A stretch of DNA of 64,000 nt from Microbacteriaceae bacterium (lineage in GTDB: Bacteria; Actinomycetota; Actinomycetes; Actinomycetales; Microbacteriaceae): contig CBFHZN010000003.1 of NCBI GenBank assembly GCA_965660355.1, positions 40,211-104,210 on the forward strand, in the 5' to 3' direction. The position numbers and the translations under genes were made by a program. This document shows positions 1-64,000 of this stretch, piece by piece. Each line of letters starts with the position of its first letter. Within the stretch, counting starts at the first letter, position 1. The notes beneath the pieces were generated by a model, which ran no database searches, had not been told where the DNA came from, and saw nothing but the letters and a program-made list of their open reading frames with translations.

Positions 1-1015
1 TAGTGATTTTAGTTAGGGTTTTTAAATCACTTTCATTCAATTGAGCATTAGTACCTAATGCTTGTCCAACCGCTAACTGTGCCTCTTGTAATCCTTTTAC
101 AGAAACATTAGCATCCATTGAGGAATTTGCGATAGAGGCAAAGTCTTGCCTCATTTGAACCGCACTAGAGGCAGACATTCCTAAACCTTTGGCTAAGTCT
201 CCTATTGATTTTTGGGATTGGATAAATCCATTTACCAAACCTGTTATTATACCTAAGACTAAATTTGCGGGGTTTAGCATTCCTTCACGGATTTGCTTTC
301 CTATGTTTTTAAAACCTGCTCCTAAAGCCTTAACTGGAGAGTTGGTTTTTTTAAGGTTTTCCTCCATGGCCTCAACAGCGGTATTAGCTTCAAATACATT
401 TCCAAGTATTGGGATTTTAGAGAGACCCTTTAGTATCCCCCCAGCTATCCCTAATTGCTTATCTATTTTTTCCCTATTTTTAAGTTCTTCAATTGAGGTT
501 TTATTTAATGACTTTAAGGTACTGTCTTTTTCATCCAATAATCCCTGGATGTTAGTAAGCATGACTTTTTCTTTATTAGAGAGTTCTTCGTTTTTTGATT
601 TATCTAGAAGGAGGTCTCTACTTACTTTTAGATTTGCGGTTTCTGAGGATATTTTGGATTTTAAGGAACTTAATTGTTTGCTTGAAAGTTTATTTATATC
701 AGATTGATGATCTCTAAGTTGACCACTTATAGAGGTTAAAGAGTTTAAAGATTTAGAAGCACTACTATACGCTTTATTGTTATTTCCTATCTCTTCAGTT
801 ATAGATTTAAAAGATTGGAATATGGATGAAGCATCAGTATCTAATAAATTTATATATTCATTAACTTCTTTAAGTTCTTGTTTTAACTTATCTAAATCAG
901 CGTTTTTGGGGTCCAAATTTTCAAATGGATTTTTATCACCCAATATTTTATAAGATTGCTCTATCTGCTTTAAAAGGTTTTGAGCTTCTTTTAATTTATC
1001 ATTTAGATCAGCCAT
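1..1015 (-). CDS. Tape measure protein, N-terminal part (gene continues past window start)
   Basis: ATG at 1015-1013. I translated the minus frame by hand and it stays open to position 1 (338 aa: MADLNDKLKEAQNLLKQIEQSYK...LGIAGGILKGLSKIPILG...). Coiled-coil/Gly-rich composition and position after tube and chaperone genes. Missing from the ORF track because no stop lies in the window. Confidence 0.6.
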   Translation of the reverse strand, partial: MADLNDKLKEAQNLLKQIEQSYKILGDKNPFENLDPKNADLDKLKQELKEVNEYINLLDTDASSIFQSFKSITEEIGNNNKAYSSASKSLNSLTSISGQLRDHQSDINKLSSKQLSSLKSKISSETANLKVSRDLLLDKSKNEELSNKEKVMLTNIQGLLDEKDSTLKSLNKTSIEELKNREKIDKQLGIAGGILKGLSKIPILGNVFEANTAVEAMEENLKKTNSPVKALGAGFKNIGKQIREGMLNPANLVLGIITGLVNGFIQSQKSIGDLAKGLGMSASSAVQMRQDFASIANSSMDANVSVKGLQEAQLAVGQALGTNAQLNESDLKTLTKIT

Positions 1016-1029
1016 TCAATGTTATTTTA

Positions 1030-1039
1030 TTATAAATAT
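1030..1039 (-). promoter_or_regulatory. Conserved intergenic 10-mer (plus TTATAAATAT, coding strand ATATTTATAA), candidate phage promoter element
   Basis: Exact 10-mer, 14 nt upstream of the tape-measure ATG. Confidence 0.45.
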
Positions 1040-1053
1040 TAAAAGCCCACAAA

Positions 1054-1374
1054 TTATTTATAACTCGCAGGCTTCTTATATTGTTTGGATGCTTGAGTAA
1101 AATCAGGAGCATTTACGGTACCATCAGGATTTACCATTGTTTTCTTTCCTTTATCCCCACCACTAGTTGCATTATTTACTTTATCATTTTCTTCTTTATA
1201 GTAAGAATTGATTTTATTGAAAGTGAATTTACGTAACCAAATAGGCATATTGTAAATTGTATTCCAATCATATCCTCCTTTACCATGAAAAACTATCTCA
1301 TGAATTTGAGTAAAAATAGCAGCTCTAGTTTGAGCGGCGGTCTCAGATATCAGGCCAAAAAAACTCAACCCCAA
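1054..1374 (-). CDS. ORF overlapping the 3' end of the chaperone candidate; possible +1 frameshift extension (G/GT-like) or independent small tail protein
   Basis: 106 aa ORF starting at TTG. Overlaps 1343..2071 by 32 nt in the +1 frame across a run of 7 U. Lies immediately upstream of the tape measure. Confidence 0.45.
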   Translation of the reverse strand: MGLSFFGLISETAAQTRAAIFTQIHEIVFHGKGGYDWNTIYNMPIWLRKFTFNKINSYYKEENDKVNNATSGGDKGKKTMVNPDGTVNAPDFTQASKQYKKPASYK

Positions 1375-2071
1375 TTGGAATATTGATTCGATCTGACTCT
1401 CCTTGGGGAAAAAAAGTTAAATCCACGTCTGGTTGAATTTGCTTAACATAGTCTCTTAGTGCACGTGAGTCCCGTGCTAAGAGATATTTATCAACGAACT
1501 CCCTTATATCCTTGGGTTCGCGTTTACCTTCCACAGATGTGATCAGATACTTCATGCGTGTTGATAGTTCGGGTGAACCATCTTTATTGATTTTCTTTAA
1601 TCCTTCTAACTCACGAGAAATTGCTTGCTCATCAGCATGTGTTAAAAGTTTAAATGTTACGTTATATTTTGTGTGGGGTAAAGTAAATGAGAATTCATTT
1701 TCCTCTGCTGCCTCAACATCTGGGTGAAGTGGTTTGTTATTTATTTCTGATAGATCCACTGTATGGGATTCTCCACTAATCATAAATGAATATTCTTGCC
1801 CGTATCCTAAAACACGAGCTGCTACCATTAGGGCATTTTTATCTCCAATTAGCAAATCATCGTATTTGATTTTTGACACAATAAGGGATTGCATCACTTT
1901 ATCTAATACTGTTCCTTTTTGAATATATGATTGGTTGGTGAGGATGTCTTCCTCTTTTGCTGTCATATACTTCATTTCCACTGTACCACTTTTTAACCCT
2001 GATTCCTCAGAGTAAAATTTACCCTTTGAGGGTAACTCAACCATTTCAGTTGGTAATTTAAATTCGCTCAT
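1343..2071 (-). CDS. Putative tail assembly chaperone (call based on position)
   Basis: 242 aa ORF between the tube and tape-measure genes. Ends ..GVEFFWPDI over the U7 tract. Confidence 0.45.
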   Translation of the reverse strand: MSEFKLPTEMVELPSKGKFYSEESGLKSGTVEMKYMTAKEEDILTNQSYIQKGTVLDKVMQSLIVSKIKYDDLLIGDKNALMVAARVLGYGQEYSFMISGESHTVDLSEINNKPLHPDVEAAEENEFSFTLPHTKYNVTFKLLTHADEQAISRELEGLKKINKDGSPELSTRMKYLITSVEGKREPKDIREFVDKYLLARDSRALRDYVKQIQPDVDLTFFPQGESDRINIPIGVEFFWPDI

Positions 2072-2108
2072 AATTTTTATTTGTTATAACTTTTATATTG
2101 ATAAATAT

Positions 2109-2480
2109 CTATAAATTAGTGATGTTGTCTGAGGAGGTGATAAATTTTTTAACTCCTGGTGTTTTTCTAATTTCAGATGCTATATCTTGCATTTTATCTC
2201 TAGTAAACCCCCCCTTAGTAATCCAAGGATACCCATCTACTTTAACTGTTAACGTTGTTTTGAAGTTGGATATATCCTGTTCATTGTAAGGGATAGGCTC
2301 AACTGAGGATATTGTTGTGATTCCTGTTATGGCTCTAAGATCTGAATATATTTCTTTTTGTGGGCGTGTATTTAAATCAGTGATTAATGTTCCCACCATT
2401 TTAAACTTGTCTTGATAATCCTCTTTAAGGATATTTTTAATTTCCTCTTTAATAATGGATTTTATATCATTTCGTTTCAT
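2109..2480 (-). CDS. Hypothetical tail-module protein carrying a family-A N-terminal leader (MKRNDIKSIIKEEI)
   Basis: 123 aa ORF, tightly packed in the tail operon, with the 10-mer directly upstream. Confidence 0.6.
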   Translation of the reverse strand: MKRNDIKSIIKEEIKNILKEDYQDKFKMVGTLITDLNTRPQKEIYSDLRAITGITTISSVEPIPYNEQDISNFKTTLTVKVDGYPWITKGGFTRDKMQDIASEIRKTPGVKKFITSSDNITNL

Positions 2481-2483
2481 ATA

Positions 2484-2493
2484 TTATAAATAT
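2484..2493 (-). promoter_or_regulatory. Conserved 10-mer TTATAAATAT (plus)
   Basis: Exact copy 3 nt upstream of the ATG at 2480 and just downstream of a terminator hairpin. Confidence 0.45.
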
Positions 2494-2498
2494 TATGG

Positions 2499-2531
2499 GA
2501 AAATAAAAAGCCTATCTCAGAAAGACAAGCT
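2499..2531 (-). terminator. Rho-independent terminator after the tail tube gene
   Basis: Minus strand reads AGCTTGTCT-TTCTG-AGATAGGCT (9 bp stem with two G-U pairs) followed by TTTTTATTTT. Confidence 0.55.
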
Positions 2532-2557
2532 TTTTTATTATTTTTTAAAAATACATT

Positions 2558-3046
2558 TTAGTAATTCAAGATACAATAGTCAGGTTGAACAGTCATTGTA
2601 ATGTTTACTGCTGTCCCATCATCATCCCAGTTATAATCACCAAATGATGCCTCTGTAATTAATGCTCCTTTTACAACCCATTCAGAAACTATATCACCTA
2701 CTGGGCCTACAACATTGAATGTTAAATCTTTCTTATAAAAATCAGAATACCCATCTCTACCAGTTACAGATTCGTGATGTAAACGAACCCATTCCATTAC
2801 GGATTGTGCTCCTGATGGAGTGATAGGATCAAATAATGTAAATTGGATTGTCCCCCATGTTGTTTTTCCTTTTACAAAACGTTGAATATTAATGTGGTTA
2901 AGAGCAACCGGTGTTTGTGATAGTGTTACCGCACCCATCCCTTTTACTAGGTATGAAGGAATACCATCAATATATAATATAAAGCGGTTTGTTTGTTTCG
3001 GTTCAAACGCTGTAAAAAAGATTTCATTTGGATTTAATACTGCCAT
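2558..3046 (-). CDS. Tail tube protein (T4 gp19-like)
   Basis: 162 aa, directly downstream of the sheath genes. N-terminal ..NRFILYIDGIP.. pattern and size are typical of the contractile-tail tube family. Confidence 0.7.
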   Translation of the reverse strand: MAVLNPNEIFFTAFEPKQTNRFILYIDGIPSYLVKGMGAVTLSQTPVALNHINIQRFVKGKTTWGTIQFTLFDPITPSGAQSVMEWVRLHHESVTGRDGYSDFYKKDLTFNVVGPVGDIVSEWVVKGALITEASFGDYNWDDDGTAVNITMTVQPDYCILNY

Positions 3047-3072
3047 TTTATTTTAAGTTAATTTTTTATCAA

Positions 3073-3082
3073 TTATAAATAT
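3073..3082 (-). promoter_or_regulatory. Conserved 10-mer TTATAAATAT (plus)
   Basis: Exact copy between sheath paralog 2 and the tube gene, 26 nt upstream of the tube ATG. Confidence 0.45.
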
Positions 3083-3098
3083 TAGTTACTTTAGGTTT

Positions 3099-4832
3099 TT
3101 AAACAGGGAAACTAGCTCCTGTTGGTTGAATGATAAAATCTAAATTAATAAATTCTGCTGTTTTAGTTGGTTGTATATAGATTTGACCCACTAATTGATT
3201 TCTATCTACCACATCTGGGGTGTTGTTTGTATCATCCATTATTACTTTAAAGGCATATAAACCTTCTTTTTGTTTAATTCTTTCCAAGTATGGATTTACG
3301 GTTGTTAAGAATTTATTTTGAGTTGTTAAAGTGTTTTGTTCAAATACTAAAGTATCTGCTACTTGTCCAATGTATGATTTTAATTCAATTAACAATCTTC
3401 GTACATTTACTCTATCTAAAGCTGATGATTCTTTTTGTAATGTTTTTTGCCCTGCTATAGAAACCTGATTGTCTTTAGTGGAAATAGGGTTAATATTATT
3501 ATCATATAAATCATTTTTAGAGGGTTGTGATAATTTGTATTCTGCTTTTTGGATAGTATTTAAACCTCCTCTATTTAAACCAGCGGGTGCGAACCATGGA
3601 GCTTTAACTCTATCATTAAATGCATATACTCCCCCTATTACAGTTGAGGCCGGTACCCATACAAGTTTCCCAGTTTCCGGATCTTGCATTCTAACCCAAG
3701 GCCAATAAGTAGCAGCATATGATGAATTCTTGCTTTGTGCTTGGGTTATTGCAGCAGTTCTTGTTGAACCATGTACTGTCATATCAGGAATATAAATGCT
3801 ATCTCCTCGTTCTTGAGTATTTGATATAATAGTATTAATAACTGATGAGTGTTCCGTGTCTACTAATCCGGGTGTTAATAACACATTAAATTTATAATCC
3901 TGGTTGTTTGAAAGTAGATTTACCATGTTTGTGTAATCAGCCGCTACTACTCCTTGGGTTTGTGTTGATATATTTTCATAAAAATTAGCCCCGGATGCAA
4001 CCTCCCCATCTGCTCCATCAAATGAATTATTTTGGAAAGGTGGTATAGTTCCAACATATGTTGGGTCTGGTAATCCATTTGCATCTAAATAGTTAGGGGT
4101 ATTTTTTAATACTTCTTTTATTCTAATATATTTTGAGGCGTTTGGGTAATTACCAGATATCACCTCTACTTGGTTTGTTGTTGGATTATAACCCATTTCT
4201 TCATCTCCTATTACTTTAGAAATGTAATTTGGAGAGGTTGGGTCTAAATTTACTCTATTGAAAGATTCTAAAATTACTTTATCATTCTCTCTATCGTTTC
4301 CTCTTCTTACTACAACATTAAATGTTCCTGATGCTGTTGAAGGATTAGTTATTTCTATACGTAAGTTATCAACAGTTCCATTAGATAATACACCACTAGC
4401 ATCAACAGATCCTGAACTATTCATTATAATCCCTTCGGATATTGTTTCTATTGTAAATACTATATCATTTGTTGTGTATGAATTATTTACGTATCCATTT
4501 ACTATATAACTACCACTTTCTACAACATCAAGTTCTGCGGATGTGAAAGATCCACTTGCTACTCGAGCAACTAATAATGAATTTCCTCCGGAATTAAAAT
4601 AATTAAAAGCGGAAATAGAAGTGAAATATGAATATGAATCACTGCCACTTATAAGAGATCCTCCAAATACATTTTTATAATCTGAGTATGAGGTTACTAA
4701 TGTTGGAAGTTCAACAGGTCCTTTTACTGTTGGGCCTATAATTGCTGCTCCTACTTTAGTAGGAAGTGGAGAATTAAATGATTGATCTAATTCGTTTAAG
4801 GTTACGCCTGGAGATGATGATAAGTTTGCCAT
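3099..4832 (-). CDS. Tail sheath protein, paralog 2 (T4 gp18-like)
   Basis: 577 aa. C-terminal block ALDRVNVRRLLIELKSYIG...DDTNNTPDVVDRNQLVGQIYIQPTKTAEFINLDF matches the gp18-family C-terminal signature. Confidence 0.9.
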   Translation of the reverse strand: MANLSSSPGVTLNELDQSFNSPLPTKVGAAIIGPTVKGPVELPTLVTSYSDYKNVFGGSLISGSDSYSYFTSISAFNYFNSGGNSLLVARVASGSFTSAELDVVESGSYIVNGYVNNSYTTNDIVFTIETISEGIIMNSSGSVDASGVLSNGTVDNLRIEITNPSTASGTFNVVVRRGNDRENDKVILESFNRVNLDPTSPNYISKVIGDEEMGYNPTTNQVEVISGNYPNASKYIRIKEVLKNTPNYLDANGLPDPTYVGTIPPFQNNSFDGADGEVASGANFYENISTQTQGVVAADYTNMVNLLSNNQDYKFNVLLTPGLVDTEHSSVINTIISNTQERGDSIYIPDMTVHGSTRTAAITQAQSKNSSYAATYWPWVRMQDPETGKLVWVPASTVIGGVYAFNDRVKAPWFAPAGLNRGGLNTIQKAEYKLSQPSKNDLYDNNINPISTKDNQVSIAGQKTLQKESSALDRVNVRRLLIELKSYIGQVADTLVFEQNTLTTQNKFLTTVNPYLERIKQKEGLYAFKVIMDDTNNTPDVVDRNQLVGQIYIQPTKTAEFINLDFIIQPTGASFPV

Positions 4833-4850
4833 TTTTTATTTTGGGTTTTA

Positions 4851-4860
4851 TTATACATAT
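4851..4860 (-). promoter_or_regulatory. Variant of the 10-mer (TTATACATAT)
   Basis: One-mismatch copy 18 nt upstream of the ATG at 4832. The same variant occurs at 47064..47073. Confidence 0.3.
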
Positions 4861-4867
4861 TAGGAAT

Positions 4868-6619
4868 TTATTCAAAAGTAACACCTGATGGAGTTATGTT
4901 GAATTCTAATTGTATAAATTCTACGGTTTTTGTAGGTTGGATGAATATCTGACCGATTAATAGGTTATTATTTACAGCTGATGGGGGGTTGTTTGTTTCA
5001 TCCATTATTACTCTAAAGTCATCTAATCCTTCTCTTTGTTGAACTGATGATAAGTAAGGATTAACTTGTGATAAAAAATCATTTCTAGTAGATGTTGTAT
5101 TTTGTTCAAATACTAAACCTTCTGCTACTCTACCGATAAAAGATTTTAACTCAATTAATAGTCTTCTTACGTTTACTCTATCTAAAGCTGATTTTTGTTT
5201 TTGAAGAGTTTTTTGTCCAAATACTACAACTCCTAAAGTTGGGGAAGTTATTAATGGATTTACATTCGCTTGATATAGAGCATCTCGGGTTGTTTGCTGT
5301 AGTTTTCTTTCAGCTCTTAATATTGTTGGTAATAATCCTCTAGTGGTTCCAGCAGGTGCTATCCAAGGCTCAGAAACACTATCATTAAATGCATATACTG
5401 AGGGGATTATAGTTGATGCTGGGATCCATATTTCTTCTCCAGTATTTGGGTCTAATGTTTGTAACCAAGGCCAGTAAGTAGTAGCATAAGTGTTATCAAT
5501 TGAGTTTGTTGAGGAGATGGTTGGGATTAGCATACTACCATATTCTACAGTATCTATAATAGCCATAGTATCCCCTCTTTCTCTACATTTTGTTATTAAT
5601 GATGTAATAACTGGGGTGTGAGTTGCTAAACTACTTATTAATCCTGGGGTAGAGATATATTTGAATTGGAATTCTTCTTTATTTCCTAAAAGGTTAATTG
5701 AGGAGGTATAATCACTAGCTTGTAATCCCTGGGTATTTGTGTTGTTGATAGAGCTATAATAATTTCCTACTCCAACAGGTAAGTTGGATCCTATAGCCCC
5801 ATTAAAGGAATTTTGTTGAGTAACAGGGATAAGTGAGGTAAAGGCAGCTACAGGGTCTCCATTATTATCTAAATAATTAGGGGTTTTTGTATTTACATTA
5901 CTTACTCTAACATAATTTGATTGATTAGAATAATTACCATTTGATTCTAAATAATAATCAGCACCATCATTAACTATACTGGTGGTTTGATTTCCTATTA
6001 CTTTTTCAATATAGTTAGGGGAGAATGGGTCTAATGATAAATTACTCCATGTTTCTAAAACTATTGGGGAATTTGTGTTATCATCTCCTCTTCTAATTAA
6101 AAGTGTAAATTCACCTGAGGATGTATTAGGGGAGGTTATTTGGATTCTTAAGTTATCTTGAGTTCCATCTGTTAAAGCCCCATTTGGGAGGAGAGAGGAT
6201 GAGGAGTTCATAATTAAACCTTCACTTAAAGTCTCTAAAGTAAATGCTATATCAGATGTTGAATATCCGGGTACAACATATCCTCCACTTATAAAAGTAT
6301 TGTTTGATATAACATCAAGTTCTGAGGGAGTAAAAGAACCACTTGTTACTCGAGTAACTAATAAGCTAGTTCCTCCCCTTTCAAAATAGTTATATGCTGA
6401 AACGGAGGTTAGGTAAGTGTATACTTGACTTCCACTTGTAAAAGTAGTTCCAAATTTATTGATGTATTGGGAATATGAAGTAACAACTGTGGGACTTTCT
6501 ACAGGACCTTTAACTGTAGGCCCCACAATTGCTGCTTGGATTTCGGGTGGTTGTTGTGTTATAAATGATTGATTATTTTCATTTAATACAACTCCAGGGG
6601 ATAAGATTGTTTCTGCCAT
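4868..6619 (-). CDS. Tail sheath protein, paralog 1 (T4 gp18-like)
   Basis: 583 aa. Collinear with 3099..4832 over its full length (by eye more than half identical), with the same C-terminal signature ALDRVNVRRLLIELKSFIG...IFIQPTKTVEFIQLEF. Confidence 0.9.
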   Translation of the reverse strand: MAETILSPGVVLNENNQSFITQQPPEIQAAIVGPTVKGPVESPTVVTSYSQYINKFGTTFTSGSQVYTYLTSVSAYNYFERGGTSLLVTRVTSGSFTPSELDVISNNTFISGGYVVPGYSTSDIAFTLETLSEGLIMNSSSSLLPNGALTDGTQDNLRIQITSPNTSSGEFTLLIRRGDDNTNSPIVLETWSNLSLDPFSPNYIEKVIGNQTTSIVNDGADYYLESNGNYSNQSNYVRVSNVNTKTPNYLDNNGDPVAAFTSLIPVTQQNSFNGAIGSNLPVGVGNYYSSINNTNTQGLQASDYTSSINLLGNKEEFQFKYISTPGLISSLATHTPVITSLITKCRERGDTMAIIDTVEYGSMLIPTISSTNSIDNTYATTYWPWLQTLDPNTGEEIWIPASTIIPSVYAFNDSVSEPWIAPAGTTRGLLPTILRAERKLQQTTRDALYQANVNPLITSPTLGVVVFGQKTLQKQKSALDRVNVRRLLIELKSFIGRVAEGLVFEQNTTSTRNDFLSQVNPYLSSVQQREGLDDFRVIMDETNNPPSAVNNNLLIGQIFIQPTKTVEFIQLEFNITPSGVTFE

Positions 6620-6632
6620 TTAGGGTGTTTTG

Positions 6633-6642
6633 TTATAAATAT
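6633..6642 (-). promoter_or_regulatory. Conserved 10-mer TTATAAATAT (plus)
   Basis: Exact copy 13 nt upstream of the sheath paralog 1 ATG. Confidence 0.45.
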
Positions 6643-6645
6643 TGC

Positions 6646-6909
6646 CTAAAGAGGGGATATTTCACCTGTGTTTGGGTCTATATTACAATCTCCATAAGTT
6701 TTAGAAAGGTTTTCTGAGAATGTTGTTTCGTCTTCTTTTAATTTTTCCATAAATTCTTCTGCTTGTTTTCTTCTTTCAGCAATTTGAAATTTTAGGATCT
6801 CGATTTGTCCTAACTCCATTGTTAGAGATTGAGAGCGTTGTTGGATATCTTTAAGGGTATCCATTTCCTCTTGTGTTAATTTTTTTGCTTCTGTTTGTAA
6901 ATTTTCCAT
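6646..6909 (-). CDS. Hypothetical coiled-coil protein
   Basis: 87 aa ORF with charged heptad-like sequence, preceded by the 10-mer. Confidence 0.5.
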   Translation of the reverse strand: MENLQTEAKKLTQEEMDTLKDIQQRSQSLTMELGQIEILKFQIAERRKQAEEFMEKLKEDETTFSENLSKTYGDCNIDPNTGEISPL

Positions 6910-6928
6910 AGATTTTATTTTTTTTTAT

Positions 6929-6938
6929 TTATAAATAT
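6929..6938 (-). promoter_or_regulatory. Conserved 10-mer TTATAAATAT (plus)
   Basis: Exact copy 19 nt upstream of the ATG at 6909. Confidence 0.45.
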
Positions 6939-6943
6939 AATAA

Positions 6944-7447
6944 TTATTTTGATGTTTGCCAATCTTTTTGTAAGTCTAAGTATTTTTGTTGATCATCAGG
7001 GGTCATTTCCCACCACTTATCCATTTTCCAAACCCATCCCGTAAGTTGTGAGCATATAAGTCGTTTTGTTTCTAAATCCTCCCCATTAAATTTATATTTT
7101 TTTGTTATAAGCTTCCAGGGGATACGGAATATAAAAGTAAACAAATCATATTTTACTTTTCTTCCCACTATTGAAATTGCTCTTTTTGCTATGCTTTTAT
7201 ATTCTTGGGATGCATTGATATTTCTGTAGATTATATATTCATATCTCCACTTAGATTTCCACTCCTCTAGAGTATTTAATTCAACTCCTTTACGTTGCAT
7301 ATCAACAATATACATCCTACCCCAAATTTCTATAGCTATTGCAGTATGGGAATATTTTGAGTTTGTTGCTTTTCTAATTATGTTACTAAGTAAGCTATTC
7401 CTACTACATATTAGAATATCACCATGTTTTATTTTATTATCTTCCAT
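6944..7447 (-). CDS. Permuted papain-fold peptidase, YiiX/YaeF (C92)-like; candidate cell-wall hydrolase
   Basis: 167 aa. HGDILICSRNSLLSNIIRKATNSKYSHTAIAI ... KYDLFTFIF ... LICSQLTGWVW has the His-before-Cys order and spacing of the C92 family. Confidence 0.45.
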   Translation of the reverse strand: MEDNKIKHGDILICSRNSLLSNIIRKATNSKYSHTAIAIEIWGRMYIVDMQRKGVELNTLEEWKSKWRYEYIIYRNINASQEYKSIAKRAISIVGRKVKYDLFTFIFRIPWKLITKKYKFNGEDLETKRLICSQLTGWVWKMDKWWEMTPDDQQKYLDLQKDWQTSK

Positions 7448-7558
7448 ATTTGGTTTTTTAAATTTTACTCATTTCGGTATAAACACTTACATTGTCAGTT
7501 ACGGTAATACCTCCCAGGTAATATGTTTATTAAGTTTTGTATTAGTCCTATTTTAGTA

Positions 7559-7762
7559 TTATTTATTTATTTCAATCATCATCTTCATATGTTCTAACTC
7601 TTTCTCTTCTTTCCAATCAAGATATTCTTGTGGTTCTTCATCATACCACACCCAACCATCAATTTCTTTTTTATTATCTTCTGATAGTATATCTCCATTA
7701 GGTAATGTAATCATATTACCCCTTACCCACTTATCATTATTCTCTTCGTATTTATAAAACAT
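7559..7762 (-). CDS. Small conserved partner protein of LRR genes, copy 3
   Basis: 67 aa. Shares the (F/L)P(D/N)G.I(M/L).E(D/N)N..DG...(Y/W)..E.P.EY.(D/E)W pattern with 14130..14315 and 15797..15991, and sits directly downstream of an LRR gene. Confidence 0.6.
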   Translation of the reverse strand: MFYKYEENNDKWVRGNMITLPNGDILSEDNKKEIDGWVWYDEEPQEYLDWKEEKELEHMKMMIEINK

Positions 7763-7800
7763 AGTTTAATTTATTTTTTATAATATTAAGTTTATCTTAA

Positions 7801-9003
7801 TTATGTTACAACTGTCCATCCTTTAGCGGTTGCTATACTTGTATCACAACCAGCACTACCAGGCATTCCACTAACATCTATAGTCTGTGTTCCAGCAGCA
7901 GTTCCAAGTGATGTAAACAATTCATCTATTGCATCGGCAGTCATTTGATTACCACTTACATCAACACCAATGGTCAATCTATTCAATACAATTCTTTGAA
8001 GTGAACCAGTTGATAAGAACATACCAAGTGTATTATTAATATTAATACAATCAGTCATCACAACCTCTGGTAAACTTCTAGCATTTCTAAACATATATCT
8101 AGCATCTTCTAAAAGAGGCATATTAATTTCTCCTATACTATAAGGTCCATTGTTAACTGTACCACCAAAGAAATATAAACCAATTGTATTATTTAATGCA
8201 ATCACATCACCAATAGAATAATTATTAGCGTGTATAAAGAATGAATTTCCATTTGTTGTTGATGAACCAAGTGTCAAACGTCCTATCTTAAAGTTATCTG
8301 AATATCTAAAAACTGCATCACTTGTAGCATTATCAATACTTACATCTCCTAAATTTTGACCATATAAAGAAGTCCCATTAAAACCATCATCCCAATTAGA
8401 AACATCTATATTAAAGAAATTACTTGGTAATTCTAACTTTTTAAGTTTAGTCATATATCTAAAACATCTTAAATTACTACCCTCATTCGGTGATTTTAAA
8501 TATACGTGTTCACAAATATGAGCAATTGCTAATGTTGAAATATAAACTCTAGATGAACCAGAACCATCTGGATTACCATCTCCTAGATAACTAACTACTT
8601 CAAGTGCATTATGTGAATTCTCATCACCATCAACATAACATAAACAAGCTCTTGAACTCCCAGTATCTAATTCCATATCAACTTCAACAAGAACAGGTTT
8701 ATAATTTCTACCATCTTCTAATGTTAAAATAGGTACTCCTGTTATAGTAGAATAATCATATGTGTGTTGTATGTCAGGATAAGTTGTGCCACTTGCAGCA
8801 GTGCTTGTAGTACCATCGCCCCAATCAACTACAGAATCATTATTTAATGTAAACTTTAGAATATTCGGGTTATCCTCAATAACTGCAAATACAACATATA
8901 ATTTAGTTTCAGTACCATCATCTGCTGGAATTGCTGGCCATTGAGTATTTCTCTTCCAAATAAACTCTGGTCTTGCTTTAATATATCTTCCCACACTTCC
9001 CAT
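7801..9003 (-). CDS. BspA-type leucine-rich-repeat protein with PKD-like DWGDGT segment, paralog 3; putative receptor-binding/adhesin protein
   Basis: 400 aa. ..VVDWGDGTTSTAASG..HTYDYSTITG.. then repeated F..(C/A).SL..(I/V) units. Collinear with the C-terminal parts of 14317..15807 and 15984..18245. Confidence 0.6.
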   Translation of the reverse strand: MGSVGRYIKARPEFIWKRNTQWPAIPADDGTETKLYVVFAVIEDNPNILKFTLNNDSVVDWGDGTTSTAASGTTYPDIQHTYDYSTITGVPILTLEDGRNYKPVLVEVDMELDTGSSRACLCYVDGDENSHNALEVVSYLGDGNPDGSGSSRVYISTLAIAHICEHVYLKSPNEGSNLRCFRYMTKLKKLELPSNFFNIDVSNWDDGFNGTSLYGQNLGDVSIDNATSDAVFRYSDNFKIGRLTLGSSTTNGNSFFIHANNYSIGDVIALNNTIGLYFFGGTVNNGPYSIGEINMPLLEDARYMFRNARSLPEVVMTDCININNTLGMFLSTGSLQRIVLNRLTIGVDVSGNQMTADAIDELFTSLGTAAGTQTIDVSGMPGSAGCDTSIATAKGWTVVT

Positions 9004-9004
9004 A

Positions 9005-10525
9005 TTACTTCTCTATTTTTAATTTAATTACTGATGCCGTTGATACAGTTATTCCAATTTCATCTCCAAGTGATATAGAATTACCTAATGTATAAGCTGA
9101 ACCATTTATTGTTATTGTAGTTGTTGGGGCATTAACAATATTGTCTACTGCTGTTATACTAATAGCGTCATCAGCATATAATGTAGTTGATGTATCATCC
9201 ATTAAATCAATTGTCCATCTTTCTATTGCTACTGTTATTTCTCCATCTACATCTAATTTAGTTGATGGTGTTGAAGTTCCAATACCAACATCTCCATTGG
9301 GTTGTATTCTTACAACTTCTGTCGGGGTGGTATTGGAGGCCCAAAAGCTAAGACCGATTCTTGTATTACTACCGCCGTTATAAGGTCGTATTTCTGCATA
9401 ACTAGAAATAGACCCTGCATCTAATCGTATTCCATTTTCTCTAACGCTATTAATGGTAGTTGGCTCTGGTGGTGCATTTTCGATTCTTAGAATACCCTCG
9501 TCAATGTGGAGTTTATTTGTTGGAGAAGTTGTTCCAATACCTAAATTACCTTGAAAATAGCCATCACCAGCATCGTTAATATTAAAAATGGTTATATTAG
9601 ATTGATTATTAATTTTCATTGCATCTGTACTTGATGTGTTACCATTAGTTCTAATACCTAACATAGCACCCAATGATGGAATGCTAGGAAATGGTGAAAT
9701 GTTAAATCCTGCTGCACCTTTTACATAAGCACCAATACCACCACCAACAATTAAACCAATACCAACATTATTACTAATCCAAGTTATTGAATTATAACCA
9801 TTAACTAATCTTTTTATAGCAATACCACCATCACCAGTACTTACACCTTTTACTAAAAAATCACCATCATTAACGTGTAATTTATATGTTGGTGTTGTTG
9901 TTCCAATACCTATAAGACCATTATTTGTAGCGTTTAATAAAATATTCCCGTCACTACCCGAGAAATACCCTACACCTGTTTCTAAAACAATGTTTTTCCC
10001 CGAATTTTGAGATGGGGTTTGTTCGCTCAATCTACCGTTAGATGAAACTATTTTGGTTTCGTACCCCGGAAAATTTAGTGTTGAAGTAGTCGCACCTAAT
10101 GTTATTGTACCACCTATATAATTTGAAAATGAAAGTATTGGATAGTTTTCGCCACCTGTTCCGACTAATTTATCTGAATATATCCTAAATATTTTGTTAT
10201 TTACTTCATTCCTAAATTCTGCTTGTAAGTCAGCTGAATTTGAATTAAATTGAAAATACTGATAACCATTCGAAACTGGAAATCTAATATAACTATTTGA
10301 GTTTCCATTAATGTAATTACCCTGAGCAGAGTTTCCAGTTAAAGTAATATTATTTTCAAATATTTCTATTCTTTTGTTGCTGTCACCCATTCTAGTCATT
10401 GTTAGCTTACCATCAGCGTCAATATCTAGTATCTTCCCATTCTCGCTTTTAATCTCAAATATAGTTCCGCTAGTCAAATTACTAATCCAACTAATTGCTC
10501 CTTGTACTCGTTTTAAAAATCCCAT
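9005..10525 (-). CDS. Tail fibre-like protein with repeated GIGT..P..KL.(V/I) motifs
   Basis: 506 aa, Gly/Asn/Ser/Thr-rich. Three copies of the motif: GIGTTTPTYKLHVNDG, GIGTTSPTNKLHIDEG, GIGTSTPSTKLDVDGE. Confidence 0.6.
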   Translation of the reverse strand: MGFLKRVQGAISWISNLTSGTIFEIKSENGKILDIDADGKLTMTRMGDSNKRIEIFENNITLTGNSAQGNYINGNSNSYIRFPVSNGYQYFQFNSNSADLQAEFRNEVNNKIFRIYSDKLVGTGGENYPILSFSNYIGGTITLGATTSTLNFPGYETKIVSSNGRLSEQTPSQNSGKNIVLETGVGYFSGSDGNILLNATNNGLIGIGTTTPTYKLHVNDGDFLVKGVSTGDGGIAIKRLVNGYNSITWISNNVGIGLIVGGGIGAYVKGAAGFNISPFPSIPSLGAMLGIRTNGNTSSTDAMKINNQSNITIFNINDAGDGYFQGNLGIGTTSPTNKLHIDEGILRIENAPPEPTTINSVRENGIRLDAGSISSYAEIRPYNGGSNTRIGLSFWASNTTPTEVVRIQPNGDVGIGTSTPSTKLDVDGEITVAIERWTIDLMDDTSTTLYADDAISITAVDNIVNAPTTTITINGSAYTLGNSISLGDEIGITVSTASVIKLKIEK

Positions 10526-10528
10526 ATC

Positions 10529-11080
10529 TTAATCTTTTTGCTCAACAATTATTTTCCCTTCTAGATTCTGTTCTGTCATAACGTGTGGCATCATAATCTC
10601 AAAGTCAGATTTACCATTTTCATTAGGCGTTTGACTAATTGAACTATAATAAGCAGTGAAATACTTATCTCCTTTGAATATATGTTTTTCAGTTGATTGT
10701 GCGTTCAAACGCTGCTCCCTTGTGATGACTTCGGCAACGTCAATTAGATTATCACTAATTAAAACTTCATTCAGCCATTCAATGGGTATTAACATCCGAA
10801 TTGACTTGCTGTCAATTAACCAGTTTTGATTCTCTTCCTCAACTATAAAGTCAGTCAACTTTTCTTCGGCTAATTTAGCAAGACATTCATCGTGAATAGA
10901 TACTGTTTCGAAGAACTTGTCCGCTATCTGAAAGGTTGTGAACTTGTGAACTTCCGTTTTACTTGGCTCAATGTTATCAGACGCTAAATCGAACACATCG
11001 AATCCAACGTGATTGTTACTTGTGTTAATCTTAGTGATTATGACTTTTTGACCTGTTGTTTTATTGTATAAATTTTTCAT
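10529..11080 (-). CDS. Hypothetical protein between the fibre genes
   Basis: 183 aa ORF, closely spaced with its neighbours. No motif recognised. Confidence 0.5.
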   Translation of the reverse strand: MKNLYNKTTGQKVIITKINTSNNHVGFDVFDLASDNIEPSKTEVHKFTTFQIADKFFETVSIHDECLAKLAEEKLTDFIVEEENQNWLIDSKSIRMLIPIEWLNEVLISDNLIDVAEVITREQRLNAQSTEKHIFKGDKYFTAYYSSISQTPNENGKSDFEIMMPHVMTEQNLEGKIIVEQKD

Positions 11081-11091
11081 TTTCTTTTATA

Positions 11092-13359
11092 TTAATTTTC
11101 ATACACATCCCATTCTCTAGTAGTCAGAGAGTCGTCTGTCGCTGATGTTGTGTATTGCAGGTTTCTTACTACTGTATTGTTTGAATTTACTGTATTTTCA
11201 AAAGTTGTAGTTTTGCAGTCTGTGAAAGTGTTGTTGTTGCCTGAATTTGTAATGCCTGAATTGAAAATTGTGTTTTTAATATTACTAAAAGGATAATTAG
11301 AAAAATTAACAGGTTGGTTAAATATACATTTATCGACAATAAATAGGTTTTCTCCTGCATTAGTACTAGCTGTGACGAAACTAGTCGTTATATTAAAAAC
11401 ACAATTTTCAATAATTATTTCATCATTCCCGTTGAAACTAGTTATTATATTAGGTTGAGCAGTAATTGTAGAATTTCTTAATTTAAATTTTCTACTATTA
11501 TTAGGTCTATTAGTCAGACCTTTAAAAATTCCTCCATTATAGCTGCCGCCGTTAAATACAAGAAACTCTCCTTCTACATTTGCATAATAATCACTTTCAT
11601 GGTTTATTTCTATATTACCAGATAAAATATTAATACTTTTAATAACTTTAGCTCTTATTCGTGTATCTCCTCCGTCTATTGTAAGACCATCAATAACAAA
11701 ACTATTCGTTCCTATTCCTTCTATACATCTTTCTGTATTATTAGTAACTTTCATATAGCAATTACTAATATAAGCTTGTTGGCTTTGGTTGTATGTACCT
11801 ATAAATCTTGTAGCATTGATATTTCCTGTAGAAACAAAATAAGAATTTTTAATTATGAGACTAGACCTAGATAAATTATTAGTAGTGTTAATGAGATAAC
11901 AATTAGCTGTGTTAATTTGGCTATTTAGGTTGCAATTATCAAAAACTAAATTGATCTCACCAGTAATTCCTGGATTATGTAGTAAATTTGCGCCATTATT
12001 TCCTGGTGTATTGCTAGAGCCTATAATGTTACAACATCTAAATTCAACTTTTATAAATTTTTCGTTGTTATTATATGGTCCTGCTTCAATTTGATTAGTA
12101 CCTAAATTAATAGCATCTCCGTTACCTATTAAAAGAAACTCATTTTGGATAGAAGTGCTTTGCGTTTCAGTAATTTCTCCAACTTGTTTTAAGATGTATT
12201 TGCCATCAGCTACTGCTGCTTGAATAGACGTGTAATCTGCACCCGTTGTGCCTACTGTTGGAGGTACTATTCCTGTTAGTTGTGATCCATCTCCTTGAAA
12301 GGAGCCTGTAAAAGAACCAGAGAATGAACCCGTGTTGTGTGTTTGTTTGAATTCATCTAAATCAAAGTACACTGTACGATTTTCTGGTCTTACATACAAG
12401 ACACCTTGAGTAGGTGAATTTGACGCATTTAATACCTTCCCTATACGAATTGCTTTTATTGGGGGTGTTGGGATTATTGTGGTTGCTGATCCAGATACTG
12501 TTGAGGATAAATATAATTGATCATCTGTGTTAAATGATGTTAAATTTAGACCACGAGCTACACCATTCAACATGATGGCTCCAAAATTATTTACCCCTAT
12601 ATCTTGTAATACAACTCCAATAAAACATGAACAATCTGCACCAGAGGTTGCTATGGCTCTTTTTACACGAGGGGTTTGTCCTGTAGTGGTTGAGGTGAAA
12701 TCAACTATGGTGCCTTTGGTTAAAGTAACAGTATCGGCATTTCTTACACGAGCATACAAGGTTTGTCCCAACTCAATTGGGACATCATTTTCTATGTAAA
12801 ATGTAAATCGACCATCATCAAATGAATATCCTAAATCACCTTGTGTTCCTGTGAATGTGCCTTGTTGGGTAAATGATATTCTATCGGTTTGTAAAGAACC
12901 ACTTAATAATATTGCTTGTACTGTGTTTGTTACATCAATGCTCCCACTAACTGAAAGTGATCCTGTTATCTCAACATCACTATCACGTGTAATGGGATTA
13001 GAGCCTGACCATTTGGATGATATTAGGCCAGTTAACTGTGAACCATCCCCAATAAAACTACCTGTAAATGATCCGGTGTTATATATTTGTGTAAATGTTT
13101 CAAAGCTACCAGATAAAATATCTATACTAGAGCTGTTTGCAAGTATTCGTGTGTCAAATGATGAGCTATCCTGTACATATGAGGATGTAAAATCATTAAA
13201 TACTGTTAAAGGTGTATAGCTACCAGAGGCAGATGTTTGAGTTAAATATCCAACATCATTTACTAAAAGAGATATAAGGTTCCCCTCAAACAAAACTCCT
13301 TTAAATTTGGAGTTTTGCCATAAGTTATTATAGGTTCGTTTGGGGGTTTGTTCTGCCAT
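11092..13359 (-). CDS. Tail fibre / beta-helix-like structural protein
   Basis: 755 aa. Duplicated segment (YNTGSFTGSFIGDGSQLTGL and HNTGSFSGSFTGSFQGDGSQLTGI). Asn-rich C-terminal repeats resemble a right-handed beta-helix. Confidence 0.55.
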   Translation of the reverse strand: MAEQTPKRTYNNLWQNSKFKGVLFEGNLISLLVNDVGYLTQTSASGSYTPLTVFNDFTSSYVQDSSSFDTRILANSSSIDILSGSFETFTQIYNTGSFTGSFIGDGSQLTGLISSKWSGSNPITRDSDVEITGSLSVSGSIDVTNTVQAILLSGSLQTDRISFTQQGTFTGTQGDLGYSFDDGRFTFYIENDVPIELGQTLYARVRNADTVTLTKGTIVDFTSTTTGQTPRVKRAIATSGADCSCFIGVVLQDIGVNNFGAIMLNGVARGLNLTSFNTDDQLYLSSTVSGSATTIIPTPPIKAIRIGKVLNASNSPTQGVLYVRPENRTVYFDLDEFKQTHNTGSFSGSFTGSFQGDGSQLTGIVPPTVGTTGADYTSIQAAVADGKYILKQVGEITETQSTSIQNEFLLIGNGDAINLGTNQIEAGPYNNNEKFIKVEFRCCNIIGSSNTPGNNGANLLHNPGITGEINLVFDNCNLNSQINTANCYLINTTNNLSRSSLIIKNSYFVSTGNINATRFIGTYNQSQQAYISNCYMKVTNNTERCIEGIGTNSFVIDGLTIDGGDTRIRAKVIKSINILSGNIEINHESDYYANVEGEFLVFNGGSYNGGIFKGLTNRPNNSRKFKLRNSTITAQPNIITSFNGNDEIIIENCVFNITTSFVTASTNAGENLFIVDKCIFNQPVNFSNYPFSNIKNTIFNSGITNSGNNNTFTDCKTTTFENTVNSNNTVVRNLQYTTSATDDSLTTREWDVYEN

Positions 13360-13507
13360 CTATATTAAAAATGAGTTTGATTATATGGTGTTTTCTTGAT
13401 AGGTATTAAAATCATTACCTATTTCAATCTTGGTTAATGTATCAATAATTTTGGTTTCTTTTGTTTCTAACATCCCACTATTACTGTATATACGTCCATG
13501 TTTTCTT

Positions 13508-14119
13508 TCATAGTTTAAACTTTTCTTCAAAATATTTATGTTTTCCTTTTTTCTTGTCTCGTTTGTTTTTTACAATCATTTGAATTGTGTAGCTAATTGA
13601 TTTAATTGAAAAATTAAGTGGTTGAGGTCTATAATTATCTATTAAAATAAACCGAAAAACTTCTGAAAGAAAAGCAGAACCAGAACCAAAAAACATAGCA
13701 GGAACAACGTATGAGTCACGTTTTCCGTGCCTTGACATTTTAAGCATCAAATCAGACATTTTGTAAGTCAAAGCAGTTCCGAATGTCCCTTCAGCTACTC
13801 CGTAATATGACCATGCTATGTCTTGGTAGGAGAAAAGTCCATTTTGTTTAAAATTGTAGTCGTATATTTCTTTTCCTACAATTGGTAAAGTTGATGCTAC
13901 TGTTGTCCTTAATGCTGCACGCCAATAATTAACGTTGTTGTCAATCATATAAGTAGTGCCAAACACACCCATTCCAAAGCCAACTAACTCATGCTTTTGT
14001 TTATCTTTACCATAACTCCAAGAGTCTTTTAAACCCTCCTGAGCGTTAACTGTTGTAGATAAAATTGCGATAATAAAAATTAACTTTTTCATAATTATTT
14101 GTTTTAAGTTTGGGGACAA
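13508..14119 (-). CDS. Secreted/membrane protein inside the receptor-binding cluster (DUF2279/YfiM-like is a weak guess)
   Basis: Likely start at M10 (14092): MKKLIFIIAILSTTVNAQ is a signal peptide. Later hydrophobic segments and a basic C-terminus. Confidence 0.5.
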   Translation of the reverse strand: MSPNLKQIIMKKLIFIIAILSTTVNAQEGLKDSWSYGKDKQKHELVGFGMGVFGTTYMIDNNVNYWRAALRTTVASTLPIVGKEIYDYNFKQNGLFSYQDIAWSYYGVAEGTFGTALTYKMSDLMLKMSRHGKRDSYVVPAMFFGSGSAFLSEVFRFILIDNYRPQPLNFSIKSISYTIQMIVKNKRDKKKGKHKYFEEKFKL

Positions 14120-14129
14120 TATACGAAAA

Positions 14130-14315
14130 TTAAGTTAATTCCTCGTTTTGCTCTTTCCAATCTAAGTACTTTTGCGGAGGTGTTTCTGCGTAAAAATACC
14201 CGTCACGTTCAAAATCGTGGTTATCTTCATCCATTATTTGACCGTCGGGAAATATCAACTTTGATACATTTTCCCACGTTCCGTCTTCTTTCTCTCTGTA
14301 TATTTTCTTTTCCAT
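14130..14315 (-). CDS. Small conserved partner protein of LRR genes, copy 2
   Basis: 61 aa. ..IFPDGQIMDEDNHDFERDGYFYAETPPQKYLDWKE. Its start lies 1 nt after the upstream LRR gene stop. Confidence 0.65.
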   Translation of the reverse strand: MEKKIYREKEDGTWENVSKLIFPDGQIMDEDNHDFERDGYFYAETPPQKYLDWKEQNEELT

Positions 14316-14316
14316 A

Positions 14317-15807
14317 TTATGCGTATGCTATTGTGTATCCCTTACCAGTTGCTATTCCTGTTGGCTCGCCACTTGTGAAAGCTGGCAGTGTTATTGTTTG
14401 CGCTCCTGATGCTGTACCAAGTGAATCGAATAAATCTTGCAAGTTTTGCCCTGTGATTTGAGTCTCTTTAATATCAAAACCCACTGTGATACCTGTTAAT
14501 AATAATCTTTTCAGTGAAAAACAATCTGTGAACGCTGCAAATGTGTTTGTCACTCCTGACATATCGCCCAAAAATTCTATTTTTCTAACGCTTTCACACC
14601 TATTAAATGTCGTGCTAAGCCTAGTTAATGATGATCCTACTGTTATCGTTCCTATTTCAGTTAGTACTTTATTTCCTATAAACATCTGAAGCAAATCAGT
14701 TGCCATTGGAGCGTATATATTACCCACTTTTCTAATTCTGCTATTTCTGAACATCTGATTAAGGTTGCCTGAGTTTACATTAGAAAAAGTTAGATTTCCT
14801 ATTTCACTTATAGCTGATGTATCAAAGGCACGACCTCCTGCTGTTTGGTCTGAATTTATATTTATAGGATTCCCGTTTAAATCTCTAACATTTCCCAAAG
14901 CTGTAAAGGCATCTATTAAACTGCCCATTGGATAAGTAGAGGAATCGTAATCAAAAATACGTAAATTTGACATACCTTGATTTACAGCGTTAAACTGACC
15001 TATATCCCCCGTAATAACTAAACGCTCCAATAATCTACATTTATATCTTGCCGTAACTGATGGTTGAAATACTAATCCGCTTATGCCTGTTGTGTCTAAT
15101 CTAATATCTAGCCAGTTCTGAGTTCTTTCATTAACCCCTGTCGTTGGGCTTGTTATTTCTGAAATAAATAATTGAGTAATATTACTAGGTAAATCAATTT
15201 GAACGATAACCATTTTGTAATTAAAACCATTACCGTCAACTAAAACAGGGCTTGTTATTGTTGCATAGTCGTAAACGTGGTTTTCTGTTCCTGTGCTTGT
15301 GACCGTTGTGCCGTCACCCCAATCAATTAAACTTGCTGTGCCGTTCTTATTAATAGCGACTGCATTAAATCCATTCTCATAAACCGCAAACAAACCATAA
15401 AAAACATTATCCCCAGCCGTTACCGTTGGCATATCTAACCAATCTGGATTTCTTGTCCACCATCCTTGATCTGGTGTTATATCCAAATTAACATCATCCC
15501 CACTAACACTATCAACTGTTATTGCGTTACCGTCAGCGTCTAGTAGATTAAAGTTCTTTGAACCGCCTGAAGGAATTGAAGCAGTTACTTCGTTGGTGTT
15601 GATTGTTGCTGTGGCGGCAGGCGCTGCAATTTCCAAATCATTACCTGCCAGCGTGTTGTTTGTAGCTATTGGATTTCCATCTGTATCTACAGTCGAAACA
15701 CTTAAAGTATCGCCACTCGCAACCGTACCTAGGTTGGTGGAGTTGACGTCTATTGTTACTTTAGGACATTTTAACTTCCTTATAGTTATAGTTTTATTAG
15801 AACTCAT
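14317..15807 (-). CDS. BspA-type LRR protein with PKD-like segment, paralog 2; putative receptor-binding protein
   Basis: 496 aa. GWWTRNPDWLDMPTV..IDWGDGTTVTSTG..HVYDYATIT.. then LRR units (MFRNSRIRKVGNI, TFNRCESVRKIEF, AFTDCFSLKRLLL). The C-terminal 48 aa are nearly identical to those of 15984..18245. Confidence 0.65.
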   Translation of the reverse strand: MSSNKTITIRKLKCPKVTIDVNSTNLGTVASGDTLSVSTVDTDGNPIATNNTLAGNDLEIAAPAATATINTNEVTASIPSGGSKNFNLLDADGNAITVDSVSGDDVNLDITPDQGWWTRNPDWLDMPTVTAGDNVFYGLFAVYENGFNAVAINKNGTASLIDWGDGTTVTSTGTENHVYDYATITSPVLVDGNGFNYKMVIVQIDLPSNITQLFISEITSPTTGVNERTQNWLDIRLDTTGISGLVFQPSVTARYKCRLLERLVITGDIGQFNAVNQGMSNLRIFDYDSSTYPMGSLIDAFTALGNVRDLNGNPININSDQTAGGRAFDTSAISEIGNLTFSNVNSGNLNQMFRNSRIRKVGNIYAPMATDLLQMFIGNKVLTEIGTITVGSSLTRLSTTFNRCESVRKIEFLGDMSGVTNTFAAFTDCFSLKRLLLTGITVGFDIKETQITGQNLQDLFDSLGTASGAQTITLPAFTSGEPTGIATGKGYTIAYA

Positions 15808-15991
15808 AATTTTCTATATTTTCTTGATTTTCCAACCATTCAGTATATTCCGTTGGTGGCTCTTCTGACCAAAAGAAACCATCTCTTGCAAAGTCGTGGT
15901 TATTTTCATCCATGATTTGACCATCAGGAAACACAACTTTTGTATAATTTCCCCAATTTCCGTGTTCGTCTATTCTGTATATTTTATGCAT
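15797..15991 (-). CDS. Small conserved partner protein of LRR genes, copy 1
   Basis: 64 aa. ..VFPDGQIMDENNHDFARDGFFWSEEPPTEYTEW. Overlaps both flanking LRR genes (by 8 and 11 nt). Confidence 0.65.
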   Translation of the reverse strand: MHKIYRIDEHGNWGNYTKVVFPDGQIMDENNHDFARDGFFWSEEPPTEYTEWLENQENIENYEF

Positions 15992-18245
15992 ATGCTATTG
16001 TATATCCTTTTCCTGTTGCTATTCCTGTTGGCTCTCCACTTGTAAAGTTAGGTAGTGTTATTGTTTGTGTTCCATTTGCTATACCAATTGAATCAAATAA
16101 ATCTTGTAAGTTTTGTCCTGTGATTTGTGACCATCTTATGTCGAAGCCTACTGTAATGTTGGGGAGGATTAAGCGTCTTAGGGAGTTACACTCTTGAAAT
16201 GTTTGGTTAGTATTATTTACCCCCGACATATCTCCTGCAAAAATAATTTCTTTTAAACTAAACGCTCTAAAAAATGCTAGGGATAAATTTAAAAGAGACA
16301 CTCCAACTGTAATTGTGCCTATTGAATATAATTTATAACAGAAATAGAAAGCCCCGTCTAATTGAGTTGCACTTGGAATGTTAATATCACCTATTTCTTG
16401 AATATTACTATTTATGAAAAACATTCTTCTTTGACTTTCACCTAATAAATCAGTGATATTTCCTACTTTAGAAATTAAAGTTTCTTGAAATGCAAACTGC
16501 TGACCAGATGAAGGTCCTGATATTGTTTGAGCATTAATACTTACAGGTGTGCCATTTGCGTCTGCCCTAAAATCATTAAAAGAACCAAACTCAGTCCTTA
16601 TCTGATTAAACCAATTATAATCTACAACTTTTAAATTAGGGCATAATTTTGCATTACGCAACCTTACTAAATCCCCTATAATATTTATTCGCTCCAAATA
16701 ATTCATCCTATATTGATTATTATTCGATGCATCAAAACTCAAGTTAAAAATTCTTGTACTGCTAATAGCTACATCCAACCAATTTTGAGGTCTTAAATTT
16801 GTTCCTGTTGTGGGTGTTGTGGTTCTATCTATTTGAACTAGAAGAGTAGTACTATCAAAGTCAAACTCAACCATCACTTGCTTATAATTCCTACCATCGT
16901 CTGAAACTAATACAGCACCCGAAATAGTTGAATAGTCGTAAACATGGTTGTACGTTTGATTTGCACCACTTCCTGAATCAGTCGCACCATCGCCCCAATC
17001 AATAGAATGATTGCCACCACTCAATAAGATAGCCACCGCATTAAAATCATCCTCAAAAACCGCATACAACCCCGCAAACTTGTTATCCCCCTCGTTTATA
17101 GTTGGCATTGGTAACCATCCCTCAGGACGTTCCCACCAAACTTTAGGGCAAAAACTTTCCAACTCTATAACTTGATCTGACATTGCTGGGAAAGTGAGGG
17201 TATCTAATACATTACCATCCTCATCTTCAATAACATAGTTAATATCGTTAAGTTCTCCAGTTGCTCCTGAGAATATAGATTGACTGAATGAGTTGTCTGA
17301 GTTAATTACGGTTGCTGGGCGACATACTGGGGCAGGTAAGGGAGGGGTTGAGGGTGGTGTTGGAGAGAGGTTATCAATTTCTACACCAAATGTTAATTTT
17401 GATTTACTGTTGTATTTTTTAATGGAGTTTAAATCCTTTTGCACCACATCAGGAACTATATATCCATTTATCTTTAAGGTAAATGTACTTCGTACTACTC
17501 TGTTTGTCCCTTGATTTAACTCATTGGTTGTAGCAAATGAATCAATGCGTGCTTTAAACTTAAAACGTTCAGGATCGCCCCAGTATGAATCAGATGCATA
17601 ATTAATTGATTCAACGATTTTATTCAGTTGTTCCACATAGTATGTTTGCACTATGAAGCTATATGTTAATGTAACATAATCAGGAACAACATTTGCTATA
17701 AATTGCTTATTGGGAACTCTATTATTTAAAACATCAAAATTGGAATATGAATTCTTTTTATTATATGCTGTTTGCCAAAAAGTATATAAATGAGGATCAT
17801 TAGCATCTAACTTTCTTGTAATGCTTCTATTTTTGGTGATATCATCCCTCTTGAATACCGCGATAGGCATCATCAATTTCCCATTTTTATCCCTTATGAT
17901 ACCATCTTTTTGAATTGCTTTAAAACGCTCAGGAGAACCATATACCAAAGGTACTGGGATTCTTTCCCCATTTTGAATTACAAATGGTTTTATAACATTT
18001 TCAAAATAGTATAGTACTGCCTCATCAACATCTTGCAGATTAACCGAAAATGGTTTATGAGTATCCCCTGTATGGGATAATTTTTCTGCTCTATTGTGGT
18101 CTACTCCCTTTTGTGATTTGGGTGTAAATTGTCTAAAATCTATAGAAGGATCAACACCCTCTCCGGTTTCCGGATTTGAGTAAGGGTTTATCAAATTATT
18201 TGATATTTCCTTTTGAGATTTTGGTGTTGGTTTTTTATTTGCCAT
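15984..18245 (-). CDS. Fusion protein: T4 gp15-like tail completion/neck-proximal domain (N-terminal about 290 aa), Pro-rich linker, and BspA-type LRR domain
   Basis: 753 aa. The N-terminal part (..IPVPLVYGSPERFKAI.., ..TLTYSFIVQTYYVEQLNKIVE.., ..TFTLKINGYIVP) resembles gp15 and follows the gp13/gp14-like genes. Linker PTPPSTPPLPAP. The C-terminal 450 aa is collinear with 14317..15807. Confidence 0.55.
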   Translation of the reverse strand: MANKKPTPKSQKEISNNLINPYSNPETGEGVDPSIDFRQFTPKSQKGVDHNRAEKLSHTGDTHKPFSVNLQDVDEAVLYYFENVIKPFVIQNGERIPVPLVYGSPERFKAIQKDGIIRDKNGKLMMPIAVFKRDDITKNRSITRKLDANDPHLYTFWQTAYNKKNSYSNFDVLNNRVPNKQFIANVVPDYVTLTYSFIVQTYYVEQLNKIVESINYASDSYWGDPERFKFKARIDSFATTNELNQGTNRVVRSTFTLKINGYIVPDVVQKDLNSIKKYNSKSKLTFGVEIDNLSPTPPSTPPLPAPVCRPATVINSDNSFSQSIFSGATGELNDINYVIEDEDGNVLDTLTFPAMSDQVIELESFCPKVWWERPEGWLPMPTINEGDNKFAGLYAVFEDDFNAVAILLSGGNHSIDWGDGATDSGSGANQTYNHVYDYSTISGAVLVSDDGRNYKQVMVEFDFDSTTLLVQIDRTTTPTTGTNLRPQNWLDVAISSTRIFNLSFDASNNNQYRMNYLERINIIGDLVRLRNAKLCPNLKVVDYNWFNQIRTEFGSFNDFRADANGTPVSINAQTISGPSSGQQFAFQETLISKVGNITDLLGESQRRMFFINSNIQEIGDINIPSATQLDGAFYFCYKLYSIGTITVGVSLLNLSLAFFRAFSLKEIIFAGDMSGVNNTNQTFQECNSLRRLILPNITVGFDIRWSQITGQNLQDLFDSIGIANGTQTITLPNFTSGEPTGIATGKGYTIAYA

Positions 18246-18757
18246 TATAATCTTTCTCTAGTGATTTGTACTTTATCCGCAGGAACATAAATAGTTTTAC
18301 AAATTATAGATACACTTGTACCAAAACCATCTAATCCTGGATTTAATGGGTTGGGTTCATATGGGAATGCAGGGTTTTTACCAGCAAAGAATTGGTTAGC
18401 ATTTGTGGATTCTACCTCATAATATCCTTCATTATACATTATGATATCTCCTACCTCAGGTACTAATTGTGCATCAACTAAATCATCCCTAAAGAATTTA
18501 TATGTTATACCCCATTGAAAATCAACCCCATTTAAATCATCAGTTGGGAATTCTTGTGCATCTCTTTGTATTAAAGCATTTAATATAACGGGCTCAAAGT
18601 AATGTCTTGCTCCAGAGGCTTCCCCATACATGTTTACTTTAGTTTCATTTAATTTTAACTTATAGTATACACATTGTTGGGTGATTATATCCCACATCAA
18701 CTCACGGTTGATTCCTCTAAATAATGAGATGTCGCGTTTTCCGCCAAAGAGAGCCAT
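18245..18757 (-). CDS. Neck protein, T4 gp14-like
   Basis: 170 aa, between the gp13-like and gp15-like genes. ..GDIIMYNEGYYEVES.. is reminiscent of gp14. The call is mainly synteny-based. Confidence 0.45.
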   Translation of the reverse strand: MALFGGKRDISLFRGINRELMWDIITQQCVYYKLKLNETKVNMYGEASGARHYFEPVILNALIQRDAQEFPTDDLNGVDFQWGITYKFFRDDLVDAQLVPEVGDIIMYNEGYYEVESTNANQFFAGKNPAFPYEPNPLNPGLDGFGTSVSIICKTIYVPADKVQITRERL

Positions 18758-18758
18758 A

Positions 18759-19910
18759 TTATCCTACGTAAATTGTCATTGGGACTTGTCCTAAAGATTT
18801 ATTTTGAGCATCTCCTTCAGCTGCTTTTTTTTCAAGTAGCCCCTTTCTAGAAGTCTCATCAAAATATTTCCTTAATCTTTCTATTAAAGCTGTTTTTTCT
18901 GTAGTAGCAGCCGATATTAAATCCCCCTGATTTAAAGTTATTTCTGAATCAGGGATTGGGATGTTTTGATATTTACCTCTAACGTATCCTAATATTTCCT
19001 TAGCTATGGCCAATCCGTACTCAAATATCCATTGTCTACCAATGGAATTAATGCGTGAATATTGGGGGTTAATATAAGGAACATTAGAAACGTTGGTTAT
19101 TATATCTTGACCGTTTCTATCAATGTAAGGTTGGTTTGTTTCGTTTAATTTTACATAATGAAAATTTAAAGTATGTATACGATTTGTTTGTGGGATAGGG
19201 AATATCCTTAATTGGTTATTTACTAACTCAAATGAATATTGTGATTTACGAATTTGATCGTTAAATTCAATAGCCTGTATTTTTGCTATATCATAACTAA
19301 TAGGCATCATCATAAAGTTAATAGCAGGGGAGAATGATCCCCATCCAAAACTATCCATTAATCCCATCATACCCGTACCTGTACCGGCATATGGGTCAAA
19401 ATAACGAGTAATGGGAGGTGGTGCTTCATAAAATACTCTTTTAATCTCTATTCTACCTTGTATTCCATTATCTAATGCCCACTGATTCATATCATAATTC
19501 TGTTGACGTGAGTTTAAAGCGATTGACCCTGTGTGGTATGTTACTGTACCACCAACCCCTGCTTCTGTTCCATATTGGTTTGATAAACGAACTATCTCTG
19601 ATAGATTTTCATTTACTAACTCATTATTTGCGGGTGATATAGTTTGAGAGGCTCCCTGGAAGCTTAGTAGGTTATCAGCAATTTGTGAAGCATATAGTTC
19701 ATTACCATAGGTAGTGGTAGCTTCTTCAAGAGCAGTATAAAAGTTTATATCCTGTAATTCTATATCTACTAAAGGATATCCTAATCTTTGAGAAGCAAAT
19801 CTCGCAAATTTATCAGCATCTTGTTGAAATTGTAATTCGTTATCATAAAACCCAAATGGAGTATTTCCAGGGGTAAATGAACTTGAACCCGGCCAAATTG
19901 GAATGTTCAT
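18759..19910 (-). CDS. Neck/head-completion protein, T4 gp13-like
   Basis: 383 aa. N-terminal ..RLGYPLVDIELQDINFYTALEEATTTYGNELY resembles the gp13 N-terminal motif (RRLGAP.INVEL....Y......LE.Y). Confidence 0.55.
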   Translation of the reverse strand: MNIPIWPGSSSFTPGNTPFGFYDNELQFQQDADKFARFASQRLGYPLVDIELQDINFYTALEEATTTYGNELYASQIADNLLSFQGASQTISPANNELVNENLSEIVRLSNQYGTEAGVGGTVTYHTGSIALNSRQQNYDMNQWALDNGIQGRIEIKRVFYEAPPPITRYFDPYAGTGTGMMGLMDSFGWGSFSPAINFMMMPISYDIAKIQAIEFNDQIRKSQYSFELVNNQLRIFPIPQTNRIHTLNFHYVKLNETNQPYIDRNGQDIITNVSNVPYINPQYSRINSIGRQWIFEYGLAIAKEILGYVRGKYQNIPIPDSEITLNQGDLISAATTEKTALIERLRKYFDETSRKGLLEKKAAEGDAQNKSLGQVPMTIYVG

Positions 19911-19914
19911 ATTG

Positions 19915-20367
19915 TTAAGAGTTTACTACAGTATATTCTATATCAATTGAGGATGATATAGGATGTACTTGGATTAATTCAATTGTATCATTAAATACTC
20001 CCCCATTTGTTAAAAAATCTAATGATGAATTTACACTAGATAATAATATAGTGGATTTTGGTTTTACCTCATGAGTAAAATCCCCACTTGAGCCACTTAA
20101 TATTAAAGCAGCACTATATTGAGTATCTAAATTTGTTACTCTAATATATTCAATACTACTTGAAACGAATGTACCTGCTCCGGGTGAAGGGGGGGTAGTT
20201 TTTATTATATCAGTTGATACATCACCGGGACATGTTAATATTCTATGATCTACATTTGTTATGTTTTCTATAGAATGAATTACTTCATGTTTGATAACAT
20301 TATTTCTAACTACCCGTTCTTCGGTAATTGTTATATTAAAAGTTGTAGGGGTTAGGGATGAAGCCAT
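19915..20367 (-). CDS. Hypothetical virion-module protein
   Basis: 150 aa Ser/Thr-rich ORF between PhoH and the gp13-like gene, preceded by the 10-mer. Confidence 0.5.
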   Translation of the reverse strand: MASSLTPTTFNITITEERVVRNNVIKHEVIHSIENITNVDHRILTCPGDVSTDIIKTTPPSPGAGTFVSSSIEYIRVTNLDTQYSAALILSGSSGDFTHEVKPKSTILLSSVNSSLDFLTNGGVFNDTIELIQVHPISSSIDIEYTVVNS

Positions 20368-20379
20368 TTCAATATTTTA

Positions 20380-20389
20380 TTATAAATAT
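20380..20389 (-). promoter_or_regulatory. Conserved 10-mer TTATAAATAT (plus)
   Basis: Exact copy 12 nt upstream of the ATG at 20367. Confidence 0.45.
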
Positions 20390-20391
20390 TA

Positions 20392-21090
20392 TTAACTTCT
20401 AAAAGTTTTATAAACATCCAAAATTGAATCAACTATTGTGTGTCTGTGGTTTTTTTCTAAAGTGGTTAAATTAAACCCCTCTATTGAGGACATATGCCGG
20501 CACATGAAATCAAAACCAGAATCTTTTTTATATTTTAAGTCAATTTGGGCATTATCACCACAAAATATTACTTTTGAGCCTTTACATATTCTTGTCAATA
20601 TGAGTTCGGTTTGGGTATCTGTTAGATTTTGTGATTCATCAACTACAACTAAACAATCAGTAAAGTTTCTACCTCTCATAAAAGAAATAGGTACTATCTC
20701 AATTAACCCATCTTCAATGCACTTTTCTATTTTTACTTTGTTATATAAACGGTGCATATTTTCATACACTGGGGCTGTAAAAGGGGCTAATTTCTCATTG
20801 ATATCACCGGGTAAAAAGCCAATATCCTCACCTGCTACTACAGTTGGACGTGTGATAATTATCTTTTCTATTTCTTTTCGGAATAGTAAATCTAAAGCTA
20901 TATTGGCTGCTAAAAGGGATTTACCTGATCCTGCTTTGCCTTTTAAAACTGATACGGTATTATTTAATACTTCGGCCTTGGCAAGTTTTTGCTCTTCATT
21001 TAATTGAAGTTTGAATTTTATTGGACCTTTTGGTTTACGTTTCCCTTTAAAAGTTTCTTGTGCCTCTGGGGTTCTATTAAAATCTGTCAT
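20392..21090 (-). CDS. phoH: PhoH-like ATPase
   Basis: 232 aa. Walker A GKAGSGKSLLA, Walker B VVVDESQN, then ..FCGDNAQIDL.. as in the PhoH family. Confidence 0.85.
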   Translation of the reverse strand: MTDFNRTPEAQETFKGKRKPKGPIKFKLQLNEEQKLAKAEVLNNTVSVLKGKAGSGKSLLAANIALDLLFRKEIEKIIITRPTVVAGEDIGFLPGDINEKLAPFTAPVYENMHRLYNKVKIEKCIEDGLIEIVPISFMRGRNFTDCLVVVDESQNLTDTQTELILTRICKGSKVIFCGDNAQIDLKYKKDSGFDFMCRHMSSIEGFNLTTLEKNHRHTIVDSILDVYKTFRS

Positions 21091-21104
21091 GAAACTATAT
21101 TTGT

Positions 21105-21114
21105 TTATAAATAT
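21105..21114 (-). promoter_or_regulatory. Conserved 10-mer TTATAAATAT (plus)
   Basis: Exact copy 14 nt upstream of the phoH ATG and downstream of the MCP terminator. Confidence 0.45.
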
Positions 21115-21123
21115 ACATTATGA

Positions 21124-21152
21124 TACAAAAAAGCCTGACTTTCGCCAGGCTT
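21124..21152 (-). terminator. Rho-independent terminator after the major capsid gene
   Basis: Minus strand reads AAGCCTG-GCGAAAGT-CAGGCTT followed by TTTTTTG. Lies 28 nt after the MCP stop. Confidence 0.7.
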
Positions 21153-21179
21153 CTTAATTTATTATAATTTTACTTTCTA

Positions 21180-22817
21180 TTATAGAGAAGCTAAATTATT
21201 TACAAAGATACGACCGTAAAATTCAGGTCTGATCATTTTCTTCGCGTAACGAGTAAGTAACCCTTTACGTGGAGTAAATGAGTCTGGATCGTATACAAGT
21301 GGTGTCATGATTAATGGCACATATGGAGAGAATACAGCTCCTGTTTCCAAGAATTGATTTCCTCTATAACCCATTAATATAACATTTTCTGTCATGTATG
21401 GGTTCTTGTATACTTGGTAACGGTTGTTTAGGTTACCTGATTTTTGGATACCAAATGCGTAGTTCATTTTTGTAGCCTCACCATCAGAAGTTGCTGCGAA
21501 TCCAGGGATTGATTCTAATACAGTAGATACTGAAGGAGATACTACCATGAAGTTTGCACCACCTCTAAGAGTCTTTTGGTGAATCTTATTTGATACTTTT
21601 TGCATTTTAGTTCCTAAAGTTTGGAACCATTGACCTTGAGTATTAAAATACCCTAAATCATCTTCCCAAGCGGTTCTAGTATCATTTAAGTAGTTGTTAG
21701 ATTTAACTGACCAATATTCATCAGAAGCTGATGCGTCTTTAATCAACATATCAAGGTTTTCTAAGTCAATCTCTAAAGAGATATACTCACTCATGATATT
21801 TGTTAATTCAGCTTCTGCATCTAATGATTGGTAAGCATTTAAATCTTGTGCAAACTCAGGAGTCCATTGTGTTTTTAACTTACGTGTTTTAGCCACGATA
21901 GCCTCTGATTTCATTTTGATATCAATCTCTGGGATTGCTATATCACTTGCGGATTGTGCATTTGGGAAACCTGCACCATTGTTATCTTCAAAATCACCAC
22001 GAGCATTATCTGCTGGTTGAACATTGTAGAATAGGTCTGCTGTTCCTGTGATTGATGAACCTGACTCAAATACAAATATTACTGTACCTGGAGCTCCAAC
22101 TGTAGTGTATTCTGGGAGAATATTTGCTGGGTTTACATCTGATCCACTGATAGAGAATGCTCTAACACCTTTTAAATCAGCATTAGATGGCAAATCTACT
22201 GTAACTGCTGTTAAATCACCTGCTGCTATTGAAGCTGATAATTCAGCATCATAGTTTACTTGTGACCAATCAGCTGATGCTGATGTGAATGATGACCCTG
22301 TGCTAAATTGGTTAATTGAGTACGCAAATCTACCTGCTCCATATAAACCTCCTGTTGGGTCGTTTGCAGCACCTGGGTTTGTGTCTCCATATAATGAATC
22401 ACCACCATCGTATACGTTTCCTGATCCACCTCCAAAGTTTAATTGTTTGTTTTGACCAAACTGGAAGTCAAGGAAAAATACAAGACCTGAAGGTAAGTTC
22501 ATTGGTTGAACTGACATAAATTCTTTAGTAGATAAGTTACCAAATACTTTACGCACCATTGGTAGAGCTACACCAGCCCACTGTTCACCTTGTCCTACTT
22601 GGAAAGTACCACCACCAATATTTGTAGCAGAAGCCTCAGTTACAAGTTGTTTTGCTTGATTTTCTAGAATAAGTGCCATATTGTTACGGTTGATCTCTGT
22701 ATCAAGACCCTCTAACAATCCTGTCTTATTCCACTTTGCTGCTACTCTAGCAGCATCACTCTGCTTATTTTTCCATTCGGAAGCAGAGTCATTAAGTAAT
22801 GAATTAATTGTTGACAT
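21180..22817 (-). CDS. Major capsid protein, T4 gp23-like
   Basis: 545 aa. KWNKTGLLEGL..ILENQAKQL, ..PMVRKVFGNL..SVQPMN.PSG.VF.., and ..AKTRKLKTQWTPEFAQDLNAY..DAEAEL..EI.. match recalled gp23-family blocks. Confidence 0.9.
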   Translation of the reverse strand: MSTINSLLNDSASEWKNKQSDAARVAAKWNKTGLLEGLDTEINRNNMALILENQAKQLVTEASATNIGGGTFQVGQGEQWAGVALPMVRKVFGNLSTKEFMSVQPMNLPSGLVFFLDFQFGQNKQLNFGGGSGNVYDGGDSLYGDTNPGAANDPTGGLYGAGRFAYSINQFSTGSSFTSASADWSQVNYDAELSASIAAGDLTAVTVDLPSNADLKGVRAFSISGSDVNPANILPEYTTVGAPGTVIFVFESGSSITGTADLFYNVQPADNARGDFEDNNGAGFPNAQSASDIAIPEIDIKMKSEAIVAKTRKLKTQWTPEFAQDLNAYQSLDAEAELTNIMSEYISLEIDLENLDMLIKDASASDEYWSVKSNNYLNDTRTAWEDDLGYFNTQGQWFQTLGTKMQKVSNKIHQKTLRGGANFMVVSPSVSTVLESIPGFAATSDGEATKMNYAFGIQKSGNLNNRYQVYKNPYMTENVILMGYRGNQFLETGAVFSPYVPLIMTPLVYDPDSFTPRKGLLTRYAKKMIRPEFYGRIFVNNLASL

Positions 22818-22839
22818 TTGTTTTTTGTTTGTTTTTTAG

Positions 22840-23973
22840 TTAATGTTTTGGGTTATAAAAAGCCAATTCTCTCATTCTAGAAAACTTATCATCCGTTATG
22901 ATAGGTGACTTAGCATTTTCAGTAATGATTGATTTTGAAGCACTTCCTAAACTTTCTTTAACGGTTTTTCCTGTTTTTTGTTTCAAACCTTCGATTAATG
23001 TTTCATAAACTAGTTTGGTTTCTTTTACATTAGTAGCGTTATCAAAAGCATTTAGTACTTTAACTTTTTGTGATTCATTTAAGTTTTTAGACTTAAACAC
23101 TTTATTTGTGTAAAGAAGTTTTGCGTTTAATAAATTTACTTCATTTAAATCTTTACGAAGGGATTCAATTGTTGAATGTGCTTCTTCAAGATCACTTGAT
23201 GGAGATTCTTCAGCTTCTTTAGCAAGACGTTCCATTTCTGCTTTTAATTCTTTAGCACTTTTAGCTTTTGCTAAACGTGATCTAATTGCATTAACTGCAA
23301 ATCCAGTTGCTATTGCTAGAGCTGGGGCTATCATAGATATGATAGCTTCAGTATCGTTCAACCCAAAAGAAAATTCTTGAAGATCTTCTTTTTCTTCATA
23401 AACTTCTTCTTCTTCGATTTCTTTTAAAAGTTCTTCGATATCTACCATTCCACTTTCATCTTCCATTTCTTCTTCTTCACCTTCTGTATCACCAGATTCT
23501 AATTCACCTGATTCTACCATGTCGGAAATTACATCTTCGATCATTTTTTTAAGATCTTCATCTGTCATATCCTCTAGATCAAGTGGTTCACCTTCTTCTT
23601 CTTCTTCAGATTCTTCTGATTCATCATCTTCTGATTCATCATCTTCTGATTCATCTTCAGCTTCTTCAGCTTCATTTAAAGGTTCTTCTTCTTCATCTAG
23701 TTCTGCTAATAGTTCATCTAGATCTAACTCTTCCTCTTCAATATCTTCTACTTCTTCTACGTTTCCATGAGCCGTAGGGCCTTCTGGATCCATGTCTGAA
23801 TATGCTTCATTTGTTTCTTCTTCTTCCATTTCTTGAAGTTTTGCAGAAAGCATTTCTTTGATACGTGGAGTAAATGATTCTTCTAGAGCGCTTTTAGCAT
23901 TTGCTATTGCCATTTCTTTTACGGCTTTAGCTTCTGCGATTGCTTCTTTAAGCAATTCTCTGTTTGTTGCCAT
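22840..23973 (-). CDS. Prohead scaffolding protein (gp22-like by position), hyperacidic
   Basis: 377 aa between the protease and MCP genes. Coiled-coil ends and a central D/E tract of about 130 aa. N-terminus MATNRELLKEAIAEAK. Confidence 0.7.
   Translation of the reverse strand: MATNRELLKEAIAEAKAVKEMAIANAKSALEESFTPRIKEMLSAKLQEMEEEETNEAYSDMDPEGPTAHGNVEEVEDIEEEELDLDELLAELDEEEEPLNEAEEAEDESEDDESEDDESEESEEEEEGEPLDLEDMTDEDLKKMIEDVISDMVESGELESGDTEGEEEEMEDESGMVDIEELLKEIEEEEVYEEKEDLQEFSFGLNDTEAIISMIAPALAIATGFAVNAIRSRLAKAKSAKELKAEMERLAKEAEESPSSDLEEAHSTIESLRKDLNEVNLLNAKLLYTNKVFKSKNLNESQKVKVLNAFDNATNVKETKLVYETLIEGLKQKTGKTVKESLGSASKSIITENAKSPIITDDKFSRMRELAFYNPKH
23611..23670 (-). repeat. Short tandem repeat (about 15 nt units) inside the scaffold gene encoding ESEDDESEDDESEE
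   Basis: ttctgattcatcatc repeated 2.8 times on the plus strand. Confidence 0.7.
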
Positions 23974-24043
23974 TTTCCTAAATTTGTTTTTTGTTGGGAA
24001 AGTACGTTTATTGAATAATAACGTAATAGTTTTTATTTATTTT

Positions 24044-24072
24044 GATGTCACATAGATATGTGAGGTGACATA
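24044..24072 (-). promoter_or_regulatory. Nested palindrome in the long leader upstream of the scaffold-MCP genes
   Basis: ATGTCAC-(13 nt)-GTGACAT with an inner CACATA-GA-TATGTG. Lies between the terminator at 24114..24140 and the ATG at 23973. Confidence 0.3.
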
Positions 24073-24113
24073 TTCAGATGATACATATATGGAAAGGGGG
24101 TAAAAGTCGCAGA

Positions 24114-24140
24114 GACAAAAAAAGCTCTCAAAAAGAGAGC
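24114..24140 (-). terminator. Rho-independent terminator after the prohead protease gene
   Basis: Minus strand reads GCTCTC-TTTTT-GAGAGC followed by TTTTTTTG. Confidence 0.6.
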
Positions 24141-24165
24141 AATTTTGTTTTAAGTTTTTATAAAA

Positions 24166-24798
24166 TTATAATATAGGACATGATCCTTTAGCACATAGTA
24201 TTTCTGTTATTAATGCATTTGTGCGGGCATATTTATGTAAGAATGTAGATTGGGATTCGTTTAGTTGGCCGTTCTTCATCCATGAATTAGGGTTGGATGG
24301 GTTAGAAACTAAATCCCATGTTAACAATTCAAAATCATCTTGTACCTCCATTACCTCACCCATTTGCTTTAATGAGCCCATTCCACGTGAGGAAACTCCT
24401 AATGTTAACCCATTTCGAATTAAAGCACCAGCAATGCGACCTGCATCTGTACCTAGGGGTCCTGGATCTGCAAATATTTCTATGGTTCCCATTATGTTAT
24501 CTCCATCCCACCAAAGTTTACGTATAGCATGGGAGGAGTTTTGGAGGTTGATTATTTGGGATTCTGGGTGGTCTAGTTCTCCACAGGTTTCAGTAGATTT
24601 TTGGGATATTTTTTCATTGAATTTTTTTAATTCTCTTTCCCATAAATCTCTTTTATAGTATCTACCGTTACCATTTTTTACCTCAACTGTTGCTAATATA
24701 CCCTCAACAATTATGTTACCACCACTTTTTATCCCCTCTGCTAATTGGATGGGGTTTGGGTGGAACTTTTGGGTTTCTATTAAAAATTCTTTTTCCAT
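24166..24798 (-). CDS. Prohead core protease, T4 gp21-like (peptidase U9/S77 family)
   Basis: 210 aa. FLIETQ.., ..EVKNGNGRYY.., GELDHP, KLWWDG, and GVSSRGMGSL mirror recalled gp21 blocks (LLIET, GELNHP, MWWKG, GVSSRGLGSL). Confidence 0.85.
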   Translation of the reverse strand: MEKEFLIETQKFHPNPIQLAEGIKSGGNIIVEGILATVEVKNGNGRYYKRDLWERELKKFNEKISQKSTETCGELDHPESQIINLQNSSHAIRKLWWDGDNIMGTIEIFADPGPLGTDAGRIAGALIRNGLTLGVSSRGMGSLKQMGEVMEVQDDFELLTWDLVSNPSNPNSWMKNGQLNESQSTFLHKYARTNALITEILCAKGSCPIL

Positions 24799-26186
24799 TA
24801 TATGTCGTAATCAAGTCCTAAATCATATCCTTCTAAAAACTCTACTATTTCTTCCTCATAGTTTGGAAATGAAGCAGCTATTGTTGGGATTGAATCTATA
24901 TCACCCCCCACATCAGCAAATTTTTCAACTACTTGGTTTAATATATCTTGTGGTAGATTCTCTTCATTTTCAAACATTTCAGTAGTTTTTTTAGAAATAT
25001 TATCTACTGTTGTATCAATATCATCCAATGATGCTTTTACTTTATCTATCTTTTGATCATCAATTGCCTCCTCAATAGGTTCATCTTCATCAATTATCTT
25101 ACTTTTAGCAGGTTTATCCTTTTTAGATAATTGTTTTTCGATTTTTGCTTTTGCTTTTCCTAAAGTTTTGATGTCTTTTTGAATTTGTTTTACTTTATTT
25201 TTATCTGTTAAAGCTTTCATATCTTCATCTTCATCTAAACGATTAAGTTGAGATTGACGCTTTTCCATTGCGGCTTCTATTTTTTCTAATTTTGTATCTA
25301 AGATTTCCATCTCAGCTTCCTTGTTAATAGCCGCTAGTTCTTTTTCAACAGATTCTCTAATAACTTTACGTAACTTAGATTCATTTATATTCTCAGGGAA
25401 TGCACTAGCAATAATACTATCAATTAGCTTTTGATCAACCTCTTGATCCTCTAAATAATTATATGCCTCATCTTCAGACATTTGGTTTGAAGCTATTATA
25501 CTTATGTAGTGGTCTGGTGTATTTGAGTCAAGTTTAGTTAGCTCTTTATCAACCATTTCACGAACTACTTTACGTAATTTAGATTCCTTTAAATCACCAT
25601 ATCCTGATGCTTTATATTTTCCTTTAGCTTCTTCTGGTGTTCCTAAACCAGGTGCTTCAGTTTGATATCCTAACCCCTTAACTCCAAATTGTCCATCTTC
25701 GGTATAGTGGATAGGATTTTTTTCTAGGTTTTTATATACAATGGATTTTAATTCTCCCATTGTTTTCCCCTCGTTTTTAGGATCACACATTTCAGCATAA
25801 TACCCCTTCATTACTTGATCAAAAATCAAATTATCATGGTTGGTTTTATCTGAGGTATCGAATCCATGAGATAAATTATCATCAACTTGTTTTGATGGTT
25901 TTTTTAACTCGGCTTTTTCCTCTTCCTCTTGAGATTCTTTTAAAAAGTTTTGGAAAGCTACCTCGTATGGGGTTTTAGCGGTTGATTCTATACCGTTTAT
26001 AGGTTCAAGGTTTACTATATTTTCAGAAATTACACTTTTACCCTTTAAAACATTCACAACCTCTGAATATGTAGCTGCGTTACGGATAAAGTTAGGGAAT
26101 TGATGTTTTGCTTCTTTTATAAAGACATCCTTGTGTCCTTTTCCTTCCTTAATAAGTAAATATTGATCTTGAAGTGTTTTTTTCAT
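24798..26186 (-). CDS. Hypothetical head-module protein (prohead core candidate)
   Basis: 462 aa between the portal and protease genes. Internal duplication ESKLRKVVREMVDKEL / ESKLRKVIRESVEKEL. N-terminus ..YLLIKEG. Confidence 0.5.
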   Translation of the reverse strand: MKKTLQDQYLLIKEGKGHKDVFIKEAKHQFPNFIRNAATYSEVVNVLKGKSVISENIVNLEPINGIESTAKTPYEVAFQNFLKESQEEEEKAELKKPSKQVDDNLSHGFDTSDKTNHDNLIFDQVMKGYYAEMCDPKNEGKTMGELKSIVYKNLEKNPIHYTEDGQFGVKGLGYQTEAPGLGTPEEAKGKYKASGYGDLKESKLRKVVREMVDKELTKLDSNTPDHYISIIASNQMSEDEAYNYLEDQEVDQKLIDSIIASAFPENINESKLRKVIRESVEKELAAINKEAEMEILDTKLEKIEAAMEKRQSQLNRLDEDEDMKALTDKNKVKQIQKDIKTLGKAKAKIEKQLSKKDKPAKSKIIDEDEPIEEAIDDQKIDKVKASLDDIDTTVDNISKKTTEMFENEENLPQDILNQVVEKFADVGGDIDSIPTIAASFPNYEEEIVEFLEGYDLGLDYDI

Positions 26187-26860
26187 TATTGTTCAGTTAA
26201 AATTCTTTTTATATCTTGTAGGTAACTTTTTGTGATTTCTATAGGTGAATTTATATCGTATGAACCTGGGTTTCCACCAAATAGGGTTGCTGTTTCATTC
26301 TTTGCATTTGAGATTAAAGGTGTAATTTCATTTAAAAGCTTTTCTATATCCTCTATACTTTGCAATCTTTGTTTTTGAAAATCATTCATTTCACTTAAAA
26401 CCTCATCCTCCCATAAGTCTATTTTATCAAAGGATTTGGGTTTAGTTTTTGGGATGTCTTTGTATCCTAATTTATAATAGTATTTCTTAGCACCCTTTTT
26501 ACTATATGCTTTAGGTGTTGCGTATTGTGCACCTTTCCCAGAGGAAATAGAAGCACCTCCTTGGGAAGTAGAAGATGCTTCATCAATTTCCCCATATTTT
26601 TTTAATAATCTTGAGTATTTATTTCTTAAAGTTTTAGCTATTTTTAATAATTCCTCTGATTGGCTAGTTTGGACTCTTCTTTGTACTTTTTCTAATTGAG
26701 TAACTACATCATTAATATCTTTATATAATCTTTGAAGGTCAGGTTTATACTCTACTGCCCATGTAGTAGAATTAGTTATAGGATCAAGTTTGGTTTGTTT
26801 TGTTATAAAATCCCTTGCTTCTGCAATTGTTGAAAAAATATTTTCTTTAATTAGAGCCAT
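26186..26860 (-). CDS. Hypothetical head-module protein
   Basis: 224 aa, start/stop overlap with its neighbours. N-terminus MALIKEN. Confidence 0.5.
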   Translation of the reverse strand: MALIKENIFSTIAEARDFITKQTKLDPITNSTTWAVEYKPDLQRLYKDINDVVTQLEKVQRRVQTSQSEELLKIAKTLRNKYSRLLKKYGEIDEASSTSQGGASISSGKGAQYATPKAYSKKGAKKYYYKLGYKDIPKTKPKSFDKIDLWEDEVLSEMNDFQKQRLQSIEDIEKLLNEITPLISNAKNETATLFGGNPGSYDINSPIEITKSYLQDIKRILTEQ

Positions 26861-27707
26861 TTACTATTTTTAATTCGTTTACTAAATCACAATATTGTAG
26901 TAAATCTATTAAATCATTATCCCTAAGTTTAGTTTGTTTGTTAGGTATCTTGATAATAGATACTATCTCATTAATTTTTATTTTTGTAACCTCATTAGTA
27001 GTTTTTTTATTTAACTCTAACAATTCATTTTTTATCTCATTAGTTTTTGTAATGTAAAAATCTTTTAGTTTGGTAGTATTATCAATCGAATTTATATATT
27101 CTTTTAAGATGTTTTTTTGATTTGTAGATAAATTTTCATACTTCCCATTAAATTTATCTACCATAATTCTATAAGTTAGTAATTTAGTATCCTTATCACT
27201 ATCATTAAATTCTTTTATAACATCATTTTCTACATTTTTAGTTTTAATGTCAGGAATAGAAAGATGTTCTAATATTGTTACTTTATTTTGAATTATCTGT
27301 TGGGGGTTTTTTAATGGGGAATTTTCAATTTCTATTAGTGTGTAGAATGCAGCGTATGTTTTATAATTGGGGAGTTGATGGTTAAAAAATACGTTTAAAT
27401 CATAATGTTTTCTGAGTTCTGATATAATGTTGTATTTTTGTCGTTTAAGTGCTCCCCTATTAAGTAATTTGGAGTTTTCTAACAATGTTGAAAGTACCAG
27501 GCTAGCCTTAGCTTCTGATAGGTTAGTGCGTTTTGTTAGGGATTCATAAAGTTTGTATTCTCTCCCAAGTTCTGATTTTACAAAATACTTTTGGAGTATG
27601 TCTCTGGCAGGGGAGGGATTATCCTCTAAGGTATCAGTTGTTATTTGACGTACTAAAAGTTCGAATAATATGCCTGTGTTTTTGTACTTTGAATGTTTTA
27701 TACGCAT
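26847..27707 (-). CDS. Hypothetical head-module protein
   Basis: 286 aa ORF just downstream of the portal gene, with the 10-mer upstream. Confidence 0.5.
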   Translation of the reverse strand: MRIKHSKYKNTGILFELLVRQITTDTLEDNPSPARDILQKYFVKSELGREYKLYESLTKRTNLSEAKASLVLSTLLENSKLLNRGALKRQKYNIISELRKHYDLNVFFNHQLPNYKTYAAFYTLIEIENSPLKNPQQIIQNKVTILEHLSIPDIKTKNVENDVIKEFNDSDKDTKLLTYRIMVDKFNGKYENLSTNQKNILKEYINSIDNTTKLKDFYITKTNEIKNELLELNKKTTNEVTKIKINEIVSIIKIPNKQTKLRDNDLIDLLQYCDLVNELKIVNGSN

Positions 27708-27726
27708 CCTAAAAGGTTTGATTTAT

Positions 27727-27736
27727 TTATAAATAT
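27727..27736 (-). promoter_or_regulatory. Conserved 10-mer TTATAAATAT (plus)
   Basis: Exact copy 19 nt upstream of the ATG at 27707. Confidence 0.45.
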
Positions 27737-27747
27737 ACGAAGAGTTA

Positions 27748-29628
27748 TTACTCTCGTAGTTGTGATTCATCTAGCAACGAATTTCCTTTAATATCTTTTT
27801 CATATATTAATTGTTTTTTGCGAGATATTAAATCCTTAAATATTTTTTTATTTTCCATAGCTAATGGAGAATCACCCTTATATTGGGGTTTTGTAGATGT
27901 AGATTGATTTTTATCAGCTTTCATACCATCACTCCCAATTCTATCTTTACCAAAAGCACTATCTTGGGTATTTCTGTTACTAACTCTTTCTTTAGGTCTT
28001 CCTAAGGGTTCTTTCTCATCATACCCTTCAGGAAGTTCATCATCTTCATACCTGCCTCTACCATACAATGATGCTAAATCGTGGGGTGTACCATAAGATT
28101 TACCAGTTTCTAAGGGATCATTCCCTTCATTTTCAATTTGGGTAATGCGGAATTTACGTTTTTTATCTTGTAATGTTAAGTCTCTAAACTCATTATATTG
28201 ATCTTCACTTAAATCCCATATTTTTTCATATATGTGATCAGTTGGGAATAAACCACTTTCTTGCATTTGGGAAGAAAGTTCCATTTTTTCCTTCATTAAA
28301 GCTACTTTTTCTTGGCTATATATAATAGAAGGAGTTGTTAAACTCAATTCAAAGTTAGCAATACTTTCATCTTTGTATCCTTGGGTGTATAAATGGACAA
28401 CTGCTATTTTATGTAGTTCTGAAACTATTATTCTTTGGATGCGCTCTATGGTGCGAGCGAATCTTATATCTTCAGCGGCTAATGTAGCTTTTCCTTCTAG
28501 ATCTTTCTCATATCCCATAAAAGCTTTTGGGACTTTTAAAGCAGCAAATAACTTATCTCTTAAATATTCAACATCTTTAATTCCATCATACTGCAACCCG
28601 CCTAGATTGTCTATCTTGGTTGCTTGGTCATTTCCTCGCACCGGAATGTAAAAATCTTCTAAGAGATTTTGCATGTTATATTTTAAATTGTAATCCCCAG
28701 TTTCTTGATCTATGTATGGAGTACGCTTCATTTTAGAAATTGTCTTTTGCATAAAGTTTTCTACCTCAGCAGGAGCTATGTTTCCAACATTAATATAAAA
28801 TATCCGTTTTTCAGGGGCTCTAACTATACGATGAATTAACATTGCATCCTCCATCATAGTATATTGTTTAAATAATTTACGGGCAGGTTCTAGATATGAT
28901 CTACCATAGGGTAAAAAATTAGTGTCAGATAATAATCTAAAATGGGCTACCTCATAGTTGTCAAAATATATAGAAGTGTCGTTTAGTTGTTGATTACCAG
29001 GAACAGTAAAATACCCCATACTTGTGGGAGAGGTAGCTCCTTCTGGGTTGAATCTGAACCTAACATCGGAAGGTCTTTCTGTGTCGTATCCATCTTGTCT
29101 TTCTATATGGAATGCATTGTAGGGGATAACATTATATACCCCAAATTTTTCTGATATTTCTAATTTAAGGAAAAAATCTCCATATTTACACATATTGCGA
29201 ACCCAGGGCCATAAATTAAATTCAACATTTAAAATGTCATAAAATAGATTATATAATAACTTTTGGACATCTTCATTACTACTTTTTATCTGTAATACTT
29301 CTCCATTATCATTTTTTAAAGTACTTTCATCTGCTATTATATCCAAAGATGAAGCTACAATAGCATCTTGATCCATTGAATCATATTCTGAGTATAGTTG
29401 GGGTCTTAGGGTTGTGTAGTTAAAACTACTTTGATATCCATAAATAGAAGTGTTTGAATTAGTCCATATTCTATTAAATCTGTCTACTACAGAATTGTTA
29501 GAATATTCTCCAGAGACCTGGATTTTGTTTATGTCTATTACTTTTAAGTCTCCATCCCCATCATTACGCATGATAATATCGGTTGAGAATAAGCGTTTTA
29601 AACGTGTAAATAAAGTAGTATCTGCCAT
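27748..29628 (-). CDS. Portal protein, T4 gp20-like
   Basis: 626 aa. ..MMEDAMLIHRIVRAPEKRIFYINVGNIAPAEVENFMQK.. matches the gp20 core block ([27 protein letters not shown]). Confidence 0.9.
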   Translation of the reverse strand: MADTTLFTRLKRLFSTDIIMRNDGDGDLKVIDINKIQVSGEYSNNSVVDRFNRIWTNSNTSIYGYQSSFNYTTLRPQLYSEYDSMDQDAIVASSLDIIADESTLKNDNGEVLQIKSSNEDVQKLLYNLFYDILNVEFNLWPWVRNMCKYGDFFLKLEISEKFGVYNVIPYNAFHIERQDGYDTERPSDVRFRFNPEGATSPTSMGYFTVPGNQQLNDTSIYFDNYEVAHFRLLSDTNFLPYGRSYLEPARKLFKQYTMMEDAMLIHRIVRAPEKRIFYINVGNIAPAEVENFMQKTISKMKRTPYIDQETGDYNLKYNMQNLLEDFYIPVRGNDQATKIDNLGGLQYDGIKDVEYLRDKLFAALKVPKAFMGYEKDLEGKATLAAEDIRFARTIERIQRIIVSELHKIAVVHLYTQGYKDESIANFELSLTTPSIIYSQEKVALMKEKMELSSQMQESGLFPTDHIYEKIWDLSEDQYNEFRDLTLQDKKRKFRITQIENEGNDPLETGKSYGTPHDLASLYGRGRYEDDELPEGYDEKEPLGRPKERVSNRNTQDSAFGKDRIGSDGMKADKNQSTSTKPQYKGDSPLAMENKKIFKDLISRKKQLIYEKDIKGNSLLDESQLRE

Positions 29629-29639
29629 TTGTTACGATT

Positions 29640-31238
29640 TTATAGGAGCCATGAGATGTCTTCATCTCCTCCTGAGTAGGGGTTATCTATTTTGTATGGG
29701 TTTGGGTTAGAACTATCTTGGGAATATCCTCCAGAATAACCAACACCTTTTGTTGTTGTAGAATTTTTTGATATACTATTTAACATACTTTTATGCATTT
29801 CAACACCATTTTGTCTTAGTTTAAATGATGAATCTCTTAAAAAACAAGCCATAGACATTGCCATTATTAAATCATCATTATAACCATTTTGGGCTTCGGG
29901 TCTTCCATTTTTCCAGATGAAAACCTTCATTTCTTCTAAAGTTCTAGAAGATTTTAAAGTTAAGCCTTTATCTCTAATAGCTTCTTGGAATTTTCCCACC
30001 GCTATAGGTCTAGTGGAGGAAGAATTTGTAAAGCCTGGTGTCATTTTACTATGGTCCATGTATGGGTCAAAATATGTATCAACATTTAATGCATTTCCTT
30101 TCGGTGAATAATACAAATTCTGATAGCCCCTATCAAGGATAGTTTGAATAGTAGACCAACCAATTGAAGAGTTTTCTGGGGCTAATAGGGCATTATTATA
30201 TTCTGTTGCTATTCCAACCAATAAATTACCAAAATCAGTAGTTCCAATTTGTCCTCTATACTCTCCAACTTGTGTAAAATTCTCTATGTCTATTATTTGG
30301 AATGTTGAGTAGTCTTTCCCATCTCCCCTAGCAACATCAGCTGTTATTAAATATGTTTTTTCATAATTAGCAGGTTCCCATATCCATAAATCTTGATTAA
30401 TTCCTCTTTTCTCTAAGGGGGGTTGGATTATTTGATCCTCATAATAACTAATTTCAGGGGCTAAAAATACAGTATCCCCAGAGGTGGTGAAATCACAATC
30501 ACATTCTTGAGCTGCCATTTTAGGACCCAAGTCTTTATCTTGTTGGTCTCTCCATGATTGGTCTCTTTCTGGGTGGACATTCCATTTTAATTTTATGGGG
30601 AGGAAACTATTATCCCCCTCCTCAGCTGATACCCAGGTTTTGTGAAACCAATTACCGGTACCATAAGGTGTTGAAAGTGCTATACATCCACCTCCTGTAG
30701 CTAAGGTTTGTTGAGCTGATGCCCATATTTCTCCAATATTATCAATAAAAGCTGCCTCATCGATTAATAATAAAGATACTGCTTCTGAACGGCCAGCGTC
30801 ACTTGATGCTGATGTGGCTTTAATTTGGGAACCATTATTTAAACGTAAGGTAAGTTTATTATGTTCTTGGGGTTTTTCTTTTTCTCTCAACCATGAAGGT
30901 AAATTATCATACATGAATTTTACCTTAGTAACCATATTTTTAGCAGTTTCTTGTTTTGTTGCAATACATAAAATGTTTTTATCTTGATTAAATAACATCA
31001 TATGGAGTGAGTATCCTGCGGATAAAGTTGATAATCCTAACTGTCTGGATTTTAATATTATAGAATATGGATTTTCTTGAAATAGGGTAAGTACTCTATC
31101 TTGGAATGGGTATAAATTAAATGGTATTCTTCCTCTTTTTGGGTGTTGGATGAAGCAATACTTTTTCATAAAATATGATGGGGATGTGGCACATCTTATA
31201 TATTCCTCTCGTATAGCAGTTTTAAGATCTTTACCCAT
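29640..31238 (-). CDS. Terminase large subunit, T4 gp17-like
   Basis: 532 aa. Walker A-like SRQLGLST, Walker B LLLIDEAAF, and a C-terminal RNaseH-like nuclease segment (ITADVARGDGKDYSTFQIID). Confidence 0.9.
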   Translation of the reverse strand: MGKDLKTAIREEYIRCATSPSYFMKKYCFIQHPKRGRIPFNLYPFQDRVLTLFQENPYSIILKSRQLGLSTLSAGYSLHMMLFNQDKNILCIATKQETAKNMVTKVKFMYDNLPSWLREKEKPQEHNKLTLRLNNGSQIKATSASSDAGRSEAVSLLLIDEAAFIDNIGEIWASAQQTLATGGGCIALSTPYGTGNWFHKTWVSAEEGDNSFLPIKLKWNVHPERDQSWRDQQDKDLGPKMAAQECDCDFTTSGDTVFLAPEISYYEDQIIQPPLEKRGINQDLWIWEPANYEKTYLITADVARGDGKDYSTFQIIDIENFTQVGEYRGQIGTTDFGNLLVGIATEYNNALLAPENSSIGWSTIQTILDRGYQNLYYSPKGNALNVDTYFDPYMDHSKMTPGFTNSSSTRPIAVGKFQEAIRDKGLTLKSSRTLEEMKVFIWKNGRPEAQNGYNDDLIMAMSMACFLRDSSFKLRQNGVEMHKSMLNSISKNSTTTKGVGYSGGYSQDSSNPNPYKIDNPYSGGDEDISWLL

Positions 31239-31245
31239 TAATATA

Positions 31246-31671
31246 TTATTTTATTATAAATATAGCAAGAATACCACCTAATATGGCTGTGGTGGTAGAT
31301 GATATAATGAGACCCGTTTTTAATTTTTTATTTTGGTTTATTAAATCATTATTTATCTTTAATAGATCTTTTTCCCTATTTAAATGGTATGATTCTTTGG
31401 TTTTATATGAACCTATAATAGTTTGATAGTTTGTTTCTTTATAGAGGAGTAGGTCAATTATCTGAGAGTTATTTTCTAATTTATTATTACTTATAGCTAA
31501 TAGGTTTTGGGTGTATTCTAATTCAATAGATAAAGAATCATATCTAATTAATTCTCTAGATATATTTTGAACTGTTTGATAATCAAAACATATTTTATTT
31601 GTATCTATCTGTGATAAACTTGTAAAGCTCAGTAGAAGTATAATTACTAACATCTTGAATTTGTTTTTCAT
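31246..31671 (-). CDS. Secreted coiled-coil protein with C-terminal transmembrane anchor
   Basis: I prefer the start at M25 of the track ORF (31246..31743): MKNKFKMLVIILLLSFTSLSQ is a signal peptide. C-terminal TM GLIISSTTTAILGGILAIFII. Confidence 0.5.
   Translation of the reverse strand: MKNKFKMLVIILLLSFTSLSQIDTNKICFDYQTVQNISRELIRYDSLSIELEYTQNLLAISNNKLENNSQIIDLLLYKETNYQTIIGSYKTKESYHLNREKDLLKINNDLINQNKKLKTGLIISSTTTAILGGILAIFIIK
31254..31263 (-). promoter_or_regulatory. Conserved 10-mer TTATAAATAT (plus)
   Basis: Exact copy 15 nt upstream of the TerL ATG, overlapping the 3' end of the upstream gene. Confidence 0.45.
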
Positions 31672-31954
31672 ATGTTTTTCTTTGGTTTTGGATATTTTTA
31701 TTAAGGGAATCAACTTGTGTTTTGTATTTAAAAGATATATCAAGATACTCTAAATATCTATTTTCTAATTCCCTATTTTTATTCTCATATCTTTGGATAA
31801 CTCCAGATAGACTATCAAGTTGGGGTTGATATGGGTTTGAGATGAAATTGGAGGAAACATTATTTCTATTTATAAGAAACAATGTAACCCCCAACAGTAT
31901 AATTCCTATTAAAATTAAATGTAATTTATCTAAATTCAAAACCCATTTTTTCAT
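31595..31954 (-). CDS. N-terminally membrane-anchored coiled-coil protein
   Basis: 119 aa. TM LHLILIGIILLGVTLFLI followed by coiled coil. Its 3' end overlaps the next gene out of frame. Confidence 0.5.
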   Translation of the reverse strand: MKKWVLNLDKLHLILIGIILLGVTLFLINRNNVSSNFISNPYQPQLDSLSGVIQRYENKNRELENRYLEYLDISFKYKTQVDSLNKNIQNQRKTYEKQIQDVSNYTSTELYKFITDRYK

Positions 31955-31957
31955 ATT

Positions 31958-33019
31958 CTATACTTCTCTACCAGCTGTCCTTTTTAAATCATCAAGCATA
32001 GATTTTGGTAATTTGTATTCATCTTTTGCTTTCTTTAAATATGCATCAACTACAGCTTTATTATCACTATATTTTTTAATGAATTTCAACCCTGCATTGA
32101 ATAGTTTCTTTTTATCCTCGGGGGTTGATCCTAATGCTTTAGAGGTTGCATCTTTTTCTAAAGATGCTAGGGCTTCTTTATCTTCATCATCCAATTTTGG
32201 GGATGGAGTAGATTTTACGGGTTTTGTTTCAGTTTTTTTTGGAGATGCTTTTTGAGTAGGTTTTGATTTGGAATTACCACCAGTTGATGGTCTACCTCTT
32301 TTTCCTAATTTTCTTTCTCCTTTAGTTAAAGAAATGAATTTGTTTAATTGGTTATCGTGTAGAGTTTGATCTCCAAGAGCAGATACAACTCCACTATCAG
32401 ATTTAATTTTTTTCTTAAGGGCTAATCCTTCTAAATCAGAATTATCATTAATTACTTTTTCAATTGAGGATTTTAAGTCACCGGCAATTTTAGCCATTTC
32501 ATTTAATCCTAATGCTTTTTTAGCATATCTTTGGGTTTGAGGACCTCCTAAAGAAGGGGTATATGGTCTTCCACCATCTAAAAATGCGGTATATGAAGAT
32601 AAATCAAATTCTGCTCCTGCTTTATTAGCTAGGGTTCTTAACACTTTTTGTGCTTCAGGACTTTCATATGCATCCTCTTGTGCTGCTACAGCAGCATCAA
32701 AATCCTCTAAAGCTTTTACAATATGAGGTTTTACCTCAAATTCTCTACCTTTAATGGTAATTTCATCTTGTTTTCTAGCTTTGGCACTTAATAAAAATGA
32801 AGCTACTGTATTAGCATCTTGCTTTAAATCTGGGTATGATTTAGTAATTGCAGCAATTGCCTTTTTAGCTGCTCCTGATACAGTACCAAATACTGGGGTT
32901 CCTTCTGGGGAGAGGCTTATATCTCTTCCTCCTGATGGGTTATCATCTATAAATACTCTTTCTTTTAATGCAGATGAAATTTCTTCTTGTATAATTTCTA
33001 CTAAACGTTTTTTATTCAT
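31958..33019 (-). CDS. Hypothetical protein with a Lys/Pro/Ser/Thr-rich basic tract near the C-terminus
   Basis: 353 aa. N-terminus MNKKRLVEIIQEEISSALKE (loose family-A leader). Tract ..KRGRPSTGGNSKSKPTQKASPKKTETKPVKSTPSPK... Confidence 0.5.
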   Translation of the reverse strand: MNKKRLVEIIQEEISSALKERVFIDDNPSGGRDISLSPEGTPVFGTVSGAAKKAIAAITKSYPDLKQDANTVASFLLSAKARKQDEITIKGREFEVKPHIVKALEDFDAAVAAQEDAYESPEAQKVLRTLANKAGAEFDLSSYTAFLDGGRPYTPSLGGPQTQRYAKKALGLNEMAKIAGDLKSSIEKVINDNSDLEGLALKKKIKSDSGVVSALGDQTLHDNQLNKFISLTKGERKLGKRGRPSTGGNSKSKPTQKASPKKTETKPVKSTPSPKLDDEDKEALASLEKDATSKALGSTPEDKKKLFNAGLKFIKKYSDNKAVVDAYLKKAKDEYKLPKSMLDDLKRTAGREV

Positions 33020-33034
33020 TTTTATTTACTTTTA

Positions 33035-33044
33035 TTATAAATAT
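33035..33044 (-). promoter_or_regulatory. Conserved 10-mer TTATAAATAT (plus)
   Basis: Exact copy 15 nt upstream of the ATG at 33019. Confidence 0.45.
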
Positions 33045-33574
33045 CATAAAGATAGTACCTGTTGCATTTTATTAATTCTCTCTTCAACTGATCCAGATAA
33101 AGTATGTAAATTCTTTATTTTGTAAGTGTAATCATGAAGTATACGCTTAATAGAATTATCTATGGTTTTACGGTATTCTTCATCATATGCTCTAACTCCA
33201 TTATCCTCTAATTCAACTCCATCAGGGGAAACATAGAATATGTAATCATACTCATTTATTAGGAGGGATGCTAAATTTTCAAAATATTCATTTTGGTAAT
33301 AAGGGATTGATCTAGAAGAAGATGTAAATGCTAGTACATCTATTATAGTCCTATCAGTTATTACATTCTCTTGAATTAACTCACTAGCACGTTCAGCTAA
33401 GAATATTATTTGTCCCTTTAAAGTAGAATCAGTGTTTAGGGGAATACCTAAATCTCTTAAATATTTTGAACGTTCTGTTATAAAGTTGTAATCTTTAAAT
33501 TCGGGTAATTCCTTTAGAGCATTTACCAAAGTAGTTTTCCCTACACTGATTGTGCCACATAATCCTATTTTCAT
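33044..33574 (-). CDS. P-loop kinase, AAA_28 / NadR C-terminal (ribosylnicotinamide kinase)-like
   Basis: 176 aa. Walker A GTISVGKTT, ..ITDRT.. and ..YDYIFYVSPDGVELEDNGVRAYDEEYR.. resemble the NadR kinase domain layout. Confidence 0.45.
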   Translation of the reverse strand: MKIGLCGTISVGKTTLVNALKELPEFKDYNFITERSKYLRDLGIPLNTDSTLKGQIIFLAERASELIQENVITDRTIIDVLAFTSSSRSIPYYQNEYFENLASLLINEYDYIFYVSPDGVELEDNGVRAYDEEYRKTIDNSIKRILHDYTYKIKNLHTLSGSVEERINKMQQVLSL

Positions 33575-33587
33575 AATTTATTTTACT

Positions 33588-33845
33588 TTAATAATTTGTT
33601 AAATTTTTTAAAACATATATAAGATCTTTAGCTTCATCTTTTAATAATTTTAAATATTTTGAAGCATTCTCTCCCCCATATTCTCCTATACTAGAAATAT
33701 TTTTAATTAAAATGTAACATGCTTCTTTTATATCTAAAAAACCACTATCTAAATTATCCCAATCGATTTGATTTAATAAAGATTCTATAGTTTTAATATA
33801 ATTAGAAGCTAATACTTCAACAAGTAATTTAGATATTCTTTCCAT
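33588..33845 (-). CDS. Hypothetical protein
   Basis: 85 aa ORF, helical composition. Confidence 0.45.
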   Translation of the reverse strand: MERISKLLVEVLASNYIKTIESLLNQIDWDNLDSGFLDIKEACYILIKNISSIGEYGGENASKYLKLLKDEAKDLIYVLKNLTNY

Positions 33846-33954
33846 GTTTCTTTAGTGTGTTTTTGGCTTTTTTAATAGCTTGACGGATGAATGAAATATC
33901 TTGATCAATCTGTTTTATTTCAGACTCTGTAAGTTGTTTTTTATCTTTCCCCAT
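33829..33954 (-). CDS. Possible small ORF (41 aa, MGKDKKQLTESEIKQIDQDISFIRQAIKKAKNTLKKHGKNI)
   Basis: Hand-translated. Fills the gap between two genes and overlaps the next start by 17 nt. Below the track length cut-off. Confidence 0.3.
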   Translation of the reverse strand: MGKDKKQLTESEIKQIDQDISFIRQAIKKAKNTLKKHGKNI

Positions 33955-33959
33955 ATTAG

Positions 33960-35258
33960 TTAATTTTTATTTAAAACTCCTTCAGCTACATAAACACCAT
34001 GCGAACCACTAACAGTTATACCCCTTGCACTTAAAGCATCTCCTACAAAATGTACGTTAGGAAAATTTATTAAACTAAGATCTTTATAATTTACTTTTAC
34101 CTCGGGTGATAGGTATTTTACCTCTGGTATATATATTCCCCAATCATCTTTAAGTGTTGGGAATACTTTTTTCATATCCTCAATGAAATCCTCTACATAT
34201 TCGAAATAACCACCCATTGTTTCTCTAACCATATCTAGGTTATCTATTTGATAAGATGTTACATCATTCCCCTCAGATGTAGTAGAGGGTTTACGAGATG
34301 GGCTATAATATAAACCAGTACCCTCTAATTGTAATTTACTTACTACATCACGTGACCATTTAAATGGATCTTCAATACCATTTATTTCCATTAAAATACC
34401 AAAATTAGTCATATTATTTCGGTATGCTTCATCTTTTTTAGCATGTCCATTATATGAATGATCTCCATATGTTTCCTCTACAGCAACATAAGCGGCATTA
34501 TTGTTTGTACAGAATGAACGTAACGAAACACCTTTATCTTCGAATTTTCTATATAATTTGAAATCATAGCTAATATCAATTAGTTTTTGGAAGTGATGTT
34601 GTGGTGCTTCGAATCTACATCCAATTTGTACTGATTTTGGTTCATCTGGGAGTTTGTAATCTTGGGCTAATTGTTGGGCAAAATCAATTCCTGATTTTCC
34701 TACGGCAAATATTAGGGTATCATAGGGAAATCTAAGTTTAATGTTATCTGTTTCAACTAACTTTTGATTAAAATGAATATCTGTTACTTTAGTTTCCCAT
34801 TTAAAATTAACCCCTTTAGATACTAGATAATCATACCAATTTTTACCAATTTCATGGAGGTAATCTGTACCAACATGCCACACAGGAAACAAACGTAAAC
34901 CAAAGTATGGTTTAATAAAATCTGGTTCCGCAACTGGATTTGAACATTGTACTTCTTCTGGTTTGGGGTGGAAACGTTTAAAATTTGTAATAACCTGGTC
35001 CATCAATTCCATGGCTTTTTCTTCACCGGTATATTTAGATAAATGACCACCAATAGCTGTGTGGTATGTTAATTTACCATCACTCCATCCTCCTGCTCCT
35101 AGCATACCTGTCATTACTTCCTCAGGTAACCTGTTATATGGATCTTTACCCATATCAATTATTGTTATGAGTTCTCCAGGGTAATCATTGTCTACAAGTT
35201 TAGTTGCAGCGTTAATACCGGCTACTCCTGCTCCTACAATTACTATTTTTTTATCCAT
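33960..35258 (-). CDS. FAD-dependent oxidoreductase (COG2509-like)
   Basis: 432 aa. N-terminal Rossmann motif IVIVGAGVAGINAA and GAGGWSDGKL, characteristic of this dehydrogenase group. Confidence 0.7.
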   Translation of the reverse strand: MDKKIVIVGAGVAGINAATKLVDNDYPGELITIIDMGKDPYNRLPEEVMTGMLGAGGWSDGKLTYHTAIGGHLSKYTGEEKAMELMDQVITNFKRFHPKPEEVQCSNPVAEPDFIKPYFGLRLFPVWHVGTDYLHEIGKNWYDYLVSKGVNFKWETKVTDIHFNQKLVETDNIKLRFPYDTLIFAVGKSGIDFAQQLAQDYKLPDEPKSVQIGCRFEAPQHHFQKLIDISYDFKLYRKFEDKGVSLRSFCTNNNAAYVAVEETYGDHSYNGHAKKDEAYRNNMTNFGILMEINGIEDPFKWSRDVVSKLQLEGTGLYYSPSRKPSTTSEGNDVTSYQIDNLDMVRETMGGYFEYVEDFIEDMKKVFPTLKDDWGIYIPEVKYLSPEVKVNYKDLSLINFPNVHFVGDALSARGITVSGSHGVYVAEGVLNKN

Positions 35259-35290
35259 TTATTTAATTTAATTTTTATGTTATAATATAC

Positions 35291-35323
35291 GAAAATAAAA
35301 AAGCGTCTCCAAATAAGAGACGC
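35291..35323 (-). terminator. Rho-independent terminator
   Basis: Minus strand reads GCGTCTC-TTATTTG-GAGACGC followed by TTTTTTATTTT. Confidence 0.7.
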
Positions 35324-35358
35324 CACAGCTGCCATAAAATTATAAACTCTTTCGAGTC

Positions 35359-35377
35359 CCTAGGCTATGAATCTAGG
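35359..35377 (-). repeat. Hairpin motif copy 1: CCTAG-GCTATGAAT-CTAGG (plus)
   Basis: 5 bp stem and 9 nt loop. The loop is identical to the copy at 35765..35785 and the stem differs by compensatory changes. Confidence 0.6.
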
Positions 35378-35400
35378 TATATATTAGTTTATTTTAATTT

Positions 35401-35727
35401 TTAAATTGAATCTCCATCACTAAAGTAATAGAAACTCATTTCTGAACGCATAGCATTTTCTAATTCTTTGTCAGTCCTTTGTTCAACATCTTCAATATAT
35501 TGTTCAAATTCACCCCAACCCTCATCATCATTAATAAATTGTTCAGCATCAACCTCTTCATTATTAAATTGGGAAAGGTAATTAAGGGCTTTTTGTTTAT
35601 CAATATAATAAAAATTATATTCTTCATCACTTTCTTCTTCATCTTTAACAACATATTTGTTATTAATATTGTTTTCTTCAAATAATCTACCTTCAGCTAA
35701 ATATTTTTTTAAGTCAAAATTATCCAT
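35401..35727 (-). CDS. Acidic hypothetical protein with family-B leader (MDNFDLKKYLAEG)
   Basis: 108 aa ORF. The alternative-frame ORF 35460..35681 inside it is low complexity and I rejected it. Confidence 0.6.
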   Translation of the reverse strand: MDNFDLKKYLAEGRLFEENNINNKYVVKDEEESDEEYNFYYIDKQKALNYLSQFNNEEVDAEQFINDDEGWGEFEQYIEDVEQRTDKELENAMRSEMSFYYFSDGDSI

Positions 35728-35764
35728 ATATTTTTATTTTAAGTGTTTAATGTTTATTTTTATC

Positions 35765-35785
35765 ACCCAGGCTATGAATCTGGGT
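35765..35785 (-). repeat. Hairpin motif copy 2: (A)CCCAG-GCTATGAAT-CTGGG(T) (plus)
   Basis: Same 9 nt loop as copy 1. Stem covaries (T-A to C-G), and one extra A-T pair is possible. Confidence 0.6.
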
Positions 35786-35801
35786 TGTTTGTGTGTTGTT
35801 T

Positions 35802-36284
35802 TTAGTCTCCGGTGTATGTTGCTCCCATACTACCTTTGGATTTTCTAGGGAATACCCCCCCAGGGATGGTTTGGGAGGGGATTTTTTGATTTATTATTTT
35901 AATAAGCTTTACATTAAGGGATTGGGCTTCTTCTCTTGTTAAATCTTCCAATCTGTCTCTTTCTATTCTTGAGAGTTCAAGACTTACTACTTTATCTAAT
36001 TCTTTCTCAGGGTGTTTTTTTATAAGATTTTTAATAGCATTGAGGTGAGAAAGACGAGACGTATCAACCTCTTTTAAATCAACTGATTGGTTTTTAAATT
36101 GATTGTAGTTAAGTTTTATAATTTTTTGGGTTTTTGGGTTTTTTAGAGTTATAATGAATTCGTCTTCATCAATAACTACATAACGAGTACCTTTATATAG
36201 AACTACATCACCGGGTTGGGGAGATCCCCTTAATGCTTTTTTAATTTCCTCTTTAATGAGTTGTTTTAAATCTGATTTTTTCAT
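35802..36284 (-). CDS. Hypothetical protein with family-A leader (MKKSDLKQLIKEEI)
   Basis: 160 aa ORF. Confidence 0.6.
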   Translation of the reverse strand: MKKSDLKQLIKEEIKKALRGSPQPGDVVLYKGTRYVVIDEDEFIITLKNPKTQKIIKLNYNQFKNQSVDLKEVDTSRLSHLNAIKNLIKKHPEKELDKVVSLELSRIERDRLEDLTREEAQSLNVKLIKIINQKIPSQTIPGGVFPRKSKGSMGATYTGD

Positions 36285-36757
36285 ATTGTTGGCTTAACTA
36301 TTATAGTATTTTTTTCTAAAATATCCTCTAATGTATATCTTGTTTTATCTAAAAATTTATTTAATGTTTGTCTATATAATCTATGGCGTAAATTATCATT
36401 AGCTTCTAAATAAAATTCTGTAAAATATTCTGTGTAGTATTTTAAGATTTCGTTTAAGAAAACATAGATAAACGTATTAAATATTCTTTCATCATATGTT
36501 GGGGGTTTATCATATCGTTTATTTCCTTTATCATCTACCCACCCAAATTTAATTTCAGCTATTGTGTCTCCTTTATATAAAGATTGGTTTAAAATTATAA
36601 AATGTTGAATATCTTTTCTATCTTTAAACACCCATAAATTTTTGCGGGTATGTTCAAAATCATAATGGTTATCAGGATTTACAGATTCAATCATTAACTC
36701 GTATGAGGAAGTTATAAGTTCCTCTTTAATGAGTTGTTTTAAATCTTGTTTTTTCAT
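36281..36757 (-). CDS. Hypothetical protein with family-A leader (MKKQDLKQLIKEEL)
   Basis: 158 aa ORF. Its first 39 nt match those of 35802..36284 at 37 positions, but the rest is unrelated. Confidence 0.6.
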   Translation of the reverse strand: MKKQDLKQLIKEELITSSYELMIESVNPDNHYDFEHTRKNLWVFKDRKDIQHFIILNQSLYKGDTIAEIKFGWVDDKGNKRYDKPPTYDERIFNTFIYVFLNEILKYYTEYFTEFYLEANDNLRHRLYRQTLNKFLDKTRYTLEDILEKNTIIVKPTI

Positions 36758-37044
36758 TCTTCTATCTTTATCTTGAGTGTATTATTTCCTTTTATTACAC
36801 GATGCCACTCTTTTGCGTTTATAAATATACAAACTCCCTCTTTGAGTTCAACTGGTAGTTCATTATCTCTTTGAAAATACCAACCTTTACCTTCTAAAAC
36901 TTCTACTGTTCGATTTTCTAAATCCCGATGCCAAAGTAGCTCAATTGGATCTATATTATCACTAAACTCGCGTATAATATATTTATCTGTGATCTCTATG
37001 TCTGTGTACGGATTACTCACTTTCTTTACGTTCTTGCCACTCAT
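36754..37044 (-). CDS. Hypothetical small beta-rich protein (cupin-like is a weak guess)
   Basis: 96 aa ORF. ..LWHRDLENRTVEVLEGKGWYFQ..WHRVIKG.. Confidence 0.4.
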   Translation of the reverse strand: MSGKNVKKVSNPYTDIEITDKYIIREFSDNIDPIELLWHRDLENRTVEVLEGKGWYFQRDNELPVELKEGVCIFINAKEWHRVIKGNNTLKIKIEE

Positions 37045-37447
37045 AAGATACTTTATCTGTATCTATAGGACCGCCTGCGGCCCAAGTATAGCATGTTCTT
37101 TCACTATGACATTTAAAATTATGCATCCAACAATATCCTAAGTAACCACCATCTTGAACTGAACCAGGCATACACTCTAACATTCTTTCTGAGATATCAA
37201 ATGCAACACAATTCTTACATTTAGATTCTTTAGCTACCTCTACTGTTGTATTCCAATGATCTGCTGCTAGTTCCCAATATCCTTTATCTGTTAAATTAAG
37301 GGGACCATATTTAATATAGTCTGCTTTAATAGCTGAGTTTCTATTTCTAGTGTTTAACTTTAAATCTTGGGTAGGTAAAGGGCAAGCCATTGCTGCCTCA
37401 TATAATTTACCTTCTTTTAAATATTTTTTTAAATCAAATGTATCCAT
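37013..37447 (-). CDS. Cys-rich hypothetical protein with family-B leader (MDTFDLKKYLKEG)
   Basis: The track ORF runs to 37555, but M37 (37447) abuts the upstream stop (37449) and restores the leader shared with two other genes. Cys pattern C..C, CWMH.F.C, TC. Confidence 0.55.
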   Translation of the reverse strand: MDTFDLKKYLKEGKLYEAAMACPLPTQDLKLNTRNRNSAIKADYIKYGPLNLTDKGYWELAADHWNTTVEVAKESKCKNCVAFDISERMLECMPGSVQDGGYLGYCWMHNFKCHSERTCYTWAAGGPIDTDKVSYEWQERKESE

Positions 37448-37448
37448 G

Positions 37449-38129
37449 TTATTTTGTTTTTCCCCATTTAGTACCTTTACCTTTATCTTTACATTTTGCT
37501 GCTGTAGGACGACATGAAGGATATTTTGAACGTTTTTCTCCTTTTTCTCTACCACATGCTTTATATCCTGTTATTTTACCATCTTTTCTAATAGGTGCAT
37601 TACAATCAACCCATCCACCTTTTTTACCAGGTGTTCCTGAGCGTTTGAACCATTTATGGAGTGATTCATCTTCTTGAATTATTTCCTTAATGATATCTTT
37701 TAATTTAGCATATCCCGAGCCATAAGGAGCAGCTTTACCTGCTTGAGGATCATCTACTTCTTTAATATTTTTCCAAATATCTCCTTTTCTACATCTAACT
37801 ACAGCACCTGATTTGTAAGCGGAAGGTTTATCGAATTTACGATCAGCAATGCGTAAGCATCTGTCACGTTTTTTCTTTTTTTCTGTGAGGTTTTCTTTGG
37901 TTTTTATAAAATTTAGTATTTTTATAATATCATCCAACTGTTTTAAAAAGATTTCAAATTCTTGAGGATTGTCTTTTATATATTCTGCTCCTAAATCAAT
38001 AAAACCATTTATAGCATTATCAACAATTAATGTATATCCTCTAAAAAGACTAGGTTTTATTTCTTTTATATCTAGTAAAAGAGAATCTACTTTGTTAGAA
38101 AGAGGTTTTATTTTATCAAAGTTGTTCAT
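37449..38129 (-). CDS. Basic Cys-containing hypothetical protein
   Basis: 226 aa. ..RCLRIADRKFDKPSAYKSGAVVRCRKG.. and a basic C-terminus ..GGWVDCNAPI..YKACGRE..YPSCRPTAAKCKDKGKG. Confidence 0.55.
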   Translation of the reverse strand: MNNFDKIKPLSNKVDSLLLDIKEIKPSLFRGYTLIVDNAINGFIDLGAEYIKDNPQEFEIFLKQLDDIIKILNFIKTKENLTEKKKKRDRCLRIADRKFDKPSAYKSGAVVRCRKGDIWKNIKEVDDPQAGKAAPYGSGYAKLKDIIKEIIQEDESLHKWFKRSGTPGKKGGWVDCNAPIRKDGKITGYKACGREKGEKRSKYPSCRPTAAKCKDKGKGTKWGKTK

Positions 38130-38274
38130 CTTCTATATTAAAGTCTTTTTTCATTTTTTCTATTAAATTAGAAAGATTTTGATTAATTTTAGAAGCTTTT
38201 TGATTTTTTTCCTCTAAAATTATTTGTTTAACAATTTCCTCTTTAATAAGTTGTTTTAATTCTAAGTGTTTCAT
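38116..38274 (-). CDS. Small ORF (52 aa) with family-A leader (MKHLELKQLIKEEI)
   Basis: Hand-translated. Stop overlaps the next gene start by 14 nt. Below the track length cut-off. Confidence 0.45.
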   Translation of the reverse strand: MKHLELKQLIKEEIVKQIILEEKNQKASKINQNLSNLIEKMKKDFNIEDEQL

Positions 38275-38286
38275 GTTGTTATTTTT

Positions 38287-39399
38287 CTACCAAAATCCGC
38301 TAAATGAGCTTTTTAAACCTAATAATTTTGCATATCGAGGTAATCTACATGACCAATAAGAAGGTTTTGTGCGGTCGGTTTTCTCAGAGCATTTATGTCT
38401 TGCTGCAAATGCTTTTCTTGCTTTAGGATCGTTTATTTTTGCTCTTAAACCACCTGAACCAAAACGTACTGTTTTGATTTTTTTGGTTTTAGGGTCACGA
38501 ACATAAACCTTATATGCTTTACCACCTGATGATGAACGCATTGGTTTTCCAATTGGTTTTTTCTTTTCCTCGTTTAAGGGTTCTTTAATATATACCTCTA
38601 TTTCCATAGTTTCATTATTGAAACCCATTTCATATTTTGAGGTATCTAGACTAGAGTATATTAAAGCTCTAAATAAACGGTAACGAGCGGCGTTTAAAGC
38701 TTTAAAGTTAAATGAGCTATATTTTGGTAATATTACTTTAACAAGTATCATACCAAATGTGTTCATCACTTTTTCATCTTCGTATTTACGAGGAATGTCA
38801 TCCGTTGTCCATTCTTGGGATGTTGGATTAAACCATAATAATTTAACACTATTCCCTTTTAAAAACATTAATTTACGTTTAATGCCATGTTTGTCAGTAA
38901 AAATAAATTCATTTCCTAATTCATTAGATTTTATATCATCTAACTTGTATGAATTTTCTATATTTACTGATTCGTATATTTTACCATATACCTGGATGTC
39001 TTCTAAAATTGGCTCATATGGATTTTCATCCTCTATAGGCAAATCTAAAGGTACTTTTTTACCTTCATACATCCCATAATTACCTAAATCTGTCTCCTCT
39101 AGAATTTGCTTATCATCTTCATTCACATGGATAATTTCACGTAAATATAATGAGCGAGCTTCAGCCCATAAATTTAGAAAAGATTGTGAACCATAACGGA
39201 ATGTGTTTCCAGTGAGTGGGAGTTGATTATCCACGTGATAACGCAGATTCTCCGATAAAATTTGTTTAGGAGCTACACTTTCATTTAATACTACTCCAGG
39301 GTTACCTACATCCCCACAACTGTGGCAACCACAGTTACAATCTTTCTTTGTGGGAGGAGTAGATAATACCTCTTTTATTAGTTTTTTTAAACGTTCCAT
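38287..39399 (-). CDS. Hypothetical protein with N-terminal Cys cluster and basic C-terminal domain
   Basis: 370 aa. ..DCNCGCHSCGD.. and C-terminal ..KAYKVYVRDPKTKKIKTVRFGSGG..ARHKC..PSYWSCR... Confidence 0.55.
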   Translation of the reverse strand: MERLKKLIKEVLSTPPTKKDCNCGCHSCGDVGNPGVVLNESVAPKQILSENLRYHVDNQLPLTGNTFRYGSQSFLNLWAEARSLYLREIIHVNEDDKQILEETDLGNYGMYEGKKVPLDLPIEDENPYEPILEDIQVYGKIYESVNIENSYKLDDIKSNELGNEFIFTDKHGIKRKLMFLKGNSVKLLWFNPTSQEWTTDDIPRKYEDEKVMNTFGMILVKVILPKYSSFNFKALNAARYRLFRALIYSSLDTSKYEMGFNNETMEIEVYIKEPLNEEKKKPIGKPMRSSSGGKAYKVYVRDPKTKKIKTVRFGSGGLRAKINDPKARKAFAARHKCSEKTDRTKPSYWSCRLPRYAKLLGLKSSFSGFW

Positions 39400-39400
39400 G

Positions 39401-40855
39401 TTATGATATTTTTATAAATACTGAGCTGAATTTAGTAACTGAGGAAGCATATCTGATTATATCGGATACTATTTCGTTTTGGAGGTTGGGGGATTCATTC
39501 TCTATTATATGAGCTACTAGTGTGGATAGATATTTTGAAACTAACCAGTTAAGATCTTTCTCCTCAATTAAAACTTCCATTTCCCCTTGGGTTGTAGGTT
39601 TAACAATTTGGGAGTAGTTTTGTGTAAATTCTTCTATAAATTTAGGATCTTTGGATTTTATTTTATCTTGTACTTCTTTAGCGGAAGGAAGGAGTGGGAC
39701 ATTATTAAGTTTAAATATGTCATTTATAGCCCCATGCCCTATTTTACCATGAGATGCAGTTTTTCCTGCTATCTCACCAGCAAAGTTTGTAGCAAAATTG
39801 AATGTTCTGAATGTTATCTTTCCATCATCATAAACTATAACTGTATTGTTATTTGTTTCACGTGAATCAGATCCTTCATACTTATACCCTTTAGCATCCT
39901 GTTCATCTATATTATAAACACCTATAGTTGGGGATGTTGATGTTTTCTTTAAAGATACTCCTAATAGCTTATTATCAGCATATAAATTAGCTAATGTGGA
40001 ATTTAATTCCCCAATTTCTGTAGGGAAAGACATATTCAATATGGATTTATCTACCATCCAAATATCAGCGGGGTTCCATTTATCTGATTGAAAGGATAAC
40101 TTTTGGGATTTTTTAGCTTCTTTAAAGGCCTCATATATTCCTTTTACAAAATCAGATCCTCTATGTTGTTGGAAATTAGGGTTTTTATAATTTGAGTATA
40201 AAATATTAGCCGAAGCTATAAAAGTATCTAACCAAGAGGTTTGGGAAGTTATGAATTCTTTACACTCCCCTAATGTTGAAGATACATCACATAATTGATA
40301 AGCGGTTTCTATATTTTCGGGGGTTAAATCTTCTGGAGAGATTTTACCTTTAATAATTTCATAAGTAATTGCATTAACTACACTTTGAGAAGATTCCTGT
40401 ATATCTGTGTTTTTACTTCCCCCTCCCATTCCATATCCACTTCCAAACTCTTTTGTTTTCTCAAAATTACTTAGAGAATATGAATTCCCATCTTTATCAA
40501 ATAATACTTTCTTCCCCCTAGCAAATATAGAATAGTCTTGATTTTGGAGGGATTCAATAGCTTCTTTGGATTTTTCAGGGTCTAAAATAATAGACTCCCC
40601 AGTAGTTAACTCAAATTCTTCCCCACTTTTTAATTTTTCTAAAAATCGTTGCCCTCTATCCTCATATTTTCCTGATAGTTCATGTCTTGATGGAAAAGGT
40701 TTTTGTAGGTCTGCTGTTGATAATTTCACTTCGTTTATCCCTATTTTAACTAATTCATTTTCTAATATTAAAACATCCTTAGGATCTTCCATATTAGGAT
40801 ATCCTTTAGGGAATTTATAAGCAATCCCATTTAAGAATTTAGTTAAAATATCCAT
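39401..40855 (-). CDS. Hypothetical protein; possible PD-(D/E)XK-type nuclease core (weak)
   Basis: 484 aa. ..KWNPADIWMVDK...(about 30 aa)...LLGVSLKK.. resembles a D...(S/E)xK nuclease motif. Confidence 0.3.
   Translation of the reverse strand: MDILTKFLNGIAYKFPKGYPNMEDPKDVLILENELVKIGINEVKLSTADLQKPFPSRHELSGKYEDRGQRFLEKLKSGEEFELTTGESIILDPEKSKEAIESLQNQDYSIFARGKKVLFDKDGNSYSLSNFEKTKEFGSGYGMGGGSKNTDIQESSQSVVNAITYEIIKGKISPEDLTPENIETAYQLCDVSSTLGECKEFITSQTSWLDTFIASANILYSNYKNPNFQQHRGSDFVKGIYEAFKEAKKSQKLSFQSDKWNPADIWMVDKSILNMSFPTEIGELNSTLANLYADNKLLGVSLKKTSTSPTIGVYNIDEQDAKGYKYEGSDSRETNNNTVIVYDDGKITFRTFNFATNFAGEIAGKTASHGKIGHGAINDIFKLNNVPLLPSAKEVQDKIKSKDPKFIEEFTQNYSQIVKPTTQGEMEVLIEEKDLNWLVSKYLSTLVAHIIENESPNLQNEIVSDIIRYASSVTKFSSVFIKIS
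39412..39421 (-). promoter_or_regulatory. Near-exact 10-mer (TTATAAATAC)
   Basis: 12 nt upstream of the ATG at 39399, inside the 3' end of the upstream gene. Confidence 0.35.
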
Positions 40856-40857
40856 TA

Positions 40858-41322
40858 TTAATCTTCTGTTGGTGGTTCCTCTGTTGGTGATTCCTCTGTT
40901 GGTGGAGTATCCTCGGTTGGAGGGGAGTCACCAAAATCACCATCTACTTCTTCATCACTTCTTACCCCATATCTTAAAATATTAGAGAGAGCTTTAGCTG
41001 CTTTTTCTTCCTCAGGTAAGTTTTTCAAATAATATTTTTTACCTTCAATTTGAGCTATCCAACTTCTTTCACCATATATTAAATAAAAATTTTGATCATT
41101 TTTAAAATTGATACGGAATGTAGTTGGGCGTGGAGCTACCCAATCGATTGTTGAGAGGAAGAAATCAAAATCTTTAGTTAATAGATCAACTAATATTTTC
41201 TTTAGTTCTGGGAATTTAGTTAGCTCATCATATTGTATTGCTTCTTGGGAGGTTATTCTTCTATTTGAATATACTTGTTTAGTTAGTACTCGTATTTTAT
41301 TTTTAAGTTGATTAAGATCCAT
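40858..41322 (-). CDS. Hypothetical protein with C-terminal PPTE(D/E) repeats
   Basis: 154 aa ORF, start/stop coupled with its neighbours. Confidence 0.55.
   Translation of the reverse strand: MDLNQLKNKIRVLTKQVYSNRRITSQEAIQYDELTKFPELKKILVDLLTKDFDFFLSTIDWVAPRPTTFRINFKNDQNFYLIYGERSWIAQIEGKKYYLKNLPEEEKAAKALSNILRYGVRSDEEVDGDFGDSPPTEDTPPTEESPTEEPPTED
40862..40923 (-). repeat. Tandem repeat of about 15 nt encoding PPTEDTPPTEESPTEEPPTED
   Basis: tc(t/c)tctgttggtg(g/a)(t/a) repeated 3 times plus a diverged copy. Confidence 0.7.
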
Positions 41323-42284
41323 TATCTATTTTCTTTAAGTTTAGCTAAAACAGCTTCTTTAATTTTATCTTTAAAGGACATACCTTTTTTTATAGATTTT
41401 TTTGGAGTCATTTCTTCATCAATAACATCTTCTTGAGTAGCTACATTAACCATAGCATCTATTTGAGGTTCTTTTATTTCAAAATCAAGATAATGTTTGG
41501 CTGAAACTAGCATGTCTTTAGCTTTGGTGATTTTTGCTTGCCACCAATGTGGGAAATCAACCTCACCATCCATTTTATCAAATTTGTCTAGCATTTTATA
41601 AAGTTCCATGGCATATTTCCCAATACGATATAGGTCACCTTTTAACATATGTGGTTCATCATCAGTATGGCCTATATCAAGATCTTCAGATAAAGACTCA
41701 TTAAATTGGCCCTCAAATCTAGCGTTAATTCCTTTTTTAATGAAAATAGTTTCTAATTCATTTTCAAGTCTATCTATAGTAGATTGATCTCCTTCTTCAG
41801 GAAAGAACCAATAGTCTTCTTGAGGGTTATAGATACCGTAAAAACCGCTTTCTTCAATAGCTTGGTCAATCAAATCATTATCTTTTTTTGATTTACCTAC
41901 TACTATTAAACCAGATCCTTCAAAATCACTACTTGAATTATATGATTCATTAGTTTTCATAGATTTTTCAATAGCTGCTCCCCTTTTTTTCTCATATGAA
42001 GAAAGTTTACCATCTTTATTTAAATCTGCTTTTTTAGGGTTTTGGAGAGCATCTTTAATCATTTCTTTTAGTTTTTCAGATTTACCCATTTTTTCTTTAG
42101 TTTTTTTTCCAGATGATTGTTTTTTAACTTGATTCACGGCAGTACCATAAGCTACTGCCTCTGCGTTACTGCCGTGTTTCTTTACAAGTTTGTCTCTACG
42201 TTTTGAGTCAGTAACGATGGCTAAAAAATTATCATAAATTTTTTTTGATTCCTCAGAATTGAATGCCTCGTTAATTTCCTCCAT
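41322..42284 (-). CDS. Hypothetical protein (EF-hand-like [12 protein letters not shown] segment)
   Basis: 320 aa ORF, ATG overlapping the upstream stop. Confidence 0.5.
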
Positions 42285-42286
42285 TT

Positions 42287-42457
42287 TTACTTTTTTACTT
42301 CAGATAAAGATGTCTTCTTATATTCAGCTGCTAACTTTTTAATTTCATTAGCTGCTCTACGAGCTCGCCCAGCTGCTGCTTTAGATGTTTTTGCATTTTC
42401 TGTTTCTAAAATAGCTACTTGCTCTGTAATTAGTTCAAAAATTTCTGTTGTTGTCAT
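42287..42457 (-). CDS. Small basic helical protein (56 aa, [56 protein letters not shown])
   Basis: Hand-translated and frame checked (171 nt). Fills the gap, 2 nt from the next ATG. Confidence 0.5.
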
Positions 42458-42475
42458 AAATTTAATTTTTATTTG

Positions 42476-42495
42476 TTTATTTATTTATTTATTTA
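42476..42495. repeat. (TTTA)5 microsatellite
   Basis: Read directly. Overlaps the stop codon of 42493..43017. Confidence 0.8.
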
Positions 42496-43017
42496 TTCTT
42501 CTCCTCCAATAAAATCACTAACAAAGAATTTGATAGTATTTGATATTTGAGTAGTAAGCTTTTCATTTCCACTTGCTTTAGATAACTTTAAAGATGTCAT
42601 TAAAGAATCCATTATTTCACTATCATCACCTTCCATATCTCCCCCAATAGCCTCTATCTCACTATCTTCATCAGCTGGGGGTTCTGGTTCTTCTTCTGAT
42701 TCATCTTCAGTTTCTTCCTCATCCTCTTCGGCTTCAAAAAGGTCTAATTCATCATCAAATAGATCAGATTCTTCTTCAGTATCTCCTAAAGTCATGACAT
42801 CATCAAACATGTCCTCAGGATTTTCCATTCCCATGTCAATACCTTCTTCATCATAATCTTGATAATCTTCTAATTCTTTTAAAATCATTTCTTTAACTTT
42901 ATCACGAAGATTACCTTCATTTAAGGTATTTGGTTTTTTAGAAGTGGTAAATGGGTTATAATTTTCTACTACTTTATTTTCTTTTAGGTATTTTTTTAAA
43001 TCGAAATTGTCTTTCAT
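42493..43017 (-). CDS. Hyperacidic hypothetical protein with family-B leader (MKDNFDLKKYLKEN)
   Basis: 174 aa ORF with D/E-rich centre. Confidence 0.6.
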   Translation of the reverse strand: MKDNFDLKKYLKENKVVENYNPFTTSKKPNTLNEGNLRDKVKEMILKELEDYQDYDEEGIDMGMENPEDMFDDVMTLGDTEEESDLFDDELDLFEAEEDEEETEDESEEEPEPPADEDSEIEAIGGDMEGDDSEIMDSLMTSLKLSKASGNEKLTTQISNTIKFFVSDFIGGEE

Positions 43018-43031
43018 TTTTTATTATTTTG

Positions 43032-43041
43032 TTATAAATAT
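43032..43041 (-). promoter_or_regulatory. Conserved 10-mer TTATAAATAT (plus)
   Basis: Exact copy 14 nt upstream of the ATG at 43017. Confidence 0.45.
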
Positions 43042-43045
43042 TACG

Positions 43046-43624
43046 TTATTTTTGTTTCTTCAAACCTTCCATATATTTAATACCTTCTTCTAGGGACTTA
43101 TTAAATCTTTCACGATCTATCCCCCCAACCCATTTCTGGATGTCTCCTGCTTCTGTGATGTGACCATTATTGCTTTCGTTAAGGGCATTTTCCATAAATA
43201 ATTTATAATCCTCTATATGGCTGTCTATTTCTTTATTATGTAATTCATTTACATGTTCTTCCCACTTCCCACTAATTTTTAATCGTGTTTCGGTTTTAGC
43301 TCTACAATCCAAACATTCTCCAAAAGATTTATAATAGAAGGGGTCTAACTGTTTATCCATTAGAGTTTTACAATTTGGACAAAATAAAGGCATGGAGGTT
43401 TTTTTAAATTTATCCAGTTTGGTTATATTTTCTTTTATACCATTTTTTATAGTCCAGGTTTTACCATCTTGTTCCCAAACATCCCCCTCACAATAATCTT
43501 TTTTTTCTTCTCCTTTATATCCTACACTTTGGGTTGTTTTACTTCCATTTTTACCCTTAATGATGTTTCGCATACGCTCAACATCACGTTTTTGAAATTC
43601 TTTTTTTAAAATGTTGTCTTTCAT
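43046..43624 (-). CDS. Hypothetical zinc-ribbon protein
   Basis: 192 aa. CPNC...(16 aa)...CLDC. Confidence 0.5.
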   Translation of the reverse strand: MKDNILKKEFQKRDVERMRNIIKGKNGSKTTQSVGYKGEEKKDYCEGDVWEQDGKTWTIKNGIKENITKLDKFKKTSMPLFCPNCKTLMDKQLDPFYYKSFGECLDCRAKTETRLKISGKWEEHVNELHNKEIDSHIEDYKLFMENALNESNNGHITEAGDIQKWVGGIDRERFNKSLEEGIKYMEGLKKQK

Positions 43625-44187
43625 ACCCCTAATTTTTGTAATTGTTTAATAGTATCATCAGCACTTGTATGGAGTATTCCTATACCCCCTTTTAAATTCC
43701 AACCATCTATTGTTGGTTTTCTATCATCTATTAGGATCCTACCTTTTTTTGATAGATCTTTTTTAAATTTAGATGCTTTAAATTTTAATTCTCTCATATT
43801 ATCTAAACGTTTAACCCATTCAGTTTTACCTTGTTTAGATTCATTATGAGATAATTTGTATTTAACATCAGCAGGCAAATCGTGGTTAACTGAGGGGGCT
43901 GTTAAAATGTATGGGTTGTATGGTGAAATATAATCCCATAGTTGTTTACCGTCAGGCATCCATTCTAATCTCTCCCAATACTGTTTTTCGGATATACCCT
44001 TTTCGGTTAAACTATTTCTAAATAAGTCCCAAAAGTGTTGACTGCCTTGTCTATCAGCGTGATGAGTTTTTATCCCTGTTAATTCCTCATATCCCTTATC
44101 AAAATCAACTAATACTCCATCTAAATCACAAAATATTGTATATTGTGAATCTTGAAATTCTTTAAGCAAATCAACTAGTTTTATCAT
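43621..44187 (-). CDS. HAD-superfamily 5'(3')-deoxyribonucleotidase (NT5C-like)
   Basis: 188 aa. The DxDGV motif FCDLDGVLVDF near the N-terminus, and size typical of NT5C. Confidence 0.6.
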   Translation of the reverse strand: MIKLVDLLKEFQDSQYTIFCDLDGVLVDFDKGYEELTGIKTHHADRQGSQHFWDLFRNSLTEKGISEKQYWERLEWMPDGKQLWDYISPYNPYILTAPSVNHDLPADVKYKLSHNESKQGKTEWVKRLDNMRELKFKASKFKKDLSKKGRILIDDRKPTIDGWNLKGGIGILHTSADDTIKQLQKLGV

Positions 44188-44191
44188 AATA

Positions 44192-46309
44192 TTAAAATGT
44201 GGGTAAATTTAATACTTTTAATCGGGTTTTCCAAAGATCTAGTATTTCTTCTTTTTCTTGGGGGGTAATATCTTGGGAATTTAAGTATGTATTTATTACA
44301 TCTTTAAATGGTACTTTCTCTTTTTTGGCTCTAAAATACATACCTTGTAAATTAGCATCTATTTCTTTCTCTAATTTGAAGTATTGGTCAGGTGATAATA
44401 ATTTTGAATTTATAAGTTGACGAATTAAAATATCATCCTCCATAAATTTATTAGGTTTTAAGTTGGAACCCTCTCCTTGAGTTAAATGTTCTATCTCATG
44501 ACGGATTACATCTTTAAGACCCATTGAAACTTCACTCCATGATTCTGGGAGGGTATTTGGGTCTATTTCAAATCGTACTTGTATCCAATCTTCTTCATTA
44601 TCTGCACCTCCATCAATATCTAATTTTTGTGGGAGATTTGGAGTAAAAGTTAAATAAGCATCCACCTCTACTTCTATATCTCTTGTTGAATATTCACCTT
44701 TGTATATTGATTCTTGTCTTTCTCCACTATCAAAATCACTTTTCCACTTTTTAAAGATGTCTGAGGATATAGTGTTTGATATTTTATCGTAGCGTCCTTC
44801 CATTAGGGTATCTTCCTCAAATAATTCTCTTATAAATTGGTTTATCCCAAATGGATCTTTTTGTTTTTTTTCTTGGAAATTATCGGTCCAATTTCTAAAT
44901 GTCATTGTACCCTTTAAATTAGCTTCTTCCTCAAGTTTATTTAAATGGTCATCTTCTTGTGTGTTTGTAGTAGATATTTCTCCTAATCTTCCTTCTATAT
45001 TTTGAATATGGTGGATCATTTCATGTGAAAAACTTCTAACTACATCTTTTGGATGTCTTCCTTCAGTATACAATACTATTTCTTTGGTGTTGGGGTTATA
45101 GTATGCGGTTTTTCCTAAAAAATTCCCTGCATTTTCTTTATCTCCATGTTTAAAAACAACTTTAGGTAAAGGTTTTATATTCATGTCTTTAGAAAGCATG
45201 TATTTAGTTAAATCCTTTATTTGCTGTTTATAATCTATATAATCTGAATAGGTAGTATTTTCATTTAATCCTATTAGTGTGTAATTAGGCTCATTTGGGA
45301 TTGTTTTAGGTTTTAATATGTTGTTTATTTTTATTGTATCTCCCTCTATAGAAATGTCAAAATCTGAGGGGGAGATATTACTATAATAATTTTTATAGTA
45401 TTCTATCCTATTAAAGTTAGTAGTTTCTTCTAATAACTCATCCTTAAATTTTGAAGGAAGTGTTGAAAATTTTCCTTTAGATATTTTATTAGTTAACCAC
45501 CCCAATAAAGTAGTACCTGAGGCTCCTAATATTGGAAATGTTACTGCTATTCCACTAGATTTGAGAATGTCATTAAAATTTCTTTTAAGCTTTTCTTTTT
45601 CCTCATCTGTCATATTTTGTTTTTGAAGATATTTTAAAGCTAAAGATTTAAACCCTCTAAAATCATTTTTTTGAGAAGTAAAAGCATTTTTAAATTTTTG
45701 GGTTAGGACTTTTAACTTATTAGAGTTGATTTCATTTAAAGTACCAGATGTTAAAATGCTCCAAATTTTTAACTTATCATCCTCAGATACCTCAGCGGGT
45801 AAAAAGTTTTTAAAATCATTATAATCCCCATTCATTAATGATAAACGAGCACCTGTTCCACTTACTTTAAAATCACTATCAAAAATTATAGGTTTAAAAT
45901 TATCATATTTTCCTTTTAAAGAATCAAATCTTTTTATATCCTCTAAATCTTGTTCCCCTCTTACCCCTACTACCGGGAAATAAAAGTTATTAGGGTTGTT
46001 TTTAATTATTGAGTTAACATCACCTATTGGGGATGGTTTTTCTGAAATTTTTATTTTTACTTTTGATGGAAGGTATTTTTTATATATCTCCCATATTTTA
46101 AAGCTTTTTTCCTTGCTAATTCCATCTCTTATTCCATGTCCTATTAAAACTATTACCTCATCTAACTCATCTCTTTTTGCAATCTCTAAAGTTATATAGA
46201 AATGTCCTAGAGTAGGTGGTTTAAACCCCCCAGGTATAAGTGCTATATTTTTTGGGGAATTATCTTCTTCCAAAAAAGGTTGTATGAGTTCTTGGATGAA
46301 TTTACCCAT
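44192..46309 (-). CDS. Multidomain protein: N-terminal cytidylyl/adenylyltransferase-fold (NMNAT-like) domain plus a C-terminal region with two HExxH motifs
   Basis: 705 aa. GGFKPPTLGHF ((H/T)xGH) and VSGTGAR (ISSTxxR-like) in the first 160 aa or so. HEMIHH and HEIEH lie downstream. A hydrophobic segment GIAVTFPILGASGTTLLGWL sits between them. Confidence 0.5.
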   Translation of the reverse strand: MGKFIQELIQPFLEEDNSPKNIALIPGGFKPPTLGHFYITLEIAKRDELDEVIVLIGHGIRDGISKEKSFKIWEIYKKYLPSKVKIKISEKPSPIGDVNSIIKNNPNNFYFPVVGVRGEQDLEDIKRFDSLKGKYDNFKPIIFDSDFKVSGTGARLSLMNGDYNDFKNFLPAEVSEDDKLKIWSILTSGTLNEINSNKLKVLTQKFKNAFTSQKNDFRGFKSLALKYLQKQNMTDEEKEKLKRNFNDILKSSGIAVTFPILGASGTTLLGWLTNKISKGKFSTLPSKFKDELLEETTNFNRIEYYKNYYSNISPSDFDISIEGDTIKINNILKPKTIPNEPNYTLIGLNENTTYSDYIDYKQQIKDLTKYMLSKDMNIKPLPKVVFKHGDKENAGNFLGKTAYYNPNTKEIVLYTEGRHPKDVVRSFSHEMIHHIQNIEGRLGEISTTNTQEDDHLNKLEEEANLKGTMTFRNWTDNFQEKKQKDPFGINQFIRELFEEDTLMEGRYDKISNTISSDIFKKWKSDFDSGERQESIYKGEYSTRDIEVEVDAYLTFTPNLPQKLDIDGGADNEEDWIQVRFEIDPNTLPESWSEVSMGLKDVIRHEIEHLTQGEGSNLKPNKFMEDDILIRQLINSKLLSPDQYFKLEKEIDANLQGMYFRAKKEKVPFKDVINTYLNSQDITPQEKEEILDLWKTRLKVLNLPTF

Positions 46310-47061
46310 TATATAAATTGTTTTATTTTTAATTTAGCACTATCAATAGTATCAAATTTAGGAAGTTGTTTGATGGATGAAGTTATATCACTTATCAACT
46401 CATCAAATTGTTGTTTTGATTTGGCTTTTTGTTCGGGAGTTTTAGGTTTTCCTTTAGCTTTAGAATCCTCAAGGTATGGACGTAATAATTCTATATTAAA
46501 ATCTTTATTAGCATCTTCTGGGTTGTTGTTTATTAGGATAAAGTTATTACCAAATTCTTTCCTATAAGTTTCAATACTTTTATTAACACCTCTCCATGTG
46601 CGTAGTACAATTGAGGGCATTAAGCTTCTTTCACGATTTTTATTTCGCTCTAAAGATACAAGAGGAGAAACATAAATCATTAACATTAAACATTCATACC
46701 CTAAATCCTCTAATTGTTGTTTTTTCTTTAAAATTGGGTTAGGGGCAGCCCCAGTTCCATCAATTATTATATTATTTCTATCCTCTATTGATTTTTCTAA
46801 CTTAGATTGAGTAACTTTACGAGCTTGGGCTTGTAATTTGGCGGCTTGAGAAAGTTCATCAGGGGTAAAGTCTTTTTGCTTTAACCCAATACCACTAGCT
46901 TTAAGCATTTCCTCATAAGTATCATCAGAATTTATAGTTTGAAAATCTTGTGGTAACAAGAGACGATTCATGTATGATTTTCCACTTCCAGCTGGTCCTG
47001 CTAGAAATATAGCTTTAGGTCCTCCTTGAATTTCATTTAGTATTTTTATTAAGCTTATCAT
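46309..47061 (-). CDS. P-loop NTPase/kinase (AAA_33/zeta-like)
   Basis: 250 aa. Walker A GPAGSGKS and IIIDGTG. Confidence 0.5.
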   Translation of the reverse strand: MISLIKILNEIQGGPKAIFLAGPAGSGKSYMNRLLLPQDFQTINSDDTYEEMLKASGIGLKQKDFTPDELSQAAKLQAQARKVTQSKLEKSIEDRNNIIIDGTGAAPNPILKKKQQLEDLGYECLMLMIYVSPLVSLERNKNRERSLMPSIVLRTWRGVNKSIETYRKEFGNNFILINNNPEDANKDFNIELLRPYLEDSKAKGKPKTPEQKAKSKQQFDELISDITSSIKQLPKFDTIDSAKLKIKQFI

Positions 47062-47063
47062 AG

Positions 47064-47073
47064 TTATACATAT
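47064..47073 (-). promoter_or_regulatory. Variant of the 10-mer (TTATACATAT)
   Basis: 2 nt upstream of the ATG at 47061. Same variant as at 4851..4860. Confidence 0.3.
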
Positions 47074-47855
47074 TATAACTTTCGTTTAGCTGTAGTTCTG
47101 AATGAAGTGAATGATGGTTTTTCGTAAGGATTTTCTAGATCAAATAATGTTCTAACTGTTTCAAATATTTTTAAATTTTCCTCTTGTGTGCGGGATGATT
47201 CATACATCTCCCAATTTTTACCAGTCATTTTTTCTTTAGAAGATTTACGTTTAGCAGATTTTAACCATAATATTCCCACTCTATCTGCTTTTTTACCATA
47301 ACATTCCTCATAACATTGAGCATACATAGCACATTGTAAATCATAGGTAGGTTGTAAATGGTTAGATGTTTTAAAATCTATAATCCATAATTCACCTTCA
47401 ATTTCACAAACTAAATCACACGTTCCCGCTACTCTATATTTATCTGAAAAAAGGTGTACTTCTTCCTCAATTAGGGTAGGGTTATATGTTTCCCAAAAAT
47501 CTACAAATCGTAAAAACATTTGCCATACCTCCACATCATATTGTGGATGGTTTTTTTCATTTAAAAATGTTTGTTCCTCTCCTCTAAGGTATGCCTCAAT
47601 TAAATTATGAGTAGCTGTACCTTGCTCACCAGCTTTTTTTACAATATAATCTGCTGCGAATCCAACTTGTTTTAACCATTGCTCAAAATATTTACCTTTT
47701 GGATAAGTTCCTAGAATGTGGGTAATTGAGGGATAATATTCACCATTCCGTTTATAGTAACGAGAATCGGGCATGGTGATTTGTTGATAATCATCTGAGA
47801 TTTTAAGTATTCTATCGTATGAGGTTTTGTAAGTGTTTTTATTTGTTTTTTTCAT
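47073..47855 (-). CDS. PD-(D/E)XK (RecB/Cas4-like) exonuclease
   Basis: 260 aa. ..GTCDLVCEIEGELWIIDFKTS.. followed by QCAMYAQ (QxxxY). Confidence 0.65.
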   Translation of the reverse strand: MKKTNKNTYKTSYDRILKISDDYQQITMPDSRYYKRNGEYYPSITHILGTYPKGKYFEQWLKQVGFAADYIVKKAGEQGTATHNLIEAYLRGEEQTFLNEKNHPQYDVEVWQMFLRFVDFWETYNPTLIEEEVHLFSDKYRVAGTCDLVCEIEGELWIIDFKTSNHLQPTYDLQCAMYAQCYEECYGKKADRVGILWLKSAKRKSSKEKMTGKNWEMYESSRTQEENLKIFETVRTLFDLENPYEKPSFTSFRTTAKRKL

Positions 47856-48787
47856 ATAAGTGAAAGTTTTTTCTCCATAAGTTTATAAGATGTTAATGGA
47901 GAAACATTTTGTATAAGTTTTGTGAAATTTTCAAAACCTAACTCACTTGGATCTTTTCCAGGTAATTCAACTAAATATACTTCTTTTCCTAAGTTTAGGA
48001 GGTTTTCACAGAAGTTTAAAGCTTTATTTATTGCATCATTATCTAAAGCAATATATATTTTTTGTACTTTAGAGGTAACAATTTTTTTCATTAATTCATT
48101 TTGAATATTTTTCCCAAATAGTGGGATAGCATTTCTTTTTATAGCAATAGCATCAAAAGGACCTTCACATAATATTATAGGTAAATCCCAATTAATAAAC
48201 AATTCAAACGGTATAATATCTCGGGAAACATCCGGGTTACGATATTTTACGTAAGGATCTTTTTCAATTGATCTTGCGGTAAAATAATTTAATTTCCCTT
48301 CACTATCATATGAAGGAATTACTATCATATTTGAATATGTTCCGGTTTCACAATATTTTATATTGTATTTAACTATATCAGGTTTTGTAATCCCACGTTT
48401 TTTTAAATAAGCAAGTGAATGGCGGGCTGTAAGGGTAGTATTCCCTACTAGAGATTTAATTTCCTTGGGAAGTTCTAAAATAGGGGTGGTGGGGGAGATA
48501 TTTTTATAGTAGCTTTCGGATACATTCTTTACTAATCTGGATAGTTCAGTAAAGTATGATGGGTCAGCTTTTATTTGTTTAAAAAGGGATTTTAAGGTTT
48601 TGCCTTTTTTATCACAAGACCAACAATGCCATGGGTTATAACCTTCTGTATTTTCAGTTAAGTTGACTTCTAATTTGGGTTTGTGGTGGTTACAAAATGG
48701 ACAGTTATATGCTTGGTTACCTTTAGAGGTACGTTTTCCTGCTCCTAGGAGTTTGTCAGTTAAATTTACTAATAACTCATTTATCAT
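47852..48787 (-). CDS. DNA primase (zinc ribbon + Toprim, DnaG/T7-type)
   Basis: 311 aa. CPFC..(about 25 aa)..CWSC zinc ribbon, plus Toprim motifs ILCEGPFDAIA and ALDNDA. Confidence 0.75.
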   Translation of the reverse strand: MINELLVNLTDKLLGAGKRTSKGNQAYNCPFCNHHKPKLEVNLTENTEGYNPWHCWSCDKKGKTLKSLFKQIKADPSYFTELSRLVKNVSESYYKNISPTTPILELPKEIKSLVGNTTLTARHSLAYLKKRGITKPDIVKYNIKYCETGTYSNMIVIPSYDSEGKLNYFTARSIEKDPYVKYRNPDVSRDIIPFELFINWDLPIILCEGPFDAIAIKRNAIPLFGKNIQNELMKKIVTSKVQKIYIALDNDAINKALNFCENLLNLGKEVYLVELPGKDPSELGFENFTKLIQNVSPLTSYKLMEKKLSLI

Positions 48788-48811
48788 AACCCTTAATATA
48801 ATAATTTTACT

Positions 48812-49252
48812 TTATACTTCCAAGTCTTTTTTATAGAACTTTCCTAGTATATTTGAATTTAACCATTCATCAGACTCTAATACATTGTACATAAATTGAT
48901 ATTTACACTCAAAATACGTAAGTAATTTTTTATTATCAACAAATTTTATAATTTCTCTAGTAAATTCCTCTTGTTTTTTTTCTTTTATAATGGATTTTAT
49001 ATATTCTTCTGACCCATAATATGTTTTCCAATCAGATTCCTTCTGGATTGTTTCTGTTGTTGGTCTTCTGCCTCTCCCTGTTTGTTCAGATAATTGTTTT
49101 TTGGTTAGTTTCTTTTTAATATTGTGGAAGAGGGACTTTTTCCCTAAATATTTTTTACCTGTGGGGGTGTGGGTTGTGATGTATATAAAACCAAAAGTAC
49201 CTTTTGGGATTTGTTCTAAATTTTCTATTTTAGTATTGTTGTATAACCACAT
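48812..49252 (-). CDS. GIY-YIG-like domain protein (weak)
   Basis: 146 aa. GFIYITTHTPTGKKYLGKK fits the GIY..(10 aa)..YIG spacing. Confidence 0.35.
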   Translation of the reverse strand: MWLYNNTKIENLEQIPKGTFGFIYITTHTPTGKKYLGKKSLFHNIKKKLTKKQLSEQTGRGRRPTTETIQKESDWKTYYGSEEYIKSIIKEKKQEEFTREIIKFVDNKKLLTYFECKYQFMYNVLESDEWLNSNILGKFYKKDLEV

Positions 49253-49260
49253 AATTTTAA

Positions 49261-49869
49261 TTAAAAGATATTAGAGGAGGAGATATTAGTTGTAGTTACT
49301 TGGGTATTCCAAACCTCACTGTATCCTAAAACTGAAATTCTTGTTTCTGGGGATAATGAATCAAAAGTTATAGAGAATCCTGAGGAGGCTGTTAGTAATG
49401 ATCCTGTGGTCATATCTTTTATGCTCCCATATATATTGCTAGCCGCAGGGGTTTCTAAGATAAACCTAGCTTCAGATACAGGTGGTCTTGGGTTTATGAA
49501 TATAATATTATAACTTTCACCTGAGAGGGATGAGGTTGGGAGGGTGATTTTACAAAAATCCAACCCAGTGAACGATCCAGTAATATCCAATGCCAATGTT
49601 CCTCCTGAGGATATGTAATCAGTTAGGGGGAATGTAATGGAGGATGTTACTTGGAGGGTATTATATGTTGGGGGAGAATATAGAGCATATGATGCTGAAA
49701 TATTATTTATTACTCCTGCAGAGCCTGTTATTTCTGTAACTGTTAATGACCCACTTATTGATAAATTGTAATCATCCAACCCACTTAAGGCATCTATTAA
49801 TTGAGTTATGTGTGATGGTTCTATAATGGAATTTGTTAGAATTTCACTTTTATTTAAATTTTTACTCAT
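49261..49869 (-). CDS. Ser/Thr-rich virion structural protein (baseplate/fibre module)
   Basis: 202 aa ORF at the downstream end of the structural block. Confidence 0.5.
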   Translation of the reverse strand: MSKNLNKSEILTNSIIEPSHITQLIDALSGLDDYNLSISGSLTVTEITGSAGVINNISASYALYSPPTYNTLQVTSSITFPLTDYISSGGTLALDITGSFTGLDFCKITLPTSSLSGESYNIIFINPRPPVSEARFILETPAASNIYGSIKDMTTGSLLTASSGFSITFDSLSPETRISVLGYSEVWNTQVTTTNISSSNIF

Positions 49870-49873
49870 TTTA

Positions 49874-50776
49874 TTATAAATCTAGGTTAACTATTATATT
49901 TGTATCTGTTGTTGGTGATGTAGGTAAGGGTTGTGATAATTTTGCAATTGCTATTAATTCTCCATCATTATTATGTAAACCTATAGAAGTTACAAATGGG
50001 GAGAAGTGTCCTTCAGTTATATATGGTTTTAAGTTTCCTTCACTAATACTCCCAGTTATTACTGTTGGATTATGTGTTAAATTAAACTCATTCTCCCTAA
50101 TAGTACATTTATATTGAGTTTCATATATTGTTAAAGAACTCTTAAATGAAAGTAGGGTGGGATTTTCTATAAATTGAGTATATGTATTAAGTATATTTTG
50201 AGGTGGGAGAGAAATTAAATTTAAAATACATATCCCATGTTCATATATTATATTTCCAACTAATGACCCACTATTATATAATCTCCCCTCACCATCATCC
50301 TCTATAACACCATCAGAGGATTCTAATATAAAAGTATTTGGGGTAATATATTCTCCAAAAATGTTTGAAGGGATTGATATTACCCCTATTTGGTTTCCTG
50401 ATCCTGTAGGGAATGTTCTATGGGGAGGAAGGGTAGTTGTTAAATAATTTTGGTAATTGGTAGTATTTTCTCCTCCTACTATAGTATTATCAGTATTGAA
50501 TATTATTAATTCTGCAGGGTTACCATCTAAGTTTTCAGTAAAATTTGAGTAGTATAGATGCTCTATTGATTTGTATACTAAATATGTATTTTGTTGGGTT
50601 ATATATCCTGTTAAATTTGTGTTGGGTGCAAATAAAGTTGGGGGGGTATTAGTCCCTATAAAAATGTCTATCCCCGAACCTGTTATTTCTGTAAGACTTT
50701 CATAACTAAAAGTTTTATTGAGTTTAAAAGGTGTTGTTGAAATGTCAGAAGTAGTAAAAGGTTTGAAGAAACTCAT
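49874..50776 (-). CDS. Structural protein, paralog of 50780..51787
   Basis: 300 aa. Shared C-terminus IGLHNNDGELIAIAKLSQPL...IIVNLDL versus VGLYNDKNELLAVAKLSRPI...IRIKLDF. Confidence 0.55.
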   Translation of the reverse strand: MSFFKPFTTSDISTTPFKLNKTFSYESLTEITGSGIDIFIGTNTPPTLFAPNTNLTGYITQQNTYLVYKSIEHLYYSNFTENLDGNPAELIIFNTDNTIVGGENTTNYQNYLTTTLPPHRTFPTGSGNQIGVISIPSNIFGEYITPNTFILESSDGVIEDDGEGRLYNSGSLVGNIIYEHGICILNLISLPPQNILNTYTQFIENPTLLSFKSSLTIYETQYKCTIRENEFNLTHNPTVITGSISEGNLKPYITEGHFSPFVTSIGLHNNDGELIAIAKLSQPLPTSPTTDTNIIVNLDL

Positions 50777-50779
50777 TTA

Positions 50780-51787
50780 TTAAAAATCTAATTTTATCCT
50801 AATTAAAGATTCTTTAGTAAAATCCTTTAATATTGGACGTGATAGTTTAGCAACCGCTAATAATTCATTTTTATCATTGTATAGCCCAACAGTTGTTATA
50901 TACGTTTGAGGATTATTTATATAGTTTGGATATATTACTTCACCTGTACTTGTGATAAATGAAGGATTTTCAGTATAATTGAATTCTGAATTTCTTGAGC
51001 GAATGAATATGTAATCAGAAGATATAGTTTCTTTGGAGTTTAATGAAAAATCTCCTCCCCCACTTATAGCTGTAAATAAGGTTTGTTGGTTTGTTGAATT
51101 TAATATACCTAAAGATCTATCCGCAACTAAACCTATACTTTCTTCTATAGCCTCGGGGTTTAATAGTATTGTTCCTAGTTCTGGGAATAGTAAACCATAT
51201 GATCCTGAATTTGGAACATATCCCCCACCGGGAATTGCTGATCCATTTGATCCTGATACTATTTGGAATACTCTGGAGGTTCCAATAAATTGGTTTATGG
51301 TAGCATCTTGAGAGTTATCTGTAAGATTTAGTATTCCTCCAGATCCGGATAATGTTAAATTTAGAGATCCTGGGAATATTGATTCTTTGTATCTTGCTCT
51401 ATCAATTGAGATTGCCCAAAAATGAGAACCTGTAATGAGGTTTGTATTATCACCAAAAATAAATTCCCCATTCTCATCTTCTAATATCAAAGATCTATAT
51501 TGACCATAGGTTGATCTTGTAGGAGTATTTCCTGGTACTGCTCCATTATATACTGTTCCTCCTCCCCCTGTAATATCTCCATATGCTATGCTAAATTGAG
51601 ATTGGGCTGTTGGTTCTAGAGACCCAGTATTATATACTGAAAGGTAGAAGTTCCCTGATGATCCTCCTAATTGTGTGGATGAGGTGAAAAATTGGTTTAG
51701 GGTTGGTTGATCATAAGACCATAGGGTAGAGGTTATAGCATCACTACTTACTACTAAATCTTCAGGATCTAATCTTTTAAAGCTCAT
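50780..51787 (-). CDS. Structural protein, paralog of 49874..50776
   Basis: 335 aa. See the paralog entry. Confidence 0.55.
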   Translation of the reverse strand: MSFKRLDPEDLVVSSDAITSTLWSYDQPTLNQFFTSSTQLGGSSGNFYLSVYNTGSLEPTAQSQFSIAYGDITGGGGTVYNGAVPGNTPTRSTYGQYRSLILEDENGEFIFGDNTNLITGSHFWAISIDRARYKESIFPGSLNLTLSGSGGILNLTDNSQDATINQFIGTSRVFQIVSGSNGSAIPGGGYVPNSGSYGLLFPELGTILLNPEAIEESIGLVADRSLGILNSTNQQTLFTAISGGGDFSLNSKETISSDYIFIRSRNSEFNYTENPSFITSTGEVIYPNYINNPQTYITTVGLYNDKNELLAVAKLSRPILKDFTKESLIRIKLDF

Positions 51788-51797
51788 TTAATTTATT

Positions 51798-52394
51798 TTA
51801 ATTAGTTTGTGTTATGGTTAATGGAATTGTAATTCGTGCTCCACTATCAATACCTACAAAGGTAATAGTAGTGCTTATTTGTGGGTTAGAATTGAATAAG
51901 GTATTTATAGTAGTAGCCCTTAAATTTATTTGAGTTCCTTTTACTGTACGAGATACCTCTGTACCTAATGTAGATGTAGAAGTAATATCAGCCTCATTTA
52001 TTGGGTCAGTATCTAATCCTACTCCAGTAAATGTTCCCAATAATCTAACATCCGCTATAGTTGCTGTGTATCCACTGTTTTCAAATATTTGAGAGTTACC
52101 TAAATAATTTAAGGTTTGTGGTGTTATGGCTAAAGATGCCCCTTGTTGTAAAGTAATTGCAGCATATCCTAAATCTAAAACCGGAAGTTTTGCGGTTCCT
52201 CTAGGTAATGTTACTAATTTATATTTCATAATTTGGGTTTCATCAGGAAATGCTTCTAATAAGGGCATATTATTTATAGCTTCTCCGTAAAATGATGATC
52301 CGGAAGGGTGAGTGGGGTTATATAATGTATAATCTATCTCATCATCACTTAATGAAAATTGGGTGATACGGAATGACCCATCATTTTTGGCCAT
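51798..52394 (-). CDS. Structural protein; true start may lie upstream (frame open to 52472)
   Basis: 198 aa from the ATG. 26 in-frame sense codons precede it with no ATG/GTG/TTG. Confidence 0.5.
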   Translation of the reverse strand: MAKNDGSFRITQFSLSDDEIDYTLYNPTHPSGSSFYGEAINNMPLLEAFPDETQIMKYKLVTLPRGTAKLPVLDLGYAAITLQQGASLAITPQTLNYLGNSQIFENSGYTATIADVRLLGTFTGVGLDTDPINEADITSTSTLGTEVSRTVKGTQINLRATTINTLFNSNPQISTTITFVGIDSGARITIPLTITQTN

Positions 52395-52530
52395 TAACTC
52401 TCTTCCTTTTTTGGTTAATATAGCATCTACTGTTACTACTTGATTATTTAAATATCCGATGATTTCTAGGTTTTATATGTTAATAATATGTTTAAAATTT
52501 ACTTATTTTAATATGTGGTTCTAATATATG

Positions 52531-52540
52531 TTATAAATAT
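52531..52540 (-). promoter_or_regulatory. Conserved 10-mer TTATAAATAT (plus)
   Basis: Exact copy just downstream of the 817-aa gene stop and upstream of 51798..52394. Confidence 0.4.
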
Positions 52541-52542
52541 AA

Positions 52543-54996
52543 CTAGAGCAAGCCTTTGTTAGTATATTCATTAATATATTTATCCACATTATCATCTAAC
52601 TTTTTTGTTTTATAATCAGGTTCAACTAAATATGGACCTGATTCAAATGTTGAGTTGGGAGGTCTAAATCCCTCAACGATAATTGAAGTTGGGTCATCCA
52701 CGTATCTGGTAATTGAGAATTTGTTTAAATCTATTCCTGATCCTGAGATTGGGGAGTCTAATCTAATTGATAGAAATGACCAAGAACCAAATTGGAGAAA
52801 TTCTGCTTTTTCAATCATGAAAGTTTTATCTCCTTCAAATCTAATTTCATCCCCAATTTTGAATTCTATAGGTAGGTTTATATTATTATACCCAGATGTT
52901 GGGATGTCTTTTTGTTTTACGTTAGGGTTATTATAAAATGTTGATAAAAATAAATCACCTTGGGGGTTTGGGGTAAAACCACCTAAAATATTTATGTTAG
53001 CTATAGATATAGTGTCTGGGAGGAAGGTATATTGGAATAGGTTTTCAGATAGAGTAGAACCCGAAACAGTAAGTGCTGGGGTGGGAGAGGGTGATTGGGT
53101 AATGGTAAAAGTGGAATTGGCATTAAGAGGAAATACATTTGAATGACCCCTAGTATATTGAATTCTAATTTTATCCCCCACTTGAAGTTGATTGGTTGGT
53201 ATAGTATGTCTTAATTGTAAGGGTAAGGGGGCCCCCCCAATAAATCCACTCCCATAGGTTCCGTATAAAGAGCCTACGGGCCTTAACTTTAATTCAGTTG
53301 TTACCCCAGCTCTAATTCTAACCAATCTAGCATAAAAAGATGAAATAAAATTGTTATTATTTGTTATAGTAGCATTATGATCAAATGTTAATGATTCAAT
53401 ATTGGATGATAATAGGGATGTTTGAATTTCATATTCAACAAGTGCTGAGTTTACTTCAGTAGTTATATCTGTACCTGTTGATATGTTATTAAGTTTATTA
53501 GGATTCATATAATTCCCCCCTATTCCAGTACCTAGTAGGTCTCCATCAATATTAATAGCAGCAGTTAAATTTTCAGTTACTTCTACACCTGAGGTGATAA
53601 ATTCTACGAAATCTAATGATGAGGTAAAAGAAGATATTCCGTCTCTTTCTGGATATTCTATTTGGTTATATAGATAAGGTTCTATTCGTTTACCTGATCT
53701 GATTACTTTTCTAGTAAATTCTCCACTTATTTCTAATTCACGAGAAGGGATAAGTTTTATTTCTTCACCTACTTGGAAATTATTTCTTAAATTTTGAATA
53801 AAATTTTCAGATGCTCCTGGAGAGGTTAGATTACCATCTTCATCTATTAAGTATTTTATTTTTACTGTGGAAGCATCTTGTTTTTCTGGGGGCCATCCAC
53901 TAACCCATTCAGCATAAGCTATTTGGGTTTTTAGTGATTCTATTGAGGGGGTTTTGCCAAAGTTACCTTCATTATAATTAGTATCTGTCCATTTGTTAAT
54001 ATCCTCAGTTGTGTTTTTAGAACCTAAATATCTTGATGAGATATGTCTTAAAGAGGTATAGTTAGAATCTTGAACTTGGGCTTTTAAAGCATTTCCATCT
54101 ATTATCAAATCAAAATTAGTGGGAATAGTTATACCTGTTGAGTAATCTATTAGTTGATATTTATAACTTGTTTGATTTTCAGTTGCATTTCCATACAGGG
54201 GTTGACAATTAAGGGCATTGGCATAATTAGCAGACATATAGGGTTCTGGGATACTTACCATTTCTGGGCCTGTAGCTGCTGAGGAGGAAATAGAAAAATA
54301 AGAATCTGAGGAGAATACTACATTTCCTATGTTGCCTAATGTTCCTATAGCGTTAGCAAATAGAAAATATTTATCTCCTGGGAGAGATTCTGTTATTGAA
54401 GAAGTAAGGAAAAATAGGTTTTGTTCAACTTCTGGGTCTATTATGGTTGAATCTAATTCAATAAATGTAAAACTATTTGCTCTATTTAATCTTAGGCTCA
54501 ACTCCCAATCCCCAACAGTGTTAAATGATGTATTATTAATACTTCCCGAACATTCTATATATAAATCTTTTTGTGGGTATGTTAATAATTGGTAAGCGTT
54601 AGCAGTTCTATTACCAATGGGAATTGGAGATGAAGTATAATAATTTAAATTATCTGTTATAGGGTTTAAAGTGAATATCTCGGAAGTGGAAGGTATAGAT
54701 TGATTTTGAATACTAGATGAAAATTCATATTCTATCTTAGACCTATTATTCTCAATTGTGGTTGGTGATAAAAGATTATTTGGGTTTGTGCTATTTATAT
54801 TAGCATCAATTTCATACAGGAAATGATCTTGAAATTGGGTAAGACTGTTAATTTGAAAGGTTTCATTAGATGTAACACTCCCACTAACCCAAGGAAGAGT
54901 TATTTGGGTTAAGGATTGGAGAGTATTGGTTTGATCAACTCCATTTTGATCTATTTTAGAAACCTTTATGTACCAAACTGGTTGGGATGCACTCAT
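52543..54996 (-). CDS. Large virion structural protein (baseplate/fibre)
   Basis: 817 aa Ser/Thr/Asn-rich ORF in the baseplate module. Confidence 0.55.
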   Translation of the reverse strand: MSASQPVWYIKVSKIDQNGVDQTNTLQSLTQITLPWVSGSVTSNETFQINSLTQFQDHFLYEIDANINSTNPNNLLSPTTIENNRSKIEYEFSSSIQNQSIPSTSEIFTLNPITDNLNYYTSSPIPIGNRTANAYQLLTYPQKDLYIECSGSINNTSFNTVGDWELSLRLNRANSFTFIELDSTIIDPEVEQNLFFLTSSITESLPGDKYFLFANAIGTLGNIGNVVFSSDSYFSISSSAATGPEMVSIPEPYMSANYANALNCQPLYGNATENQTSYKYQLIDYSTGITIPTNFDLIIDGNALKAQVQDSNYTSLRHISSRYLGSKNTTEDINKWTDTNYNEGNFGKTPSIESLKTQIAYAEWVSGWPPEKQDASTVKIKYLIDEDGNLTSPGASENFIQNLRNNFQVGEEIKLIPSRELEISGEFTRKVIRSGKRIEPYLYNQIEYPERDGISSFTSSLDFVEFITSGVEVTENLTAAINIDGDLLGTGIGGNYMNPNKLNNISTGTDITTEVNSALVEYEIQTSLLSSNIESLTFDHNATITNNNNFISSFYARLVRIRAGVTTELKLRPVGSLYGTYGSGFIGGAPLPLQLRHTIPTNQLQVGDKIRIQYTRGHSNVFPLNANSTFTITQSPSPTPALTVSGSTLSENLFQYTFLPDTISIANINILGGFTPNPQGDLFLSTFYNNPNVKQKDIPTSGYNNINLPIEFKIGDEIRFEGDKTFMIEKAEFLQFGSWSFLSIRLDSPISGSGIDLNKFSITRYVDDPTSIIVEGFRPPNSTFESGPYLVEPDYKTKKLDDNVDKYINEYTNKGLL

Positions 54997-54998
54997 TA

Positions 54999-55008
54999 TT
55001 ATAAATAT
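54999..55008 (-). promoter_or_regulatory. Conserved 10-mer TTATAAATAT (plus)
   Basis: Exact copy 2 nt upstream of the ATG at 54996. Confidence 0.4.
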
Positions 55009-55026
55009 TATTGTATGTTAAAAATT

Positions 55027-58000
55027 TTACCCAAGTTCATCGTCCCCATAAACTACATTACCATATTCCCCTACGGAATATCTTCCAGTTTGGAATTCTT
55101 CTGTAATTTGTCTTGGGCCTACCCAAATTGATATGTATCCATTAGTTGGAGAATTATTTTGGGGTAACCAATAATTAATGGGTTCTGAAATCCAATTGTA
55201 GAATCTTACTCCGAAAAAAGCGATAGGGGTTGGGTCCACTTGTTTAAAAGGGTCACAACCTGGGTTAAGGTTTTGTTGGGTTACTATTAGAGTAGAACCA
55301 CTAAACTCTCCATTATAAAATTCATCTTGAGTAGTATGTGGGGTGTTTACTCTCCCCAGTAAAGAAGGGGTTATCTCATCCCAACTTTGAGTTATATCAA
55401 ATATATTCTCAGGACCATTCCCATTAGGACCATATGGGGTAGTGTTTATACCATTAAAAACTTCAAATGATCCCCCTGTACCTCCATTATATTCTCCTAT
55501 TTCAATAGATCCTGTTAGGGTTTGATCTGAGAAAGACATGGTAGGTTGGGGATATCTATTTCTTTCTAGTTTATGCTGTTTTATAACAACCCCAGAAGCT
55601 AAACTTGTACGAGCAGGTATAAAATCTTTAACCATTTTAAATACTGAGTTGTCAAAGTATTTGATTAATCTTATATAATCTGTGAGGTTGTAATTTTTTA
55701 TATATTTACTAAAATATTCATTTCTTAATTTATCCAATTCAGGATAAGAGGTCAAATAAGAATTTCTTAATATAGGGTCCCCTATTAATTCTCCAATATT
55801 AAAATATCCTAATTGAGAATCAATATCATCATTAATTTCATTTTGTGGGGAGAATGCTACTTCTAAATAATTTATATGTGGAGAGTAACTTGTATCTTCA
55901 TCAAATTGTTGGTTGAGTGATCTAAACACTGATAAGGTATCTCCATCTGGGATATTATTATTTTTGAGTTGGATTTTATTAGAAATCCTATTTTTTATAC
56001 CAGAATTTGGTTGGTCTATAAATACCCATTCTCTATTTGTTTTGTAAATTGGATCTACTTCATAAGTAAAATTACTATTTGATGTAAAGGATGAAGTTAA
56101 ATCCCATGAACCTGTTATTTTCGGATGAATAGATATGTTATCTTCATTTAATTCACCCCCTAAACTCGCTCTAAATGCCAATTCATTGGGAGAAGAATTC
56201 AATAAATTCCCCTCACATGATAATGGATTCATTACATAATCCAAAAATGGGGTTGATTCTAAAACACTTGTATAGTATCTTATCTCTTGGAGAGAGCCTG
56301 AGAGTGGGTTATATGTATTTCCTCTTATAGTGATTGGGGAGGTACCCCCAAATGAGGAAGTTAAAGACGAATCCCAGTTTAAGTTGGTAGTTATATGAGA
56401 GGAGGTGATATAAAATCCTATATTGTTATCCTCATTTGAGTTGTATATTTTATTCCCTACGTGAAGGTTATAATTAGTATTCGATCCAATATCTTCTTTG
56501 GTTACCATGATACTCCACCAATCGCCATTGAAAAATGGTAAATATATGCTTGAGGAAGTGGAGAAACTGTCTGCGGTAAATTTTAAATTTGCATATTGGT
56601 GATAGGGGTCAATAATAGAGCCTGAGTATGATCCACTGGTAGTTCCAGATCCAGTATATTCTAAAGTTAATGCTACTTCTTCTCCATTATCTAAAAACCA
56701 TATAGATTGGGAATTTTCTGTTGGTGTTGGAGTTTCTAATTTAAACCTTAATTGTATAGTGTTTGGAGTGTTTGAGGGTGAATTCCATAGAGGATTTAAT
56801 TCCCAATCTGTTACTACTTTATTGTTTCTTTGGGTAGTAAAACTTTTATTGTAGAGATGATACCAATAATCCCAATCATTAATATTGTTTTTGTTTTTAC
56901 CCCCAAACTCACTAATTCTTAAAGTAGTATCTGGTATTCCATAGGATGTTATTAAAGCACGTAAACCATTTAATGTACCTTTTGAATTAAGGAGGTATGG
57001 CAAATTATGATAAATACGTTTATATAGCGATTTATTCACATCATCTAACGGGATAATATCATTTGACGCTGATATAAGAGTGTCTATATATTCAAATCCT
57101 TGGGGAGTTGGGAGAGAACCAGTTATATTATTAAAGGGGAATAAATTTCCATTTTCTGTAATTCCTAAAAATGAAGAATATAAATCGTTTGTTGAAAAAT
57201 TATTTTGATAAATTTTTATACCTAAATCCCTTATGGTATCAGCTACTAAATCTTTTGATATACCAAAATTTAATCGATTATCATTATCGAATTTATTTGT
57301 AATATCTTTTATATAAACCCATATGTTATCATAATGTTGGCCTAACATATTAACAAAAAGTTCATAGGGAAGATTTTCAGGATCTTCCCTTAAATATTCT
57401 GGGATGCTGTAAAGTAAATAATCTTTATTTTGTTCATCATATAGTGAAGCTGATAGAATTATCCCTCCATATAGGGGGCTATTTTCATTTGTACTTCCAA
57501 ACCAACTTAAGGTAGAAGAATCAGTTGTTGTTGCTAAAGTGTAAGGGGGGGTTGAAGTGGTTTTGGGCCAAGCATATGAACTACTACTATAATATAAAAA
57601 GTATTCATATTTATCAAAGTTATTTAAAATATTATCTTGTTTATTTTCAAACTGTTGGATGCTTCCTAATACCTCTATCGAACCTGTGGATGAGCCAGAA
57701 ACACTAGATTGAATTTGAAAGATTGAGGATGAATATTCCTCTAAAAGATAAATTTTATTATAAAAATTTTTTAAACGATTTTGAGCTGAGCTAAAATGGA
57801 TAAAATTATTGAAGTCTGAGTAGTCTACGTTAATTTCAATATTTTTATCTGTTAGAAGAGTTGTGATTTGGGTTGATAATCCATTATTGTTTGAAGATAA
57901 AAGAGATTCATATGAACTTAAAGGAGTGGAATTGTTAACTTGGTCTTTTACATCTAAGTTAAAATTAGGTCCTTGTATTTTTATTTTATCATTAAATTCA

Positions 58001-58671
58001 ATTATCTCATCCTCAAATTCTATTTCATACGCCAGTGGATTTTCTAATAACGTCACAATCCAACCCTCAGATTTTAAATCAAAATCAGGGGGGAGTGCAT
58101 CATATAGTTTGATTAATATGGAGGGGTTAGTTGGGTCTTCATTATCTAATTTAATGTTATTAGCTATAACAAGATTATTATTTCCGAAGTTTAAATAAAA
58201 ATCTATGAAAAAGTTGTTATTTTCTCTTTCAGTTATAAACTTACTAGAATGTTTTATTAAATCCTCTTTTGATATTACATTACTATCTAAACGGAGTTCT
58301 TTACGGTCAGTTGAAATTTCAGTTATGTAAAGGAAATCAGAAGGAGAACCTATTTTTTTATTAAGAAAATTATAATATGTGTAATAAGAACCCTGTGTGA
58401 ATCCTTGGGAGGAAAGATCATTTTCTGGGTTAATTTGGATTTTAGATATATTTCCATTTAGACTAGATTGTAAATCCTCTATTATAGAATATGAATTGTA
58501 ATTGTAATCTATGAAAAGTTGAGATTTGTTTAAGTCTAAAATAAGATATTCTATATAACTATCACTTTCAATTGAGGTATCCACCTCAAATGAAGGAACT
58601 AAATTTATATCTTTTTCATCATAAGAATATGTAGAAAAGTCATTAGGTGATATTTGAAAAATGTTAGCCAT
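55027..58671 (-). CDS. Very large baseplate/fibre protein (occupies a gp7-like position; possible LamG/jelly-roll segment)
   Basis: 1214 aa ORF downstream of the gp6-like gene. ..LRFKLETP..SIWFLDNGEEVALTLEY..GDWWSIMVTKE.. resembles a concanavalin-like lectin fold. Confidence 0.5.
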   Translation of the reverse strand: MANIFQISPNDFSTYSYDEKDINLVPSFEVDTSIESDSYIEYLILDLNKSQLFIDYNYNSYSIIEDLQSSLNGNISKIQINPENDLSSQGFTQGSYYTYYNFLNKKIGSPSDFLYITEISTDRKELRLDSNVISKEDLIKHSSKFITERENNNFFIDFYLNFGNNNLVIANNIKLDNEDPTNPSILIKLYDALPPDFDLKSEGWIVTLLENPLAYEIEFEDEIIEFNDKIKIQGPNFNLDVKDQVNNSTPLSSYESLLSSNNNGLSTQITTLLTDKNIEINVDYSDFNNFIHFSSAQNRLKNFYNKIYLLEEYSSSIFQIQSSVSGSSTGSIEVLGSIQQFENKQDNILNNFDKYEYFLYYSSSSYAWPKTTSTPPYTLATTTDSSTLSWFGSTNENSPLYGGIILSASLYDEQNKDYLLYSIPEYLREDPENLPYELFVNMLGQHYDNIWVYIKDITNKFDNDNRLNFGISKDLVADTIRDLGIKIYQNNFSTNDLYSSFLGITENGNLFPFNNITGSLPTPQGFEYIDTLISASNDIIPLDDVNKSLYKRIYHNLPYLLNSKGTLNGLRALITSYGIPDTTLRISEFGGKNKNNINDWDYWYHLYNKSFTTQRNNKVVTDWELNPLWNSPSNTPNTIQLRFKLETPTPTENSQSIWFLDNGEEVALTLEYTGSGTTSGSYSGSIIDPYHQYANLKFTADSFSTSSSIYLPFFNGDWWSIMVTKEDIGSNTNYNLHVGNKIYNSNEDNNIGFYITSSHITTNLNWDSSLTSSFGGTSPITIRGNTYNPLSGSLQEIRYYTSVLESTPFLDYVMNPLSCEGNLLNSSPNELAFRASLGGELNEDNISIHPKITGSWDLTSSFTSNSNFTYEVDPIYKTNREWVFIDQPNSGIKNRISNKIQLKNNNIPDGDTLSVFRSLNQQFDEDTSYSPHINYLEVAFSPQNEINDDIDSQLGYFNIGELIGDPILRNSYLTSYPELDKLRNEYFSKYIKNYNLTDYIRLIKYFDNSVFKMVKDFIPARTSLASGVVIKQHKLERNRYPQPTMSFSDQTLTGSIEIGEYNGGTGGSFEVFNGINTTPYGPNGNGPENIFDITQSWDEITPSLLGRVNTPHTTQDEFYNGEFSGSTLIVTQQNLNPGCDPFKQVDPTPIAFFGVRFYNWISEPINYWLPQNNSPTNGYISIWVGPRQITEEFQTGRYSVGEYGNVVYGDDELG

Positions 58672-59020
58672 TATTTTGGTTTGTAGTTATATCTATTATT
58701 TGTTGTTGGGCATCTAATAATTCTTGTCTTAATTGTGAAATTTCCCTTTGGAGAGCATCTATTTCTTCTTCATTCCCTTCAAAATTTATATAGTCTGAGC
58801 TTTGGGTTATTAAGAATTCATGTGAATTAATATTTCCCCTTTCAGGGATATCAAAAAACAATTCATTATATAATTCAAAAAATTGATCTACTGTAATTTC
58901 AGAATCGATTTGTTCTTGAATGGTTTTAACCCCAAGTTGATTAAATTTAGTATCTATAGTTTTTACATATAAATCTTTATTATAAACTGTTTTATTTAAT
59001 TTAATTTCGTTAGACATCAA
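58664..59020 (-). CDS. Hypothetical baseplate-module protein with C-terminal coiled coil
   Basis: 118 aa ORF with overlapping starts/stops. Confidence 0.5.
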   Translation of the reverse strand: MMSNEIKLNKTVYNKDLYVKTIDTKFNQLGVKTIQEQIDSEITVDQFFELYNELFFDIPERGNINSHEFLITQSSDYINFEGNEEEIDALQREISQLRQELLDAQQQIIDITTNQNNG

Positions 59021-60126
59021 TTAATTATTTTAAAATAATAGTTATCATCATGAATTTTTATAACTCCATTGTTAATGGTTTTTATTTGGATTTTATAATA
59101 TCTTTCGGGTTCTAAACCATTCATATAAAGATTAAAATAATTACCTTCACTATCAGCACTTATTTGAGTATAATCATCATCAAAGTTAATAACAAATTCA
59201 TTAGTATCCAAGTCCTTTACCGCATAGTAGGAAGAAGTAGGTAAATAATATTGATTTGTAAACAAAGAACTAGTTTGAAATACTCTGGTTGGGTATGTTG
59301 GTGCACAGTTTATTTTAAATCTATTTATCGAATTTGGATAAAACTTATTTGGGTTTTCCTCTAAAGATATCTTGATATTATTATTTCCTATAATGTTAGA
59401 TTCACTTCCAGTTAATATACTCTCATAGTCTCTCCATTTAAATTCTAAAGTGGGAGGGTAGATTGTATTCGTATCTACACTAAAATATTTTAAATTTGGT
59501 TGAACATTAATAGAGGGGTTAAATTCTATATTATCCTCAAACTTTGTTATAAATCCATAATTTGGGAGGGAACCACTATACCACTTTTCAACTATATTCT
59601 TTACATTAACATTTATGTCTTTTTCACTTCTTAAACCAAATGATTGAGTTATTGAATATGTGGAAGTGTTTGATCCTGAGTAGAACCAGCTTCCCCCTCC
59701 TGGGTTTGTTGGGGAGTATGAGCTTGTTATTAATTCACTTCCTATACTTCCACTTTCTAACCATGGGGTAAGAGAAGAAACATCAGTTGTTGACCATGAA
59801 ACTCCATTTATAGTTGTTGGAATATCCCCATATTCACCCAACCCATTATCCCAAGATTGAGCTAAGGGGAGAATTTCAATGTTTGTATCAAAAGATAATC
59901 CTGTAGAGTTTGCTATAAAATTTCTAAAAGAAACATCCCATTGATTATCTTGAATTTTTTCATTTATGACTTCTTGAATCTCAGAATGGAGAAATTGGGT
60001 TAAAAAACGGGATACATTAGTTGGAGTATTCCAAACCTCACATATAGCATCTAATCCTGTATTTGCTGTAGGGTTTCCAGAGTATAAAGTTGCATCTTTA
60101 TATGGGAAAATTTTATATATAGCCAT
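59017..60126 (-). CDS. Baseplate-module structural protein
   Basis: 369 aa ORF directly after the gp6-like gene. Confidence 0.5.
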   Translation of the reverse strand: MAIYKIFPYKDATLYSGNPTANTGLDAICEVWNTPTNVSRFLTQFLHSEIQEVINEKIQDNQWDVSFRNFIANSTGLSFDTNIEILPLAQSWDNGLGEYGDIPTTINGVSWSTTDVSSLTPWLESGSIGSELITSSYSPTNPGGGSWFYSGSNTSTYSITQSFGLRSEKDINVNVKNIVEKWYSGSLPNYGFITKFEDNIEFNPSINVQPNLKYFSVDTNTIYPPTLEFKWRDYESILTGSESNIIGNNNIKISLEENPNKFYPNSINRFKINCAPTYPTRVFQTSSLFTNQYYLPTSSYYAVKDLDTNEFVINFDDDYTQISADSEGNYFNLYMNGLEPERYYKIQIKTINNGVIKIHDDNYYFKIIN

Positions 60127-60139
60127 GGTTTAAATTATA

Positions 60140-61996
60140 TTATAAGGGTACAACTTGACCTTTAATGTCTTGATTAGGGAATTTAATTTCAAAAATACTT
60201 GGATCTAGTGAGGGGTATATTACTTGGTTTTGAGTTGCTGATCTTATATCATATTCATATTGTGAATACCCATTAATTGAACCTGCTTTATTAATTATAT
60301 GTACATCCTTTACAGTTTGTACCCCTTCTATTTTATCTAACATTATGTATAAATCTCTTAACATAATTGGTTGATTTATCTGCCACTTTTCTATGTCAAA
60401 ATATTCTTTCAGTTCTGATATACATTCAAGGAGGACTTCATTGTTGTTGTAATCGGGGAGTATTATTAATTCAAAATTTATTCCTATATTGATAACAAAG
60501 GCATCTCTGATTTCTATATTATCTCCTACAATGCGATATTGGGATAAATAGGTTTTAAGATTTTTCTTTAATGTGGTTGTTGGGGGTACTAAGTAACCAT
60601 TGGAATCTTTACTTAAACAAAATAAGTTAAGGGTTTCTATGGTTGAGACTTGATTATCTTTTAATAGAGGTTTTACTATGTGTGCCTTAAAAATACTCCC
60701 ATAATCTGAAGGGAGGCTTAAAGCTCTTACTAGATAATCGTCCGAGGTTACTGATCTTTGTTGGGATGCAATCATAGATAAGGTATTTTGCCTTATTTCT
60801 TCTATGGTATCACCACCACCACCACCAGATGCTGCTTCTTCATTATTTGAAACTAATGTGGAAAAAACATAATTGGATGTAGTAGGATTTAAATTTGGAG
60901 AATTAAATGTTACTTTTGAGGTATCAATATTTGTAAGAGTATTTGCATCTACATTTGATGATACCCCTCCCCCAGTTAAATATCTCACAGTTAAATTAGT
61001 ATTTGAGGGAGATATTCCATAAGTATCAGTATATAGAAAATTGGTTGGTGAGTATGCGGATGTTAATTTGTCTTGCTTAAATGGTAAACCTAAACCTACA
61101 TTATTAGGGTTGGGGGTTATATCCTCATCATTATCTTGAGTTGTTCCTGCGCCAAATTGTAATTGGATGTTATTATTTTCTAAAACTCTAGTAGCAAATC
61201 TTTTTTGTACTTTTTTAAGTTTTAATATGTAAGGTACTTCCCCTTCAGTTCCCACATTATTAGGATCATATATGTTAGTGTTTTTGATTTTATCATACAC
61301 CATTTCTTGACCTAAAAAGTCTACCTCATACCATTTATCACCTTGGGAGTCTTTAACATCTAATATTTTTAAAAAGTCATCTCCATTAATTTCAACAGTT
61401 TGGAATTTTTCTGGAGCTCCAAAGTTAAAAGTTGAAGTCTGTATTTCAGATGATATTGCTTTTCTTGTTTTTTTCAATAGGTAATATTCTGGACTTCCTC
61501 CAGAGATTTGATATACTGAAATTTCTGTTGGGTCTTGGGAACTTGAAATCGAGAAATCAATTTTATCTTGGATGATAAAGCTTGATCCTCCGGTATTACT
61601 ATTTATAGTTGTGTTTTCTCCTACAGTTAAAGTATAATCAAAATCAGGAACTACACTCCCTGATACTGTTTTGGAGGGGATTTGTTGATAAAAGTCTATA
61701 TAAACTTGGGCTGCTGTTGATATTTTAGGTTTGTACCCAAACATATAAGCTAATTCATATATTGAATTAGTTTGACGAGCATATTGAACAAAATTTTCTT
61801 GAATTTGGTTATCAAGATAAAATCCTAATACATCCCCAACATATGAGGCCTGTTCTATAAACATTACTCCAGGGGAGGAGGGTGTAAAATCATTATAAGT
61901 ATTAGGAAAATATATTTTAGAAAACTCTATTAGTTGTTGTCTAAAATCATTAAAATCTTTATTAAAATATGATATATCTCGTTTTATTTTAGTCAT
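60140..61996 (-). CDS. Baseplate wedge protein, Baseplate_J / T4 gp6-like
   Basis: 618 aa. N-terminal ..FNDFRQQLIEFSKIYFPNTYNDFTPSSPGVMFIEQASYVGDVLGFYLDNQIQENF.. is typical of the J/gp6 family, and it follows a gp25-like gene. Confidence 0.7.
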   Translation of the reverse strand: MTKIKRDISYFNKDFNDFRQQLIEFSKIYFPNTYNDFTPSSPGVMFIEQASYVGDVLGFYLDNQIQENFVQYARQTNSIYELAYMFGYKPKISTAAQVYIDFYQQIPSKTVSGSVVPDFDYTLTVGENTTINSNTGGSSFIIQDKIDFSISSSQDPTEISVYQISGGSPEYYLLKKTRKAISSEIQTSTFNFGAPEKFQTVEINGDDFLKILDVKDSQGDKWYEVDFLGQEMVYDKIKNTNIYDPNNVGTEGEVPYILKLKKVQKRFATRVLENNNIQLQFGAGTTQDNDEDITPNPNNVGLGLPFKQDKLTSAYSPTNFLYTDTYGISPSNTNLTVRYLTGGGVSSNVDANTLTNIDTSKVTFNSPNLNPTTSNYVFSTLVSNNEEAASGGGGGDTIEEIRQNTLSMIASQQRSVTSDDYLVRALSLPSDYGSIFKAHIVKPLLKDNQVSTIETLNLFCLSKDSNGYLVPPTTTLKKNLKTYLSQYRIVGDNIEIRDAFVINIGINFELIILPDYNNNEVLLECISELKEYFDIEKWQINQPIMLRDLYIMLDKIEGVQTVKDVHIINKAGSINGYSQYEYDIRSATQNQVIYPSLDPSIFEIKFPNQDIKGQVVPL

Positions 61997-62403
61997 TATG
62001 TAAATGATAAGGTTATGTCATCTGTTAAATTGGTATTAATTATAGAATAATTAAAATTGATAGTTATGGTATGAGAATCATTTCCTCTTAAAATTTCTAA
62101 GGAATTAATTATTATATTGGGAAATAGGGTAGTTATTTTACTTTGTAAATCTTCCCTTAAAAAATCTAAATTATTATCCGTGATTTGAGTAAATAAAAAA
62201 TCCCTTAAACCCGCACCAAAGGTGGGATTTAAAAATCTTTCTCCTGGATTGGTTAGGAGGAAGTTGATTAAGGAGCTTTTAATAGCATCCTTTGTTTGGA
62301 AGTTGGATTTGAAAACTGCAGGACCATTAAGGGGTAGGTCTATACCTACAGCTGCTGATTTATTTAAATCAATGGGGAATATTTGTTTTTCTCCAAAGGC
62401 CAT
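61996..62403 (-). CDS. Baseplate wedge protein, GPW/gp25-like
   Basis: 135 aa. ..LLTNPGERFLNPTFGAGLRDFLF.. is the gp25/GPW signature. Confidence 0.75.
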   Translation of the reverse strand: MAFGEKQIFPIDLNKSAAVGIDLPLNGPAVFKSNFQTKDAIKSSLINFLLTNPGERFLNPTFGAGLRDFLFTQITDNNLDFLREDLQSKITTLFPNIIINSLEILRGNDSHTITINFNYSIINTNLTDDITLSFT

Positions 62404-62771
62404 TATTTAGATCCATTTAATAAACTATTTATTTGATCCATTCCTACTTCTCCGGTTCCCAAATTTCCATTTATTGGGTCATTTACTCCACTAGGATTAA
62501 ATGGGGTTATATCCTGTGTTGAGAAACTCTTTGCAGTTTCCCCTAAAACAGACATATATTTTTGTCTTAATTCTTCAGAGGTTGGGGGTGGAGAATTCAA
62601 TGGGGTAGAGGTGTTTCCTATACTATCATTAAAATTTAATTTGGGGTCCGAATTTTCCATTAATCCTTTAGATGGGGATTTTATGGCTTCTAATAGTAGA
62701 TCCTTTAATTCTTCCTGAATTGCTTCTTTTACTGCTTTTTTAATAAGGTTTTTAAATGTTTCTGTTTTCAT
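62403..62771 (-). CDS. Hypothetical baseplate-module protein
   Basis: 122 aa ORF. N-terminus MKTETFKNLIKKAVKEAIQEELKDLLLEAIK. Confidence 0.5.
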   Translation of the reverse strand: MKTETFKNLIKKAVKEAIQEELKDLLLEAIKSPSKGLMENSDPKLNFNDSIGNTSTPLNSPPPTSEELRQKYMSVLGETAKSFSTQDITPFNPSGVNDPINGNLGTGEVGMDQINSLLNGSK

Positions 62772-62776
62772 ACGTG

Positions 62777-62786
62777 TTATAAATAT
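62777..62786 (-). promoter_or_regulatory. Conserved 10-mer TTATAAATAT (plus)
   Basis: Exact copy 5 nt upstream of the ATG at 62771. Confidence 0.45.
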
Positions 62787-62790
62787 ATTA

Positions 62791-63894
62791 TTAATCGGCT
62801 TTTAAATTGTTTATTTTAATATTAAATGCTAGTTCTTCAATTAGTATTTGAGTAGAAGAGCTATAAGAATATTCTCCTCTTAACAATATAACACCTTTTG
62901 AGTTTTTAGCCACGGCTCTCTTACGTTTTAAACTATCAGTTGTTTGTTCTGTTTCTATATCAAAACTAAAACCATTTACTTTTTCATAGCTTGTCGGAGA
63001 TTTTTCTCGATTTAAGGCATTTATTTGTTCAACTATTTCGGGATTTAAAGATTCTAACTCAGTAGAGTCTTTAACACATGATTGGATTTGAAAATCTAAT
63101 GATTCTAACAATTCTAATATTTTTGATAGTATACTTCTTAAAATAAAAAGAATAACAATTATCCCACCGTTTATATTTTTATACTTTTTTACTTGAGTAT
63201 CTAATTCTCCACCAATTAGGGAAGGTGCTGGGGGAGATGGGATAGGGATTAAAGGGATAGCTTTTAAAGAAATTTCAGTAGCTATTAATATTCCTTGCAG
63301 TATCCCTAAAGCTTTTAAAGTACTATCTATAACATTAAAAGTTATATTTAATTGTTTTACAAGCTTATTTCTCCTTTCTATAATCTTTTTTAATTTATTT
63401 TGATCAGGGCAAAAGTTTGGGGGTTTGTTCTTTTTAAGTAATGCTTCTGATATTTTAGAGATTCCAAAGTTTACTAATAGGGTTAAGATTATAGGTATTA
63501 AAGTATATTTTAAAGTTTTTATAAGATCTCTTAATTTCTTTTGTTGTAGTTGTTCAAAATTAGTATTTGAAAGGTTTAACTGGGTAATTTCTGGGGAGGT
63601 TAGGGGGAGTTGTTCGGTTATTTCTTCATCAAATCCTTCTTTTAAGGATTTTAATCTTATTACTCCTAAGTTTTCCCTTATTTCTCCTGATAGCCTGTAT
63701 ATTTTTTTTGTAGATTCACTAAATTCTGGGGATGATATTGTTATTGTGGGGAGTTGGGTTGGGGTGAATTGTAATGAAAATTCTCCCTCACTATTAGAGG
63801 TAGTTGTATTATCTCCATAGGAAATTATTACCCCCTTAAGTGGATTTTTTGATTTATCTACTACTACCCCATATATGATTTTTTCTTCACCCAT
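62791..63894 (-). CDS. Hypothetical tail/baseplate protein with N-terminal CarboxypepD_reg-like beta-sandwich and hydrophobic segments
   Basis: 367 aa. ..IYGVVVDKSKNPLKGVIISYGDNTTTSNSEGEFSL.. Two hydrophobic stretches (LIPIILTLLVNFGI, GGIIVILFILRSIL). Confidence 0.45.
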   Translation of the reverse strand: MGEEKIIYGVVVDKSKNPLKGVIISYGDNTTTSNSEGEFSLQFTPTQLPTITISSPEFSESTKKIYRLSGEIRENLGVIRLKSLKEGFDEEITEQLPLTSPEITQLNLSNTNFEQLQQKKLRDLIKTLKYTLIPIILTLLVNFGISKISEALLKKNKPPNFCPDQNKLKKIIERRNKLVKQLNITFNVIDSTLKALGILQGILIATEISLKAIPLIPIPSPPAPSLIGGELDTQVKKYKNINGGIIVILFILRSILSKILELLESLDFQIQSCVKDSTELESLNPEIVEQINALNREKSPTSYEKVNGFSFDIETEQTTDSLKRKRAVAKNSKGVILLRGEYSYSSSTQILIEELAFNIKINNLKAD

Positions 63895-64000
63895 TATATA
63901 GTTTTGCTAGTTTTAGATACAAATCTAGAGGTTTGTATTTTTGTTTTCATATTCTCCACTTGGGTTTTTAAAGAAGAGGCTGCAGTGTTAATGGGAGTAT
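63894..64000 (-). CDS. 3' end of an upstream gene (5' part beyond the window)
   Basis: The minus frame is open from the window edge to a TAA overlapping the next ATG (TAATG): ..TPINTAASSLKTQVENMKTKIQTSRFVSKTSKTI*. Confidence 0.4.
   Translation of the reverse strand, partial: TPINTAASSLKTQVENMKTKIQTSRFVSKTSKTI

Follow-up and report, generated by a model that had tools for sequence, protein, structure and literature searches.

Two adjacent contractile tail sheath genes in an uncultured Immutovirus-like phage

The contractile sheath of a phage tail is a homopolymeric molecular spring in the textbook account. The window studied here, a stretch of 64,000 nucleotides from the contig of a large, uncultured water phage, encodes two full-length sheath proteins side by side. 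Are both built into one tail, and if so, how would they be arranged? The closest cultured relative of this phage, the Flavobacterium phage vB_FspM_immuto (Immutovirus; hereafter immuto), has a single sheath gene. It encodes 709 aa with an extra inserted domain and stands in a matching gene order (small gene, sheath, tube, hub, tape measure); its product is 49-51% identical to both proteins of the window. A sheath made of two proteins is rare, with a precedent in one phage group elsewhere, that of Pseudomonas phage PaBG and Lu11 (Kurochkina et al. 2018, Virology 515:46; Evseev et al. 2020, PMC7412058). We call the upstream sheath gene U and the downstream one D.

The sheath genes and their setting

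Both reading frames are intact and lie on the minus strand, U at 4868..6619 (583 aa) and D, which adjoins the tail tube gene, at 3099..4832 (577 aa). Aligned end to end, the two proteins share 309 identities over 583 positions (53%), with 71% positives and nine gap positions. PHROG 23 'tail sheath' covers the whole length of each (E 7e-71 for U and 7e-68 for D, where the match spans residues 5-575). The C-terminal domain Phage_sheath_1C (PF17482) scores 40.4 bits in U and 39.8 bits in D, both above the gathering score of 26.9. The subtilisin-like sheath domain PF04984 passes in U (35.1 bits against a cut-off of 31.4); the Pfam scan gave no PF04984 match for D at E <= 0.01, and close D orthologues carry precomputed hits to it.

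AlphaFold (AF2) models, made from an input alignment that left out the immuto row, have pLDDT 88.3 for U and 86.3 for D, and in both the N-terminal arm (residues 1-24) is disordered. Foldseek matches more than 100 sheath chains at E <= 1e-3. The best PDB match of the U model is T4 gp18 (E 4e-29); the best matches of the D model, at E 2e-26, include a CIS sheath along with T4 gp18 (E 7.5e-26). Domain order is the same as in gp18, and the gp18 gene stands upstream of the tube gene gp19, in the position that the sheath genes occupy here, although sequence identity between gp18 and U or D is only 17-21% and T4 makes its whole sheath from the one protein. U and D are contractile tail sheath proteins of the gp18 type. 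The first-pass annotation had described two intact, collinear, full-length genes of this kind at exactly these coordinates, and alignment, PHROG 23, Pfam and models all agree with it. Its further description, of conserved ends around a diverged centre, holds as a trend of modest size: identity per 30 residues is 50-70% over residues 1-210, 27-47% over 211-390 and 53-80% over 391-570.

Directly 3′ of D is the tail tube gene (2558..3046, minus strand; 162 aa; PHROG 4542 tail tube, E 3.5e-21), and the tail module runs U, D, tube (PHROG 4542), hub (PHROG 150). Ahead of the sheath genes lies a conserved gene of 87 aa (6646..6909, minus strand); the same slot holds an 87-aa gene in the related locus L086 and a 91-aa gene in immuto. 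Elsewhere on the contig are a major head protein (PHROG 138, E 3e-65), a head-tail adaptor, neck genes and tail fibres. The contig, of 115 kb and 31.6% GC, is phage-like throughout with its genes on one strand; it is a phage mis-binned into a metagenome-assembled genome (MAG) of 47% GC. A prophage of that MAG is ruled out, there being no host-like flank and a GC content 16 points lower than in the remainder of the bin. The capsid genes on the same contig likewise rule out an extracellular contractile injection system (eCIS) of the Afp/PVC-like kind.

Each sheath gene was said in the first-pass annotation to have its own copy or variant of an intergenic 10-mer, and this is so. The late-promoter-like motif ATATTTATAA at 6633..6642 (minus strand) begins 23 nt 5′ of the U start codon, and the variant ATATGTATAA at 4851..4860 (minus strand), within the 35-nt spacer between U and D, begins 28 nt 5′ of the D start codon. 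ATATTTATAA recurs before the tube gene at 3073..3082 (minus strand), and the 87-aa gene has its own motif copy at 6929-6938. The consensus is ATAT[T/G]TATAA. It occurs 18 times in the window (3.4 expected by chance), 17 of these on the coding strand. Among orthologues it stands 19-34 nt upstream of U in 31 of 31 cases and upstream of D in 28 of 29, the lone exception being truncated at a contig end. Many other late genes are preceded by the same motif, which is therefore uninformative on abundance.

The U-D and D-tube spacers gave no hairpin when folded. The first terminator-like signal 3′ of U, D and tube is a hairpin at 2505..2535 (minus strand; -14.6 kcal/mol, z = -3.3), with UUUUUAUUUU after it. 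U and D run in the same direction across a 35-nt spacer that has no terminator, so transcription starting at the U promoter should continue into D. The layout shows a pair of genes apparently wired for co-expression. A scan with the sigma-70 consensus returned 24 sites, fewer than in shuffled controls (31.6), and a generic terminator scan missed the hairpin after the tube gene that direct folding detected; the phage-specific motif and direct folding told more than either general scan.

Spread and ancestry of the pair

Both copies are visible in 29 of 80 related IMG/VR loci, a copy being counted when it has at least 430 aa. Where only a U-clade or only a D-clade copy is visible, a contig end truncates most of the loci. 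The tandem pair recurs in independent JGI, ENA, Logan and IMG/VR assemblies, which rules out an assembly artefact, and it is also present on a JGI contig of 160,677 bp (locus L086). Another long contig of the related lineages, that of L065, has 157 kb. Related proteins at E <= 1e-50 number at least 8000, all of them metagenomic; no cultured phage with the U and D pair was found, and a literature search turned up no report of such a pair in Immutovirus-like or Flavobacterium phages. Purifying selection acts on both copies, as judged from pairwise dN/dS over 11-12 orthologue pairs (0.07-0.27 for U, 0.09-0.29 for D). An identity of 53% together with dS near saturation (about 1.0) indicates that the split between U and D is old.

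A phylogeny had been proposed as a check in the first-pass annotation. In the sheath tree the orthologues fall into two clades, one of 32 rows for U (support 100/98) and one of 30 rows for D (100/100). No confirmed single-copy locus lies within either clade, and the subclades of U and D are congruent. The immuto sheath branches below the node that splits the U and D lineages. U groups with sheaths of the loci L011/L012/L048/L019 (83/80), while D groups with those of a more distant, more basal single-copy lineage (L033-L042/L069; 98/98). The U clade also tracks the tree of the tube gene, built on 162 columns only, which sets the two-sheath phages beside the U-side single-copy phages. U and D as a single clade are rejected by the AU test at p = 0.021, a borderline value for a group defined after seeing the tree.

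U is probably the resident copy. Because U tracks the tube tree, D sides with a distant lineage and the AU test rejects their union, the second gene would be a duplicate of long standing that several sister lineages have lost, or else a gene captured from a related phage, and capture seems the more parsimonious of the two. D is probably not the product of a recent local duplication, as the label 'tandem paralogs' in the first-pass annotation had implied. In-situ tandem duplication in the immediate two-sheath ancestor was rejected on the same grounds, U and D not being mutual closest relatives.

Signs of specialisation between the clades are few. Only nine sites are diagnostic between U and D (at 85% or more), and relative to the consensus of basal single-copy sheaths five changes are specific to U, eight to D and eight are shared. 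With so few diagnostic sites and so symmetric a divergence (5 versus 8), the sequences carry no mark of a special interface. The N-terminal arm of the D clade is clade-specific (MANFT.SPGV..sEIDNT.LTG); U and the single-copy phages keep an ancestral-looking arm (MAETL/IxSPGVLA.ENDQSF). Some orthologues carry an insertion of 90-220 aa, at the same surface site, in U only (L046, L054/L055, L058, L068), in D only (L014, L035) or in both (L067, L083). A Pfam scan of these insertions, from the longer orthologues and immuto, matched no family.

Comparison with known sheaths of more than one protein

The first-pass annotation had named eCIS as the place where multi-paralog sheaths are known. That background is incomplete: PaBG and its relatives have a sheath of two proteins too (PMC7412058), and Evseev et al. 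2022 (PMC9230969) mention that two copies of the sheath gene occur in some phage genomes. In the literature searched, a two-protein phage sheath appears only in the PaBG/Lu11 group, and a high-resolution structure of one was not found.

PaBG resembles the phage studied here: both are myoviruses, each encodes two full-length sheath paralogs of a common fold, and in each case the pair is kept across a group of phages. The PaBG proteins, gp76 and gp213, of about 57-58 kDa, are both present in the virion proteome (PMC7412058), whereas for U and D presence in the virion is inferred. In the jumbo genome of PaBG the genes for gp76 and gp213 are widely separated and their products are 38% identical, whereas U and D are adjacent and 53% identical, in phages of ~160 kb. 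The PaBG pair has been attributed to duplication; the trees for U and D, in contrast, speak against a simple lineage-specific duplication. Sheaths of Lu11 and HRDY3 are 23-24% identical to U and fall far outside the U/D family, which rules out descent from the PaBG/Lu11 duplication. Judged by these identities, the U/D pair is the same kind of system in another lineage, with an independent origin.

The eCIS sheath sets (Pvc2/Pvc3/Pvc4 and Afp2/Afp3/Afp4; PMC12546770; PMC6899500) are likewise gp18-fold paralogs, encoded side by side around the tube genes or immediately upstream of them. They assemble into one sheath, and both a positional role and alternating layers are documented: in PlPVC1, a Photorhabdus injection system, Pvc2 and Pvc3 form alternating layers and Pvc4 forms the initiator ring (PMC12546770). 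However, eCIS are devices that bacteria use for injection and lack capsid genes, whereas the U/D locus lies in a phage that also encodes major capsid, neck, tube, hub and fibre proteins. The eCIS paralogs are also much shorter (about 350-420 aa) and of unequal domain content, whereas U and D are of equal architecture.

Roles of the two proteins

We lean towards the reading that both genes supply working sheath subunits of one tail, that is, a two-component contractile sheath. U, D and tube would be transcribed late and together, from three stacked promoter-like motifs to one terminator. Each sheath protein retains the full gp18-type architecture, with a flexible N-terminal arm, a strand-exchanging C-terminal domain and conserved C-terminal helices, so that both should be able to enter the sheath lattice. 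In the likeliest arrangement both would make up the bulk of the trunk, perhaps in alternating hexameric layers like those of Pvc2 and Pvc3. We infer the presence of both proteins in the virion, their co-assembly and their arrangement from genes that are functional, old and co-inherited and that carry signals of co-expression. The same features disfavour both the idea of alternative sheaths and that of a copy which the phage could do without. The first-pass annotation had offered a heteromeric sheath, a terminal ring or alternative sheaths; what stands is that both proteins are probably used in the tail and that alternative sheaths are disfavoured.

Under a positional division of labour one paralog would build the trunk, and the other would be confined to a single special ring or a handful of them, at the baseplate end (initiator) or at the neck end (terminal ring), as with Pvc4 and Afp4 in eCIS. 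Pvc4, the dedicated initiator sheath protein of PlPVC1, is a precedent, and the D clade has a distinct arm, the region by which a subunit docks to the adjacent layer or adaptor. But U and D are equal in size, domain set and constraint, whereas initiator and trunk proteins of eCIS differ in the extra domains that they carry. Insertions at one surface site in either or both copies suggest that both proteins are exposed along the tail, and T4-type phages handle both ends of the sheath with gp18 by itself. We regard such a division as rather unlikely.

Tails made of either U or D, according to condition, host or virion subpopulation, are a good deal less probable still. Each gene does have its own promoter-like motif, and that of D in the window is the variant with G at position 5. 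This variant is not conserved, however: nearly all D orthologues carry the consensus ATATTTATAA, and the G form also precedes some U orthologues. The expected read-through from U into D counts against separate use as well, and no regulatory difference between the two genes is visible. A mis-binned contig from a metagenome bin might raise the suspicion that one of the copies is superfluous, in decay or artefactual (a recent duplicate being lost, or strain variants mis-assembled). This is effectively refuted already by the old split, by both frames being intact in at least 29 independent contigs, which come from several sources and were made by several assemblers, and by purifying selection on both copies, and we give it next to no weight.

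The two-component reading can be carried further, tentatively. A large, environmentally abundant, uncultured Immutovirus-like clade might build an obligate hetero-polymeric sheath of alternating U and D layers, its second subunit captured from another phage lineage and not duplicated in place, with two-sheath tails having arisen at least three times in the group; we think this possible but doubtful as a whole. The cases counted there are the main U/D clade, a pair in L019-L021 and a pair in reversed order in L025/L071.

Next to that of PaBG/Lu11, the U/D pair would be a second two-sheath design of independent origin, fixed across a very large environmental phage family, and its clean orthologous sets are usable for work on co-expression, structure and coevolution. 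If D was indeed captured, it would show that a phage can gain a core protein of its lattice by lateral transfer and have it fit into the working machine. If two-sheath tails did arise at least three times, this would suggest a recurring selective advantage for heterotypic sheaths.

Two complete sheath genes on a phage contig

The upstream sheath gene (U; 4868-6619, minus strand, 583 aa) and the adjacent downstream one (D; 3099-4832, minus strand, 577 aa) encode proteins that align end to end in BLASTP with 53% identity, 71% positives and 9 gap positions, bearing out the first-pass annotation of two intact, full-length tandem sheath genes and its exact coordinates. Both match PHROG 23 'tail sheath' along their full length (E 7e-71 for U, 7e-68 for D) and exceed the gathering score of Pfam Phage_sheath_1C; U also passes the PF04984 cut-off. 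AlphaFold2 models made from a 97-row family alignment are confident (U, pLDDT 88.3 and pTM 0.86; D, 86.3 and 0.84), with disorder limited to the first 24 residues, as would be expected of an N-terminal arm donated to the neighbouring sheath subunit. Foldseek ranks T4 gp18 and other contractile sheaths at the top for both models (U, E 4e-29; D, 1.6e-26 and 7.5e-26), and the gp18-type architecture is complete in each, N-terminal arm and C-terminal strand-exchange domain included. In 30-residue steps, U-D identity runs at 50-70% across residues 1-210, drops to 27-47% across 211-390 and is 53-80% across 391-570, peaking at 80% at 481-510 in the C-terminal helical region. The conserved ends and diverged centre noted from the sequence are thus present as a trend, although the effect is modest (27-47% versus 50-80%).

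The whole contig (C3; 114,848 bp, with the window at 40211-104210) has 31.6% GC throughout, against 44-48% for the other large contigs of its bin (1.69 Mb, 155 contigs). All of its genes lie on one strand, and the window also encodes a major head protein, head-tail adaptor, tail fibres, tube protein and baseplate hub. C3 is therefore phage DNA that was mis-binned with the MAG, and the taxonomy of the bin is uninformative about the phage host. A prophage with host flanks is rejected by the uniform GC and strand of the contig, and an eCIS by the head protein and head-tail adaptor. The closest cultured phage, Flavobacterium phage vB_FspM_immuto (160 kb, Immutovirus), shares the gene order of the window but has only one sheath gene, which encodes 709 aa. 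The 167-aa protein encoded two genes upstream of the pair (6944-7447, minus strand) has a single PHROG match, to PHROG 1128 (E 3e-12), labelled 'enoyl-CoA hydratase/carnithine racemase-like'; the equivalent position in immuto holds a lysozyme.

Conservation and origin of the pair

The sheath pair has been conserved across a large clade of uncultured phages. From 465 stretches found to encode relatives in an IMG/VR scan, 80 loci were retained. Twenty-nine of the 80 show both copies, each at least 430 aa long, and loci showing only a U- or D-clade copy are mostly truncated by the contig end. In an IQ-TREE sheath tree with Microcystis phage Mel-JY01 and an uncultured phage of 484 kb as outgroup, the U clade (32 rows, support 100/98) and the D clade (30 rows, 100/100) have congruent subclades, and no confirmed single-copy locus falls inside either. 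Orthologue pairs have Nei-Gojobori dN/dS values of 0.07-0.27 (U) and 0.09-0.29 (D), and purifying selection on the two copies is therefore similar. A collection of 5.8 billion proteins holds at least 8000 relatives at E <= 1e-50; among the matches listed, all are metagenome-derived and none carries the name of a cultured phage. The tandem pair is also found on a 160,677-bp JGI contig, a 54,650-bp ENA scaffold and Logan contigs.

The first-pass annotation implied a local tandem duplication, to be dated by phylogeny, and the tree speaks against it. Its basal lineages, immuto among them, are single-copy, and a node above them (99/98) divides into two sides. The D side (98/98) comprises the D clade together with a group of single-copy loci (L033-L042, L069) and L025's first copy; on the U side (83/80) the U clade is joined by single-copy L011/L012/L048, the L019-L021 pair and, from L025/L071, the second copy of 799 aa. 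Uniting U and D as one clade is rejected by the AU test (lnL difference 31.6, p = 0.021), with p borderline and the tested group defined after the tree was seen. A tube-gene tree, built on just 162 alignment columns, stood in for the history of the tail module itself. There the two-sheath phages fall into a single group, and its closest relatives are precisely the single-copy phages of the U side; L025/L071 comes next, with the D-side single-copy phages further out. U therefore tracks the tube gene, and D is nearest to sheaths of a more distant lineage. Two histories would be compatible with these trees. In one, the sheath gene duplicated long ago, a copy was then lost four or five times independently and the gene order changed; in the other, the ancestor of the U/D phages captured the sheath gene of a related phage. 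Capture of D needs fewer events.

In one further locus (L082) the sheath (2320-4029) sits on a long basal branch and the tube protein (from 4112) lies inside the two-sheath clade of the tube tree; this is due to a long-branch artefact or to an exchange between the two genes. Two other two-sheath arrangements occur in related uncultured phages. The L019-L021 copies (3561-5921, 787 aa; 6001-7710, 573 aa) are sisters in the sheath tree, 72% identical across the C-terminal 490 residues with one expanded to 787 aa, and stem from a younger lineage-specific duplication. L025 and L071 have the reversed order, the D-side copy coming first (in L025, 6001-7698, 568 aa) and the 799-aa copy, on a very long branch, second (7715-10111).

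Putative expression signals and probable use of the two proteins

Each sheath gene was said to have its own copy or variant of a 10-mer, and this holds: ATATTTATAA precedes U (6633-6642) and ATATGTATAA lies in the 35-nt U-D spacer (4851-4860). ATATTTATAA recurs before the tube gene (3073-3082). The window contains 18 copies of ATATKTATAA against 3.4 expected, 17 of them on the coding strand, spanning 1030-62786 (e.g. 20380-20389, 21105-21114, 27727-27736, 43032-43041, 52531-52540). The whole contig has 30 coding-strand copies versus one on the opposite strand, nearly all immediately upstream of start codons. Among related loci, 31/31 U and 28/29 D orthologues carry the motif 19-35 nt ahead of the start codon, the exception being truncated by the contig end; distant relatives keep copies at corresponding places. 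From its position, strand bias and conservation, the motif is probably the late promoter of this phage group. Folding found no secondary structure in the U-D and D-tube spacers, and the first hairpin with a trailing U-run lies past the tube gene (2505-2535; -14.6 kcal/mol, z = -3.3). On this reading, three late-promoter-like elements stacked ahead of a single terminator would serve U, D and tube, which would then be expressed together.

The two genes are intact, under equal constraint and inherited together, and they seem to be transcribed together; both proteins would be incorporated into one tail. We lean, a little beyond an even chance, towards a two-component sheath whose trunk contains both proteins. 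It is possible, at perhaps half that weight, that one paralog is a positional specialist, forming an initiator or terminal ring. In the eCIS PlPVC1, Pvc4 forms the initiator ring, Pvc2 and Pvc3 alternate in layers and Pvc2 is at the top (PMC12546770). Tilting somewhat towards the ring is the N-terminal arm, which has a sequence of its own in the D clade and has stayed ancestral-looking in U. The trunk is favoured over the ring because U and D have the same size and domain content, because their dN/dS is similar, and because an insertion of about 90-220 aa occurs at the same surface site in U only, D only or both, depending on the orthologue (U in L046, L054, L058, L067, L068 and L083; D in L014, L035, L067 and L083). 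Neither line is decisive. The insertion lies after about residue 100-125 (in immuto, 92-243), with independent gains or losses in U, D and single-copy sheaths; no Pfam family was found for the inserts, which may be surface decoration domains. The first-pass annotation, which raised heteromeric, terminal-ring and alternative-sheath options, finds partial support: both copies are clearly kept and would both be used, and alternative sheaths are improbable. Least probable of all is that one copy is redundant or the pair an artefact; its presence in independent JGI, ENA and Logan assemblies rules out an assembly artefact.

Two-sheath phages elsewhere

Two-protein phage sheaths have already been described. 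Some phage genomes are known to encode two sheath copies (Evseev et al. 2022, PMC9230969). In PaBG, gp76 and gp213 are 38% identical and both are in the virion proteome (PMC7412058), and that paper attributes the PaBG/Lu11-group pair to duplication (citing Kurochkina et al. 2018). A tblastn search of 50,697 phage records with U gave 2747 matching places in 2679 records, so that at most ~2.5% of sheath-matching records have a second place. Among the matches listed, two separate sheath-like places occur in each of four distant jumbo-phage records: NC_017972.1 (Lu11), PQ015379.1 (HRDY3) and LT598654.1 (NCTB), at 23-24% identity to U, and LR756508.1, at 40%; second sheath genes therefore recur in several unrelated large phages. 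The U/D pair is of the same kind as the PaBG pair and an independent instance of it. Like PaBG, the U/D phages would have a two-protein sheath; unlike in PaBG, the U/D genes are adjacent, belong to a different phage family and have become fixed across a very large clade of environmental phages. Our literature searches found no published description of this pair.

What the first reader, a model, noticed from the sequence alone, without database searches (positions are those of the whole stretch)
7559..18245. Triplicated two-gene cassette: BspA-type LRR/PKD-like putative receptor-binding protein plus a conserved 61-67 aa partner
Seen in sequence. Three paralogous C-terminal modules are present in 15984..18245, 14317..15807 and 7801..9003. 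Each has a W.(R/K)...W..(M/I)P segment, DWGDG(T/A)T, (H)(V/T)YDY(S/A)TI(S/T), and then LRR units of the form F..C.SL..(I/L). Each is followed immediately by a small paralogous gene (15797..15991, 14130..14315, 7559..7762) sharing FPDGQIMDE(D/N)NHDF.RDG(Y/F)F and E.PP..Y..W. Starts and stops overlap or abut, which implies translational coupling. Established knowledge: BspA-like LRR (LRR_5) proteins are cell-surface adhesins, mostly in Bacteroidota, spirochaetes and some protists, and small genes downstream of fibre genes are often fibre chaperones or adaptors. Inference: the phage may carry three alternative or simultaneous LRR-based receptor-binding proteins, each with a dedicated small chaperone of an undescribed family.
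Basis: partly seen in the sequence, partly recalled or inferred. Interest (0 to 1): 0.7.

Follow-up and report, generated by a model that had tools for sequence, protein, structure and literature searches.

The report
Triplicated phage LRR adhesin–partner cassette
This phage carries three diverged copies of a two-gene unit, a leucine-rich-repeat probable host-binding protein followed by a 60-residue acidic partner, which is widespread in uncultured phages but undescribed, and one copy is fused to the protein that caps the top of the tail.

Summary
Three paralogous ~385-aa modules (46%, 29% and 28% identity; E 1e-110 to 2e-26) are each followed by a paralogous 61-67 aa gene.

The pair is a conserved unit. 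The module has more than 300 relatives in IMG/VR viral contigs. In 74 of 89 testable cases a small-family gene lies immediately downstream.

The BspA/DUF285-type LRR call holds at profile level (4fs7, E 1.4e-13) but not for the window proteins under Pfam's own cut-off. The PKD call is not supported.

The small protein folds confidently (pLDDT 84.5). It matches no Pfam, PHROG, NCBIfam or PDB entry and no cultured phage.

- The first 290 aa of the 753-aa protein resemble the T4 gp15 tail terminator, so that copy probably sits at the neck.
- The 400-aa copy follows a fibre gene whose last ~70 aa are conserved wherever this type of module follows a fibre.
- The central LRR region varies, while the N-domain, the C-cap and the small protein are conserved.

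Receptor binding and a chaperone role for the small protein remain inferences. Verdict: a new variant of the pattern of a receptor-binding gene followed by an accessory gene, of moderate interest.

The parts
17376..18245 (-). Residues 1-290 of the 753-aa protein: a T4 gp15-like tail terminator / tail-sheath stabiliser domain
   Evidence: - The profile of 13 homologues has T4 gp15 as its top PDB hit (E 0.016, two collinear segments).
- hhalign against T4 gp15: probability 72.8%, E 3.2e-5, 162 columns.
- Foldseek on a low-confidence model: 4huh gp15, probability 0.92-0.94, E about 0.1.
- It follows a gp13 homologue (phrog_211; BLASTP to T4 gp13 E 2e-7) and a 170-aa gene in the gp14 position.
- In Microcystis phage Mel-JY01 the homologue sits between those two genes and sheath/tube.
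- It is a stand-alone 282-291 aa protein in relatives.
- The family has 6396 clusters.
17148..17375 (-). Residues 291-366 of the 753-aa protein: Pro-rich linker (SPTPPSTPPLPAP) plus one ~48-aa spacer repeat
   Evidence: - Relatives that are ~90% identical up to residue ~290 carry an unrelated ~125-aa C-terminal domain or none, so this is the junction of a domain swap.
- The repeat resembles the two N-terminal repeats of the 496-aa protein weakly (z 2.2-3.0).
15984..17147 (-). Module A (residues 367-753): conserved N-domain, variable LRR region, conserved C-terminal cap
   Evidence: AlphaFold2 is confident only for residues ~650-753 (pLDDT above 94).
15797..15991 (-). Small partner 1 (64 aa, pI 4.3)
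   Evidence: - Overlaps the stop of the 753-aa gene by 8 nt.
- Family membership E 4e-34.
- AF2 model pLDDT 84.5: short beta strands followed by a C-terminal helix.
15472..15807 (-). Residues 1-112 of the 496-aa protein: two ~48-aa spacer repeats
   Evidence: Internal repeat with local alignment z = 5.1 against shuffles. No Pfam or PHROG hit.
14317..15471 (-). Module B (residues 113-496)
   Evidence: 46% identical to module A. It has 59 database homologues.
14130..14315 (-). Small partner 2 (61 aa)
   Evidence: Separated from the 496-aa stop codon by a 1-nt spacer. 57% identical to small partner 1.
9005..10525 (-). 506-aa tail fibre protein. Its last ~70 residues (9005..9220) are a conserved joint that precedes short-type modules.
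   Evidence: - Matches phrog_18345 and phrog_9942, both 'tail fiber protein'.
- Residues ~436-506 are conserved (40-67% identity) at the C-terminus of the gene directly upstream of the module gene in 13 of the 14 other loci that match the fibre. The rest of those proteins differs.
7801..9003 (-). Module C (400 aa): the minimal module with no N-terminal extension
   Evidence: - 28-29% identical to modules A and B.
- Starts 1 nt after the fibre gene's stop codon.
- 47% identical to the modules in L022-L024, which follow the same type of fibre.
7559..7762 (-). Small partner 3 (67 aa), of the MFYKYEE... subtype
   Evidence: Lies 38 nt after the module C stop codon. Family membership E 6e-26. The same subtype accompanies short-type modules in L027 and L058.

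Best explanation
The window holds three old paralogues of a mobile two-gene unit that is common in uncultured tailed phages.

Gene 1 ends in a ~385-aa module with three parts:
- a conserved ~110-aa beta-rich N-domain (W.R..W..P ... DWGDG ... YDY ... NYK.V.V);
- a poorly conserved BspA/DUF285-type leucine-rich-repeat region;
- a strongly conserved C-terminal cap (..LFxSLGTAxGxQTIT....T.IATxKGYT..).

Gene 2 is a 60-aa, very acidic, Trp-rich protein made of short beta strands and a C-terminal helix.

Most likely mechanism (inferred): the LRR region is the ligand-binding surface of a virion-displayed host-adhesion module, and the three copies have different specificities. They are mounted at three sites:
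- (A) covalently on the gp15-like tail terminator, so probably six copies at the neck;
- (B) on a free protein behind two short spacer repeats, attachment site unknown;
- (C) as a separate subunit docked on the conserved C-terminal joint of the 506-aa fibre.

The small protein is made from the same transcript. It probably binds the conserved part of the module, most likely the C-cap, as a module-specific folding or capping partner. Whether it stays in the virion is open.

Shown: paralogy, LRR homology at profile level, the conserved pairing, the fibre and terminator contexts, and the conservation pattern.
Inferred: receptor binding, neck display, physical contact between the two proteins, and the chaperone role.
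For: Pairing:
- The module has at least 302 relatives in IMG/VR.
- A small-family ORF lies at -52 to +39 nt downstream of 74 of 89 module genes that have room downstream.
- Six more module genes carry a divergent 50-60 aa ORF 6-12 nt downstream or overlapping the stop by 16 nt.
- All 7 testable small-seeded loci have the module upstream.
- The backbones are mostly unrelated to this phage, so the pair moves as a unit.

LRR:
- The profile hits 4fs7 and 4gt6 at E 1.4e-13 and 4.9e-12.
- LRR_5 and DUF285 are found in 14 and 7 of 51 members.
- Flavobacterium prophage-like members with the same N-domain and C-cap show canonical DUF285 repeats.

Tail or fibre role:
- The genes directly upstream in unrelated contigs are collagen-like tail fibre or tailspike PHROGs.
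- The last ~70 aa of the 506-aa fibre are conserved at the C-terminus of the gene directly upstream of 13 other module genes.
- A remote member matches Synechococcus phage S-CBWM1 gp93, annotated 'putative tail protein'.
- One copy is fused to a gp15-like protein.

Conservation:
- Mean pairwise identity is 0.20 for the central region, 0.33 for the N-domain and 0.53 for the C-cap.
- The small proteins listed are mostly 60-86% identical to small partner 1, while the best module homologue is 56% identical.
- Small-protein identity tracks the C-cap best, though weakly (rho 0.37).

The small gene is kept even where the module is covalently anchored (cassette A). This argues that it serves the module itself, not virion attachment.
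Against: - There is no experimental or predicted contact between the two proteins. No multimer prediction was possible, and the tool returns no coordinates.
- The AF2 model of the 753-aa protein was poor (mean pLDDT 49; residues 350-600 below 50). The solenoid and the N-domain fold are therefore not visualised.
- The module family has members with no small partner: tandem arrays in L056 and in Flavobacterium genomes, and cyanophages S-CBWM1 and S-SKS1. The partner is therefore not universally required.
- Tight gene spacing is ordinary in phage late operons, and the third pair has a 38-nt gap.
- The gp15 similarity is marginal on each sequence or fold measure taken alone.
- No cultured phage carries this subfamily, so there are no virion proteomics to lean on.
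Confidence: 0.45

Rival explanations
1. The small protein is a stoichiometric structural subunit of the mature adhesin, not a transient chaperone. It would act as a trans cap or co-receptor-binding piece on the LRR protein, as T2/S16 gp38 sits on the tip of gp37.
For: - The pairing is as strict as for the main explanation.
- The small protein folds autonomously with good confidence (pLDDT 84.5).
- It is under strong purifying selection.
- Overlapping or abutting genes fit equimolar synthesis.
Against: - A receptor-contacting subunit would be expected to vary with specificity. The small protein is instead among the most conserved parts of the unit.
- Related modules exist without it.
- There are no virion data.
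Confidence: 0.25
2. The LRR modules are virion decorations that bind something other than the primary receptor, for example capsular or environmental polysaccharide or particles, giving reversible enrichment near hosts. Alternatively they are not virion proteins at all but intracellular protein-binding effectors, with the small acidic protein as their regulator or inhibitor.
For: - LRRs are generic protein- and ligand-binding scaffolds.
- A neck position (cassette A) is far from the baseplate, where irreversible binding occurs.
- The small protein is very acidic (pI 4.3-4.4), as many inhibitor or mimic proteins are (my own knowledge).
Against: - The intracellular reading is hard to reconcile with fusion to a tail terminator.
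- It also conflicts with the constant position directly after tail-fibre genes and the conserved fibre joint.
- The accessory-adhesin reading is not excluded and overlaps with the main explanation.
Confidence: 0.15
3. The small gene has an unrelated function (regulation, anti-defence, or superinfection exclusion like T5 Llp next to its receptor-binding gene). It merely hitch-hikes with the module gene.
For: - Small genes next to receptor-binding genes can have such roles. T5 llp is an example from my own knowledge.
- No direct interaction evidence was obtained here.
Against: - It has no signal peptide or lipobox (sequence).
- The pairing survives transfer between unrelated phage backbones and three different N-terminal architectures.
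- Small-protein subtypes track module subtypes.
Confidence: 0.08

Closest known systems
BspA-type LRR (Pfam LRR_5, PF13306) and DUF285 (PF03382) surface proteins of Bacteroidota, Mollicutes and Firmicutes. Solved examples: 4fs7 and 4gt6.
   Same: - The repeat type is the same (F..C.SL..I units).
- The family profile matches 4fs7 and 4gt6 at E about 1e-13.
- Some members pass the Pfam models.
- Flavobacterium members show textbook DUF285 repeats.
   Different: - These are encoded by phages.
- They have no signal peptide or T9SS/LPXTG sorting signal.
- They carry a family-specific N-domain (W.R..W..P / DWGDG / YDY) and a family-specific C-cap.
- The window proteins themselves stay below Pfam's cut-offs.
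- They are paired with a 60-aa partner gene.
Tail-fibre gene followed by its assembly or accessory gene: lambda stf-tfa, Mu S-U, P2 H-G, T4 gp37-gp38/gp57A
   Same: - The accessory gene lies immediately downstream of the host-recognition gene and is often translationally coupled.
- The accessory protein is specific to its fibre.
- The unit is exchanged between phages as a cassette.
   Different: - There is no sequence or fold similarity to Caudo_TAP/Tfa, gp38 or gp57A.
- The client is a presumably monomeric LRR solenoid rather than a trimeric beta-helical fibre, so trimerisation help is not the obvious need.
- The partner is only ~60 aa.
T4 gp15 tail terminator, and neck-mounted adhesins or fibres: T4 fibritin whiskers, phi29 gp12 appendages, lactococcal neck passage structure, Goslar collar filaments
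   Same: - The N-terminal 290 aa match gp15 in profile, fold hint and gene position.
- Neck-located host-interaction structures are known. That rests on my own knowledge, plus the Goslar preprint 10.64898/2026.04.21.720040.
   Different: - Here the binding module is fused to the terminator polypeptide itself.
- None of the 120 listed closest homologues (294-425 aa), nor the stand-alone homologues in the fetched loci, carries an LRR module.
- I did not find a described terminator-adhesin fusion in the papers searched.
Synechococcus phage S-CBWM1 gp93 ('putative tail protein') and S-SKS1 gp142
   Same: The three-part plan is the same: a beta-domain with the WGDG motif, DUF285 repeats, and a C-cap ending ..KGW.V. 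They match the family profile at E about 1e-19 to 1e-20.
   Different: - They have no W.R..W..P motif.
- No small-family gene is adjacent.
- Their function is likewise untested.

Membership tests
BspA-type LRR (Pfam LRR_5, PF13306) | The protein scores above the Pfam gathering threshold | tested here: not met
   The 753-aa protein scores 12.4 bits (E 0.15) against a cut-off of 27.7. The 496-aa and 400-aa proteins give no hit.
BspA-type LRR (Pfam LRR_5, PF13306) | Homology to solved or curated family members at profile level | tested here: met
   The profile of 51 homologues hits 4fs7 at E 1.4e-13 and 4gt6 at E 4.9e-12, with several repeat-register alignments. 14 of 51 members hit LRR_5, best E 3.9e-12.
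BspA-type LRR (Pfam LRR_5, PF13306) | Curved beta-solenoid fold | tested here: inconclusive
   The AF2 model has pLDDT below 50 over residues 350-600. Only residues ~650-753 are confident, showing short strands every ~10-25 residues and then the cap.
DUF285 (PF03382) | Match to the Pfam model, and repeats of the type F..mF..C.sL..vP.ldTs | tested here: inconclusive
   7 of 51 family members match (best E 1.7e-22). Flavobacterium members with the same N-domain and C-cap show canonical repeats. The three window proteins give no DUF285 hit.
PKD domain (PF00801 / PF18911) | Sequence or profile match of the DWGDG...YDY domain to PKD | tested here: not met
   No PKD hit for the window proteins at E up to 1. 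The N-domain profile (58 sequences) finds only antibody V domains at E above 0.1 in the PDB. PKD_4 appears in 1 of 58 members at E 0.083.
Phage tail-fibre assembly chaperones (Caudo_TAP/Tfa, T4 gp38, gp57A) | Gene immediately downstream of the fibre or receptor-binding gene | tested here: met
   True for all three window pairs and for 74 of 89 homologous loci.
Phage tail-fibre assembly chaperones (Caudo_TAP/Tfa, T4 gp38, gp57A) | Sequence or fold homology to a known chaperone family | tested here: not met
   No Pfam, PHROG or NCBIfam hit. Foldseek against the PDB gives a best E of 0.34. BFVD gives only one uncharacterised 59-aa protein.
Phage tail-fibre assembly chaperones (Caudo_TAP/Tfa, T4 gp38, gp57A) | Binds the fibre protein and is needed for its folding or assembly | not testable with these tools
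   No multimer prediction is available and no coordinates are returned. This needs co-expression and pull-down experiments.
T4 gp15-type tail terminator | Sequence, profile or fold similarity to gp15 | tested here: met
   - hmmsearch top PDB hit, E 0.016.
- hhalign probability 72.8%, E 3.2e-5 over 162 columns.
- Foldseek probability 0.92-0.94 on a low-confidence model.
Each measure is marginal alone, but they agree.
T4 gp15-type tail terminator | Gene position after the gp13/gp14 neck genes and before sheath and tube | tested here: met
   - The window order is gp13 homologue, a 170-aa gene, the 753-aa gene..., sheath.
- Mel-JY01 and loci L026, L027 and L055 have the stand-alone homologue followed by one small ORF (83-104 aa) and then the sheath gene.
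- The T4 order was checked.
T4 gp15-type tail terminator | Hexameric ring capping tube and sheath in the virion | not testable with these tools
   This needs cryo-EM or a reliable oligomer prediction.
Phage receptor-binding protein (functional class) | Virion component that binds a host surface receptor | not testable with these tools
   Only context supports it: fibre genes upstream, a variable central region, and fusion to a tail protein.

The most novel reading that the evidence does not exclude
The LRR module and its 60-aa partner form an obligate two-subunit adhesin. This would be a distinct, widespread class of non-fibrous, monomeric-solenoid receptor-binding device in aquatic phages, especially those infecting Bacteroidota. 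It plugs into different virion sites through interchangeable N-terminal adaptors. In this phage it is displayed at the neck as well, by direct fusion to the tail terminator, giving a virion with three specificities at three heights.
Probability: 0.3. Interest if true: 0.7.

Novelty: new variant of a known kind. Interest (0 to 1): 0.55.

Why it matters
Receptor-binding proteins of marine and freshwater Bacteroidota phages are, to my knowledge, largely uncharacterised, and this limits host prediction from viromes.

A recognisable, portable LRR-plus-partner cassette offers three things:
- a marker for host-recognition genes in uncultured phages. It has more than 300 relatives in IMG/VR and 131 small-protein clusters at 50% identity;
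- a defined variable region in which to look for specificity determinants;
- a new small protein family whose role (chaperone, cap or subunit) can be tested directly.

The terminator-LRR fusion would be an unusual way of placing an adhesin at the phage neck.

Tried and rejected
1. AF2 of the whole 753-aa protein with a mixed 64-sequence alignment gave a poor model (pLDDT 49). It was used only for the confident C-cap and as a weak fold hint for gp15.
2. Fusing module and small protein into one chain to mimic a complex was prepared and then dropped. The tool returns no coordinates or PAE, so an interface could not be read.
3. The PKD reading of the DWGDG/YDY domain was rejected.
4. The long proteins hit by the small-protein profile turned out to be RTX, C-type lectin, FG-GAP, InlB-repeat and Big_6 proteins hit through short repeats. 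They are not informative domain fusions.
5. The weak Pfam hits to CheC, Tachylectin, Fascin and the Chlorovirus repeat are all below threshold and were ignored.
6. Longer variants of the small protein (95-169 aa) gave no Pfam clue.
7. Literature searches (DUF285, BspA, LRR_5, tail fibre, S-CBWM1) found no description of this cassette. They found only annotations of DUF285/BspA proteins in jumbo phages and predicted LRR host-recognition proteins in phage Goslar.
9. The correlation of small-protein divergence with module segments is weak (rho 0.22-0.37). It is only a hint that the C-cap is the contact site.
10. The 170-aa protein shows no BLASTP similarity to T4 gp14. Its assignment rests on position only.

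Full report
**1. The observation**

All genes in 4.8-21 kb lie on the - strand.
- The large ORFs are 15984..18245 (753 aa), 14317..15807 (496 aa) and 7801..9003 (400 aa).
- They share a ~385-aa C-terminal module: 46% identity, E 1e-110; 29%, E 1e-31; 28%, E 2e-26.
- Each large ORF is followed by a small ORF: 15797..15991, 14130..14315 and 7559..7762. These are mutually homologous, at 57% and 34% identity to the first.
- The junctions are an 8-nt overlap, a 1-nt spacer and a 38-nt spacer. Small1 also overlaps the start of the 496-aa gene by 11 nt.
- DNA identity between cassettes A and B is 73-76% over their best-conserved stretches, so these are old paralogues.
- The window has no fourth copy.

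**2. The large proteins**

Pfam on the three proteins gives only a sub-threshold LRR_5 hit for the 753-aa protein (12.4 bits against a cut-off of 27.7). PHROGs and NCBIfam give nothing.

The family as a whole is clearly of the LRR_5/DUF285 type.
- 59 database homologues were found.
- Of 51 aligned members, 14 match LRR_5 (best E 3.9e-12) and 7 match DUF285 (best E 1.7e-22).
- The family profile hits the LRR proteins 4fs7 (E 1.4e-13) and 4gt6 (E 4.9e-12), with multiple in-register repeat alignments. That these two are BspA-like is my recollection.
- Members in Flavobacterium genomes have the same N-domain and C-cap flanking textbook DUF285 repeats.

The N-terminal ~110 aa of the module (W.R..W..P, DWGDG, YDY, NYK.V.V) is not detectably PKD.

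Conservation along the module is high at the N-domain and highest at the C-terminal ~60 aa. It is lowest in the central LRR region. Mean pairwise identities are 0.33, 0.53 and 0.20.

AF2 of the full 753-aa protein was poor, except for a very confident C-cap.

**3. The pair is a conserved, mobile unit**

- In the 80 loci kept plus 8 small-seeded loci, a small-family ORF lies at -52 to +39 nt downstream of 74 of 89 module genes with at least 250 bp downstream. The only two 'unpaired' small hits sit at contig ends.
- Six more module genes have a divergent 50-60 aa ORF (MKIEIVPEYYIHV...) 6-12 nt downstream or overlapping the stop by 16 nt.
- Only about seven loci share backbone genes with this phage, so the pair travels between unrelated phages.
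- Some family members lack the small gene: three tandem module genes in L056, arrays of 3-4 in two Flavobacterium genomes and a Bacteroidetes MAG, and cyanophages S-CBWM1 and S-SKS1.

**4. The small protein**

- 62 clusters at 90% identity.
- 131 representatives at 50% identity among 1.84 billion proteins. Almost all are stand-alone proteins of 45-140 aa. The few long hits are unrelated repeat proteins.
- No Pfam, PHROG or NCBIfam family.
- pI 4.3-4.4, with 9-12 aromatic residues.
- AF2 with 62 sequences gives pLDDT 84.5: strands 4-7, 13-16 and 39-41, and helix 47-60.
- Foldseek finds nothing in the PDB (best E 0.34). In BFVD it finds only an uncharacterised 59-aa phage protein.
- Neither the small proteins nor the 400-aa and 496-aa proteins have any tblastn match in 50,697 GenBank phage records.

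'Undescribed family' stands within these libraries.

**5. Three structural contexts (new)**

(A) Terminator fusion. Residues 1-290 of the 753-aa protein belong to a huge family of aquatic phage proteins (6396 clusters, typically ~298 or ~420 aa). These are stand-alone in relatives.
- The family profile's best PDB hit is T4 gp15 (E 0.016).
- hhalign gives probability 72.8%, E 3.2e-5 over 162 columns.
- Foldseek on the weak model ranks gp15 with probability 0.92-0.94.
- The gene follows a gp13 homologue and a 170-aa gene.
- In Mel-JY01, L026, L027 and L055 the homologue is followed by one small ORF (83-104 aa) and then the sheath gene. This mirrors the T4 order 13-14-15...18-19.
- Relatives ~90% identical up to residue ~290 carry an unrelated ~125-aa C-terminal domain or none.

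So this protein is a tail terminator whose C-terminal payload has been swapped for a Pro-rich linker, one spacer repeat and the LRR module. The inference is six copies displayed at the neck.

(B) Free-standing copy. The 496-aa protein has two ~48-aa spacer repeats before the module (z 5.1). Its anchoring is unknown.

(C) Fibre-linked copy. The 400-aa protein is the bare module. It starts 1 nt after the stop of a 506-aa tail-fibre gene (PHROG tail fibre).
- The last ~70 aa of that fibre are conserved at the C-terminus of the gene directly upstream of 13 other module genes (12 of them bare, short-type). The rest of those fibres differs.
- In other contigs the upstream gene is a collagen-like tail fibre or tailspike.

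This suggests that the fibre's C-terminal joint docks the module's N-domain.

**6. Mechanism**

The variable LRR region between conserved ends, the fibre and terminator contexts, and the cassette mobility fit a host-adhesion module with three specificities.

The small protein is more conserved than the module as a whole. It is kept whatever the N-terminal architecture, even when the module is covalently anchored. Its divergence tracks the C-cap best, though weakly (rho 0.37).

I therefore favour a partner that acts on the conserved C-terminal part of the module, in folding or capping. It may or may not remain in the virion. None of this is shown directly.

**7. Comparison and novelty**

- The kind is known: a receptor-binding gene followed by a dedicated accessory gene.
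- LRR/DUF285 proteins have been annotated in phages: pir03, S-CBWM1 'putative tail protein', and predicted LRR host-recognition proteins in Goslar.
- I could not find any of the following described: this N-domain/LRR/C-cap subfamily, its 60-aa partner family, the strength and breadth of their linkage, or the terminator fusion.
- The rating is 'new variant of a known kind'. Interest is 0.55: it is useful and partly surprising, but functionally unproven.

Noticed in passing
window 3099..4832 and 4868..6619 (- strand): There are two tandem, full-length tail-sheath paralogues (577 and 583 aa), 53% identical end to end. Relatives L055 and L026 show a single sheath gene in the stretch sampled. A duplicated sheath gene seems unusual to me.
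   Followed up: partly
window 13508..14119 (- strand); L020 5296..5985; L002 11579..11695: A 203-aa protein with a predicted N-terminal signal peptide (read from the sequence) matches YfiM/DUF2279-like models below their cut-offs (phrog_26616 'lipoprotein'). It lies directly after small partner 2. Homologues lie directly after the small gene in the two closest foreign cassettes, L020 and L002. In L020 it is followed by short hydrophobic (holin-like) ORFs and, about 1 kb further on, an ORF that looks like an amidase; both are readings of the N-terminal sequences only. It could be a lysis or superinfection-exclusion gene, or a third member of this sub-clade's cassette.
   Followed up: partly
window 17376..18245; proteins P0125-P0244: The gp15-like terminator family is very abundant in aquatic metagenomes (6396 clusters). 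It comes in ~298-aa and ~420-aa forms. The longer form carries a conserved ~125-aa C-terminal domain of unknown family, with no Pfam hit. Terminator proteins with variable C-terminal payloads may be a general feature of this phage group.
   Followed up: partly
L094, L097 (Flavobacterium genomes), L098 (Bacteroidetes MAG); L056: These loci hold tandem arrays of 3-4 module paralogues with canonical DUF285 repeats and no small partner. In L097 the array lies a few kb downstream of a lysin-like ORF (read from the sequence) and is interspersed with 119-aa ORFs (MATPTPLNDILQWF...) that I take to be fibre-like N-terminal proteins. L056 has three tandem module genes without a small gene.
   Followed up: partly
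L059, L041, L075, L038, L065, L066 (just after the module gene stop, or overlapping it): A second, divergent 50-60 aa ORF type (M.IEIVPEYYIHVTADNGKLLTNGEV...W.EIDE.P) occupies the small-partner position. The small-family HMM does not detect it. It may be a remote branch of the same family.
   Followed up: no
window 6944..7447 (- strand): A 167-aa protein lies between cassette C and the sheath genes. It gives a sub-threshold match to the YiiX-family permuted papain-like enzyme model (NCBIfam E 6.8e-10, 38.8 bits against a cut-off of 216; phrog_1128).
   Followed up: no
window 11092..13359 (- strand); inverted repeat 11260-11285 / 11387-11412: The 755-aa fibre-like protein has an internal duplicated motif (TGSF.GSF.GDGSQLTG) and an Asn-rich C-terminal half. 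A 26-nt inverted repeat, 96% complementary with 101 nt between the arms, lies inside its 3' coding region.
   Followed up: no
L018, L026, L027, L058, L055 vs the window: In backbone relatives the fibre, module and small genes sit between PhoH and the gp13-like adaptor gene (in L027 only the last 50 aa of the fibre gene lie on the contig). In this window, and in L075, the modules sit between the terminator and sheath genes. The same backbone therefore has two alternative insertion hot spots for host-recognition cassettes.
   Followed up: partly

Follow-up and report, generated by a model that had tools for sequence, protein, structure and literature searches.

A T4 gp15-like tail terminator gene continuing into an LRR head, and its probable display of adhesin domains at the neck of a marine myovirus

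The window, a stretch of 64,000 nucleotides from a 114.8-kb contig, holds a 753-aa gene (P0001) in which a gp15-like tail terminator continues into an LRR module (Table 1). The first-pass annotation had read it as one gene, giving no strand, and the frame is indeed uninterrupted across all 753 aa on the minus strand, running for 2.26 kb in DNA of 32% G+C, which is far beyond chance. P0001 is the sole gp15 homologue on the contig, itself an incomplete genome; the host taken from the bin was rejected, the contig having 31.6% G+C against about 47.7% in the rest of the bin. From its N-terminus the protein comprises a predicted disordered segment, which is kept in the relatives P0002-P0005 and has no counterpart in T4 gp15, the gp15-family core with a short conserved strand segment at its end (residues ~272-291, KSKLTFGVEI), the previously noted Pro-rich linker (PTPPSTPPLPAP, residues 295-306), a small beta spacer domain, a PKD-like beta-sandwich, an LRR solenoid and a C-terminal cap.

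Table 1. Features of the terminator-LRR fusion gene and its surroundings (positions are those of the window)
Feature	Position	Strand	Basis
gp15-like tail terminator::LRR fusion gene (P0001), whole ORF, 753 aa	15984..18245	-	open frame
P0001 residues 1-62, Lys/Pro-rich N-terminal segment	18060..18245	-	pLDDT 47-62, predicted disordered
P0001 residues 63-291, gp15-family core and short conserved C-terminal strand segment	17373..18059	-	profiles, fold
P0001 residues 292-310, Pro-rich linker	17316..17372	-	sequence; relatives' homology stops nearby
P0001 residues 311-365, small beta spacer domain (ATVINSDNSF...)	17151..17315	-	low to moderate pLDDT
P0001 residues 366-475, PKD-like beta-sandwich	16821..17150	-	motifs, 7 strands with pLDDT >90, BFVD matches
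P0001 residues 476-705, BspA/DUF285-type LRR solenoid	16131..16820	-	profile, Foldseek, repeat listing
P0001 residues 706-753, C-terminal cap	15987..16130	-	paralog comparison
gp13-like neck protein, 383 aa	18759..19910	-	phmmer vs PDB gp13 E 7.6e-5; phrog_211
170-aa ORF in gp14 position	18245..18757	-	position only; conserved in L010, Mel-JY01, L004
64-aa partner ORF, overlapping the stop of the fusion gene	15797..15991	-	ORF comparison
496-aa free-standing LRR paralog (14317..15807) and 61-aa partner (14130..14315)	14130..15807	-	paralogy
400-aa LRR paralog (7801..9003) and 67-aa partner (7559..7762)	7559..9003	-	paralogy
Hypervariable island, 10.45 kb	6935..17387	.	blastn vs L003, L004; ORF comparison
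Right flank of the island, 87-aa ORF (6646..6909) and two tail-sheath paralogs	3099..6909	-	conserved

Two genes upstream of P0001 lies a gp13 homologue, whose ortholog in L010 matches PF26809 (Phage_T4_gp13). The T4 order of gp13-like and gp14-like genes suggested by the first-pass annotation stands for gp13; the gp14-like label of the 170-aa ORF holds by position only, since BLASTP of this ORF against T4 gp14 gave chance-level scores and no detectable similarity, and neither it nor a 150-aa ORF had a match in the PHROG search. The local gene order is gp23-PhoH-x-gp13-x-[P0001]-...-sheath, and this order is kept in the phages Mel-JY01 and immuto and in the loci L004 and L010. The complete genomes of immuto and Mel-JY01 each encode one gp15 homologue, and that of vB_FspM_immuto, a Flavobacterium phage cultured on Flavobacterium sp. 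LMO8, carries a 148-aa extension. The sheath genes come after the island here and almost directly after the terminator in L004.

P0001 scanned alone gave no Pfam match at E<=0.01 and no PHROG match, and its sole phmmer match in the PDB, an Argonaute, was dismissed as a chance match. The profile of its family has T4 gp15 as its top PDB match (E 0.011-0.014) over three motif blocks, IPVPLVYGSPERFKAI (residues 96-111), TLTYSFIVQTYYVEQLNKIVE (residues 192-212) and TFTLKINGYIVP (residues 254-265). The profile comparison with gp15 that had been proposed for this region, carried out for the family with hhalign, aligned residues 187-270 with gp15 residues 110-205 at 90.8% probability and E 1.2e-6. PF16724 (T4-gp15_tss) is matched by five of the 34 family members (best E 4.4e-7); P0216, whose N-domain is 55% identical to that of P0001, reaches 33.9 bits where the gathering score is 25. 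The AF2 model of the terminator part (pLDDT 73.7) has T4 gp15 in situ (9mkb, E 3.2e-9) as its best Foldseek match; ranks 1-6 are all T4 gp15 (E 3e-9 to 8e-7, TM 0.39-0.57), followed by the terminators of P1, Pam3, A-1(L) and T5, and the TM-scores of the model to gp15 are low (0.4-0.57). The gp15-like nature of the N-terminal part, as originally read, is thus borne out by family profile, hhalign, PF16724 gathering scores in family members and Foldseek. The terminator uses its C-terminal segment to pair with the uppermost ring of the sheath, in T4 as in other myophages (PMC12929629), and residues ~272-291 of P0001 are, by position, a candidate sheath-capping strand, a role assigned by analogy with T4 and XM1 (PMC12929629).

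The LRR reading of the C-terminal part holds as well, the repeats being of the BspA/DUF285 type. The profile of alignment A2 matches PDB entries 4fs7 (E 8e-13) and 4gt6 (E 2e-12), distant homologues of the module carry PF03382 and PF13306, and P0001 itself scores 13.5 bits with LRR_5 (E 0.068), under the Pfam cut-off of 27.7. The solenoid consists of about nine turns of 21-28 aa, with LRR strands at this spacing from residue 489 to 693 and an F..C..L..I motif on the four C-terminal turns (repeats at residues 609, 633, 658 and 683). Foldseek with the AF2 model (pLDDT 84.3) gave 4fs7 as the best PDB match (E 2.4e-3, probability 0.97, low TM), and the best BFVD matches were '26-residue repeat', LRR_5 and BspA-family phage proteins, with E down to 1.6e-16. 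The preceding PKD-like domain, whose motifs W.R...W..P, IDWGDG and H.YDYS are conserved in alignment A2, has BFVD matches to PKD-domain phage proteins and no Pfam match, the PKD hallmark being WxFGDG and HxY. The two parts of P0001 are therefore identified as a gp15-family member and an LRR module, assignments supported by profiles, transitive matches and predicted folds.

The LRR module is paralogous to the free-standing LRR genes, as had been observed from the letters: the C-terminal ~440 aa of P0001 are 46% identical to the 496-aa ORF (E 5e-109), and the C-terminal part is 29% identical to the 400-aa ORF (E 7e-30). The cap at residues 706-753 and the end of the 496-aa paralog are 87% identical in amino acids and 83% in nucleotides, against about 40-50% elsewhere. 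The beta spacer is present in two copies in the 496-aa paralog and also follows the gp15 domain in the long relatives P0346, P0347, P0348 and P0212. A local alignment in which the 496-aa paralog seemed to contain the final 60 residues of the gp15 domain proved spurious, because the true similarity begins at residue 311, the spacer. A conserved ORF of 61-67 aa lies 3' of each of the three LRR genes; it had no PHROG match and showed no detectable similarity to known families. The LRR module is also found in unrelated phage contigs, always with the partner gene on its 3' side, and the partners align. In L008 the tape-measure gene and three tail-tip genes directly precede the LRR homologue, with a 60-aa partner next in line, and in the small phage L009 the homologue is the large tail gene after the capsid genes; by gene context, the LRR module and partner occupy receptor-binding-protein positions in other phages. 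The N-terminal anchors of other LRR proteins of ~700 aa belong to function-unassigned PHROGs, and a gp15 domain was found in none of these anchors.

The gp15-like family comprises 6,396 clusters at 90% identity, with Tara and other marine samples as the source of many. A C-terminal extension is absent in 21 of 121 representatives (~17%), measures 100-160 aa in 54, with about 125 aa as the usual size, and exceeds 160 aa in 29 (about a quarter), which carry long, mutually unrelated heads. Taken together, the extensions fall into 29 similarity clusters, and the head domains in the family include Lcl_C, YadA-head, Gly_rich_2 and DUF285; the common 125-aa extension had no fold or family match. Two further gp15::LRR fusions come from independent assemblies. 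P0345 has an LRR module of the same family as that of P0001 (26% identity), and P0355 has a DUF285 head; its contig, of 126 kb, shows the same synteny and encodes a free DUF285 paralog downstream. The recurrence of terminator-head fusions is thereby established, and P0001 is no isolated oddity: members of this gp15 clade generally bear variable C-terminal heads. In the literature, where subscription papers were partly outside coverage, we found no described terminator-adhesin fusion, which is weak evidence, and, within the same coverage, no study that treats BspA-type LRR proteins as receptor-binding proteins of phages.

Homology with the short relatives stops at about nucleotide 17388 (codon ~286), and here, inside the terminator gene, lies the left edge of a hypervariable island of which the LRR part is the first element. 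The island has no equivalent in the minimal relative L004, is replaced by unrelated genes in L003, and also holds fibre- or spike-like genes of 755 aa and 506 aa. The 3' end of the terminator gene thus forms the left border of an island of host-recognition genes, indicating that the LRR head was gained by recombination. Separate expression of the LRR part was considered and discarded, neither an internal T4-type late-promoter motif nor a Met being found at the gp15/LRR junction.

It is proposed that, by analogy with T4, six gp15-like copies would form a ring that closes off tube and sheath and attaches to the neck. From the strand segment the chain would run on via the Pro-rich linker and the spacer to the PKD-like sandwich and the LRR solenoid, so that six LRR heads, each a monomer on a flexible stalk, would form a crown where neck and sheath meet. 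These heads would serve as an extra, exchangeable adhesin when the phage first, and reversibly, touches the surface of its host. The small partner would be a folding or assembly helper, and the head would have been acquired through recombination at the 3' end of the terminator gene. Phage Goslar has a separate collar protein that encircles the terminator and bears filaments; this, together with the sheath pairing in myophages, makes the outside of the terminator ring a known docking site. Since the C-terminal strand of the terminator pairs with the inner sheath, the outward exit path of the chain is assumed. Hexameric display at the neck, an adhesin or receptor-binding role of the head and a chaperone role of the 61-67-aa partner are all inferred. 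The receptor-binding positions of the LRR module and partner elsewhere make the neck crown of six adhesin heads the likeliest working model, so that P0001 probably equips the neck with six swappable adhesin heads, as related phages would do with other head domains. We consider the explanation as a whole, a real gene encoding a chimeric virion protein, with a neck adhesin crown and a partner acting as helper, to be reasonably probable.

Other readings of the same locus have to be weighed against this model. The fusion could be an artefact, either a misassembly or a sequencing error through which a stop or frameshift separating a terminator gene of ~295 aa from an LRR gene was lost; the exact protein occurs only once, on a single contig, in a collection of 5.8 billion proteins, and the close relatives (90% identity) are 294- or 419-aa versions. 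However, the AT-rich DNA past the junction keeps an open frame for 463 codons. The junction itself, a Pro-rich linker of typical kind, leads into the spacer domain that also succeeds the gp15 domain in the four long relatives named above, and it has no Met or promoter-like element. Because related gp15::LRR fusions occur in independent assemblies from other samples, we regard an artefact as extremely improbable. It is very unlikely, too, that the N-terminal domain is a paralogous tube-fold anchor located elsewhere, for instance at the baseplate, with the LRR heads at the distal end. The terminator fold has relatives in the tube and baseplate-hub folds, and a few weak Foldseek matches (ranks 30-42) are baseplate chains, but terminators are the best matches by a wide margin, the Pfam family is specific to gp15, the gene lies at the gp15 position after gp13, and no other gp15 homologue exists on the contig, an incomplete genome, or in the complete relatives.

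Two further possibilities accept the neck location and differ in what the heads do there. They might serve the virion itself, by holding or sensing other fibres, which the T4 whiskers do with the long tail fibres, by binding the free-standing LRR paralogs, or by bracing sheath, neck or capsid. LRR folds are general protein-protein interaction modules that are possible inside a virion too, the neck-borne fibritin of T4 assists in attaching fibres and acts as an environmental sensor (T4 annotation; Goslar discussion), and the 755-aa and 506-aa fibre-like proteins of the island need an attachment site. This reading, plausible but rather unlikely in our estimate, has to contend with the LRR module and partner at receptor-binding positions in other morphotypes without these fibres, and with the head being the most variable part of the protein and swapped for adhesin-type domains (Lcl_C, YadA head, DUF285), a pattern typical of host-facing, not internal, parts. 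Alternatively, the heads could be general stickiness domains for particles, algal or mucus polymers and non-host surfaces, raising encounter rates and playing no part in setting host range, and a stickiness role of comparable kind has been proposed for Ig-like capsid decorations. The neck is far from the baseplate, so that contraction cannot be set off directly from there, and most family members carry only the small 125-aa domain without fold match. Such a role seems improbable for an LRR module that has a dedicated partner gene, is used elsewhere as a tail-tip protein and shares a hypervariable island with fibre genes.

A wider reading of the adhesin crown is offered tentatively, as a possibility that we hold to be somewhat less than even: in an abundant marine T4-like clade, probably infecting Bacteroidota, the terminator would be a modular display scaffold and the six-fold crown of exchangeable heads a true host-range determinant. 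The host-recognition island begins inside the terminator gene, and as a result the exchangeable crown would stand at the head-proximal end of the tail. The heads covered by this display-scaffold reading are BspA/DUF285 LRR, Lcl_C, YadA-like, Gly-rich and the common 125-aa domain. In contractile-tailed phages host recognition is normally assigned to baseplate fibres, and neck structures, among them the whiskers of T4 and the collar of Goslar, consist of separate proteins of poorly understood role. Here the appendage is on the terminator itself and employs a module used by other phages at receptor-binding positions; if the model is true, it would represent a neck-borne receptor-binding device of a myovirus that is encoded within the terminator. 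Should the heads bind hosts, any prediction of host range in these marine phages would have to take in the neck, a question that the cultured relative immuto makes testable. The LRR and partner cassette, in turn, would add a new type to the portable units for receptor binding.

Comparison with known systems places P0001 closest to T4 gp15 (PF16724; PDB 4HUD, 4HUH, 9MKB), with which it shares the family, by profile and fold, and the gene position after gp13/gp14; gp15 blocks 25-49, 110-138 and 190-201 align with P0001 residues 84-108, 187-215 and 255-266. T4 gp15 is a protein of 272 aa ending in a 64-residue sheath-binding domain, whereas P0001 has an extra N-terminal segment of 60 aa, a core with just a short strand segment behind it, and a 460-aa extension of linker, spacer, PKD-like domain and LRR. 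Some terminators with extra domains have been acknowledged, for example PVC16 (review PMC11784142), but the domains described there are sheath-binding or duplicates of the terminator fold and not swappable adhesin-type heads. With the BspA-type LRR proteins (PF13306 LRR_5, PF03382 DUF285; 4FS7, 4GT6) the LRR part has in common repeats of ~24-26 aa, the F..C..L..I motif and the predicted solenoid, and its best BFVD matches are phage 'BspA family LRR surface proteins'. It differs from them in staying under the Pfam thresholds, in its PKD-like cap, conserved C-terminal cap and small partner gene, and in being joined to a tail terminator, where the BspA-type proteins are joined to a signal peptide or a fibre shaft.

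Among myovirus appendages borne at the level of the neck or the terminator, the T4 fibritin (wac) whiskers and the Goslar collar filaments (gp126 ring) are the nearest parallels to the arrangement proposed for P0001. Fibritin is a trimeric coiled coil and the Goslar filaments are a dimer array, both of them separate, non-covalently bound proteins, in contrast to the covalent terminator C-terminus and monomeric LRR of P0001. The latter is unrelated to fibritin in sequence, and neither the protein nor its profiles matched this coiled coil with foldon in the PDB, so that the likeness is one of position and function only. For the partner gene, the parallel is with T4 gp37/gp38, lambda stf/tfa and Mu S/U, in each of which a tail-fibre gene is followed by an assembly or chaperone gene. 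Like the gp37/gp38-type pairs, the LRR cassette consists of a large binding protein and a small conserved ORF directly after it, and it moves between phages as a unit; unlike them, its partner is without similarity to known families and its helper role is putative.

A single ORF of 753 codons accounts for the whole of the target gene, P0001, and both of its parts could be identified, confirming the terminator-LRR fusion described in the first-pass annotation. The gene lies in the late-gene block of a T4-like phage, every gene of which is on the minus strand. The contig is 114.8 kb long with 31.6% G+C and is probably mis-binned with an unrelated bacterium, since the other contigs of the 1.69-Mb bin have a mean G+C of 47.7% (43-48% for the large ones); the bin is thus uninformative on the phage host. 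The closest cultured relative is Flavobacterium phage vB_FspM_immuto, with 49% identity over P0001 residues 4-289. The tandem tail-sheath paralogs at the end of the block are both full-length (583 and 577 aa, ~52% mutual identity), and the pair is kept in the related contig L003 at 80-82% identity. The 167-aa ORF matches PHROG 1128 (E 3e-12), annotated as enoyl-CoA hydratase-like. TATAAATA occurs 31 times in the window against ~19.5 expected, often on the plus strand beside boundaries of minus-strand genes (intergenic examples at 2485, 3074, 6634, 20381, 21106, 33036, 43033, 52532, 55000 and 62778); the coding strand at these sites reads TATTTATA, an orientation other than that of T4 late promoters.

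Features of the late-gene block and of the region downstream of the fusion gene
Feature	Position	Strand	Remarks
Large terminase	29640..31238	-	late-gene block
Portal	27748..29628	-	late-gene block
Prohead protease	24166..24798	-	late-gene block
gp23-type capsid protein	21180..22817	-	late-gene block
PhoH	20392..21090	-	late-gene block
150-aa ORF	after PhoH, before gp13 homologue	-	
gp13 homologue	18759..19910	-	383 aa
170-aa ORF	18245..18757	-	14-like by position only
P0001, fusion gene	15984..18245	-	753 aa
Fibre-/adhesin-like genes	after P0001	-	~9 kb
Partner ORF of fusion	15797..15991		
Partner ORF of 496-aa paralog	14130..14315		
755-aa ORF	11092..13359	-	
400-aa LRR paralog	7801..9003		
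Partner ORF of 400-aa paralog	7559..7762		
167-aa ORF	6944-7447	-	in island, between last LRR cassette and sheath genes
87-aa ORF	6646..6909	-	after fibre-/adhesin-like genes
Tail-sheath paralog	4868..6619	-	
Second tail-sheath paralog	3099..4832	-	

The N-terminal part of P0001 is a gp15-family tail terminator by profile, Pfam, fold, synteny and copy number, as had been proposed from the sequence. P0001 alone gave no match in Pfam, PHROG or PDB sequence searches. The gp15-like family comprises 6,396 clusters at 90% identity for the length range covered by the search, a large number of them from marine samples, Tara included, and a profile built from 34 members has T4 gp15 as its two best PDB matches (E 0.011-0.014), the alignment falling on the motif blocks originally assigned to gp15 (IPVPLVYGSPERF with gp15 25-49, VVPDYVTLTYSFIVQTYYVEQLNKIVE with gp15 102-138). 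hhalign of the family profile against the T4 gp15 sequence gave 90.8% probability (E 1.2e-6), in a register where residues 187-270 correspond to gp15 110-205 and the third block, TFTLKINGYIVP, stands opposite LTFEVNGWMYPP. PF16724 (T4-gp15_tss) is matched by five of the 34 members (best E 4.4e-7), and P0216, 55% identical to the P0001 N-domain, passes with 33.9 bits against a gathering score of 25. AlphaFold2 modelled residues 1-300 with a mean pLDDT of 73.7 (core 81-93, stretch 150-190 at 56-70, first 60 residues low), and the best Foldseek matches of this model are in situ T4 gp15 (9mkb, E 3.2e-9) and gp15 crystal forms, followed by the terminators of P1, Pam3, A-1(L), Bas63, T5 and 812. Upstream, the supposed gp13-gp14 order stood for the 383-aa gp13 homologue, whereas the neighbouring 170-aa ORF has the place of gp14 and no more. 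Microcystis phage Mel-JY01 has the order capsid, PhoH, 376-aa ORF, 174-aa ORF, 333-aa N-domain homologue, 104-aa ORF, sheath and tube, and the metagenomic contig L004 a partial 126-aa ORF, a 294-aa homologue, an 87-aa ORF and sheath; only a single gp15 homologue is present on the contig of P0001, and likewise in each of the relatives with complete genomes, immuto and Mel-JY01. The single ORF of P0209, a metagenomic relative of 735 aa, has a pair of complete gp15-like domains one behind the other (residues 7-294 and 354-603) and, after them, a tail of 130 aa.

The C-terminal part is a BspA/DUF285-type LRR module, assigned by profile and fold and not by a curated cut-off, because the Pfam LRR_5 score of P0001 itself is 13.5 bits, below the cut-off of 27.7. 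Its paralogy to the free-standing LRR genes was borne out: residues 318-753 are 46% identical to the 496-aa ORF directly downstream (E 5e-109) and residues 367-751 are 29% identical to the 400-aa ORF (E 7e-30), these three being the only copies in the whole assembly. A large protein collection yielded 88 module relatives, the more distant of which carry PF03382 (DUF285) and PF13306 (LRR_5), some under the name "surface protein". A profile of 65 of them first matches two BspA-like LRR proteins of known structure, 4fs7 (E 8e-13) and 4gt6 (E 2e-12), with generic LRR proteins following in large number. Modelled with AlphaFold2 (mean pLDDT 84.3, pTM 0.79), residues 296-753 form a spacer of weak prediction quality, a sandwich of seven strands (~389-471), strands at 21-28-residue spacing from 489 to 693 and a helical and strand cap; four canonical LRR repeats start at 609, 633, 658 and 683. 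Foldseek returned 4fs7 as its best PDB match (E 2.4e-3, low TM), and the best BFVD matches (E down to 1.6e-16) are phage proteins with the names "bacterial surface protein 26-residue repeat", "leucine rich repeat 5", "PKD domain-containing" and "BspA family LRR surface protein".

The two parts meet at the border of a hypervariable island. DNA similarity to L004 (88% identity) stops at nt 17388 and that to L003 (90%) at nt 17380, about codon 286-288 of the terminator gene, and returns for both at nt 6934-6939, just ahead of the 87-aa ORF; relative to L004 the window thus contains an island of 10.45 kb (6935..17387), bounded on the left within the terminator gene. L003 has a 6.2-kb island with unrelated genes in the same place, and its terminator has a 125-aa extension. 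In P0001 the terminator domain closes with a conserved stretch (...KSKLTFGVEI, residues 281-291), after which come the expected Pro-rich linker, located at 295-306, and a beta spacer of ~55 aa (311-365); at the junction the frame is unbroken, and Met and TATAAATA-type elements are both absent. The 496-aa paralog opens with two copies of the spacer, which also recurs after the gp15 domain of several other long relatives (e.g. CAPGTVINSDSTYNNSV in P0347, P0348 and P0212). Elsewhere in the island, the 755-aa ORF, whose product resembles a beta-helix spike in its C-terminal half, contains a ~130-nt patch (12955-13085, minus strand) encoding a fibre motif, ...NTGSFTGSFIGDGSQLTGL..., present twice in the protein. 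The patch has 89-92% DNA identity to patches in two otherwise unrelated L003 island genes, one of which has two further shorter matches (~82-83%); it might be an anchor common to these genes or a place where recombination exchanges fibre heads.

Each of the three LRR genes of the window is followed by an ORF of 61-67 aa, and these partners are plainly homologues, with the motif FPDGQIMDE.NHDF.RDG in common. The module moves with its small partner and occupies receptor-binding positions in other phages, as indicated by gene context. Contig L008 has a siphovirus-type tail-tip layout (tape measure, 566-aa ORF, 70-aa ORF, 954-aa ORF, 763-aa LRR protein, 60-aa partner), and L009 has the order decoration protein, capsid protein, two small ORFs, 687-aa LRR protein, 60-aa partner and lysis genes. 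The gp15 domain is absent from these other LRR proteins, whose N-terminal anchors belong to PHROGs without assigned function. Over their final 48 codons, the fusion (15984-16130) and the 496-aa paralog (14317-14460) share 87% of amino acids and 83% of nucleotides, compared with 40-50% upstream, and the partners that follow are likewise similar, suggesting recombination or gene conversion at the cassette 3' end, or a constrained partner interface.

The P0001 fusion is one instance of a general pattern in the gp15-like family. Among 121 representatives (50%-identity clusters) with the N-domain end covered, the extension is essentially absent in 21, 100-160 aa long in 54 and longer than 160 aa in 29; extensions of at least 60 aa fall, when pooled, into 29 similarity clusters, and most of the 100-160-aa class belong to one cluster of 59, a type also seen in the sole immuto terminator. 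This commonest extension (C-terminal ~125-148 aa; P0002, P0003, immuto gp213 and others) has no match among Pfam families or solved structures; its consensus reads ...YLNTN...F.FFVNG....S....G......D...LGY.L...DEV...GKF, and its possible roles are decoration of the sheath and binding. Among the recognisable heads are Lcl_C (P0215, P0352), YadA head repeats (P0248), Gly_rich_2 (P0347) and DUF285 (P0355). When residues 200-500, which span the junction, served as the query, the exact fusion did not turn up a second time, but two more gp15::LRR fusions did. In P0345 (720 aa; N-domain 71% identical; seven member sequences) the chain passes without a spacer into the same PKD-like and LRR module, there 26% identical (E 1e-18), and in P0355 (929 aa, N-domain 50% identical) into several spacers and a strong DUF285 domain (286 bits). 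The 126.5-kb contig of P0355, from a different study, closely parallels the window both in gene order (protease, gp23, PhoH, 140-aa ORF, gp13 (PF26809), 173-aa ORF, fusion) and in a free-standing DUF285 paralog further downstream, which speaks strongly against an assembly artefact.

In situ, T4 gp15 is a hexamer atop the tail; its upper loops bind gp14 and its C-terminal segment pairs with the top sheath ring, for which other myophage terminators use as little as one strand (PMC12929629). The core of the P0001 domain ends near residue 270 in the hhalign register, which makes the conserved stretch 272-291 a candidate sheath-capping strand. Minimal relatives of 294-298 aa stop a few residues beyond this stretch, so all that is needed for termination would precede residue ~292 and the later chain would have to exit the ring. 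Six such extensions may therefore surround the neck-sheath junction, each carrying its sandwich-LRR head of ~390 aa on a Pro-rich linker of 20 residues and a spacer. In phage Goslar a separate collar protein encircles the terminator and bears filaments, making the terminator's outer surface a known docking site. We propose that the LRR head would be an accessory adhesin for first host contact and the small partner a putative assembly helper; the adhesin role is favoured by the receptor-binding positions of the module elsewhere, by its place in a hypervariable island with fibre-like genes and by its swaps for adhesin-type domains in relatives. The head might instead have a virion-internal role (e.g. 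holding fibres) or be non-specifically sticky, or the protein might sit at a site other than the terminator ring; that any of these, or an artefact, is the true explanation seems to us possible, though on balance doubtful. The first-pass interpretation is supported overall, its neck location and adhesin function being what we infer.

In the accessible literature, most subscription journals being outside its scope, we found no description of a tail terminator with an adhesin head and no functional work on BspA-type LRR proteins in a receptor-binding role in phages. The components are of known kinds, namely the gp15 terminator, the BspA LRR, neck appendages and fibre-plus-chaperone pairs. What is new is their combination, together with a host-recognition island whose border lies within the terminator gene across a large clade of marine phages.
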